A DNA stretch of 57,625 nucleotides, counting the filler, from Jimgerdemannia flammicorona (lineage: Eukaryota): the NCBI GenBank assembly GCA_003990765.1. It is 2 parts of 2 records of this genome, joined end to end, with 100 filler letters (N's around TTAATTAATTAA, not from the genome) between each part and the next. Parts side by side here need not be neighbours in the genome. Positions count along the whole stretch, not along the records: positions 1 to 28,766 come from RBNJ01000542.1; 1 more part is not named here. One strand, written 5' to 3'. The notes beneath the pieces are model-generated. The model did no database searches. It saw only the letters and a program-made list of their open reading frames with translations, and had not been told where the DNA came from. Shown here piece by piece: positions 1-57,625 of this stretch (position 1 is the stretch's first letter; each line of letters begins with the position of its first letter). The translations under genes and the position numbers were made by a program.

Positions 1-3000
1 TTTATAGTTACTTGGACTTTGCCATTTATTACCAGTCTATTAATAAGTATACAGTATTTTCTCCCACTACCCTATCCCCACAGGGGGGCCTCTACCTATA
101 TCCTCTCAAATAAAAACCACCTTCTCACCCACTACTCCAACTCTCCCCCCACTCTGTGTACAGATTTTCTCCACCAAATGATATCTTCGACCACCCTGCA
201 ACTCCCAACCAAGCCACCAGCCTGTCAAGGTGTCTTCCATAAGGCAATGCCAATGCAACAGCCAGACCCCTAAGCCCAGTCTCCTTCCATCTTCAAAAAC
301 AAAAAGCCAGTGACCAGCCAGTCCCACTCAAATGACCAGAGTCTAACCTAATGTAAGCCACTCCTTCCCCACCTCCCTCACCAATCTATCTCTCAAATCC
401 TCCCACTACCCCTGCATGCCACCTCCCCTACACACTATCTCCAAACAATCCCCAATGGTCCTCCAAAAGTCACTAAGTACCTCATACTCTCCTTGGCAAT
501 ATTCTGATATCTGCACATATCTCCCTTCCTGCCCTACATTATGGCACTCCTAACAGTCGAAACAGCCCCCCTTGCTAAGGTGACTAGAGCAGAAGTTGAG
601 CATAATATTTCTCCTCAGCATGCACCACCAAGCCACCCAGTACTTCAGCAGCATCCATCTCCTCACCTCAGCACTCCAGGCCCAAATGCCATATCAATCT
701 CACTCTTCTCTGATTCCTACTCCATGCCAGCTACTAGGCCACAGATCCTGGCCTGGCCCCCTCTGGCATTCTACCCCATCACCAATGTTGAACTTCATTA
801 AGAGAGCACCACCCAGTAATACTTGGTCCCATCTCCACATTGCCAGGTTCCAAGTCACCTCCCCTTCATTTCCTTGCCACCAAATTCCAATACAGTGTAC
901 TCTCTCTGCTACCCCCCACCAGCAGCCTTTATATCGCAATTGTTCAGTGTTCTGAAGTCCAACCAATGATAGGAGATCTCCAGTCGAACCTCTTGGCAAA
1001 GCTCTTATCTCCTAGACCTTCTGCAATAGGGGGACTCAACCTCTCCCTCTCAATTCCATGGCTCTCTTTAACCACTATGCTCTCAAGCAGTGCAACCTCT
1101 TTGGAAATTCAACCAGTCTAAGTCCACCATTTGCCACTGGTAAGGACAAGACCTCCCAGCTGATCTGACTCCTTCTTTCTGCCCAGATCCACCCCTTGGC
1201 CAGCTTCATCAATCTCTTCACCACCCAGGCAGAGAAGTCCAGATGATAAGTCAGATACCATAACTTTGGCAGCCAGTAGACATTCAAAACTGAGACACAC
1301 CCCACCAGAGACAATTGGCAACCCCCCTAACTCTGCAGGGCCTCCCCCCAGATTCCAACCTACTGTTCCCACCAAGGCCTGGATAGAACTGACCCATATA
1401 CTGACAAATAAATGCCCAAGTACTGCACTGCCTCTCCTGCAGGGACAATTGTTCTGATAACCTCCCCACCCACCAGACCATTGCCTAGGACCATAGTTTC
1501 ACACTTATGCCAATTAAGCTTAGTCTCTAAGTTCTTCTCATACCACTCCACTGTCTCTTTGAGCTCCTCAACATCAGCAATCGAATCTAGGCCAACCACC
1601 ATGTTATCTGCAAAAGCCACAACTTTCCACTCAATGCCAAAGATAGAGAGTCCAACTATCTTTCACCTAATTCTGTCTATTAGGGGTTCCAGGGAAAGGG
1701 CATACAAGATGGGGGACAATGGGTCTCCATGGGGCACTCCCCTACCTAGGGGAAATGCTACCCCTCTATGTCCATTATATATGAGTGCAGCCCTACTCCC
1801 TTCTAGTAGGCTGACTATTGCTAGCCTCAACTTATATGGGACCCCGGTCCTGTCCAGAACTCTTGTTAGCCAGACTTACTGCACCCAGTCATAAGCCTTC
1901 TCCTGGTCCAAGAAGACCAGCCATCCATCCAGTCCACTAGCTCTTGCTCCTTCAATAACTCCATATATCCAGGCTGTGCCATCCCTAATGAGCTGGCCTC
2001 CTACAAAGTCCCTCTGCTCAACACCCAAGACTTGCTGGACTACCTTTTATAGTCTTGTAACCACCACCTTAGTGATCAACTTTCTGTCCATATCCAGCAG
2101 CATAATTGGCCACCAGTTTTTCCAGTCCTCTTGCCTTCCTTTGTTCTTGTAAAGCAATATCACCAGCCCCAGATCCTGCTCCCCCACCCATCTTCCAGTC
2201 TGTAGTATAAAATTGCACAATGCTGTAATCTCACCCAATACTCCTGGGACTCTCACTATCTTCTTCCAGAAGTCCCAGGGCAGACAATCCTCTCCAGGTG
2301 CCATACCCAAGACTGTTGCAGCAAGAACCTGGCAGATCTCCTCCTTTTGTACTGGCAACACTAAGTCATCCAGCCCATCTACTTATGGAGGGTGCCAATC
2401 CTCCAATGTCTGGTCAATGGCAGCAGTGTCTGCCCCACCCTCCTCCTCACTCTACAATCCACTCCACCACTCCTTTAATGATCCAAGAATGTCTTGTATA
2501 CTATGCACCAGACACCATCTGCATCAAGCACCCCCTCTCACCTTTGCTGCACCCTTCTTGTCTGAAGGGCCCTCATGAGATACTTTGAGAATCTCTCCCC
2601 TTCCTCCAAACCATGCCAATGAAGCCATTCCACCAATCTTTGTACCCTTGGCTCTTCCTCTTCCCACAACACCTATTGGAATTCACCAACCTCTATTTTC
2701 GCCATCATTAATCTCCAATCCTCTTCTCCCTCCAACATCACCAGCCTTGCCCATTCCTCTAAACGTCTAGATAGTTTACTAGAAGCCCATCTCACCCAAT
2801 GCCTCCTCTGTTTCCCTGCCTCCTTGTCGGCCTCACCCCAGTAGGTCCTGGCCATCTTTTTCATCCTTATCTACCAATCACCAACTGGAACACCTTCCTA
2901 TCTCCAGTGCTCCATCCTTAGTAGAATATCCACAGCCCACTTATCCCACCATACCTTATCATCTAATAAGGAGGAATTGAGGTGCCAATGTCCAGGCCCA

Positions 3001-5846
3001 TCCCCACTCCTCTCAAAATGCCCCTGTCCTAAAAGCCCTCAATGATCCAACCATAGACACCATTCCACCTCCAGCGACTTCCAAACATCCAAGCCCCAGC
3101 AGCTGGCTATCAGAATCCAGTCAATTCTTGTCTCCAGGCCCCCTGCCCAATGCATGTATACCTTCCTATCCCCCCAGCATTCCCTACTCACATCTATCAG
3201 AGCACTCAGCCTTTCCACTTCCTTCCATGCTACTAGCCTGCCACTCTGACCCTCAGCTCCCCATCCTCCATCTATTCTATCCAACAGTACATTCAGAACC
3301 ATATTTAAGTCTCTGCCAAGCATATCCACCCCAGCCTCTACAAAGATCCCACTCTCCTGAAGATCTGTCACCCAGTCCACACACTCACCCCATACAGCAG
3401 AGCAGTAACAGGAGTCCACTATGACTGGCTCCCAATCAGGATATATCTACTCTCTCCAGACCAGTCTATCCCCCCAGCTCCTCATATCCCTTATCTCCCC
3501 ACTGCCTTTCTATACCAGAATTCCAACCTTGTCATTCCAAACTACCTCATCTCTCCATTCTTTCATCCATTCCAGCCTATCTAAATCATCCTCACACCTG
3601 ATATCCTGCAATAGGAAGAGATCAGCCTCCAATCCCTTCAGCCAAGTAAAAATATTCCTTCATCAAAAAGCACCCCATAACCCATTCACATTCAAGGAAA
3701 AAAATATTTGTTGTACTATTCATAATAAAATATGGTGTGTTATCCAATCCTGCCCTACTGCTCTATGTTCATCTCCTCCTACACCATGTCCAGATTATGT
3801 TCTGCAGTCACCTCCTCCTCTTCGGCCCTCTGAGCCTCCAATCTAGCCAGCAGCTCATTTATCTCCCCATCTGCCTTCCCTCGAATTCCTTCCAGTACTC
3901 CAGGCAGGCTTCCTGCCAGAGCTACAACCTATGATACTTGTTCCAGCAATATTCAGCCCTCTCCCCAGCGACTCCCACCAGCTCTGCCTCATGCTCCTTA
4001 TCTATCTCATATTCTTCCTCCTCCAGATATACTGCAAGAATTTCTACCTTCAAGGCCATCACCACTCCATCCCCCTGCAGGATCATTGCCCAATACTCAT
4101 CACTCATTACTCTCAAATCCACCTCTCCCAACTCTTCAGCCACTAGGTTATTCATCATTCTATATATCCAAAGAAGGTTTCCAACCTCCTTCCCTCCAGG
4201 AGTCACTTGCCTCCCTCCATTCAGCATTGTGGTGTCTGCCCCAGTACTCACAGACTCATCCCACTCCTCTGGGACATCCACTAGTTCCTCCTCTCCAGCC
4301 ACAACCACTCAACCCCCATTTGCTACCTCTGGAACTCCAAATTACACTTGCTGGGCCCCCTGCATTGGCACATCCTCCACCACCTTGCTCCAGGAAGCTG
4401 GACTGTGTCTGATAAGAGGAGTAGGGGTAGGAGAGCCCTCCCCTGTCTCCTCCCAAATCTCAAATGTACCATCCATATATGGGTCATTGCTATGCATCAC
4501 TCTGTCCATACCTATCTCCTTCCCAGCACTCCCACCACCCTTGCCTGCCCAGACACTCACTTTGGCACCCCTGGGGCCCTCTATTCCACTCACATCCTTC
4601 AAAGATCAACCTTTCATCTGAGCCAGCAGTTCCTTCTGTCTCTTACATCTCTGATCCCTTTTCCACTGCTTCTTATCCACTCAAATCTGCTCCATCTCTA
4701 CTACTTCTAAGTGCATCAACTCCTCAAAAGCCTTCTAAGCCTTTGCCCACTGCTCCACAGCACTACTCAGCTCTTCCAGTACCTTCAGTAAGTCCTCTTC
4801 CTCCTCCTCACTCCCCTTTACTCTTGTAACCTTACACAAGATTGCCCCACACATTATCCCGAAAGGCCAGTCTCTTGCCTTCCCAGTAGCTTCTTTTCCA
4901 GCCAACTGAATCCTCACATTCAAGTCTCCTGTTCTGAGCAAGGTCCCTTCCCAGACACTGAATCCAATATCCACTACCTCCCCATACTCCACTATGACCT
5001 CCTCAACTCTCCTTCTCATCTCTACCACCATCACCATGAGCACCCCTTTCACCAACAGTTGGACCACCCTGGGATCCCATTTCAGGCAAAATGTCATTGG
5101 AACACACATCTTTCTAACTATCAATCCAACCTTCAGCACTTCCTCCAATGGCTTGGCTGCCTCAAACCCCACCTCCACTTCCTCCAATTCCTTCAGAAAC
5201 TTTACTGAAGCTACTCCAGCCACCTGCTTAGCAATAAGCCCCAGCACCATTTTTGCCATCACCACTAGGCCCCAGAAACACAACATCACTGCAAATGCTG
5301 AGATCAATTTTTTGAGTAATGGGGCCACCATCAGGCCCATCACACTATCTGCCAAATCTCCTTGCCTTCTAAGCCCCAGATGCTCAGCTGTACCATCAGC
5401 AGTCACATCTGGATTTTTTTTCCAGATTGGCAGTCTCATCACTATCAGCCATCACTCCCCCCAGCCACTACACCACCAGCACTACTGCCACTCCTGCTAA
5501 GGGCTACTCCCCCATTTACTGCTGCCCTCTCCATCTCTTTGCCTTTTCTCAGCCAACCCTCTAGCCCCAATGCCTGCTGTCTCTCCTTCACCATATCTGC
5601 AAAGCTCACCCTCCCAGACCCCTGTCCTCCACCACTGCTTCCTCCCCTTCCATGTCCTCCTGCCAGCAGCCCTATGCCCCCCCCCCAGGCCAGGGCCTCT
5701 CCCCACCTGCTGCCAGTCGAATGCACTCAGGCTACCCTGTCCAGTACATACCTCAGATTGCCTGTTGGTCACCATATTGCTAGTCTCTTTCTCTAAAAAT
5801 GATATTATATGTGCTTGTGTAACCCGAGTGGTACTGGAGAAAGATG
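1..5846 (-). mobile_element. Full-length degenerate L1/Tx1-clade LINE (copy 1): ORF1 + APE endonuclease/RT ORF2
   Basis: The reverse complement begins catctttctccagtaccactcgggttacac at 5846, the same 5' end as the copy at 12941. It ends gtccaagtaactataaa at position 1, the same 3' end as the copies ending at 21307 and 26352. Minus-strand ORF fragments show RT motifs (PGEDCLPW, NWWPIMLLDMDRKL, AFADN) and EN motifs (RIDWIL). Many stop codons. Confidence 0.95.
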
Positions 5847-6198
5847 TGAGGGTTTTTTCTTTGCCTGTCATTCTCTTTGGGGTGGCAGAGGCTATTCTAT
5901 TCAGCTCAGATATGGCTTTGTACATATGATGGAGTCTTGGGTATGTACTTTTGGTCATTGGCATATGGCTGAGTTTCCTCTGATGATAGGAAGAGCATGG
6001 TGTGCAGAATGAGATGCAGGCCACTATAGACCCTGCTGTGCCTGGTATGGTTGAGCTGCTGGATAATAGCTAGCCTAGATTAATGGGGGAGCAGTGCTTG
6101 ATGAGTGGTAGGGGAGGGTTTTGGTCTATATAGTCTAGTTTCCCTTCAAATAAAAATCTATAAGACTCTGAGTCAATAAAACAAAAAAAAAAAAAAAA
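5847..6198 (+). mobile_element. 3' part of the ~1.18-kb non-autonomous poly(A) retroposon (copy D), apparently interrupted by LINE copy 1
   Basis: Colinear with ~28428-28766 (gagggttttttctttgcctgtc...aataaaaatc...gagtc + poly(A) at 6183-6198). Confidence 0.85.
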
Positions 6199-7700
6199 TC
6201 AATTGAATCATTTGGATTATTTGGAGGCTGTCAAAAATACAGTGCAATATTTTCAGATAGTATTTGTGGTATTGCTGGATGATTTGGAGTTGATAATAAA
6301 GCTTTATGTCAAGCTCTGAAAACTGAATTATCTGGTCATCCAGATCCTAAAACTATTCTAACTACTGAAGAAGAAGAAGAACTTATTGGATATTGTCTTA
6401 ATATGCAACAACTTGGATTTGGCTTGACAAAATCTTTCAGTCTTGAAGTTGGTTAAAACTAGACAATATTTGTTTTTTACAACAAAAGGACCAGATCAAG
6501 ATTGGTGGAATAGATTTTTAGCTGATCATTCAACTATATCTTTCAGGAAACCTCAACTACTTGACATCAGCAAGAGCTCAAAAAGGCAATCCTTTTATTA
6601 TTAATAATCATTTTGGTGAACTTCAAAAAATTATCAATGAACATTCTTTTACTGCTGAGCAGATATGGAATATAGATGAAACTGCTTTTAGTCTTTCTGA
6701 AAGACTTCAACATATCTTAGCTCTAAAAGATTCTCAACAGATATCTAAATATCAGTAGTAAATACAATAGATCATATATCTGTTTGTATGACAATTTCTG
6801 CTGCTAGTTCTACAGTATCACTATTGATCATCTATTAAGGAAAAAGAGCTATTGAGAATCTATTGGATAGAGCACCATCTGGTATAGTTATGGGATTTAC
6901 TAAAAAGGATATATGGAAGAAGATCTCTTTAATTAGTATATTCAACATTTTATTCACTCAATTCAAAAAAGTTATATTAATCTTTTAAGTATTAAAGCTT
7001 GCAGGACTAAAAATATTTTATTTTTAGCATTATCTTCAAATACAATATATATATTACAGCTCTGTGAGCTTTCTTTCAAGACTTTAAAAGCTGAATATAA
7101 TTATACTTATGATCAATATTGTAATATAAACAATAGAGCTATAGTTACAAAATATACATTTGCAAGACAATTTAGTGAAGCTTATCTGAAGACTTATACA
7201 GCTGGAAGAATTGTCAATACATTCAAATATGTATACTAGTACTTGGCCAGTAGATTGTGATACTACATATTTTTACTAATAGATTAGCAGTATCTTTATC
7301 AACTCAGTATTTTATATCTCCTTAACCTCCATCTCAACCTGAATTTCAATCTGAACCTCATGTTGAAACCCAATCTCAGCCTCTTCAACTTCAACCTCTA
7401 TCTGAATTACAATCTCAGCTTCAATCTTTTCAACTTCAACAATTATTTTTCCAAATTTTAATACCAGAAGAGGAGATAAAAATATTGAAGTAGAATATAA
7501 ACTCTCTGAAAAATGAATTGATATTGCTTAGAGAGGAAAATCAGCAAAACATAAACTCTATAAAGAATAAATTTATATTGCTTAGAGAAGAAAATCAAAT
7601 ATTAAAACATCCTGGAACAATATTATTGCCAACTATATTCAAATATCCTATATAATCACCTAAATTATCTCAATTAAACAAAGAAGAATCAATAAGAAGA
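6199..7700 (+). pseudogene. Degenerate pogo/Fot1-like (Tc5 HTH + DDE_1) DNA transposase
   Basis: Translated fragments ILTTEEEEELIGYCLNMQQLGFGLT (CENP-B/Tc5-type HTH) and HFGELQKIINEHSFTAEQIWNIDETAF (first catalytic D, NxDET motif). Many stops and frameshifts. Confidence 0.8.
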
Positions 7701-8008
7701 AAATAATTTCTATGTATATATATACCAAAATTGTTCCCCTTTACTGAATTCCCCAAATTCTCCTTCAAGTTGCCTTAAATTGATTACCAAAAGTTGCCTT
7801 AAATCATGTTTCCAAGATGGATCAATCCATCTCTACCTTCTCTCACTTCTACTTGATCTATCTCCACCTTCCCCCACTCTACATCAAGGAAGTAAGGGGA
7901 GGTAGATCAGGTGGTAGTGAATCAGGTAGAAGTGGGTTGGGTGGAAGTGGGTTAGGTGGAAGTGAGGGAAGATAGATTGGGTAGAATGGCTCCCCTTTGC
8001 TAAATTCT

Positions 8009-8240
8009 CCAAATTCTCCTTTAAGTAGCCTTAAATTGATTACCAAAAGTAGCCTTAAATTATATTCACCTTTGTCAAATTCTCCATTAAGTGACCTTAA
8101 ATTGATTACCAAAAGTGACCTTAAATCATATTTATCTTTACCAAATTCCCCTTCAAGTGGCTTTAAATTAATTATCAAAAGTGGCCTTAAATCATATTCA
8201 CCTTTACCAAATTCCCCTTCAAGTAGCCTTAAATTGATTA
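8009..8240. repeat. 66-bp tandem repeat, about 3.5 copies
   Basis: Unit approximately caaattccccttcaagtggccttaaattgattaccaaaagtggccttaaatcatattcacctttac, recurring at about 8009, 8075, 8141 and 8207. Related units occur at 7726-7808 and, inverted, within 26880-27588. Confidence 0.9.
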
Positions 8241-8339
8241 CTCACTTGTACTTGATCTATATACCTCCACCTTCTTCCACTTCCATTCAATTTCTCTCAC
8301 TTCTACTTGATCTCTATTTATTGAATATATTTGATAAGA

Positions 8340-10495
8340 TAGTATTATTTATACAATATATCTGATAGCTAATTCTGTCTTGACTAAATAATGTAAGAGA
8401 TACATCAATGTGAATGATATTTTTTAATATCATTTTCTGCATCTGCTAATATAAGTCCTTTTTGATATGTATTCATATATTTTTGTGAATGATATGCATA
8501 TTTTCTAATTGTAATAAGATCAACAGAGGCTAAAGCTTTTAGAATATTTTACTTCAATCCAGTCCATGTATAATTGCAATGAGTTCTAAATATTATATAT
8601 AATAAATATAATAATTAATATTATTACTAAATTATAATTATAATTTAATAATATATATATGTTATATACCTACAATACCTTTTTGCACTACTCCAAAAAT
8701 ATTTAATATAATTAAGTTCACAATGGAACTTAGGATAAAAAATACATTTATGTTCTAAGTTTTCAATATCTTCTTGAAGAAGTGGCATCTGTACTTTAAA
8801 ATCTTCTTAATGAGATAGAATTTGTATAGTATAACAATCTTCTTTCTTGTATTTTTTCTTGCATTTTCTTTTTAAATTATTTCTCCAAAGATTTCTTTCT
8901 TCAAGTACTTGTTGTAATCTCTTGGCTTTACCACACAGTTTAACAATTTTATATTTCTTTGGAAATATCATTTCTTGAGTAATATTGTTAAACTTTGTAG
9001 TTCTTATAAGTAGTTGTTTTTCATCAGATCTAAGATTTATCTTGTGAGCAAATAAAGCATCTAATATATATATTGAATATCCTTAACTATGATCAAATGC
9101 AAATACTGCCACACAGTGGGGATAAATAGTATTAAAAATTGAAATAGCATTTTTTTCAATCTAATTATATAATATTAATTTATATTGTAAGTTTTTTATT
9201 AATATATTATTAAATTAAATTGTTATTATAAATATATATACATACCTGATCTATTAGATGATTTCAAGTCCAATAACTTTTCTTAGCTTTTCTAATTTCA
9301 AGTAGACAATAGCTTCTCTTGGAGGCTTTGGATCTTTCATATCTTTATATTGTTCTTCAGATATAGCCAACCTTCCAACAATATCCAGAAGAAAGTCACT
9401 AATTATTATACTAGCACCTCTACTTTTTTTTCTAAGTGGAAATTGTTCTTTAGTTTCCCATCTATAGTTTAGATTATTATTAGAATTGAAAGTAACCTCA
9501 TCATGTATTACTGGATTATGTTGTTGTCCAAGAGAAATAGTATGTTGTAATAGTTGAAAATCTTCATCATATTGAATCATAAATAGTTTCCAGTCAGCAA
9601 TCTGCTTTAAAAATTATTCATAAGATACTTTAACATTATCTCCTTCATGACTATCAACATAAAGTCCTCTTCTGCACCTACTATAAGTATAGCCCATCTT
9701 TAGCATCTATTTTCTTGCTATATTTTATGAATTTATATAGATTCTACTAATGTTGAAAGAATATATTTTTCTAAATATTTTTTGAGAGACTTTAGAGTAG
9801 CAGTAAACTTATTATTTTCTAAATAAGTTTTAACTACAAGTTTAATATTTTTATCTTTAAGAATACTTTTCTTCTTAGTATATCTTCCTTACTGAGAAAT
9901 AGGAAAAGTTCTATTATCAATCTAATTTTGTATCCATCTTCTTAAATGCTTTGCATAGTATAAGTCTTTATTGATATTTTCTGTAATCAGATGACTAGCT
10001 TGAGAAGCACTTCTATTATTATTTCTAAATATCATACATTTTAATATATGTATATATTTTGAAATAGTATTTAGAGATAGATTCTCTAAATTCTTCATAT
10101 GAGTAACAAGTGCAATAATATGAGATTTCTAACTATTATCAGCTTTTTTATTTATATCTTCATTATCTTCTTAATCTTCATCTTCATTATCATCTGTATC
10201 TCTATCTTCATTTTCATCTGTATTTTCATCTTCAACTATATCTTCATGTTCATCTTCATCCTCATTATCTTTATCTTCATCATCATCATTCTCATCTTCT
10301 TCTTCTCTTTCATTATCTTCTTCCTTACTATCTTCATCCTCTCCTCTTCTCCTTCTCTCTTATTATTATTATCTGTATTATAATTATAATTATACAATAT
10401 TTATATAATAATATTTACGTATAATCTCTTCTTCAAGTTTACTTTTTTGTAAATTTTATAGGTGCTGAGTTTGTTTAGGTAGTCTTAGCATTTTA
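8340..10495 (-). pseudogene. Degenerate intron-containing IS630/Tc1/mariner-like DDE transposase
   Basis: The minus strand encodes GLYVDSHE (~9640-9670), VIHDEVTF...W...LRKKSRGASIIISDFL (9254-9580) and HKCIFYPKFHCELNYI (~8700-8752). There is an acidic D/E-rich N-terminal tract (10130-10380). Probable AT-rich introns lie near 8590-8668 and 9160-9245. Confidence 0.75.
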
Positions 10496-13022
10496 TTATA
10501 ACTAAAAAAATATAAATTTAATAATTTAATAAGATTATCTAAAAAGATGATATGAGATAGACAATGAAAAACAGGCAATGGGAGACAAGACAAGTGATGG
10601 GAGATGAGACAGGAAATAGGTGACAATACAATAGATGATGGGAGACAGATGGACAATGAGATAGACATACCATTCATGTTACACACACTTTACAACACAC
10701 TTTCAAATCATTTATTGGAGAAAGGTTCTAAGGTAATAGTAAACAGCAAGCAATCTGGGGTGCATACTGAGCAGGGTGGCCCTAGCACATTTAACTGGCA
10801 GCAGGTGGGGAGAGGTCCTGGCCTAGAGAGAGGTATGAGGGGGTTGTTGGCTGGAGGACGAGGAGAGGGAGGAGGCAGCAGGTCTGGGAGGGTGAGCTTT
10901 GCAGAGATAGTGAAGGGGAGGCAGCAGATGACTGGGCTGGAGGGTTGGCTGAGAAAAGGCATGGAGATGGAGAAGACAGCCATTCATGGGGATATAGCCC
11001 TTAGTGGTGAGGGCAGTGGAGCTGGGGGAGTAGTGGCTGAGGGGAGCATAATAGCTGATGGTGATGGAACTACTAATCTGGAAAAAAATCCAGATGAGAC
11101 CACTGATGGTGTAGCTGAGTAACTGAGGCTTAGAAAGCAAGGAGATTTGGCAGATGGTGTAATGGGCCTGGTGGTGGCTCCATTACTCAAGAAATTGATC
11201 TTGGCATTTGTGGTGACACTGTGCTTCTGAGGTCTAGCAGTAATGGCAAAAATGGTGCTGGGGCTTATTGCCAAGCAGGTGGCTGGAGTGGTATCTGTAA
11301 AGTTCCTGAAGGGATTGGAGGAAGTGGAGGTGGGTTTTGAGGAGGCTGGGCCTCTAGAGGAAGCACTGAAGGTTGGATTGGTAGTTGGGAAGGTGTGTGT
11401 CCTGATGGCATGCTGCCTGAAATGGGACCCCAGGGTGGTCCAACTGCTGGTAAAAGGAGTGTCCATGGTGATGGTGGTGGAGATGAGAAGGAGAGTTGAG
11501 GAGATCATAGAGGAGTATAGAGAGGTGGTGGATATCAGGTTCAGAGTCTGGGAGGGGACCTCACTCAGGATGGGAGATGTGGATGTGAGGATTCGGCTGG
11601 CAGAGAAAGAAGCTATTGGGAAGGCAAGGGACTGGCCTTTGGGGATGGTCTGGGGGGGCAATATTGTGCAAGGTGATGAGGGTGAAGGGGAGTGAAGAGG
11701 AGGAAGAGAACTTGCTAGAGATACTAGAAGAACTGAGTGGAGTGGTGGAGCAGGAGGTGAAGGCTTGGAAGGTCTTTGAGGAGTCAACACACTTGGAGGT
11801 GGTAGATAGGAAGCAGATTAGAGTGGACAAGGGGCAGTGGGAAAAAGCTCAGAGATGTAAACATCAGAAGGAGCTACTGGCCAAGACCACAGAAGGAGGC
11901 AGGTGGAATGGTGGAAATGGGGGGTACCAAAGCAAGTGTCTGGGCTGGCGAAGATAGTAGGAGTATGGAGAAAGAATCAGGAGAGAACAGGAAGGCAGCC
12001 AGTAGTGACCCATATGCTGATGGTACATTTGAGGTCTGGGAAGAAGAATGGGAGGGATTGCCTACCCCTACTCTGCTTATCAGGAGAGGGCTGGCTTTCC
12101 AGAGCAGGGTGGGAGAGAATGTACCTATGAAGGGGGCTCAGTGAGTGCAATTTGGAGTCTCAGAGATAGTGAATGTGGGACAGGTGGAGGTGGTTGGAGA
12201 GGAGGAACTGGTGGATGTCCCAGAGGTGTGGGATAAGGCTGTAAGTGCCAGAGTAGATACCACAATATTGGATGGTGGGAGACCAGCAACCCCAGGAGGG
12301 AAGGAGGTAGGCAACCTACTTTGGATGTGCAGAATGATGAATAACCTGATGGCTGAAGAGCTGGGGGAGGTGGACTTGAGGGTAATGAGCAATGAGCATT
12401 GGGCGCAGGTCCTGCAAGGAGATGGTGTGGAGTTGGCATTGAAGGCAGAGATCCTGGTGGTGTATCTAGAGGAGGAAGGATATGAAGTGGATAAGGAGCA
12501 GGAGGCTGAGCTAGCAGGGGTTGCTGGTGAGAGGGCCAAATACTATTGGGCCAAGCAATATGGATTGCAGCTCTGGCAGGAGGCCTGCCTGGAGTACTGA
12601 GAGGAGTTTGAGGAAAAGGCAGATGGAGAGATGAATGAGCTGTTGGCAGGACTGGAGGCTCAGTGGGCTGAGGAGGAGGCAGTGACTGCAGCATATAATC
12701 TGGACATGGTACAGGAAGAGATGAACATGGTACAGTAGGAATGGACTGGATTAATAAATCATACTGCATTATGAATAGTACAACCAACATGTTTTCTTTG
12801 AACATGAATGGGTTATGGGGTACTTATCAATGCAGGAACATTTTTACTTGGCTGAAGGGATTGGAGGCTGATCTCTTCCTCTTGCAGGATGTTAGGTATG
12901 AAGATGATTTCAATAGACTGGAATGGACAAAGAAATGGGGCATCTTTCTCCGGTAACATTCAGGTTACACAACCCTTTGGCAACACTTTCGACACAGTTT
13001 CTGGAGAAAAGCTACTAGTATC

Positions 13023-15052
13023 ATGGTGACCAATGAGCATCTGGAGGTGCATACTGGGCAGGGTGGCCCTGGAGCATTTAAATGGCAGCAAGTGGGGAGA
13101 GGCCCTGGTTTGGGGGGAAGTATGAGGGGCCTGCTGGCAGGGGGCCGCAGTGGAGGAGGGGGTGGAGCTGGAGGTCGAGGGTCTGACAGGGTGAGCTTTG
13201 CAGAGAAGGTAAAGGGGGGTCGGCAGGGAGCTGGACTGGAGAGCTGGCTGAGAGGGAGGACAGTACTGGTGGCGGCTTCCAGGCAACAACCTCTTGGGGG
13301 TACCTCTCTAGAGGGCCATAGGAGTGGAGCTGGGGGGGTAGCGGCTGGGGCGGGGACTGCTGATGGGGGTGTGACGGGTGATCTGGAAAAAAATATAGAT
13401 GGGACTGCTGATGGTGAGCCGAGTGGTGGGAAGGGCGCGAGGCCCGGGGACCTGGCAGATGGTGTAATGGGACTGGCAGTGTCTCCGTTACTCAAGAAGT
13501 CAATCTCGGCATTCGCAGTCATACTGTGCTTCCAGGGCTTAGCGGTGATGGCAAAAATGGTGTTGGGGCTTATCACTAAGCAGGTGGCAGAAGCGGCTTC
13601 GGTGAAGTTTCTAAAGGGACTGGAGGGGGTGGAGGTGGGATTTGAGGAGGTTGAACTGCTGGAGGAGGTGCTGAAGGTTGGGTTGGTGGTTGGGGAGGTG
13701 TGTGTTCCGATGGCAAGGTGTCTGAAATGGGATCCAAGGGTGGTCCAACTGCTGGTGAAAGGAGTACCCATGGTGATGGCAATGGAGATGAGGAAGAGAG
13801 TGGAGGATGTCATGGCGGAGTATGGAGAGGTGGTGGATATCGGATTCAGGGTCTGGGAAGGGACCATGCTCAGGACTGTGGATGTGGATGTGAGGATTTG
13901 GCTGGCTGGGAAAGAGGCTACTGGGAAGATGAGGGACTGGCCTTTGGTGTTGGTCTGGGGAGCTTTCCTATGCAAGGTGACATGGGTGAAAGGGAGTGAA
14001 GAAGAGGAGGAAGATTTGTTGGAAGCACTGGAAGAGCTGGATGGGGCTGTGGAACAGCGCGCTATGGCCTGGAAGACTTTTGAGGAGTCAATGCTCCTGG
14101 AGATGGTGGATGGAAAGAGGATTCAAGTGGACAAGATGCAGTGGGAAAGGGCTCAGGGGCGGAAGAGGCAGAAGGATCTGCTGACTAAGCTGGGGGGTGG
14201 ACCGCAGAAGGTTGCGAGCATGAAGATGGGTGCAGAAGGGGCCGGAGCGAGTGTCTGGGCTGGTGGGAGGAGTGGAAATGATGGGGCAACGTCAGGGAAG
14301 GCTAAGGAGGCGGGGATGAGTGATCTTTATGCTGGCGGCACCTTGGAGGTTTGGGATGTAGTCTGGGAGAATTCCCCCACCCCTTCCCCTCTTATCCAAC
14401 ATGGCCCGGCTTCCAGGAACAAGTCTGGGGAGGACGTGACGATGCTGGGGACCCAGCAGGTGAAATTTAGCATTCCAGAGGTATTGGATGGGGACCGAGT
14501 AGTGGCGGCTGGGGAGGAGGAACTGGTGGATGTCCCGGAGGTGTGGGATGAGGATGCGAGTGTGGGAGCTGACACTACGATGCTGGATGGAGGGAGGCTG
14601 GCGACCCCTGGTGGAAAGGAGGTGGGGAACCTACTTTGGATGTGCCGGATGATGAATAACATGGCAGCAGAAGAGCTGGGGGAGTGGACTTGTGTGGGAT
14701 GGGTGATGAGCACTGGACAAGAATTTTGCAGGGGGAAGGAGTGGTGATGGCACTGAAGGCGGAAATTCTCATGGTGTATCTGGAGGAGGAAGGGTATGAG
14801 GTGGATAAGGAGAGGGAGGTGGAGTTGGTGGTGGTCGCTGGGGAGAAGGCTGAGTACTGTTGGAACAGGTGTCATGGGTTGCAGCTTTGGCAGGAGGCTT
14901 GTATCGAGTACCAAGAGGAGTTTGAGGAGAAGGCAGATGAGGAGATGAATGAGCTGTTGGCTGGACTGGAGGCTCAGAGGGCTGAAGAGGAGGAGGTGAT
15001 GGCTGAACATAATCTGGACATGGCACAGGAGGAGAGAGGCATGGAGCAGTAG
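13023..15052 (+). pseudogene. LINE ORF1 (best-preserved copy; one frameshift near 14686)
   Basis: ORFs 13023-14747 and 14684-15052 join into a ~675-aa protein that is homologous across all five copies. It has a Gly-rich N-terminus, an RRM-like region (LLVKGVP...AEYGEVVDIGF) and an acidic C-terminus. Confidence 0.85.
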
Positions 15053-15437
15053 AGATAGATTGAGAACAAACTGTATTTTACTATGAACAGTACAACCAAC
15101 ATTTTTTCTTTGAACGTGAATGGGCTGAGGGGCGTGGTTCGACGCAGGAACATTTTTATTTGGTTGAAGGGATTGGACGCTGATCTCTTCCTCTTGCAGG
15201 ATGTCAGGTGTGAGGATGACACTGATAGGATGGAATCGACTAAAGAATGGGGTGGTATGGCGACTTAGAACAGCAAGGTCAGGATTCTGGTTCAGAAAGG
15301 CAGAGGGGAGATAAAGGATGTGAGGAGCTGGGGGGAGAGACTGGTCTGGGGTGAGTGGATTCATGCAGGTTGGGAGCCAGTCACCGTTGGCTCCTGTTAC
15401 TGCCCTGCTGTGTGGGGGGAGCGTGTGGATTGGGTGA

Positions 15438-18400
15438 TCTCTTTCCAATACCATTCAGGTTATACAACCTTTGGAGGGCACTTTCAACATCGTTTTCAGC
15501 AAAAAGAGACTAACAACATGACAACCGACAGACAACCTGAGGTGCATACTGGGCAGGGTGGCCCAAGTGCTTTCGACTGGCAGCAGGTGGGGAGAGGTCC
15601 AGGTCTGGGGGGAGGTATGAGGGGCCTGCTGGCAGGTGGATGTGGAAGGGGTGGAGGAGGTGGTGGAGGATCAGGATCTGGGAGGGCAAGCTTTGTGGAG
15701 ATGGTGAAGGGGAGACAGCAGGTGTCAGGGCTAGAGGGCTGGCTGAGGAAGGGCAAGGAGACCGAGAAGGCGACAGTGCCAGGGGGTGCAGCCCTTGGAA
15801 GGGGGGGCGGTGGAGCTGTGGGAGTAGTGGCTAGGGGGGGTGTGACTGCTGATGGTGTTGGGACTGTCGATCTGGAAAAAAATCCAGATGTGATGGCTGA
15901 TGGCAAGGCTGAGCGGCTGAGGCTTAGAAGACAAGGGGACTTAGCAGATGGTGTAACAGGTCTGGTGGTGGCCCCGTTACTCAAGAAATCGATTTCGGCA
16001 TTTGTGGTCACACTGTGCTTCCGGGGCCTGGTGGTGACAGCAAAAATGGTGCTGGGGCTCATCGCTAAGCAGGTGGCGGGTGCAGCATCTGTGAAGTTTT
16101 TGAAGGGACTGGAAGGAGTGGAGGTGGGTTTTGAGGAGGTGGCACTGCTGGAGGAGGCGCTGAAGGTTGGATTGGTGGTTGGGGAGGTATGCATCCCAAT
16201 GGTGTGGTGCCTGAAGTGGGACCCCAGGGTGGTCCAACTGCTGGTGAAAGGAGTGCCGATGGTGACAGCGATGGAGACAAGGAAGAGAGTTGAGAATTTC
16301 ATGGCAGAATATGGCAAGGTGGTGGATATTGGGTTCAGGGTCTGGGAGGGGACCTCGCTCAGGACTGGTAATGTGGATGTGAGAATTTGGCTGGCTGGGA
16401 AAGAAGCCACTGGGAAGGCACAGGATTGGCCTTCGGCGATGGTCTGGGGAGCGATCCTGTGTAAGGTGACAAGGGTGAAGGGGAGTGAGGAGGAGGAGGA
16501 GGACTTACTGGAAGCACTAAAAGAGCTGGGGGGTGCTGTGGAGAGGCGAGCAAAGGCTTGGGAGGCTTTTGAAGAGGCAACACACTTGGAGGTGGTGGAT
16601 GGAAAATGGATTCGAGTGACCAAGGAGTAGTGGGAAAGGGCTCAGGGGCATAAGAGGCAGAAGGAGCTGCTGGCCAAGCTGGATAGCAGACCACTGGGGG
16701 AGGCAAGCAAGGTGAAGGGCACAGGGGGAGCTGAAGCAAGTGTCTGGGCTGGCGAGGGGGAGGGGAAGGACAAGAAGGAGGCGGGGGAGGACAAGAAGAA
16801 GGCTGGAAAGGACCCATATGCAGATGGTACACTGGAGGTGTGGGAGGAGGACTGGGTGGGCTCCTCTACCCCTACCTCTCTCATCAGGCATGGCCCGGCC
16901 TCCCGGAATAGGGTGGTGGAAGATGTACCAATGCAAGGGGCCCAGAGGGTGCAATTCGGAGTACCAGAGGTTGCATATGGGGGACAGGTAGTGGCGGCTG
17001 GCAAGGAGGAACTGGTGGATGTCCCGGAAGTATGGGATGAGTCTGCGAGTGCTAGAGCTGACACCACGATGTTGGATGGAGGGAGGCCAGCAACTCTGGG
17101 GGGGAAAGAGGTGGGGAACTTGCTTTGGATGTGCCGGATGATGAATAACCTAGTGGCGGAAGAGTTGGGGGAAGTGGACTTGCGAGTGATGAGTGATGAG
17201 CATTGGGCAGGAATACTGCAGGGGGGTGGCATAATGAAGGCATTGAAGGCGGAAATTCTTGCAGTATATCTGGAGGAGGAAGGGTATGAGGTGGATAAGG
17301 AGAGGGAGGAGGAGATGGCAGTCGTTGCTGGAGAAAAGGCTGAATACTGCTGGAACAAGCGACATGGACTACAGCTCTGGCAGGAAGTATGTATTGAATA
17401 CCAAGAGGAGTTTGAGGAGAAGGCCGATGGAGAGATGAATGAGCTGCTGGCTGGATTGGAGGCTCAGAGGGCCGAAGAGGAGGAGGTGGCTGTGGAACAT
17501 AATTTGGACAAGGCACAGGAGGAGATGAGCATAGAGCAGTAGGGGCTGATTGACAACATCATATATATCATCAATATGAACAGTACAACCAACATTTTCT
17601 CTTTGAACATGAATGGGTTACGGGGTGCTTCTCAACATAGGAACATTTTTACTTGGATGAAGGGATTGGAGGCCGATCTCTTCCTCTTGCAGGATGTCCA
17701 GTGTGAAGATGACTCTGATAGGTTAGAATGGACGAAGGAATGGGGAGGTGAAGCGATTTGGAAGGGCAAGGTTGGGATTTTGATTAGGAAAGGCAGAGGG
17801 GAGATACAGAATGTGTGGTGCTGGGGAGAGAGACTGATCTGGGGAGAGTGCATTCGGGCAGGCTGGGAGCCAGTTACGGTTGGCTCCTGCTACTGCCCTG
17901 CGGTACGGGGTAAGAGGGTAGATTGGGTAAAAGGCTTACAGGAGAGTGGATTACTTGCGGAGGCTGGGGTGGATGTGCTCAGGAGAGATTTCAATATGGT
18001 TCGAGATATACTGTTGGATAGAACAGATGGAGGATGAGGTGCTGAGAGCAGGAGTGGAGGGCTGGTGGCATGGGAGGAAGTAGAAAGGCTAAGTGCACTA
18101 TTGGATGCTGGGAGGGAGTGCTGGGGGAGTAGGAGGGTCTATACACATTGGGCAGGGGGTCTGGGGACTAGAATTGACTGGATTTTGACAGCCTGCTGCT
18201 GGGGACTAGATGTTTGGAAATCATTGGAGGTGGAATGGTGTCCATGGTCGGATCACTGGGGGCTCTTGGGACAGGGGTGCTTTGGGGGAAGTGGGGATGG
18301 GCCTGGACATTGGTGCCTCAATTCCTCTTTGTTAGATGATAAGACCCGGTGGGATGAGTGGGCTAAAGACATTCAACTGAGGGTGGAGAACTGGAGGCAG

Positions 18401-21307
18401 GAAGGGGCTGCAGTTGGGACTCGGTGGATGAGGATGAAGGAAATGGCCAGGATTTACTGGAAGGAGGCTGGCAAGGAGGCAGGGAAGCAGCAGAAACAAA
18501 GAGTGCGCTGGGCCTCTGCTAGATTGACGAGACTCCTGGAGGAGTGGGCAAGGCTGATGATGTTGGAGGGAGAAGAAGATTGGAGATTAATGAGGGCGAA
18601 ACTGGAGGTTGGGGAACTTCAACAGGTGCTGCGGGAGGAGGAAGAGGCAAGAGTACAGGGCTTGGCAGCACGTCTTTGCTGGCAGGATCTGGAGGAAGAA
18701 GAGAGGCCTTCCAAGCTTCTTACAAAGGCCCTTAGGGTGAGGCAGGTCCAGCAATGGTGGGAAGGGGTATTGGACTCTGATGGTGTACTGGTGCATGGTG
18801 TACAGGATGTTCTTGGATTGCTGAAGGAGAGATGGAGTAGATTGTGGAGTAAGGAGGAGGGTGGGGCAGATGCTGCTACTATTGCACAATCATTAGAGGA
18901 TTGGCACCCACCACAAGTCGAAGAGCTAGGGGACCTGGTGATGCCTGTACAGGAGGATGAGATCCACCATGTTCTTGCTGTGACAACATTCAGTATGGCA
19001 CCTGGGGAAGATGGTCTGCCCTGGGACTTTTTGGAAGCAAATGGTTGAAGTCCCAGGGGTGATGGGAGAGATGACAGTGTTGTGTGACCTTATTCTACAG
19101 ACTGGAAGGTGGGTGGGGGAGCAGGACCTTGGGCTGGTGACACTGCTCTACAAAAACAAAGGAAGGCAGGAGGATTGAAGAACTGGCGACTGATTATGCT
19201 GCTAGATATGGACAGAAAGTTGGTAACTAAGGTGGTGGTGGCGAGACTACAGAAGATGGCCCAGCAAGTCGTGGGTGTTGAGCAGAGGGGATTTGTGGGT
19301 GGTCGGCTCATCAGGGATGGCACTGCCTGGGTGTATGGTATTATCGAAGGGGCAAGGGCCTGTGGACTGGATGGGCATCTAGTTTTCTTAGACCAGGAGA
19401 AGGCATATGACTGGGTGCGAAGAGTCTGGCTGGAGAAAGTCTTGGATAGAATGGAGGTACCGCATCATTTCTGGTCAATAATGATCAGCCTACTGGAAGG
19501 GAGTAGGGCTGCACTCACATGTAATGGACATAGAGGGGTAGCATTCCCCTTGGGAAGGGGGGTGCCCCAGGGGGATCCATTGTCCCCCATTTTGTATGCT
19601 CTTTCCCTGGAACCGCTTATGGACCGAATTAGGTGGAGGATAGTGGGGCTCTCTGTCTTTGGCATAGGATGGAAGGTTGGGGCCTTTGCTGACGACATGG
19701 TGGTGGGTTTGGGTTCGATTGCTGATGTGGAGGAGCTCAAGAGGACTGTGGAGTAGTATGAGGAGTATTCTGGAGCTAGGCTGAATTGGCATAAGTGTGA
19801 GATGATGGTGCTCGATAATGGTCTGGTGGGAGGGGAAGTTATAGGAACAATTGTCCCCACTGGTGAAGCAGTGTGGTACTTAGGTGTCTACTTGTCAGTC
19901 TATGGGTCAGTTCTGCCCAAGCTTTGGTGGGAGCAGAGGATTGGAATCTGGGAGGAGGCTCTGTGGAGTTGGGGGGGAAGACATTTTTCTCTGGCAGGGC
20001 AGATCTCGATTTTGAATGTCTACTGGCTGCCAAAGTTGTGGTACCTGGTGTATCATCTGGACTTCCCAGCCTGGGTAGTGAAGAGATTGATGAAGTCGGT
20101 GAAGGGATGGATTTGGGCTGGCAGGCGGAGTCAAATTAATTGGGAGACCTTGTTCCTACCAGTGGCAAGAGACAGTCTTAGGCTGATTGACTTCCCAAAA
20201 TGGTTACACTGCTTGAGAGCATGGTGGCTGAAGAGGGTGGTGGAGTTGAGAGGACGTGGATGGGTTCCTCTGTTACAGAAGCTATGGGAGAGGCGGGTAT
20301 TGCCAAGGGGCTCAACTGGTGATCTCCTCTCCTTGGTTGGGCTTCAGAACACTGCCCAACTATAATATAAAGGATTTTGGTGGGGAATAGCTGAAGGAGT
20401 GCACCGCATTGGTATTGGTTGGCAGGGGAATGAAGGTGAGGAGGATTGGGACCCGGTGATGTGGAGATGGGACCGTATACTGCTGGGTGGTGCTCCTTTA
20501 GCTGAGTTCGACATTGGTGATGGAATGGAATACCAAAGGGGACCAGGCCAGGATCTGTGGCCTAGCGGTTGGCAAGGAGTTGGAATTGGCGAAGAGTGGA
20601 ACTGGCATGGTGTTTGGACCTGGAGTGTTGCAGTGAGAGCATGGCTGCCACCAAAGTACTGGGTGGTCTGGTGGTGCATGCTGCAGAGGAATGTTATGCT
20701 TAATTTTCGCTCAGGGCACCTTGTTGTAGGGGGTTGCTTCGACTGTGAGGAGTGCCATAATGTGGGGCATGAGGGGGGTTACGTACAGATGCCAGAACAT
20801 TGGCTAAGAGAGTGTGAGGTGTTGGGGGATTTTTGGCGGACAATTGGGGATCGCTTAGGGGTACGGGGTAGGAGTGATGAAGTACAGGGGCGATGGGAGG
20901 ACTTGAGGGATAGATTGGTAGGGGGGATAGGGAAGGAGTGGCTTACTTTAGGTTGGGCTTTGGCTATATAGGTGGGGCTGGCTAGTCATTGGCTTTTTGT
21001 TTTTGAGGATGGGAGGAGACAGAGCTTGGGGGACCGGCTGATGCGATGGCATAGGCTTTTGGAAGACACCTTAACAGGCTGGTGGCTGGGTTGGGGGATG
21101 CGGGGTGGTCGGAGGTGCCGCATGGTAGAGAAAATCTGTGGGCAAAGTGGGGGGAGAGTGGGGGTAGTTGGTGAAAGGGTGATCTTCATTCGTGAGGAAG
21201 TAGGAAGGGGCCCCCCTGTGGGGATTGGATAGTGGGTCGGAATGTTGTATATTTATTCATAGACTGGTAATAAAGGTGGAGTCCAAGAGACTATAAAAAA
21301 AAAAAAA
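15438..21307 (+). mobile_element. L1/Tx1-clade LINE, inner full-length copy (~5.87 kb)
   Basis: 20-bp TSD ggagc(g/a)tgtggattgggtga at 15418-15437 and 21308-21327. AATAAA at ~21269 and A13 tail at 21295-21307. ORF1 spans ~15519-17542 and ORF2 17576-21232. Confidence 0.97.
17576..21232 (+). pseudogene. LINE ORF2: APE endonuclease + reverse transcriptase + C-terminal Cys/His motif (disrupted)
   Basis: EN motifs: SLNMNGL, LLQD, DFN, RIDWIL, WSDH. RT motifs: PGEDGLP, KNWRLIMLLDMDRKL, QRGFVGGR, LDQEKAYD, GVPQGDPLSP, AFADD. C-terminal CFDCEEC...EHWLREC. Several stops and frameshifts. Confidence 0.95.
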
Positions 21308-24300
21308 GGAGCATGTGGATTGGGTGAAAGGGCTTCTGGAGAGTGGGATCCTTGCTGAAGCTGGGTTGGATATGCTTGGAGGAGATTTTAATATGGTTCG
21401 GGACATATGGCTGGATAGAACTGATGGAGGATGGGGTGCGGAGAGCAGGAGTGGGGGATTAGCGATGTGGGAGGAGGTTGAAAGGCTAGGAGCACTGGTG
21501 GATGTGGTAGGGAGCACTGGGGGGACAGGAGGGTATATACACATTGGGCTGGAGGTCTGGGGACAAGGATTGACTGGATTCTGATGGCCGACTGTTGGGG
21601 CTGCGATGTTTGGAAGGGGTTAGAGGTCGAATGGTGTCCGTGGTCAGATCACTGGGGCCTCTTGGGACAGGGGTGTTTTGGGGGAAGTAGAGATGGGCCT
21701 GGACATTGGCGCCTGAATTCTTCCTTGTTGGATGATGAGGCCCGGTGAGAGGAGTGGGCAAAAGACATTCAGCTGAAGGTGGCGAATTGGTGGCAGGAAG
21801 GGGCCACGATTGGGGTTCGGTGGATGAGGATAAAAGAGATGGCCAGGATATATTGGAGCGAAGCTGGCAGAGTGGCTGGGAAGCAGCGAAGGCAGAAAGT
21901 GTGTTGGGCTTCTACTAGATTGGCTAGGCTCCAGGAGGAGTGGGCAAGACTGGTAGCAGTAGAGGGAGAAGAGGATTGGAGAATAATGAGGGTGAGGATG
22001 GAGGTTGGAGAACTGCAACAGGTGCTGCGGGATGAGGAAGAGTCAAGGGTGCAAGGCCTGGTGGCACGGCTTCATTGGCAGGGGCTGGAGGAAGGGGAGA
22101 GGCCTTCCAAGTTTCTCACAAGGACACTTCATGTGAGAAGGGTACAGCAGTGGTGGGAAGGGGTACTTGACTCGGATGATTTACTAGTGCATGGTGTACA
22201 GGACATCCTTGGAACACTGAAGGCATGATGGAGTGGATTGTAGAGTGAGGAGGAGGGTGGGGTGGATGCTACAGCCATTGACCAAACATTAGAAGATTGG
22301 CACCCACCACAAGCTGAGGGACTAGGTGATCTGGTGATGCCTGTAAAAGAGGACGAGATCCATCAGGTTCTTGCCGCGACAGCCTCGGGTATGGCGCCTG
22401 GGGAGGATGGCCTCCCCTGGGACTTCTGGAAGCAAATGGTTGGAGTCCCGGGCATATTGGGGGAGTTGACAGCACTGTGTGACTCTATATTGCAGTCAGG
22501 GAGATGGGTGGGGGAGCAAGACCTTGGGCTGGTGACGCTGCTTTATAAGAACAAGGGAAGGCGAGAGGATTGGAAGAATTGGTAGCCGATAATGTTGCTA
22601 GATATGGACAGGAAGTTGGTGACTAAGGTGGTGGTCGCAAGGCTACAGAAGGTAGTCCAGCAAATTGTGGGTGTTGAGCAGAGGGGCTTCATAGGGGGTC
22701 GGCTTATTAGAGACGGCACAGCCTGGGTACATGGAGTTATTGAAGGTGCTCGAGCATGTGGACTAGATGGGCATCTTGTCTTCTTGGACCAATAAAGAAA
22801 TGGGGAGGTGAGGTGGTTTGAAAAGGCAAGGTTGGGATTCTGGTATGGAAAGGCAGAGGGGAGATAAGGGATATACAGAGCTGGGGGATAGTTTGGTCTG
22901 GGGTGAGTGGATTCATTTGGGTTGGGAGCCAGGTACAGTGGGCTCTTATTACTGCTCCACAGTGTAGGGCAAGTGGGTGGATTGGGTGAAGGGCCTTCAG
23001 GAGAGTGCGATCTTACAGAGACTGGGGTGGATATACTGGGTGGAGACTACAATATAGTCTGAGATATACTGTTGGACAGAACAGATAGAGGATGGGGAGC
23101 TGAGGGTCAGAGTGGTGGACTGGCAGTATGGGAGGAAGTGGAGAGGCTGAGTGCTCTGGTGGATGTGGATAGGGAGTACTGGGGGGATAGGAGGGTATAT
23201 ACACATTGGGCAGGGGGCTTGGGAACAAGGATTGATTGGATTCTGATGGCCAGCTGCTGGGGCTTAGATGTTTGGAAGACACTGGAGATGGAATGGTGTC
23301 TTTGGTCAGATCACTGGAGGTTTTTAGGATAGGGGCAATTTGGGTGGAGTGGGGATGGGCCTGGACATTAGTGCCTCAATTCCTCCTTATTAGATGATAA
23401 TATCTGGTGAGATGAGTGGGCTGCAGACATTTAACTGAGGGTAGAGGACTGGAGATGAGAAGGTGCCCAAGTTGGTGTTCAGTGGATATAGATGAAAGAG
23501 ATGGCCAGGACCTACTGATGTGAGGCTGGTAAGGAGGCTGGGAAACAGTAGAGGAGATGGATGAGGTGGGCTTCTAGTAGACTGTCTAGACTCTTAGAGG
23601 ATTGGGTGAGCCTGGTGACATTGGAGGAGGAGGAGAATTGGAGATCAATGAGGGCAAAAAAGGAGGTTGGTAAACTACAACAGATATTGCGGGAGGAGGA
23701 AGAGGCAAAGGTGTAAAGCTTGGCAGCATGGCTCCATTGGCAGAGTTTGGAAGAAGGAGAGAGATCCTCAAAGTATCTCATGAGAGCCCTTCAGGTGAGA
23801 AGGGTGCAGCAGAGATGGGAGGGGGTGCTTGACTCTGATGGTATACTGGTGCATAGTATACATAACATTCTTGGATCTTTAAAGGAGCATTGGAGTGGTT
23901 TGTGAAGTGAGGAGGAGGGAGGGGTGGATGCTGATATCATTGGCCAAACATTAGAGGATTGGCACCCCCTGCAAGTAGATATGGTGGGAGACTTAGTGCT
24001 GTCTATACAAGAAGAGGAGATCTACCAGGTTCTTGCCACCACATCACCAGGTACAGCAACCAGAGAGGATGGTTTGCCCTGAGACTTCTGGAAGAAGATG
24101 GTTGGGATCCCAGTGGTACTAGGTGAGATGATGGCACTGTATGACTTTATTCTACAGACAGAGAAATGGGTGGGAGAATAGGATCTGAGGTTGGTGAATT
24201 TGCTTTATAAGAACAAAGGAAGGAGAGAGGACTGGAAGAACTGGAGACCAATTATGCTGCTAGATATGGACAGAAAGTTGGTTACTAAGGTGGTGGTCGC

Positions 24301-26699
24301 AAGGCTACAAAAGGTGACCCAGCAAGTCTTGGGCATTGAGCAGAGGGGTTCTGTAGGAGGCCAGCTCATTAGGGATGGCACAGCCTGGATGTATGGGGTT
24401 ATTGAAGGGGCGCAAGCTTGTAGATTAGATGGGTGCCTGGTCTTTTTGGACCAAGAGAAGGCTTATGACTGGGTGAGGTGAGTCTGGCTAGTGAAAGTAT
24501 TGGACAGAATTAGGGTTCCCTGCCAGTTCTGGTCAGCTATGATCAGCCTACTAGAAGGGAGTAGGGCTGTGCTCATGTGTAATGGACATAGAGGGGTAGC
24601 ATTTCCCCTAGGTAGGGGGTGCCCCAGGGGGACTCATTGTCCCCCATTCTGTATGCTCTTTCACTGGAACCCTTAATGGACAGAATCAGATGGAAGATAG
24701 TAGGGCTCTCCATTTTTGGCATTGGGTGGAAAGTAGGGGCCTTTGCAGATAATAAGATGGTCGGACTAGGATTGATTGCTGATATCGAGGAGCTTAAGGA
24801 GTCAGTGGAGTGGTATGAGGAGATCTCTGGGGTGAAGCTTAATTGGCATAAGTGTGAAACGATGGTGTTATGCAATGGTCTGGTGGGAGGGGAGGTTATT
24901 GGAACAATCATCCCTGCTGGTGAAGCTATGCAGTACTTGGGTATCTATCTATCAGTATATGGGTCAGTTCTACTCAGGCTTTGGTGGGAGCAGCAGGTTG
25001 AAATTTGGGGGGAGGCCCTGCAGAGTTGGGGGGACCATCAATTGTCCCTGGCAGGGCAGGTCTCGATTTTGAACATCTACTGGCTGCCAAAGTTGTGGTA
25101 TCTGGCTTATCATCTGGACTTCTCAGCCTAGGTGGTGAAGAGATTGATTAAGCTGGCCAAGAGATGGATCTGGACTGGAAGATGGAGTCAGATCAGCTGG
25201 GAGGTCTTGTCATTACTGGTGGAGAGTAGTGGACTTGGACTGGTTGACTTTCCAAAGAGGCTACACTGCTTGAGAGCATGGTGGCTGAAGAGAGCTGTAG
25301 AGTTGAGAGGGGGAGATTGGGTTCCCCTACTGCAGAAGGTCTGGGAGATGAGGTCCTTGCTGCAAGGCTCAACGGGAGATCTCCTATCTTTGGTTGGACT
25401 TAGGAATACTGAACAATTGTGATATAAAGGCTTCTGGTGGGGGGTGGCAGATGGGGTGCACCACATTGGATTCATTGGCAAGGAAATGAAGGAGAGGTGG
25501 ATTGGGGCCTGGCAATGTAGAGATGGGACCAGGTGCTGCTGGGTGGAGTTCCCTTACTCGAGTTCGACATTAGTAATGAGATAAAATGCCAGAGGAGACC
25601 AGGCCAGGATCTGTGGCCCAGTGGTTGGAAAGGTGTTGAAATCGGCAAAGATTGGGCCTGGCACAGCATTTGGGCCTGGAGTGCTGAGGTGAAGAGATGG
25701 ATGCCACAGAAGTACTGGGTGACTTGGTGGTACATGCTGAGAAGAAATGTAATGCTCAACTACCACTCAGGTCACCTTATTGAGGAAGGTTGCTTTGACT
25801 GTGAGGAATGCTATAATGTAGAAATGGAAGGAGAATATATGCAGATGCCTGAATATTGGCTTGGAGAGTGCAAGGTACTTAGTGACTTTTGGCAGACTGT
25901 TGGGATTCATTTGGGAGTAGGATACAGGGGAGGTGGCATGTGGGGGTGGTGGGAAGATTTGAGGAATAGACTGGTGGGGGGGGTGGGAAAGGAATGGCTC
26001 ACATTGGGCTGGGCTCTGGCCATATGGGTGGGGCTGGTCAGTCACTGGCTATTTGTTTTTGAGGATGGGAGGAGGCTGGGCTTGGGGGTCTGGCTGCTGT
26101 GGTGGCATAGCCTTATGGAAGACATCTTGACAGGCTGGTGGCTTGGTTGGGGGTTGCAGGGTGGTCAGAGGTATCGATTGGTATAGGCAGAGTGGGGGAA
26201 GGGTTGGAGTAGTGAGTGAGAAGGTGGTCTTTGTTCAGGAAGGAGTGAGGAGAGGCTCCCCTATGGGGATTGGGTAGTGGGAGGATATATTGTAAACTTA
26301 TTAATAGACTGTTAATAAATATTAGAGTCCAAGTGACTATAAAAAAAAAAAAGACAATGAGATAGACATAACCATTATCCATCTTGTTTCCCATTGCCCA
26401 TCTCATCTCCTACACCTGTCTTGTCTCTCATCTCCCATTACCTGTCTCATCTCCCATCACATATCTCCCATCATCTGTCTCATCTCCTATTACCTGTCTT
26501 GTCTCCTATTACCAATTTTGTCTTATCTCCCATCACTCTAATATCTCCCATTACCTGTCCCATCACTTATCTCAGAAAAATATATATATTATATACCTTC
26601 AATTTATAAGATATCAAAGAAAGATTGTTGACAATATTGACAGATAAATGATATTATAGTTGATTTAGAAATAAAATATAGATGTGACCTTGAATTATC

Positions 26700-27405
26700 T
26701 GAGTTTGAAGTGTAGTTTGAAGTGCAGTTTGAAGCATAGTTTGAAGTATAGTTTGAAGTGCAGTTTGTAATATAGTTTGAAGTACAGCTAAAGTTTGAAG
26801 TGCAGTTTAAAGTGCAGTTTGAAGTGCAGCTTGAAGTGTAGCTTTAAGTGAGGCTTATAGTATATAGCTTAAGGTATACTTTTGGTGATTAATTTGGCAA
26901 TAGTAAACACAATTTAAGGCCACTTTTGATGATTGATTTAAAGCCACTTGAGGCAAAGGTAAATATAATTTAAGGCCACTTTTGGTAATTGATTTAAGAC
27001 TACATGAAGGATACTTCAAACTGTACTTCAAACCATACTTTTCAAACCGCACTTCAAACTGTACTTCAAACTGCACTTCAAACTATACTTCAAACCATAC
27101 TTCAAACTGTACTTATATAATTTTGACTCTCCTTTACCATTAATTACCAAAATTGTTCCCCTTTGCTGAATTCACAAAGGTGAAGGGGAATTTGGCAAAG
27201 GTAAATATGATTTAAGACCACTTTTGGTAATTGATTTAAGTACTTGAAGGGGACTTCAAACTGCACTTCAATCACACTTTTCAAACTATACTTCAAACTG
27301 CACTTCAAACTGCACTTCAAACTATACTTCAAACTACACTTCAAACCATACTTCAAACTGCACTTCAAACCATACTTCAAACTACACTTTCAAAACTATA
27401 CTTAT
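26700..27405. repeat. 12-bp tandem repeats (ttcaaactgcac) in opposing orientations, interleaved with 66-bp-family units
   Basis: (gtttgaagtgca)n at ~26702-26850; (ttcaaactgcac)n at ~27013-27112 and ~27254-27400. Confidence 0.9.
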
Positions 27406-27588
27406 ACAATTTTGGCTCTCTTTTATTATTGATTATCAAAATTATTCCCCTTTGCTGAATTTGCAAAGGCAAACACAATTTAAGGCCACTTTTGGTAATA
27501 AATTTAAGGCTACTTGAAGGAGAATTTAACAAAGGTAAACACAATTTAAGGCCAGTTAAAGAGAAATTTGACAAAGATGAACATGATT

Positions 27589-28766
27589 TGCTCCTTTCTC
27601 TGCTACCTTACTGGTCACAAGGTTTGGTAGGCGACCTTCCAAGTCCCCTTTCCCCTAATATTACCCCCTCTACCTCAGGTTAGTTTGCTGTGCCTGCAGG
27701 GGCATGGTGGGAGGAGGGCAATAGTGATGAGTTGCCCCTTTATTGGTGTCGGATCAGTGCTTCCTCCACTTTTTTGCAGATTCTGGTGCCTTCAGCTGCA
27801 TCTGGGGTGTACCTGTTTTGGTGTGGCGCCTTCTTCCTTTTGCCGTTGCCAACAAGGAGTTGTCTTGGTGTGTCTCGGGCTACGTAGGGAGTTGGCCAAC
27901 CTTGGGCATCAAGTGCTCAGTGTAGGTTACCTGCAGGTCCTTGGTGCCTGTGGTGGGGCCCTCTGGCTTTGGCGAGCTTCCCGGCGAGCATGGTTCTGGC
28001 ATAGGTGACTGCTTTTCAGGTGTTATTGGGATGGGAAGGGAGATGGCCATCACAGATAGGCAGAAGGGCGGTTACAGTGAACCAGTAGGGTGCCAGGCTG
28101 GGGGCAGTCATCGGGGCTGGGGCAGATGCTGCTTTGGTGGGGCCTTTTGATTGGTGCAGCGTGGTTAGGTGGTAGGTGTCACTATCGGCGTCTTTTGGCG
28201 GTCAGCAGGGTTGGGCCCCAGTCGTCAGAGGGGGTTAGGAGGCCCAAGGCTACCCATTTCAGGCATCTTGACTGCACTCAACTGGAACCGGGAGCTGACA
28301 CAGCAACATGATCAAGGCCCACAGGCTTGAGTAGTGGGGTATTGGGGGTTTTCTCCCACCTCATGTGTAAGTTCTTTACTCACCTCGACTGGGAGAACCA
28401 GGCCCTACCCACCATGTTGTGCTTTGATGAGAGTTTTTTATTTGCCTGTTATTCTCTTTGGGGTGGCAGGGGCTATTCTATTTGGCTTGGGCATGGCCTT
28501 GTACATATGTTGGGTTCTCAGGCATGCGCTTTCGGTTGTTGGTGTATGGTTGGGTTTCCCCTAGTGGTAGGGAGAGCATGGTGTGCAGAATGAGGTGCAG
28601 GCTTATCAGCCCTGCTGCGCCTGGCATGGTCAAGCTGCTGGACAATAGCTAGTCTAGGTTAATGGGGGGGCAGTGCTTGGTGGATGGTGGGGGAGGGTTT
28701 TGGCCTATATAGTCTAGGTTCCCTTCCAATAAAAATCCGCGGGATATGAGTCCGTAAAACAAAAAA
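27589..28766 (+). mobile_element. ~1.18-kb non-autonomous poly(A) retroposon (copy A)
   Basis: Colinear along its whole length with the reverse complements of 35584-36774 and 41650-42870. It ends AATAAAAATCC...GAGTCC + A-tail running into the gap. No long ORF. Confidence 0.85.
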
Positions 28767-28866
28767 NNNNNNNNNNNNNNNNNNNNNNNNNNNNNNNNNN
28801 NNNNNNNNNNTTAATTAATTAANNNNNNNNNNNNNNNNNNNNNNNNNNNNNNNNNNNNNNNNNNNN
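28767..28866. other. Artificial 100-bp gap/linker (N44-TTAATTAATTAA-N44)
   Basis: Symmetric N runs surround a palindromic 12-mer that provides stop codons in all six frames. Confidence 0.95.
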
Positions 28867-29035
28867 ATGCTAGTAGTGAAGAGTCTACCACAGAAGAGGA
28901 AGAAAATCTGAAGATAGAAATGACCCCAGACTCAATCCCCAAATCAAACTAGTGGATGATGGGCCAGAAGACAATGTGTGGGCCAGAAACACTGTCCTCA
29001 TCATCATTGGAGCCATTGTAAAAGAGATCAAAGAA

Positions 29036-32000
29036 CACCTTTCACTGGTAATATTCAGGTGACACAAGACTCAGGCAATACTTTCAACAACGTTTTTGGT
29101 GAAAGGTGACTAGCAACATGGAATGCAATGAACATGCAGGTGCACATACTAGGTCGGGTGGACCTAGGGCCTTCGACTGGCAGCAGGTGGGGAGGGGTTA
29201 CGGCTTTGGGATGGGGGCCTTCGGAGGGCCTAAGAGTGGAGAAGGCTCTGGAGGGAGACTGGTGTCTGGTGGCAATGGGGGAAGGTCTAGTCTCCTGAGC
29301 TTTGCAGACAAGGTTAAGGAGAGTGGATGGCTGGCTGATACTAGGGCTGGTGCTGCTGAGGGGAAGGGCAAGGCAAGCCTTGGGAAGGGGGGTAGTGCTC
29401 TGGCTGGGAGTGTAGGCATAGGGGCTGGAGGAGCAGTGGCTGGGGGTGTGACTGTTGATGGGAGTGTGATGGAGAATCAGGAAAAAAAAAGAGATGTGAT
29501 GGCTGATGGCCAGGTGGGGCAGAGACTCCCAATGCAGAAGGGGGACCTGACAGATGGTGTAATGGGGCTGGCAGTGACCCCATTGCTCAAGAAGTCAATC
29601 TCAGAGTTCACAGTGACCTTGTGCTTCCAGGGCTTGGCAGTGATAGCAAGGATGGTTCTGGGGCTTGTTTCGAAGCAGGTGGCTGGGGCAGCCTCGGTGA
29701 AGTTCTTGAAGGGTCTAGAGGGGGTCAAGGTGGGCTTTGAGGAGGCAGGCCCACTGGATGAGGTACTGAAGACTGGAGTCATGGTTGGGGAGGTGGTGGT
29801 CTCCATGGTGAGGTGCTTGTGATGGGACCCCAGGGTGGTGCAACTTCTGGTGAAGGGAGTGTCCACAGTGACTAAGGAGGAGACTAGAAAGAGGGTGGAG
29901 GAGGTGATGATTGAGTATGGTGATGTGGTGGACATCAGCTTTCAGGTGTAGGAGGGAACAATGATCAGGATAGGTGATGTTGATGTCAGGATTAGACTGG
30001 TGGGCAAGGAGGCCATGGGGAAGGCAAGTGACTGGCCTTCTGTGCTGATGTGGGGGGCATTCATATGTAAGGTGTCAAGGGTGAAGGAGAGTGAGGAGGA
30101 GGAGGAGGACTTGTTGGAGGTGCTGGAAGAGATGAGTGGAGCTGTAGAGAGGAGGACAAGGGCCTGGAAGATGTATGAGGAGTCAACACATCTGGAGGTT
30201 GTAGAGGGGAAGCATATCCGCATGGACAAGGGGCAGTGGGAGTAGGCACAGGGGCACAGAAGGCAGAGGGAGCTACTGGCGAGTATGACAGTAGAGGTGA
30301 AGAAGAAGGCAGTTGGGGCTGAGGTATCTGGGGGCATCAAAGCCAGTGTCTGGGCTAGTAAAGGGGTAGGGGAGGTGGAGGTAGGCAAGGAAGAAGATGG
30401 GAAGATGCTGAGCAAGGACCCTTTTGCTGATGGCACCTTCGAGGTCTGGGAGCCAGAATTGGATTCCACCCCCCCCCCTCTGATCAGGAGGGGCCCAGCT
30501 GCAAAGAGAAGGACAACAGAGGGTATGCTGATGCAGGGGGCCCAGCGAGTGTGTTTTGGAGTCCCTGATGTAGCAAAAGGGGGCCAGGTGGTGGTGGCTG
30601 GTGAAGATGAGCTAGTGGATGTATCTGAGGAGGAGTGGGATGAGACTGCCAGTGTGGGTGCTGATATCATGATGTTGGATGCAGGATGGTCTGGGACTCT
30701 GGGAGGGAAGGAGGTAGGAAACTTGCTGTGGATGAGCAAGGTGATGGATAACCTTGTGGCTGATACATTGGGAGAAGTGGACCTGTGGATTATGTCTGAG
30801 GAGCATTGGGAATGGATTCTGCATGGTGATGGAGTGGTGGAGGCGCTGAGGGGGGAGATTCTTGCAATTCTCTTAAAGGAGGAGAGATATGAGGTCGATA
30901 AGGTGAGGAAGGCAGAGCTGGTGGTGGTTGTGGGCAAGCAGGCAACCTACTGTTGGGCTGAGTGTCATGGTTTGCAGCTCTGGAGAGAGGCCTGTCTGGA
31001 GTATCAAGAGGACTTTGAGGAGAGGGAAGATGAGGTGATGGTAGAACTTCTGGGAGGGTTGGAGACATGGGAAGCTGGGGAAAGGGAACTAGCTGCTGAA
31101 TGTGAATTGGACTTGGTGCAGGAGGAGCAGAATGTAGACTTGTAGAGGATGGGATCACTTTTTAACATTATTTCTTATGAACAGTACAACTAACATTTTC
31201 TCTCTGAATGTGAATGGGTTGAGGGGTTCTGGATAGTGTAAGAACATTTTTACTTGGCTCAAGGGATTGGAGGCTGATCTCTTTTTACTATAGGATGTTT
31301 GGTGTGAGGATGAGGATGATCGAGTGCAGTGGACTAAGGAATGGGGTGGGGCTACTGCTTGGTTTGGAAAAGTGGCGATTCTGGTGAGGAAGGATAGAGG
31401 TGACTTGGAGGGAATCAGGAGCTGGGGTGACCACTTGGTCTGGGGTGATTGGCAGCAGCCAGGGTGGGAGTCAGTGAGGGTTGGCTCTTGCTACTGCCCT
31501 GCAGTTAGGGGTGAAAGGATTGCATAGATTGAGGAGCTGCTGGAGGAGCATGTTCTCTTGGTGGAAGGGGTCGATGTATTTGGGGGGGACTTTAATATGG
31601 TTCGGGATCAGCATCTAGACCGCACTGATGGTGGGAGGAGTACGGGAGGGAGAAGTGGAGGCCTGGATGCATGGGAGGAGGTAGAGTGGCTGAGCTCCTT
31701 AGGGGATATGGGCAGAACATGATGGGGCAACTCCAGGGTCTACATGCATTGAGTGAATGACTTAGGTACTAAGATTGACTGGATTCTGATGGCGGAATAC
31801 TGGGGGTCTGATGTCTGGAAGGTATTGGAGGTGGAATGGTGCCCATGGTCTGATCACTGGGGACTGTTGAGATAGGGGCAGTTTGGGGGGAGTGGAGATG
31901 GACCCAGATATTGGTGCCTTAACTCCTTCCTGCTGGCTGAGAAGGGGTTGTGGGATTTGTGGGCAGAGAACATTCAGGCAAAAGTTTCTTACTGGAGGTA

Positions 32001-32217
32001 TGAGGGTTTGTCAGTGGGTGTCCATTGGATGAGATTGAAAGAGGCTGTGAGGGTCTATTGGAGAGAGGCTGGGAGAGAAGCTGGGAGACAGAGGAGGAAG
32101 TGAACAAGGTGTGCTTCCAGCAGGCTGAGGAGATTGCAAATGGATTGGGCAGGTTTGCTTACTTCTGGTGGAGTGGAGGATTGGAGGTTAGCAAGGATTA
32201 AATTGGAGATAATGGAA
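29036..32217 (+). mobile_element. Divergent subfamily of the same LINE; 5'-complete, truncated after the endonuclease
   Basis: Starts cacctttcactggtaatattcaggtgacac. ORF1 homolog at 29119-31145. ORF2 starts MNSTTNIFSLNVNGL at ~31178 and includes GGDFN, KIDWIL and WSDH. It ends abruptly before RT. Confidence 0.9.
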
Positions 32218-34454
32218 TCAGCAACTACTACATGACAACTTGGTGCCCATTGACTGGTAATTTAAGACAAATCCCTTACTTTCAAGCTAAAAAATAAATA
32301 ACTATAACAACAACTACCCTGACTATAAGAGTCACCCCTATAAGAATTCAAGACAAGATAGAAATACATTCCCCCACATTTAATGGATATACTACTGAAG
32401 AGTCAATCCTGACCTTCATTGAAGACTTTGAACAATTTGCTACTGTACAAGCCCTCAATATGGATACACAATTGGCCCTTCTACTAGTTAGCCTCAGAGG
32501 ACCTGCTAGAGACAAGTTCAATGTAGCCACTATTGTTTTTGCTGGTGCAGCCAGACTTGCCAATATGAAGACCTTCCTCAGAACTATATACTATATTGAA
32601 GAGATCAAGTAAGCTCTTAAGGATCAACTCAACACTATCTGCCAGAGACTCAGTGAAGATCTCAACTTATTTTATATCCAAATCTGTCACCAGATTGTCT
32701 TGGCTGACTATGATGACCACCTCAAGGAACAAATAGTGGATTCAACCTTCCTCAAAGGAGTTCACCCTGAAATTGCCCTAGCAATCTGGTCTACCCCAGC
32801 TATACTGACCCTTGATCAGAAAGTGGTCTTTGTACAGAGATATTAGACTGTCAGACACCCCACTGAATACTCAATGGAGAAAATAACTGGCATCAAAATA
32901 GAGCTATCAAAGTCAACTAGTATTATATCTACTACAGTTATAAACAGACAACCATCCCCACCTACTCCCAAGGCAACCAAAGCTGACCCAGTGGAGAAAC
33001 TCACCAAGCAGTTTGCTGAGATGACTGCACACCTTAATGATGTTGTTAGAGAAGTTTGAAGCACCAACAGGAGACCAGTACAGAGATTTACAGCTACTAC
33101 AGAAGAATACAATATCATATTCTTCAGATATAGAGAAGAAGACCTCTATGCAAAGAGTTGTATAACTGAAACAAGATACAAAGCCCAACCAAGTAATACT
33201 ACCAGAACCAGAGAACAAACCAATAGTAGTCATCAAGGAGATTGGTGATACTGATGATGAAGAATACTACAAAGAGCCCAAATTCTACTCTGTTACTGAA
33301 GGTACCAGAACCTGGTCCAAGCTCTATGATAAGAAGAGTAATGGCAAGCCAGTTGGAAGACCAAAGAAGACTCCAGCTATCACTATTCAAAGTAAGACCC
33401 AACCTGAGAAGATTGATCAAGATATAGAGTTAGATGAAGCTATGTATCTATCAAATTATTGAAGACACTACTCCAGTCTCAGGAGAAAGTGAAAGCAAGA
33501 AGGAATAGAAGCTGTGCAAGACCAAGATTCACCAGTATGATATCTATAAGGACCTCAAGAAACAGAAGGTCAATACTACTTTTGGACAACTAACTGAAGT
33601 CTCTGCCTTCAGATAGCAGTTGAGAATAGGACTTGCAACCGCTGTCAAAAATCAAGAATACAAGATTATAAAAGCTTACAATGTATAAGAAGATGATTAA
33701 GAAGACTCAGACAAAGAATCTGAAGACCAGCACAAAACATCAGCCTATATCCCATATCAGATCAAAGATTGTATCTTTGATGCCATTATTAATAATGGTG
33801 CTAGAGGATGCCTCATGAGCAAGAAGACAATTGACCACCAGGCTGAGACATTGAAGAGTCTACCAATATGGTCTATATCATAGCAGATGGTACACAAGCT
33901 ACTCCCCTTGGCAAAATCCAAGAAGTTCCCATCAAAATAGGAGGAGCTACTATCCCAGTAGATGTGATTGTTATGAGCACCACCAACTATGACATCCTTA
34001 TTAGCAACCAATGACTTTACAAGGCCAAGGCCATTATTGATCTCAATGCCCAGAAGATACCAATCAACTATAGAGGAAGAAAGGTATAAGTCTCTATCAA
34101 TATTCACAAAGGAGTTCTACCAGACATAGAGGAAGGAGATAAAGAGGATACAGAAGTCTTTATATACTCAATGAACAAGAACAAGAACAAGACACCCAAG
34201 CTCACAGATGAGCGGTGGTATAACAAAATTATCAATAGCTATATCCCTCAAGGAAGATGTCTCCATGGTACTAAGATGTACTGCTCTGAACACCTGAATG
34301 ACTGCTGGTCCTGTATCAGTAAAGTCAGGAAAATCTACTAACAGAAGCATGAGCAAGAAGCTGCTGAAGCAAAAAGGAAAACTGAAGAAGATGACCAGCC
34401 CCCAGAGCTTCAAGCTAATAGTGATGATGAGGAGGAACAAGAACCAGACATCAC

Positions 34455-34865
34455 TCTCAAGGTTAAGAAGTTTCACCCTAAAGCTAAGATCCTAGAATAT
34501 AAGACTGAAGGAGCCATAAGAATGGACCTTGCCAGCATTTAAGATACTATCCTTGAACTACAAACCACTACTCTACTTGGTACTGGAATTGGAGTCAAGT
34601 TGTCAGAAAACCATACCAGAATTATCAAGACCAGGAGTAGTCTGACCAAAAGTGAAATCTCAGTTAAAGGAGGAGTAATTGACCCTGATTATACTGGCAA
34701 GATCTTCCTTATAGTCAGGAATCACAACCCCATCACCCCATTTGAAGTCAAGAAGCATGACAGGATTGGCCAGATGCTGATCCACGAAATCAAGAAGCCC
34801 AAGATCACTGAAGCCATTGAACTCATCAAGATAAAGAGAGAGAACAAGGCTTTGGATCTACTGGA
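34455..34865 (+). pseudogene. Trimeric dUTPase domain within Gypsy pol
   Basis: Motifs MDL, GTGIGV, TRSSL, GGVIDPDYTG, DRIGQM, and (frameshifted) GFGSTG. Confidence 0.9.
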
Positions 34866-35583
34866 AGAGGAGCCTATGCTGTCACCAAGATTACTAAACT
34901 TGAGCACAAGAAAGATAAGGACCAGAACAAGCACACATATACCATTGGAGAAAACTTTCCTCTAGAAGAACAACTTCTCAAGATCCTGCATCAGAATAAA
35001 GAAGTACTTACTATAGACTTCAGAGATATCCACAATCAAGAACCCAAGTACTACTATAAAGTTAACACTAGTGATATCAAGCCCATCTACCAGAAAGCCA
35101 GACCTATACCACTTGCCTATAGAGAATAGTTGTGAGCAGAACTCAAGAAAATAGAAGAAGCTGGAATTATTAAACAAGCTATCAGTCTCTGGGCTTCACC
35201 CATTATCCATGCCCCAAAGAAAGGAAGCAAGCCTAGAGAGTTTGCCCCAAGACTCTGCATTAACTACAGGAAGCTCAATACAATCACCAAGAAGAATAGG
35301 CAGCCCTTGCCAAATATTCAAGAAATCCTTACCATCTTTGGAAGCAAAGCCAAATACTACACCACCTTGGATCTATTCTCAGGCTTCTATCAGATTTACA
35401 TATCTCATTCAAGATGTCAGTGAGAAATCAGCCTTCATTATATCTGATGCCACCTATATCTACCTATGAATGCCATTTGGAATGTGCAATACCCCAGCAA
35501 GTTTTCAGCAAATGATGAACAGAGTCTTCAGCAATGAGATCAGAAAATAGTTCTTTATCTATATTGATGATATGATCATCTTC

Positions 35584-36774
35584 TTTTTTTTTTTTTTTTT
35601 TTTTTAATGGACTCATGTCCCGCGGATTTTTATTGGAAGGGAACCTAGACTATATAGGCCAAAACCCTCCCCCACCACCCACCAAGCACTGCCACCCCAT
35701 TAACCTAGACTAGTTATTGTCCAGCAGCTCGACTATGCCAGGTGCAGCAGGGCCAATTAGGCCTGCACTTCATTCTGCACACCATGCTCTCCCTACCACC
35801 AGGGGAAACCCAATCATATGCCAATGACTGAAAGCACACATCTGAGAACCCAACGTATATACAAGGCCATGCCCGAGCTGAATAGAATAGCCCCTGCCAC
35901 CCCAAAGAGAATGACAGACAAAGAAAAAACCCTCATCAAAGCACAACATGGTGGGTAGGGCCTGGTTCTCCCAGTTGAGATGAGTAAAGGACTTATATGT
36001 GAGGTGGGAGGAAACCCCCAATACCCCACTACTCAAGCCTGTGGGCCTTGATCACATTGCCATGTCAGCTCCTAGTTCCAGTTGAGTACAGCCAAGATGC
36101 CTGAAATGGGTAGCCTCGGGCCTTCCGACCCCCTCTGATGAGTGGGGCCCAACCCTGCTGACTGCCAAAAGAAGCTGATAGTGACACCTACCACCTAACC
36201 ACACTACACCAATCAAAAGGCCCCACTGAAGCAGCACCTGCCCCAGTCCCAATGACCACCCCCAGCCTAGCACCCTACTGGTTCACCATTATCACCCTTC
36301 CTCCTATCTGTGACGGCCATCTCCCCTCCCATCCTGACAACATCTGATAAGCAGTCACCTATGCCAGAACCGCGCTCACTGGGAAGCTCACCAAAGCCAG
36401 AGAGCCCCACTACAGGCACCGAGGACCTGCAGGTAACCTACACTGAGCACTTGATGCCCAAGGTCAGCCGACTCCCTATGTAGCCTGAGACACACTGAGA
36501 CAATACCTTATTGGCAATGGCAAAAGGAAGAAGGTGCTGCACTAAAATGGGTATACCCCAGATGCAGCCGAAGGCACCAGAATCTGCAAAAAAGTGGAGG
36601 AAGCACTAATTCAACACTGATAAAGGGGCAACTCATCACCATTGCCCTCCTCCCACCATGCCCCTGCAGGCACAGCAAACCAACCTGAGATAGAGGGGGT
36701 AATAATAGGGGAAAGGGGACTCAGAAGGTTGTCTACCAAACCTTGTGACCAGTAAGGTAGTGGAGAAAGGAGCA
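35584..36774 (-). mobile_element. ~1.18-kb non-autonomous poly(A) retroposon (copy B)
   Basis: Poly(T) at ~35585-35605. 17-bp TSD atgat(a/g)tgatcatc(t/c)tc at 35567-35583 and 36775-36791. It interrupts the Gypsy RT at the YIDD motif. Confidence 0.92.
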
Positions 36775-39700
36775 ATGATGTGATCATCCTCAGAAACACT
36801 GCATTGGAACATGTCAACCATATACAACTAGCCCTCAAGAAGCTCAAGGAGCATAGTGTCTACATCAAGCTCAAGAAGTGTAAGTTTGTAGCTCAGATAA
36901 TTACCTATCTAGGACACATCATCAACCAGACTGGAATTCACACAGACTCTATAAAGATTGAGACTGTTATAGCCTACCTAAGACCCAGAACAACCACAGA
37001 AGTCTATGCCTTCCTTGGACTGGCCTCCTACTACAGAAGATTCATCAAAGGATACTCTAATATTATAGCACCTATCTATGAGCTACTGAAGAAGGAGACT
37101 AAATTCAAATGGACCAAGGAATACCAAGAAACCTCCAATGAACTCAAGACTAGGTTGACCCAAGTACCCATTCTCAGAAGACCAGATTGGAACCTAGAGT
37201 TCATTCTGCAGACAGATGCAAGTACTATAGGACTTGGAGCAGTCCTAGCTTAGAAGAAAGATGGATATAAATATCTCATCTCCTATGCAAGCCAAGGTAT
37301 CCATAGAGCAAAACAGAACTATGAGTCATGTAAGCTTAAATGCTTAGCAGTAGTTTGGACAGTAGATAAGTTCTACTACTACCTAGCCAAGAAACACTTC
37401 ACTATTCAAACAGATCATTCTGCTCTTGCCTGACTATTCCACACTCTGAACCCTAAAGGAATATATACCAAATAAATCTACAGACTGCAAGAGTATAACT
37501 ATACTATCAAGTACTACTCAGGAAGAATTAATGCCAATACTGATATACTCTTAAGAATACTCTGAAATACTCCCATTAAGACTATTCAATATGAATAAGG
37601 AGTTATACTGTGGATTAATCAGCTACTATGGGCAGCAGAAGATGTCCAACTACCTTGAACCCTGGACAATCACTATCATCAACCAGACTGGGAAATAGTT
37701 TGAACTAGACAATATCATACTCAGAAAACATAATACCTGAATATAAGAAGTATTAAGTAATGAAGAAAGTATACAAACAAGAATACTTAGGAGGAATCAA
37801 CACATATAATAAGGCAAAAAGAACTATGTGGTGACCCAAGATAGAAGAAGACCTGTGCCAATTTGTCAAAGGATGTGACAAGTACCAAAAACAGAAACAA
37901 GATCAGCAAGACTAGGTATCCAGGTCATCAAAAACTGAGCCTATCTCCTTCCACTACATGGCAATAGATATCATTGAGCCACTACCAGTAATACTATCAG
38001 AAAACTGCTATATTATAGTTATTATAGACCTCTTTACTAAATAGATAGAAGCAGAAGCATTACAAAAAGCCAATATCCTCTCTATAGCCGACTTCATATA
38101 CTGAGAAATCATCTGCTACTACAAGACACCAAAGCAAATCACTACAGACCATGGCACAGAATTTGTCAATGGATTCAACAAGATAATGTATCAGAAATAC
38201 AAGATTCAGCACATCAAGACCACTATGTACCACTCTCAAGGAAATGGACAGACAGAGAGAACCAACAAGATCCTCAAGAATATCCTGACAAAGACCTCAG
38301 ACATATATGAGAATTGGGACAACTCCCTCCCAACTGCCATCTCTGTCCTATAAGACATATGGTCACAGAGTATACACTTTACTCCAAGAGAACTGCTCTT
38401 CAGAGAAGAAGATTCTGATGGAACCTCAGCCATAAATCTAAACCTAACTTGGAGATAGGTTGACTCAGAAATCTGGAGACTATATCAAATCAGGAAGAAG
38501 GCTGAAGATTACATCATCAAGTCACAAGCACTGATAAGAAAGAATGCAAAAAGAATCACAAGACCCTAGAACTTATCCAAATTGGAGAAAAGGTCCTACT
38601 GTATTGAAATATAGTAGAAGCCTCATGGTTGCAAAAACTGGAGTCCAAATGGGAAGGACCCTTCTATGTACAAGATATCAAAAGAACTACCTTCTGGCTT
38701 AGAAAACTCTCAGAGACCATACTGCCTACCATAGTATACAGGAACAGACTCAAGAAGTACCATGAACCTATATAAGAGAAGTAAAATATAATGACCACCC
38801 ATGAGGTTCTAGTCTGTGAATTATAACAGCATGTCTCATGACTAGCAGGTAATCTGTCTGGATCATTCTCTAAGGGATATGGTATCAGCAACTACTCATC
38901 TATGAAACTTTCAAAGCCAGAGGAGTTTGAACTGTCAACTGATTGATCAAGATCAGAATCAGGCCCTTGCTCTATATGAAGAGAGCAACTCTTCACCATC
39001 ATGTCAAAATACATAGAGAAGATACTAGCCCATAAATACCACTTTTTGACCCCCTGCCAGAGGTTATGGGATCAGCAAATTTTTCAGAACTAGACCAATA
39101 AATAAGGACATTCAAGAAGATTCTTATTCAGGAGGAAGATGTAACAGTGACTTCAGAATGATGATATCAGCACAAGAGACAGCTCTTTCTTACAAGCCAC
39201 TAGATCAGAGCATAAGAAGATTATACAGTATAACTCACTCAGGCTACAAGATGAGTAATGGTAATCAACTGTGAGTCATTGGGACCATAATACAAACATC
39301 TTGAGGAATATAAAAGAAGAATCAAGGAACTGCAGTAGCAGCAACTCAACAAGACCTACTAATTCCAAATTAGCTCAAAGACTTATCATAAATGAAATGC
39401 CTGCTGTCTACCAAATCTCAAGATCAAGAAACTACCAAGATCTCTCAGTCTAGGAAAGGATGTTCCAAGATATCTGAAGAGCCATAAGAATCCACACCAC
39501 AAGGACTCCTAATGTCAACCTGAGTACTGGTGACCCTTATCATTATATCCTCTACTGCCACAAGATGGAAACAAGAATCACCATACTACTAAATGCCTCC
39601 AGGTATAGCAAGAATACAAAATAGGAAACCTCCCCTACTAGAAATTCCTTCAAGCCAGTCCTCAAGAGCTATAAGATACCACTCTCATAGATATATGTAA

Positions 39701-40015
39701 AATAAGGACAGCCAAGAAGATTCATCAGATCTTCAGGCATACATCATGGTTAATCTCTAACTTGGAGTATACTAGAGTCTCAGACTTCAGGGATCTGTCA
39801 GCCTGTTATATTAATATACTAAAAGCTATAGTAGCTACAGAGGTCCAGTCCACTATCACTCTCAATAGTGATGAGATAGAAGAGTTCTGATATCCCATCC
39901 TCCAGGACAACTCAGATCAGTTCCTGCAAGGATTGATCTCAACATTCTAAGGCCCCAGCATCCAGGTTAGATCTCTCCAAGACCCCACATTTGTCTCTTA
40001 TTTTGTGGAAGAGAA

Positions 40016-40689
40016 TGTCATAGATTGGAGAGCCCCCACCACTGTTGAATATGATGATATCATTGGCAATGACATCATCCCATATGACTTATGTGATGAG
40101 ACAAATGAAACATTTGTAGATCTCATCTCCTTCAGTGATAACAAGGATGAAACCCCCATAGTCCTGAACATTCTGCTTTAAAGTTCTTAGTGACACTAAA
40201 TTCTGCTAGCATCCTTTTCCTATATAATAGTTAATCCTTTCACTGTCATTCTGATCTTGTGTGACTTCAAATTCTTTCATCATCCTTTTTCTGTACTACT
40301 GAATTCTACCAGTATACTGAATATATACAACCATCTGTACCAATACTGGAGTCTATACCAACAACTGTAGTTTTCTGTATTCTAGTATTTTATTTAGTTA
40401 TTGGAATTTATATTTAGCTTTATATCTTAGCAACTATTGAATTATATTTTATATAAATACCCCTCTTATTTCCTTTGAAATAAAGTCAGTTTCAGTTCAC
40501 ATATACACAATTCCTGGCAAGCAATTTAAGAGATAACAAGACAGTTTAAAGATAAGAAGTTTGAGGACTATAAGACCTTGGAAAGGTACTCCAATAAGAA
40601 CTTGCTTATAACAAACTTGAGTTAGTCTAAGATATACACTTTGAAGAGAATATGATATATTTGAAGGACTCACCGACCACTATGTGATA
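40016..40689 (+). repeat. Probable 3' LTR of the Gypsy element
   Basis: A purine tract (ggaagagaa) directly precedes tgtcata at 40016, and the region ends tgtgata, read as eroded TGTCACA...TGTGACA inverted ends. TATA-like tatataaata at ~40451 and AATAAA at ~40479. A different element resumes right after. Confidence 0.65.
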
Positions 40690-41643
40690 GTATAAGGCTG
40701 GCCCAGAGACTAGTAGAGAATTAGATGATCCTATTGTCTGAGAGTTCCCAAAATATATTCCTTCTTAAATATCTTTAAGTAATGGGGTATTCTATAAGAT
40801 TTCTGTCAGATGGATATTGTATTTTCTGTATTTATACTATAGTAATATAATAGATTATGTAGCAGATTGCCATAGTCTATGATAAAGATATTCTGATATT
40901 TATGAAGGAGTTCTATGAGTTGCTGCTGTTATTAAAGGGTCAATTCTTCTCCAATATTAGTGGAAGGCTTTACTTTCTCCTGGATTACAGAAAGGCCTTT
41001 TTTTTCTTCTGAGATCTTCTACTATTTTCTGATAGATTTAGTTAATAAACTTCTCTATATATCTAATTAAAGTAGAGTACTAGATGACTTATGATGGTTT
41101 CTTTCAGTAGAATGAGGTTTCTCCAGCCTTGATTGGTTGCTCAAGAGTGCATAGGGTTTATCTTATCAGAAAATATAGTTCTTCTATATCCAGATTTTTG
41201 ATATCCTTACTAGATTTAAAGAAGAGATTTCTAGAATCAGGTGGAGCAAAGATTTCAAAGATGGTCTGCCCTCCTAGTTCTAGGATAAAGTTCTTATATA
41301 GTTTGACTGATTAGCAGTATACTTACAAAGAAGTATCTCTCTTAAAGTAGTTGACCTGGAGGGGATGTACTTCTTTTTTATCTAAACTTCTAAATTCTTT
41401 AGTTTGTCTTGTACTTTGAGTCAGTTTAGGGACCTCTTGTAGTTGGGGAGTCTTGACCTTCATGAAGATTGCTTGAATAATCTTTTGTCCTTTATAGATT
41501 CAGATTTATTCTATACTGCCATTTTTCAAAATAACCTTAATTTTGTCTATATATCTAGAGTCTATTATTTCTCCTTCTATAGTTATTCCTTATTAGCAAG
41601 TCTAGATATTGAGATTAATTAAATGTAAGTTTCTTTGGATAAC

Positions 41644-41680
<37 letters not shown>

Positions 41681-44600
41681 GTTTTTTTAATGGACTCAAT
41701 GTCCCATGGATTTTTATTAGAAGGGAACCTAGACTATATAGGCCAAAACCCTCCCCCACCACCCATCAAGCACTGTCCCTCCATTAATCTAGACTAGCTA
41801 TTGTCCAGCAGCTCAACCATATCAGGCACAGTAGGGTCAATATTGGCCCACACCTCATTCTGTATACCATGCTCTCCCTACCACCAGGGAAAACCCAGCC
41901 ATATGCCAATGACTGAAAGCACATGCCCGAGAACCCAATATATATACAAGGCCACACCCAAGGCAAATAGACTAGCCCCTGCTACCCCAAAGAGAATGAT
42001 AGGTAAAGAAAAAACCCTCATCAAAGTACAATATAGTGGATAGGGCCTGGTTCTCCCAGTTGAGGTAAGTAAAGGACTTACATATGAGGTGGGAGGAGAC
42101 CCCCAATACCCCACTACTCAAGCCTATAAGCCTTGATCACATTGCCATGTTAGCTCCCAGTTCTAGTTAAGTATAGCCAAGATATCTGAAATGGGTAGCC
42201 TTGGGCCCCCCAACCCCCCCTGATGACTGGGGTCCAATCTGCCAAATTACCAAAAGAAGCTAAGAGTGACACCTACTATCTAACTATGCTGTACCAATCA
42301 AAAGGCCCCACCGAAGCAGTACTCACTCCAGCCCCAATAACTGCCCCCAGTCTGGCACTCTACTGGTTCACCATTATTGCCCTTCTTCCTATCTGTGATG
42401 GCCATCTCCCCTCCCATCCCAACAATACCTGAAAAGCAGTTACCTATACCAGAACTGTGCTCACTGGGAAGCTTGCCAAAGCCAGAGAGCCCCACCACAG
42501 GTACTGAGGACCTGCAGGTAACTTATACTGAGCACTTGATGCCCAAGGTCGGCTGACTCCCTATGTAGTCTGAGATATATCAAGACAGTACCTTGTTGGC
42601 AATAGCAAAAGGAAGAAAGTACTGCACCAAAACAGATATACTCCAGATATAGCCGAAGGTACCAGAAACTGCGAAAAAGTAGAGAAAACATCAATCTGAC
42701 ACTAATAAAGGGGCAACTCATCACCATTGTCTCCCTCCCACTGCTCTACAACAGATACAGCAAACCAACCCAAGGTAGAGGGGATAATAATTGTAGAAAG
42801 TGAACTCAGAAGGTTGCCTACCAAACCATTGTGATCAGTAAGGTAGTAGAGAAAGAGGCAGGGAGAGAAGTTAGATAACTATATAGCTAGTCCTGTGCTA
42901 AGTACTATTGTTCTTCCAGACTTGATAGATTTATCTCTAAGACTATAAAAATAAATATCCTATATCTTCTTGGTAAGCTTTTATTAGAAGTTTGTTCTTG
43001 GGATTTAGCAAGACCTACTGATCAATATCTTCACTGAGTTTGGATTGTTCTTGGGCTGAGACTCTAGTAGAATTAAGTCTCTAAACTCTAAGATTAAATA
43101 TAACTATCTGACTTCAGTAGAATCTCAGAGATAATTAATTCCTCTTTTTTCTATAGAATCTAGGACTTCTATAATGTTGATGGAATCTTCTATCTATCCT
43201 TAATGAGTTTTATATCTGATGAGGACTAGAATGTTATTTTCTAGATTATAGATCTTGAGAGCCTTCTTCTTTGACTTCTTAATCTGGTGTTTTTTTTTTA
43301 AATTTGAGCTCTATTACATATCTTCTCTTTTTAGTATATATATGATAATATCTTGGCTAAAATAAATCTTCTAATGTAGACAGTCTTGGCAATCTGGGTA
43401 TTTTCCATAATTATAATATCTCATTGCTCAAAAATATAGTTCTCTTTTATTGACTTCTTATTATCTTGGGAATTAGTATCTATTCTTATTATAAGTTAGA
43501 GAAATAGTAGCTAAGGGCTGTATCTCTATTTTAGTAAAGTGACCTTATCTATTAGTTTGTCTTTTCAATATTATAGTGATTTCTTAAAAGGTGGTTATCT
43601 ATATAATTATGATTAGAGATCTCATCTACAGTATCTCTATCTTTTTTACTGATTGAATAAGTAGCACTAATAGTAGTAGTCTTGGAGAGAGCAGACAACC
43701 TTTTGATACTAGTATCTTCTTAGTCAAAAGGCTCTTTTCTGATATATTTCTCATCTTGAGATAATAGTAACTATACTTGATCCTTTTTCAGTATTCTAGA
43801 GATCATCATCTTCTGATGATATTTAGTAAGAATTATTCTAGGAGATGAGCTCAGAGAGTTCCTCCTGTTTAGGAACTTTCTATTCAGAGGTTTCTTCATT
43901 AGATATTTCTTGATTACAGATTTTTTATTCTTTTGCAGTTTTAGTTATAGATATTTTTGAAGAGTAGTTGTATTTCTTCTTTCTTTTTCTATATTTAAGA
44001 TAGGCTATATTAGACAAATTTCTTATTCTAATGATCTTAGAGAAATAGTCAGAGTATTATATCTTTTGAAATAGGTAAAATATCCTCTGACTTATCCTAT
44101 GATAGCTCTAATTATAATGGAGATAGTATTTTTAGCCTATATATTATCTTCTGGCCTGTCATCTACTAAGTTAATTTATGAATTGATTCTGAGATCATTT
44201 CCATCTTCAGATTCTTCTTCTTCATTTATAGTGATTCTTTACTACTAACATACTCTTCCTAGATAGTGATTTTCTTCTTCTTTTTCAATTACTCATAGCT
44301 GATAATTTTAATTTTGTACTTTTTTTCTCTATAGTCAAATTTGAGTACCTATTGGCCAATATCAATAACTGTATTCATTTCTATCATCTAGTTAGGGCCA
44401 AAGATCATATCATAGATAATAGCTTCAGTAATAATGTTTTTAGAATAGAGAACTAAATATATCTAAGAGAGATAATGATATTTTATACTTCTCTAAGGAG
44501 TTAAGTTTAGGCTCTATCTGTTACTATAATGCTAAGGTTGGATGTTTCATCAATAGGCCACTGAAGGGTATTTAGTAATTATTTGGTAATAATACAGATA

Positions 44601-44800
44601 GCTGCTCTCACATTAATGAGGATTTTCATCTTTTGTTCTTAATATTTCTATATAAGTATATGCTGACATATCTTCTGTAGTCTAGATAGTAGTTGGTGCT
44701 GATTCTTATTATGGGATTAGTACTCAGCTGGTACTAAATCTAATAGTTTTCAATAGTTTGTTTCAAACTTAGTAGGTATCAGTTATAGAAACTATAAGAG
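40690..44800 (-). mobile_element. Second, older dUTPase-bearing Ty3/Gypsy element (heavily eroded)
   Basis: Minus strand shows a protease-like KILINVRAAICII (~44600) and dUTPase remnants (VLSTGLAI at ~42890; GITIEGEIID at ~41570). The pre-RT segment NIGEELT..QQQLIELLHKYQNIF and STSLWAS (~40700) are cut by the LTR above. Confidence 0.7.
41650..42870 (-). mobile_element. ~1.18-kb non-autonomous poly(A) retroposon (copy C)
   Basis: Poly(T) at ~41666-41688. TSD tt(g/a)gataactatata at 41635-41649 and 42871-42885, the left copy followed by a (TA)n expansion. It sits inside the dUTPase of the second Gypsy. Confidence 0.88.
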
Positions 44801-47800
44801 TTTTACTATACTAACTTGTATAAATAACTCAGATAGTTAAATAAGAGTACAAATTTTTCTAGCTAGTATATTATATCAGAATTTGAAATTGATATTTCTA
44901 ATAGAAATAGCTAAATATTACTAAAAATAGCAATTTATAATTAGCTATATAGTAACTAGCAGGTAATTATAACTATATAATATACTTCAGAGATTTGAGT
45001 AAATAAATCTCAGTCTAAAAATTGAAGCAAAAGTCAATTGTCTAGTATACTTAAAAGAAGAAACCTATCAATGAATTATTATCACAAAGTTGTAAGCTTA
45101 CTTTCTACTTTGGTTTACTTTCTAATAAAAAGTCTTTACTGTCAAGTTTAAGTAAAGAACTCTGTTACTATTTTTAAGTAACTCAATACTTAAGAAAAAC
45201 TATTATTTTCAAGAAATCTATCTGTACATATAAAGCCAGTTTAGAATAAGTCATATCTTTATAGTGAATTATTTAGTTTATATAAATAAAGCAGTTTTTG
45301 ATATAACTTTACTCAAGAGAAGTCTGCTATTTTTGAGAAGCCTGCTAATTTAGAAAAAATCTATTTTATCTAAGTTATCTATTTCAAAAAATTCATTAAT
45401 TTGATTTGGTTTTAGCTATTGAAAATACCAAAAATTACTAACTTTATACAAATAAGAGAATCTTATAGAATCCAGATTATTTTTATTACTAAACACTAAC
45501 CAGAATATCAAAACTATTGAACATTTTATTACTTTTGACAAAGTAACTAAAAGTTCAAGCTAATCTATATAATAGTTCCAATTTTATAATTTACTTTTAT
45601 TGAGCTGATATTTTATAGTATTTTAATATATAAGGATATTTTGTTACACTAATTGGGTTAATAGTTAATTATAGCCTTAATAGTAAGTCTTCAGATTTCT
45701 CACTGATATATTATTATAAGAACAAAATAGATTTATATAAAATATAATATTTTAATATTAGTAATTTTTAAGAAATAAGATAGTTTTCTCTTAAGATTAA
45801 TCTGAATTTTGAAATCTCAGATTTTAACATTTTAAAGCTCTTGAATATTTTATTTTATTTGCTAATAATCTAATTATTTTAACTTCTATAAAAATTATAT
45901 TTTAATAATATATTATTATAAATAAAATAAAAATAATTAACTTTATAATAATTATAATTATTAAATAGTAAATATAGTAGAATATCTATATCAATAATAT
46001 ATAATATTTCTCTAAAGTATAAATTTAAACTAGTATTTTTCTAAAAATTCATAATATTAAAGTGATTGTATTATTGAAAATAAGATAATAGAGGAAGACT
46101 TGACAATATTGTTATTATAAATCAATTTGACAGTTAGTGTTATTTTTAAAGTTACTGAAATTAAAATTTAGAAAGATATCAATTCAATTTCAAAGACAAT
46201 AGTACTGAATACTATATTGGTTTGATTAATGATAATTATATACTACTTGTTCTAACTTATATTTATTCTCAGTTTACTTTACTTTAATTTTTTTCTGAAA
46301 TATAGACTAGTATAATAACTTTATTAACAGAGATATGAATTCCTATTAATATTTTATTATTACTAAATTCTTATTGATAGAGACTCATTAAAAGGCCATT
46401 TTGTATATACTGAAATCTTATTAGCAAAGACTCAATAAATAAGAGAGCTCATCATAGAGAATTATTAATAGAGACCAAATTTCGGAACCTTTTTAATAAT
46501 AATAATAATAAATAAAGTTTCCCAAATGATCTTTCATCAATGAGGATTCAGCTAAAATATATCTCTATTATAAGTGAGCAATGAGTCTTACAAAGTAAAG
46601 CCAACTTCTATTTGGCACAGATATATAATTATAATTATAGTTAAGGTATATATATTTCAAGTTTCTTCAGTCTTTCTATTTGTACCTTTTGAAGCTACGG
46701 AACATTTCCCCTTATTTCTCAGTATTGAAAAGCTTAATTTTCTAAATATTTAGTGTACTGAAATACCGCAATTCATGTGGTTCTAATGAGCCCAAGATCA
46801 TCCGATTTGGATGATAGGATGCTGAGATATATAAAGCATTGGTAATTCGAAGTTCATGACCAAAATTTGTGACCGACCTTAGTGTGGGCGATATATGACG
46901 TGTCACAGGGTGTCACTAATATCACTTCGGCAAGTCTCCATCTGAGAGCGTGGTCGGTGAGAAGCATAAATTGTCGAAGTGGTGTTATTGCATACCAATT
47001 ATGTTCTGGGTGCGAATCCATCGTTCGGCCGGAGCGGTAGTGGTGGACCCTATGGCTTTTGATGTCAACTCAGCAGCTCAGCAAGGTAGTTTTTACCTGA
47101 TTATTTTTAATATTCAAGAATCGTAATACGCAAAGTAGAATAGACACGGCGCAACTCTCCATGCACTGATTTTGTCAGGGTTGGAGCATGAGTTTGCAAT
47201 AACCAGAACCAAATGGTATAAATTTCCTCCAATACCTGATCCTTAGATAACACCACTTATCCCACGCGACTCCCAGGAACACCAACCAATCCAGTTCGTT
47301 CACTGCTTAGAAAAATATTGCCGCCGACTCCTTCCCTAAATCAAACACCACTTGTACACTAAATTACTCAGACATGGACCCTTTTGCTAATTATCAGATC
47401 TGCCGATGAGGGCCTTCAGGCATTAGTACAGTACTCTGCCAGCCAAGAGTCACAGGTGCATGAAAGCTTTGAGCTTTGTGACACATCTGACCAAAGAGAC
47501 CGCCACCAGCTTCGGACTGGCCTTTTTGTAACACCCATCTTAGATAGTCTTCTTTCTGACTCCATCACCGAGGTCGGCCAACTTATAAAGCATCATTTTA
47601 CTTTAGATAAGTGACAAGTCGACTTTAGGTCAAAGCTGACGGCTGCAACAATTACCAATTCCGCTGGTTTATTTGTATATATACATATTAGGAAGCGAAT
47701 GAGCGAATCATATTAGTTATAAAAGGTCTCCAGCAATTCGTACTTAATAAAGGGCAGTCATTAATATAAAAGAACTGGATATGTCATAACGCCTCTGCTA

Positions 47801-48301
47801 GGCAATTCTGTATATAAAGCGTTGTAAGGGAACTGTCGAGCCCCTGCTAGGATTCCTTAATTCACAAGGTTCCTTGATTGCACACACTTCTTGCCAGAAT
47901 CCTCTTAAATCTGCCTTTGTTATTACAAATAACCCTCTATTTATACAACATTTTGCTAATTAATACTGTAATCCACATAAAGGCGCCACGTAATCCTATG
48001 GAAGGGCCTCGAGGAAGGTAATAATAGAACTGTACAGCTTGCATAGAATTGCGTGAGTCTTCAACCAAACACATGCCTGTTTTATCACCGCTTGTACCAT
48101 AGCCGAATATCCATCACATATGAACGTGTTGCAAGTTGATTTGCAACAAACCCGAAGAGGTGATTGTCTCAAAAACAGCACAACACAAGCTTCGGCTTTC
48201 ACCGGAGCATTACAGCGTCACACGTGCGCATAAAAACCTTCGAGGGAGGGGAAACCGCGATATACCACCACAGTACTGGAACAAACAAACTTGGTCGGGA
48301 G

Positions 48302-48335
<34 letters not shown>

Positions 48336-48602
48336 ACCGTAGAATTGCCCAATGTTGGTGGATGCGATATGTGCGTTTTTCTATATTCCCAGTCATTTCC
48401 GTGCACTGTGGACAATTACAACGATATCGTGGGGTTGTGACTTGATGTATTAAGGCGAGAGTTTCCCCGCATACGCTTTGGATGTAACTACTGTCTGTTT
48501 CAGGTTTCAAGGCATTTTGCACCTCGCCCATATTCTTTGACATATACTGACTCGACCAATCACGCTCTTCCAACTATCCAACCGTTAAATATGCCCATTT
48601 TC

Positions 48603-48661
<59 letters not shown>

Positions 48662-48909
48662 CAACAACCAGTCGTCAGTCCCTTCCCTTGTTTCCTCTCC
48701 CAGTTTCCACTTTTTGTCCTCTCCTGCAAACTCTCCTACCCAAAGGGCACTCTCTGCGGATGTCTGTGGCACTACATAATATATATTATTATGATAGTCT
48801 AAAAAGAGTAATGACTGGTAAGTTAAGAATAAATAAATTAGTGTTCTATACGAACAGTTGGCGAACCGTATGGTGGGGTGAGGATCTTCCCTTCCTCATC
48901 AATTCCGAA

Positions 48910-50022
48910 ATCTTGAGGATGATGTTCACACACTTCATTTCGTCATTAGAGAAGCACAAATTTGTCAATACTCACGGTCCAGTGAATCCTCGAGACCATT
49001 TTATCGTCCCATTCGAGAGGCTAGATTCCTGCAACGAACTTGTTGATGCCGTGCGGAAAGGTGAATGTCCTCTTTTTGTGGGAAGCTTCCAGTCCGGCAA
49101 GACATCGACATTGAAGTACCTGTCCGAAATTCACCGCAACTGGTTCTACATCGGTTCTCATAACCTCGGCAAACGGAAGGAAGACATTCTCCAGACGATC
49201 TGTCGCGAACTTTCAAAAGAATTCCAATGTTAATCCGTCGACGATTTAGACCATTGCATCAAGATGTCTTATAAAAGCCCGGTCGTATTGATGTTAGATG
49301 AATTCGATAGTTATCTCCTTCGCGGCCCACACGTCGCTAAAGGGCTCCAATCCTTGGCGGAACTTGTCAATGCTGTAAGAAATGGACGTTTAAAAATGAT
49401 TCGGTCCATTGTGTGCGCCGGGAGATTCACCCTTTCCCAACTTACATCGGAGCTCACCCTACAGTCGCCTTGGAATGATTCAAATATTATCGAGGCATCG
49501 AATTTTTCGAAAGAAAACCATCAGCATTTCTTCCGCGTGATCGAAAACGAGACGGGTCGGCGCTTCGCCCCAGATATCGTTGAAGATATATTCAGTCGTA
49601 TTCAAGGTGACGCTGGATTCGAAGGGATTTTTGCCTCGAAATGCATCGAATGGGTAGCTAATACAGAAGATGGCACTCTCAGACTTCAGCAATTCCTTCC
49701 TCGCGTTATTGATTTCACTCGCACGGAGAAGTTCGAGGTCGTAAATCACGTCCAAAGTCGCTTGGATACTAAAGGCGGCAGGAGAACTCCGTTGATGGTT
49801 ACCACAAATAACCTTTTGGTGAGATTTCTCCACGTCGGGTTCCTCTCAAATGACAGTATCAGGCAACATGAATCAGATGCGCTCACCTATCTCCGGGGCC
49901 TCGGTATCATCAAGAAAGACGGAGATAGATACTCCTTCAGTTCCAATTTGCTATTCGATCTGCTCCTAGATAAATTCTACGCCTGGGCCCCAGTTCTTCC
50001 TGAGAGATTCCGACACGTTTAG
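48910..50022 (+). pseudogene. P-loop NTPase (AAA+/STAND-like, Crinkler-associated type) with an in-frame stop
   Basis: Walker A GSFQSGKT and Walker B VLMLDEFD. ORFs 48688-49233 and 49264-50022 are in the same frame, separated by TAA at 49231-49233. The true 5' end is uncertain. Confidence 0.7.
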
Positions 50023-50439
50023 GATTCGGAGCATCTCTTGTAGCTAGCGGTTTCGCCATCATTACCTTTTATGAGAGTATTTTTGTGGTATGTTTGTATC
50101 AACGAATACTTCAGTCATTGTAAAGCCGAGCTCATTGTTTTATAACGTCTGCTTTTCTTGCAATCTAAGCATTGAATAAATAAATATCGGAAATAACTTC
50201 GATCGCGTCTTCGTTTGTAACGCTACGCCTTGGGTGTTAAGTGCAAAATAGTACGTGGGACAGAAGGAACCTTCAAGGCCGCGGCGACGAAACATTCATT
50301 TTTTTTTTTTTTTTTACTTTAATATCAGGTGGGCTCTTTTACATGTACGCATGTCACGACTCTTGCGCAGGGCCATCTCATTACTATTTTGACTTATCCA
50401 AACCCTCGAATCACAACACTAGCGTAACAACGTAACAAT

Positions 50440-50960
50440 TCGAAACCGAATCGTGTATATTTCCATGTTTGCCGATGAACGTGTTGTTAGCACGTCGTCT
50501 TTTACACGAACAGCGCAAAAGCAATCGACTAATTCGGATGTCAAACCCGACATTTCGCATATACCGCGGCGAGCAGCTCGACATGATCGAGAATGCGGAG
50601 TCACATGCTCAAAAACGCAGATCCGCAGGTCCCGTCAACAACTCGTTGAGGCGTGATATGCACAAACCTGGAGTTCGTAACGAAATACGTGACAACCTGG
50701 GAACCTACTGGAATGAGCGTGAAACACAACGACGGCACGTAACCTACGCCTACGCATTCATGGCATCCTCTGTAATCGAAGCGCAAACATACGACGAAGC
50801 GGTGAATTCTCTTGACGATAAAGAATGGAAAAATGCTATGGACGAAAAATACGAATGCAACCCTTCCGCATCACCCGCCGATACGTCAGTCAAGCTAAAG
50901 AAGTCCGAGACAACCTCCGAAACGACATCTACACAAGTAACGGAAACGACAATGAATTAA
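50440..50960 (+). pseudogene. Ty1/copia pol relic (internally deleted)
   Basis: EAQTYDEAVNSLDDKEWKNAMDE matches the copia pre-RT EPxTYxEA...W..AM motif. It is fused directly to YECNPSASPADTSVKL, which resembles the later copia RT segment (CNP..TP...KL). Confidence 0.7.
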
Positions 50961-52179
50961 GCGGGAGTAACGACATCCGTAACAACGACTCTTCGACGCC
51001 GACTGGACTGGTGATCTCGACGAACGACGCTCTACGACTGGAATACCTCTTTAGCGAAATTTGAACAATGCGCTCAGCTAATGTCTCTTATTAGCACTTA
51101 GCAACCTCTTTACATAATCTATTTAACCTTTTAGCGCATTTCCCTCTTTATTTCGAAGTACAACATCATTCTAAGTGCTGCACGTGACTTTTCAATCAGC
51201 GAAAGCCTCAAGATATAAAGCTTTGTATTTATGCATTTCCTGCTTATCAGTTATGAGTTATTCAGGATATCTCGTTGAGCGGGAGTGTTGGGCGTTATCT
51301 AAGTAATTTGTGGCTTTCGTTACAAAATCGACGCCACAAATTGTATATACGTCACTAGAAGCATTGTTTGCAATATCAATAAAAATGCCGCTCTTTGTCA
51401 AGTACAATATTACGATAGATAGCTGGGTTAGGCAAGGAGATATCAGTAAGAGTATGGTTATGCTATCTGACAATGATGCCAGCTAATGTGGTATAGGAGT
51501 ATTACGAGCAGGTGAGGAGGATGAAGTAGAAAAAGATAGATGTGAATAAAGCTTAGTTATATGAATTTTAAGTATATATAAGCCACAGAAAATACAATGC
51601 CAAGGGGATTAAGGGCTTGCAGATTCTCAAGTTAGTAATGGCGATCAAGGAACTCATGTGAACTTCAAAATCCATTTTTTACAGCCAATGTCAAAGAACA
51701 GGTGACTTAGACTCAGGTGACTTGACACTGACTTGCTTACACTTGACGAAATAAATTTCGGGCTCGCTTTTTCTCTAATTTGATTCTTTACACACTAACA
51801 TAATCTGTAATACATACGTTTTCAGCTCCGCTGTGGAGTCGTATTACGTGTTCAATTCTGTTATTACGTGTTCAATTCTGTTATCATGTCATTTATCTGC
51901 TGGCAACATGTAAAAGTCTTTTGAACCAATCCGCGCTGAGACCTCGGAGTGGCTCTTGTTCGAGATACAGACTGGACGGCGGTAAAATTAAGTGTAACCT
52001 CGCTGGGAGCGTCACCGCCAATTGACCGTCACTCTAGCTACATCGACAGTAGACCGAGAGCGCCTTTGCGTTCGGTTGAAAATGTATTTAAAAGCGCATG
52101 TTGGCAGGATACTCATGCTCTCACCCCAAGCAATCCAAGCAATCGCAAACGAACTCCTTCAACAATTTCCAAGCTTTCA

Positions 52180-53447
52180 ATGGCTCCCCTCTCCTCCGCC
52201 AGAATCCTGCGTGTTCTCGCTTTGGTTGCTTGCGTCCTCGGCTCCATCCAGCTGGCTTACGCTGGCCCTATCGAGCGTCACGCCGCTTCTGTTAACGGAA
52301 GCGCCGCTCCCGTTAACGGAAGTGTCGCTCCCGTTAATGGAAGTGCCCCTCACGTTAATGGAAGCGCCGCTCCCATTAACAGGATTGCCGGCTACGCCAC
52401 GCTCCACGGCGGCACTAAGGGCGGTAGAGGCGGCTCGACTGTGACGGTCAAGACTCTTGCAGCCTTGAAGAAGGCTGTCGCTGGCAAAACAGCGCGCATC
52501 GTCAAGGTCTTGGGCATTATCAACCTCCGCAATACCGCCATCCTCGTCGGCTCCTACAAGTCCATCCTCGGCGTCGGTTCCAAATCGGGCTTCATCAACG
52601 GCGGCCTCTATATTAAGGGCCAGAAGAACGTCATTGTCCGAAACCTCAAATTCTCCTACTCCCTCGCCCCCATTGATGCCATCGGCGTCGATACGTCCAC
52701 CAACATCTGGATTGACCACAACGAGTTCCTCTCCGACATGTCTCACGGCAAGGACTATTACGACGGCCTGGTCGACATCACCCATGCCTGCGACTACGTA
52801 AGTTGTGAGATCGATTTCGCATTCTAAATTGCACGAAGCATGTTGTCTTTTCTGACTGGAACCTCCGATTTTTCTCTCCTTCCAGGTCACTGTCTCCTGG
52901 AACCGCTTCCACGACCATTACAAGGTCTCGCTCGTTGGCCACTCCGATACAAACGCGATTCAGGACACGGGCCACCTCCACGTCACCTACCATCACAACT
53001 ACTTCTACAACGTCGGTTCCCGCCTCCCCTCGATCCGCTTCGGGTCCGGCCACGTCTACAACAACCTCTTCGAGAACGCTGACACCGCCTGCCACTCCCG
53101 CATGGGTGCCAAGATGCTCGTCGAATCCAATGTCTTTTCCGGTGTGAAAACCGCTATCCAGACTAATATGGGCTCCGAGAAAGATGGTTACGCCGTCCAG
53201 CGCAACAACATGTAAGCAACTGTACTTCTGCTTCTAATATATTGTTTTCGAGCGAGCATTAGGACAAGCTTCTCACGTCCTTCCACTTTTCTCTTCAATT
53301 AGCCTCGGTGGCGGTGCTATTAAAATCAGCCAGGCTGGCTCCCCTACCCTCGGCTACAACGCCATCATTGATGACGTTTCCTCGGTGTCCGACATTGTCA
53401 AGGCCTATTCGGGAATTGGCAAGATGAACTTGCATGCGGTTGTATAA
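52180..53447 (+). CDS. Secreted pectate lyase, polysaccharide lyase family 1 (362 aa; exons 52180-52797, 52886-53211, 53303-53447)
   Basis: Hydrophobic signal peptide. PL1 motifs GTKGG.GG, NVIVRNL, NIWIDH, DGLVDI, VTVSWNRF, VTYHHNYF and RLPSIRFG. Two GT-AG introns (52798-52885, 53212-53302) whose removal keeps the frame to TAA at 53445-53447. Confidence 0.93.
52291..52380 (+). repeat. 21-bp coding tandem repeat (VNGSAAP-like x4)
   Basis: gttaa(c/t)ggaag(c/t)g... repeated four times in frame between the signal peptide and the catalytic domain. Confidence 0.9.
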
Positions 53448-54049
53448 AGCAGCTTGTACAAAGATAGACAGATAATCATCGTGTTGAAAAAGAAGCTTGC
53501 CACTTTATAATTCGATACCATCTGGACGACAACGGGCTGTTACTGTTTGCGCTTCCTGTCTTACATATATTTGTTCCTGATATATCAATAAATGAGTTCC
53601 CCTCAACTTTGGGTTCGCCAGCGTTGTGGCATTTTGGACGATACCATTATTATTAGCTTGGATGATATGATTGGGTTGTGATACATGCGTAGCAGAAAGA
53701 AAGAAACGAACATGATTTTGACAAGAGCAGATTTGGTTATCTTGCAACGAGAAAGGTAGTTACGATATTGCCCGATCGCGCTAAAGACATCCTGGGCTTT
53801 GGGGATCGTCGCGATCGCGATACAATTTTGGTGACTCGAGAAGAGGTCGCACCAAATGGGGCGCAATTTTTCAAAAGGTGCCTTATGGCCTATCAGGATT
53901 AGTACCTTTTTGAATGAATGGTGCTACCGTGACCATAACGGGTGCCTTGCGACTAAGCATCGCTTTGTTCCGGACCGTTCAGAGTTGGTTTCTGCCATCC
54001 TGAAAGTGTTGGCATGCTTTATTTTGTCTTAGACATTTTACATGAAATA

Positions 54050-56290
54050 TGGTATGACATGTGGGTTCTGTCTAAGACCTATGTATGAGACATTTCAGAT
54101 GTAAAACATGGTTATAATAAATGAATGTCTACAGCTCCCATGGAGTTCCTTTAGCCATTTTGAAAGCTTGGCAGTTCACCTTTTCTTATGACACATTGAT
54201 TATTAATGATGAACAACTCCAGCAGCAACAATACAATTAGGCCACTCTGGCCATACTGAATTCCTTTGACAGGTCATCTAGGCAGTCATGGTTAGTCTCT
54301 GCCCTCCACTGTCAGATCCAGTGATTGCAAATGAGCATGAGTGACAATGTGTCATTGATGCCCTCTTTCTGTGATGCTCCAGGAGATATGCCAGTACCCC
54401 CATCATCCCAGGAGATAACCCTGATGGAATGGACCTCTATGATAACAACTCTGATAGCAGTGATGATGAATTCCTCACTGCTACCAGCTTTTGGAAGCTC
54501 CTACATTGCAATCCTGAGCCAAAACATGTGTCTTCTATACCCTTTCCATTGATGATACCTTGGTTAATAATTTCAGCAAGACAGCCAAGAAAGCAGACAA
54601 GATTCTTGCTGACATCTAATGAGTGCTCTACAATATACTTTGATCCATTACCATCACTCTCTATACCCTTGAACTATAGGCCAATGAGGCTTATCTCTAC
54701 TATCATAGACTAGTCCATGATGCTGTCATTTCTCCCCTGGTGGAAAAACTATAAGACTCTCCTTGGATTGGCTTTTATAAGGCCAAATACATTCAGATCC
54801 ACTGATGCATTGAACTTGTTAAGGCCACTGGTTGGTTCCCATCTCTTATCTCTATATATTATACTCTGGCTTCAGAATTATAATATGACTACAACTTCTT
54901 CAGCACTGAATTCACCCACTACTTTCAAGATAATGTAAAGTATCAAAAGCACTATCTCACTATCAAGAAAGCAACTAAATCTCAAGACCAGGATAATTCT
55001 TCTTATTATAGTATATCTTTCTTCAGAAACTATAGTTGGGGAAATAGATCTTGGGGCAGCTATTGTCCCTACTACTACAATGTAATAACAAGTTCTTAGA
55101 ACTCCTCTCTAAGATCAGCCAATCAAAGAAGGTCTCTATATTGAGCCCCAGTCTTATTCAATTCTATTACTTACTTCTAAGAGACTAACTAATACATATA
55201 GTTGATTCCAAAACTATGAATATTATTACCAAGGTAAGGGCATAACTAACCTAGATTTCTGAGACAGTTTGGACAAATCTGAATGTCAATCACTAGATCA
55301 CCAATACTACTCATAGTAAGACTCAGATCAAATGAGTAAACCCCCTAATCTCTCTTTAGTATTAATCTCAATTCTTCTACAAAAAGAGTATTTCCACAAT
55401 AGAGAAGACTCTGGTAGATATATCTATTATATAATTCCTAAATAAGAATGCTATCTATACTACTCTGCCCAGTAAACTACTCTTCTTCTCTAGTATCTTC
55501 ACTATCTTCCAGATTGATAAGTATCATATCTATATTAATATCTATTTGCTGAACAAGTTCATAAAGTAATTGTACTTTAAGATAGAAGATATTCAAACTC
55601 TATAGCATATGGTTTGACTGGGCAACTTCTTGGTCAAGATCAATATCAAGGATGTCTACCTCTATATCTCTCTTTATTCTACTGATCAATATCTCCTGGC
55701 CTTCTATTAGTGATCTCTCAACTAGAAATTCTGGACATATTCTTTAATCTATTGTCTGCTTTCTAGATATGAACTAAGATGATGACAGCTGTCCTGATAT
55801 CTCTGCAAGAGTACAGCATTTATCTTACTTACTATATTGATGATATATATCCTTCTATCTGTAGTTTAGATATACTTAATATATTTCTAATTGAGTTCTT
55901 GCACCATGTTATTGATTTGACCATAGGTCAGAGTGGTAACTATTTCAGTAGTAGTAACTTAGAGATAGAGAATAAAGATATTATACTTGTGAAAGAGTTT
56001 TTGATATTTATATAGGATGAGCTTCTGGTATTGAGACATTTTAGTAATATCTGTATCATAGTGATGATTAATCATATCTTCCAGGAGATGGTCAATCTGA
56101 TAGTAGCTTGAGATTTGTCTGATTCAGTAGGTCTTGCTAAGTATGTTCAGAATATTTTATCAGACTTTTATAAAGTAAAGAAGTACTAAGCTATAGATAT
56201 TCATAAAAGGCAGAGATGCTATGGCCTAGTTAACAATAGTATTCCAAATATCAGTACAGATGTAGTTGTAGACTTCAGTGATCATGGCTA
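54050..56290 (+). mobile_element. Degenerate DIRS-like retrotransposon fragment (RT/RNase H)
   Basis: ~55545-55670 reads LNKFIK..YFKIEDIQTL and VKINIKDVYLYI, matching the DIRS RT pattern LNKFI..HFKME / KIDLKDAY. YYIDDI at ~55830. No tyrosine recombinase was recognised, and the 5' boundary is approximate. Confidence 0.65.
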
Positions 56291-56599
56291 GATATATATT
56301 TGAGAGTTATTATTATTTAGTTTATTGTGGTTCTCTATTTTATTATATTATATATACTTTTAATCTTAATTAGTAAGATTCTATTTTCATATATCTTGTA
56401 TTCTGTAACTTCAAGTTGACTCAGCTTCATGATCTGTAGCTTTGGTTTGACTTAGCTTTATAATCTTATATGTGATTTCTGAATTTATTCTGAGTATAAT
56501 ATGCAGTTTCAGTGGCTTGGAGAGTGTGTGCTTACAACTAATCTATTTAAAGAAGTCAAGAAGGAGTATACTAAGAATACTAATATATAAAAAATTACT

Positions 56600-57365
56600 A
56601 AACAAATTCTTAAAGAAGATAATAATATTATAAAGAAGGTCTTCAAGAATATATCTATACTTGTATCTTGACAATATAAGAATCTGAGGTTCTGACACCT
56701 CTCTCTACTTATAAATCCTATAAGAACTATATGATACATACATCTATAGCTAGATATATGGAATTTGATAAGATATATTAATATATTATCTAAGACTTCT
56801 ACTGGTCCAAAATAATATCTAACATTAAGAATTATATTATATTCTATAATATCTGCTAAAGATATAAGCCTAGCAATCAGGCACTAGCTAGCATACTATA
56901 ACTATTACTAATTTCTATCTGAAATTAGAATTATATCAGAATGGACTTTATTGTCTAGTTGCCAAAAATCAAGAAGAGAAGGAATGTGATCATCATCTCC
57001 ATTGATTATCTCAGCAAGCAGACTCACTTTTTTATAACAACTACTACTGTAATAGCATTAGAAATAGTATAGTTATTTATTGACAATATGTTCCACCTTT
57101 ACAGACTACCATCAGCAATTATCTCAGACTGAGATGCAAAGTTTACAAGTAACTTTTGACAAGCAATCTTCAAGAGCCTAGGAGTGCAACTGAAAATATC
57201 TACAGTATACCATCTGCAAACAGAGCCAGACAGAAAGAACTAATTGAACCCTGAAGCAGATGCTTAGCATCTATTTTGGCTACAAGCAAAATGATTGAGA
57301 TGAAAAGTTGACCCTAGCTGAGTTTGCATACAACAACAGCATAAGTGCAAGCACCAAGATGACCT
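56600..57365 (+). pseudogene. Ty3/Gypsy integrase fragment
   Basis: MDFI (56941), LPSAIISD.DAKFTSNF, LGVQLKISTVYHLQT, TERTN, LAEFAYNNSISAST. Confidence 0.85.
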
Positions 57366-57625
57366 GAACTATGGACTGCTTTAATGATGGAGGTCGATAT
57401 GAGAGGTGAGTAGCCTGATAAAAGGAGTCATGCGAGTTCGGACGTGAGGGCGTGGGAGCCGGTTCGGGAGGAGGGCATGGGGAATTGATTTAGGTGGAGG
57501 GTGCTAGATGGTTCGGGTGGAGTTCATTGGAGGGTGTTGGGAGGTGGTTTGGGTGGAGGGTGTGGAGGTAGGAGGGGTTCGGTGGTTACGGGTGGGGAGG
57601 GGGTTACGGGAGGTGGGTAGGGAGG

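Follow-up and report, generated by a model that had tools for sequence, protein, structure and literature searches.

A long non-coding, poly(A)-tailed repeat of Jimgerdemannia flammicorona is probably a LINE-mobilised retroposon of Pol II type

A unit of ~1.17 kb (~1.2 kb) that occurs as four diverged copies in a short stretch of the genome of Jimgerdemannia flammicorona (Endogonales, Mucoromycota) is probably a LINE-mobilised, non-autonomous and non-coding retroposon, and its features point to a Pol II-type transcript. The window (the whole stretch of DNA that was analysed, 57,625 nucleotides with its filler) contains a synthetic joint and is therefore made of two contigs that are not necessarily neighbours. 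An open reading frame for pectate lyase at 51949-52827 shares 99% identity with a J. flammicorona protein. Copies of the unit were found by searching the window by blastn with the sequence 27589-28766 (copy c2) as query, and the same set was obtained when the window was compared all-against-all by blastn; no further blastn match to 27589-28766 was present within the window. The copies and the joint are as follows.

5847-6198, plus strand: copy c1, the last ~340 nt and the tail only
27589-28766, plus strand: copy c2, full length, the blastn query, its poly(A) tail cut by the contig end, with the N gap starting at 28767
28767-28866: synthetic joint, N44-TTAATTAATTAA-N44, after which the second part of 28,759 bp begins
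35584-36774, minus strand: copy c3, full length, 1,191 bp with its tail of ~23 A
41650-42873, minus strand: copy c4, full length, with its canonical start at 42860

The copies are 82-90% identical. The blastn match of c3 runs from 36774 to 35596 on the minus strand (89.4% identity to c2), that of c4 from 42855 to 41675 on the minus strand (83.1%) and that of c1 from 5847 to 6188 on the plus strand (81.9%), the last covering element positions 840-1178 only. Pairwise divergence is thus 10-18% among four copies that lie within 57.5 kb. A further copy was met outside the window in an exhaustive HMMER search with the longest open frame of the unit (125 codons, see below), which returned a 93-aa 'hypothetical protein' from a 903-bp contig, 78% identical to the c2 frame. 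As this protein is not encoded in the window, where its best match is the 78% one, at least a fifth copy must exist. The second HMMER match of the 125-codon frame was a low-complexity repeat protein, and the 93-codon frame gave no candidate in the protein collection. At least one copy of the element therefore already carries the annotation 'hypothetical protein'.

In the three full-length copies the 5' ends lie no more than 13 nt apart, and by alignment the copies become alignable at TGCTCCTTTCTC, the element beginning TGCTCCTTTCTCyryTACCTTACTGGTCACAA. In c4 the canonical start (TGCC... at 42860) is preceded by 13 extra bases (42873-42861). Target-site duplications flank both of the copies in which they could be tested:

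36775-36791, minus strand: 5' target-site duplication of c3, GAGGATGATCACATCAT, 17 bp
35567-35583, minus strand: 3' target-site duplication of c3, GAAGATGATCATATCAT
42874-42885, minus strand: 5' target-site duplication of c4, TATATAGTTATC
41638-41649, minus strand: 3' target-site duplication of c4, TATATAGTTATC

The c3 duplication (17 bp) matches at 15 of 17 positions, both mismatches being transitions, and that of c4 (12 bp) is perfect. The site of c3 is informative in itself, as this copy interrupts a Ty3/gypsy reverse transcriptase at its YIDD motif: the left flank translates as ..FIYIDDMIIF and matches the Pfam RVT_1 profile at 111-159, and the right flank opens DVIIL.., matches the same profile at 155-205 and continues into RNase H and integrase matches. 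Since gypsy reverse transcriptase is found on both sides, c3 is a clean insertion and its boundaries are fixed. The partial copy c1 lacks a target-site duplication of its own and lies directly against a minus-strand LINE (1-5846), touching the canonical 5' end of the latter. Because of these two features it is more likely that c1 was split by this LINE than that it is an insertion truncated at its 5' end, and its missing part would then sit beyond the start of the contig.

At the 3' end all four copies have an AATAAA, then 28-34 nt, then a run of A. The example in c2 is given here; c1, c3 and c4 are alike.

28728-28733, plus strand: AATAAA of c2, ~30 nt before the tail

The tails contain at least 16-23 A, and that of c4 reads A7-C-A15 followed by (TA)n. 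The outline of the family given in the first-pass annotation (four copies of which one is partial, a common start point in the full-length copies and an end at AATAAA followed by poly(A)) holds in each of these respects. It had also claimed target-site duplications of 15-17 bp in two copies; two copies do have them, and the 17 bp of c3 falls within that range, but the duplication of c4 is shorter, at 12 bp. No internal, terminal or inverted repeats of note were seen in the element, and a solo LTR or another class of transposon was rejected on the grounds that there are no terminal or inverted repeats, that the 3' end is poly(A) and that the duplications are of 12 and 17 bp.

Several tests for coding capacity were negative. 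Open frames reach at most 125 codons, both in the copies and in a sequence corrected for deamination, compared with a mean of 140 (SD 34) in 300 composition-matched shuffles, and none of the six frames of the element matched Pfam at E<=1, with no remnant of a reverse transcriptase or endonuclease. Among the copies there is no excess of substitutions at third codon positions in the two longest frames (37/31/22 and 17/18/14 substitutions at the first, second and third positions, respectively). The 125-residue frame has a low Atlas recognition score of 943, in the range of non-proteins, and gave no usable Atlas match. The differences between copies bear on their decay: transitions outnumber transversions by ~10:1 (112:9, 175:20 and 161:17), and changes affect 32%-53% of the inferred CpG sites per copy against 2-13% in most other contexts, the change at CpA/TpG in c4 being 23-29%. 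The three full-length copies have a ratio of observed to expected CpG of 0.08-0.29, and c1 is without any CpG.

Signs of a Pol III transcript were likewise lacking. ARAGORN found no tRNA in the element (0 genes), Rfam gave 0 matches for the window at the gathering score and for the element at E<=1 (no ribozyme family among them), and in a search with the generally known A and B box consensus sequences strict boxes were absent, loose patterns occurring only far from the 5' end. On the sense strand, which is G+T-rich, each full-length copy contains 7-10 runs of four or more T, with one T6 run that all four copies share. Runs of T stop Pol III, and the occurrence of T4-or-longer runs inside the unit therefore makes transcription by this polymerase unlikely. 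Classical SINE units are typically under ~600 bp and have no internal Pol III terminators; a classical Pol III SINE was rejected because the element has no tRNA, 5S or 7SL head and no A/B boxes in its head, contains T runs and is ~1,170 bp long. Along the body, 200-nt windows had mean folding z-scores of -0.5 to +0.6 on both strands, like those of shuffled sequences. The first-pass annotation had seen neither a long ORF nor a tRNA/5S/7SL head or clear Pol III boxes, and these statements are upheld by the tests above, including the CpG-corrected ORF test that it had proposed (125 codons, where shuffles average 140, with no Pfam match); its other proposal, a check for structured RNA, gave no signal, Rfam returning 0 matches and the folding energies being like those of shuffles.

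The window also contains a candidate source of the enzymes for movement. Its large G-skewed repeat is an L1-like LINE of ~5.87 kb (GC skew +0.4 to +0.55), and LINE regions have positive GC skew and mostly positive AT skew. The copies that matter here are the following.

1-5846, minus strand: LINE copy with its canonical 5' end at 5846 and its 3' end at the contig start
12941-15436, plus strand: LINE copy B, 5' part with canonical 5' end, used in the 5'-end matrix
15437-21307, plus strand: LINE copy C, full length, ORF1 then ORF2, with a 19-bp duplication; candidate autonomous partner
29036-32186, plus strand: copy of a diverged LINE subfamily, ~68-70% identical, with canonical 5' end, used in the matrix

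The ORF2 of this LINE matches RVT_1 in Pfam at 6e-29 and the APE endonuclease profile Exo_endo_phos weakly (0.0028, below the Pfam cut-off), and its alignment to human L1 ORF2p (2e-30) covers chain residues 5-876, the span from endonuclease to reverse transcriptase. Atlas gave no clade for the reverse transcriptase and NCBIfam added nothing. ORF2 is broken only by in-frame stops, and every LINE copy in the window has stop codons. In copy B (12941-15436 plus 21308-22791) the 5' end is intact and the duplication measures 14 bp, but the sequence stops at about LINE position 3958 without poly(A); since it lacks the 3' part, 3'-truncated copies do arise here. The untranslated regions of the LINE are ~80 nt (5') and ~320 nt (3'). 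Its 3' end has the same layout as that of the element in the two tails that are complete (AATAAA, 25-27 nt, then poly(A)), and its duplications of 14, 15 and 19 bp are in a range similar to the 12 and 17 bp of the element. In sequence the two 3' ends have only AATAAA and a GAGTCC word in common, at different offsets. A 3' pattern matched the four element tails, the two complete LINE tails and nothing else in the window, a test that is circular because the pattern was written after the tails had been seen. A shared 3' hairpin was rejected, as the stems are of 4 bp and no better than in shuffles, and the shared word lies in opposite arms.

Element and LINE are also alike at the 5' end. The LINE begins CATCTTTCTCCrGTAmCAyTCrGGTTACACAA, and a 33-nt weight matrix made from four LINE 5' termini only was run over both strands of the window (114,922 positions). 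Ranks 1-4 were taken by the training sites, and the heads of c3, c2 and c4 came 5th, 6th and 8th, respectively, the 7th being one unrelated site. These ranks show that the element carries a LINE-like 33-nt head, although the result is effectively one observation because the three heads are copies of one family. By matrix and alignment the heads are placed as follows.

27591-27623, plus strand: 33-nt LINE-like head of c2
36772-36740, minus strand: 33-nt LINE-like head of c3
42858-42826, minus strand: 33-nt LINE-like head of c4

When single sequences were aligned locally against all 60-nt windows, the outcome was only marginal: the LINE 5' end was the best match for just one of the three copies, by a small margin (26 versus 24). 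The likeness does not extend past nt 33, as with matrices for nt 34-58 the element ranked at 3-4% of positions (13 offsets tried), which is not significant, and the 1.1-kb body resembles neither LINE subfamily (sensitive blastn, tblastx) nor anything else in the window. In the Drosophila elements jockey and I, the internal promoters occupy roughly the first 30-40 nt, a size that the 33-nt head would match. The head had no place in the first-pass annotation, and sharing it with the LINE strengthens the reading of the unit as a LINE-dependent retroposon.

From this we propose the following life cycle, in which we infer Pol II transcription, the promoter role of the head, the identity of the helper LINE and copying in trans. 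A source copy would be transcribed by RNA polymerase II from its own first base, under a promoter that would be internal, in about the first 33 nt, and common to the element and the resident L1-like LINE. The transcript would be cleaved and polyadenylated ~30 nt past the AATAAA, and the LINE endonuclease and reverse transcriptase would use this poly(A) RNA as the template for target-primed reverse transcription at new sites, a process that would leave a genomic poly(A) tail and a target-site duplication of 12-17 bp. Once inserted, copies would decay mainly by C-to-T change at CpG. Retroposition by a LINE had been suggested at the outset from the duplications and tails, and it gains support here from the duplications of 12 and 17 bp, the poly(A), the AATAAA and a co-resident LINE with duplications of 14-19 bp. 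As to origin, one may speculate that the unit began as a LINE remnant reduced to its head, from which transcription ran on through flanking DNA until a polyadenylation signal was reached.

Other origins have to be weighed against this one. The unit might be an internal-deletion derivative of a LINE family absent from the window, consisting of the 5' and 3' UTRs of that LINE with the coding part lost, as in RIME/ingi and NARTc/L1Tc. Such a derivative would have a head resembling LINE 5' termini, as was found with the matrix, and a tail designed like that of a LINE, with AATAAA, the GAGTCC word and poly(A); moreover, the coexistence in the window of LINE subfamilies that are only 68-70% alike makes other LINE families plausible. 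Yet the body is unlike both of the subfamilies present by blastn and tblastx, no trace of reverse transcriptase or endonuclease was left in the six frames, and the UTRs of the LINE here (~80 and ~320 nt) are far too short to account for 1.1 kb. The composition also differs, the sense strand of the element being G+T-rich as against the positive GC and mostly positive AT skew of the LINE. We therefore regard a deletion derivative as rather unlikely. If it were instead a matter of plain 5'-truncated tails of a LINE absent from the window, which had broken at one point by chance, then c1, with only the last ~340 nt, would be a further case, and 5' truncation is indeed common among LINE insertions. 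All three full-length copies start within 13 nt of one another, however, and do so at a head that resembles the presumed transcription start of a LINE, the unit has no coding remnant upstream, and the position of c1 against an intact LINE 5' end without a duplication speaks for interruption and not truncation, so that chance breakage appears very improbable.

It can also be asked whether the copies are processed pseudogenes, dead on arrival, of one highly expressed cellular Pol II transcript that was either non-coding or a decayed coding one. A fixed 5' end, AATAAA with poly(A), duplications and the lack of an ORF do give the unit the look of a retrocopy. Four copies in 57.5 kb at 10-18% divergence would, however, be unusually dense for a single gene, and the head of the unit resembles the LINE's own 5' terminus. 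Nor was a protein-family remnant detected by Pfam in six frames or a parent locus in the window, and the protein searches returned only another copy of the element and a low-complexity match. Descent from a cellular gene is for these reasons unlikely, and a LINE-mobilised, non-autonomous retroposon remains the reading that we prefer.

Elements that work in a comparable way are known in other organisms, and they are set beside the Jimgerdemannia element by description, the likeness being one of mode of working. Human SVA and Alu give non-coding, poly(A)-ended RNAs that are copied in trans by L1 ORF2p, with duplications of variable length. Alu is a Pol III element derived from 7SL and SVA combines Alu-like, VNTR and retroviral parts, and neither has an L1 5' head. 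Both are thus like the Jimgerdemannia element in being non-coding, in their poly(A) and in duplications of variable length, and unlike it in having no LINE 5' head. In Arabidopsis, Sadhu, with which the first-pass annotation had already compared the unit, is a non-autonomous retroposon with target sites that fit mobilisation by a LINE (PMC2848041); it is a plant family and, unlike in the Jimgerdemannia element, a 5' head shared with a LINE is not reported in the abstract of that paper. The trypanosome pairs NARTc/L1Tc and RIME/ingi do share a head, the 77-nt Pr77, which is an internal Pol II-dependent promoter according to the reports (PMC1874656, PMC3383444, PMC8190864). As described there, Pr77 is 77 nt long and holds an HDV-like ribozyme, whereas the Jimgerdemannia head is ~33 nt and without a ribozyme match in Rfam; also, NARTc and RIME are truncated LINEs, whereas the body of the Jimgerdemannia element is unrelated to the LINE of the window.

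Among fungi, the classical SINEs (tRNA- or 5S-related, such as the AfuSINE families) are short with Pol III-derived heads, and neither is true of the Jimgerdemannia element; these SINEs are LINE-mobilised and have short flanking direct repeats (PMC5063351). The closest fungal precedent is Eg-R1 (EGRT1) of Blumeria graminis, a non-autonomous, SINE-like element with a Pol II-type transcript, which is ~670 bp long and has its first 88 nt highly similar to Blumeria NonLTR-5_BG (bioRxiv 10.1101/242271). Like the Jimgerdemannia element it has no A/B boxes, an internal poly(T), an AAUAAA and duplications (same source). The two differ in that Eg-R1 is of ~670 bp, belongs to an ascomycete and has insertions that are reported, in the same preprint, to be without genomic poly(A), whereas the Jimgerdemannia element is of ~1,170 bp, belongs to a mucoromycete and has tails of at least 16-23 A. 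The family itself seems to be undescribed: a family-level description of Jimgerdemannia repeats was found neither in the literature searched nor in the accessible part of PMC11134847.

Because Blumeria, trypanosomes, plants and mammals already provide examples of the principle, the finding adds to a known kind of element and does not open a new one. A bolder reading, which we advance tentatively and consider somewhat doubtful, would make this the first LINE-dependent long non-coding retroposon of Pol II type to be described from an early-diverging fungus (Mucoromycota), in which a LINE remnant reduced to its 33-nt head captured ~1.1 kb of unrelated DNA, the head being a minimal internal LINE promoter and the family a sizeable share of the genome. 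According to a review, repeats can exceed 77% of the J. flammicorona genome (PMC10386755, section 4.4). A curated family with its head, tail and helper would give better repeat masking and gene calling, and the 33-nt head, common to autonomous and non-autonomous elements, offers a short stretch in which a candidate internal LINE promoter of an early-diverging fungus can be tested directly.

Three copies of the L1-like LINE, the candidate helper of the retroposon, lie one within another at window positions 10652-26367, with C inserted in B and B in A, as follows.

10667-12940 and 22806-26352, LINE copy A, 15-bp target-site duplication
12941-15436 and 21308-22791, LINE copy B, within A, 14-bp target-site duplication
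15437-21307, LINE copy C, within B, 19-bp target-site duplication

Copy B starts at the canonical 5′ end and is flanked by a target-site duplication, yet it ends at about LINE position 3958 without poly(A). Under target-primed reverse transcription a LINE insertion that is 3′-truncated but flanked by a duplication is unusual. The ORF1 region of this copy retains an intact frame of 574 codons (13023-14747), for which searches of Pfam and NCBIfam returned no match, indicating that the LINE ORF1 protein lies outside any catalogued family. Throughout the LINE regions (1-5846, 10667-26352 and 29036-32186) the GC skew of the sense strand is extreme (+0.4 to +0.55) and G+C is about 50%, as against a background that falls as low as 19-30%. 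As a degenerate tandem repeat of the CTCATCTCCCAT type is found on both flanks of copy A (26380-26570 and 10600-10666), this copy was inserted into a satellite. Arrays of a 12-mer (AGTTTGAAGTGC-like) at 26690-27400 are oppositely oriented on the two sides of short unique segments; lying immediately upstream of retroposon copy c2 (27589-28766), they look like a foldback-like satellite.

The remaining features are listed here.

28767-28866, synthetic joint, N44-TTAATTAATTAA-N44
34501-39000, decayed Ty3/gypsy element, the insertion target of retroposon copy c3
51949-52827, PL1 pectate-lyase ORF, 99% identity with a protein of J. flammicorona

Because the joint is synthetic, positions 1-28766 and 28867-57625 of the window are separate contigs, not necessarily neighbours, and the A runs of retroposon tails are the break points of both. 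Simple-sequence runs border a unique segment of 270 bp, T31 on one side and A55 on the other (48304-48659), and an ORF starting at 48688 lies immediately downstream. Outside the genus, Streptomyces accounts for most of the closest matches to the pectate-lyase ORF, and several belong to other fungi.

In the pol region of the Ty3/gypsy element a dUTPase domain (Pfam, 2.4e-16) precedes the reverse transcriptase, in which c3 is inserted. Retroposon copy c4 (41650-42873, minus strand) shows, on top of CpG decay, raised levels of C-to-T change at CpA (29%) and of G-to-A change at TpG (23%). This dinucleotide bias, which was not observed in c2 and c3, is RIP-like.
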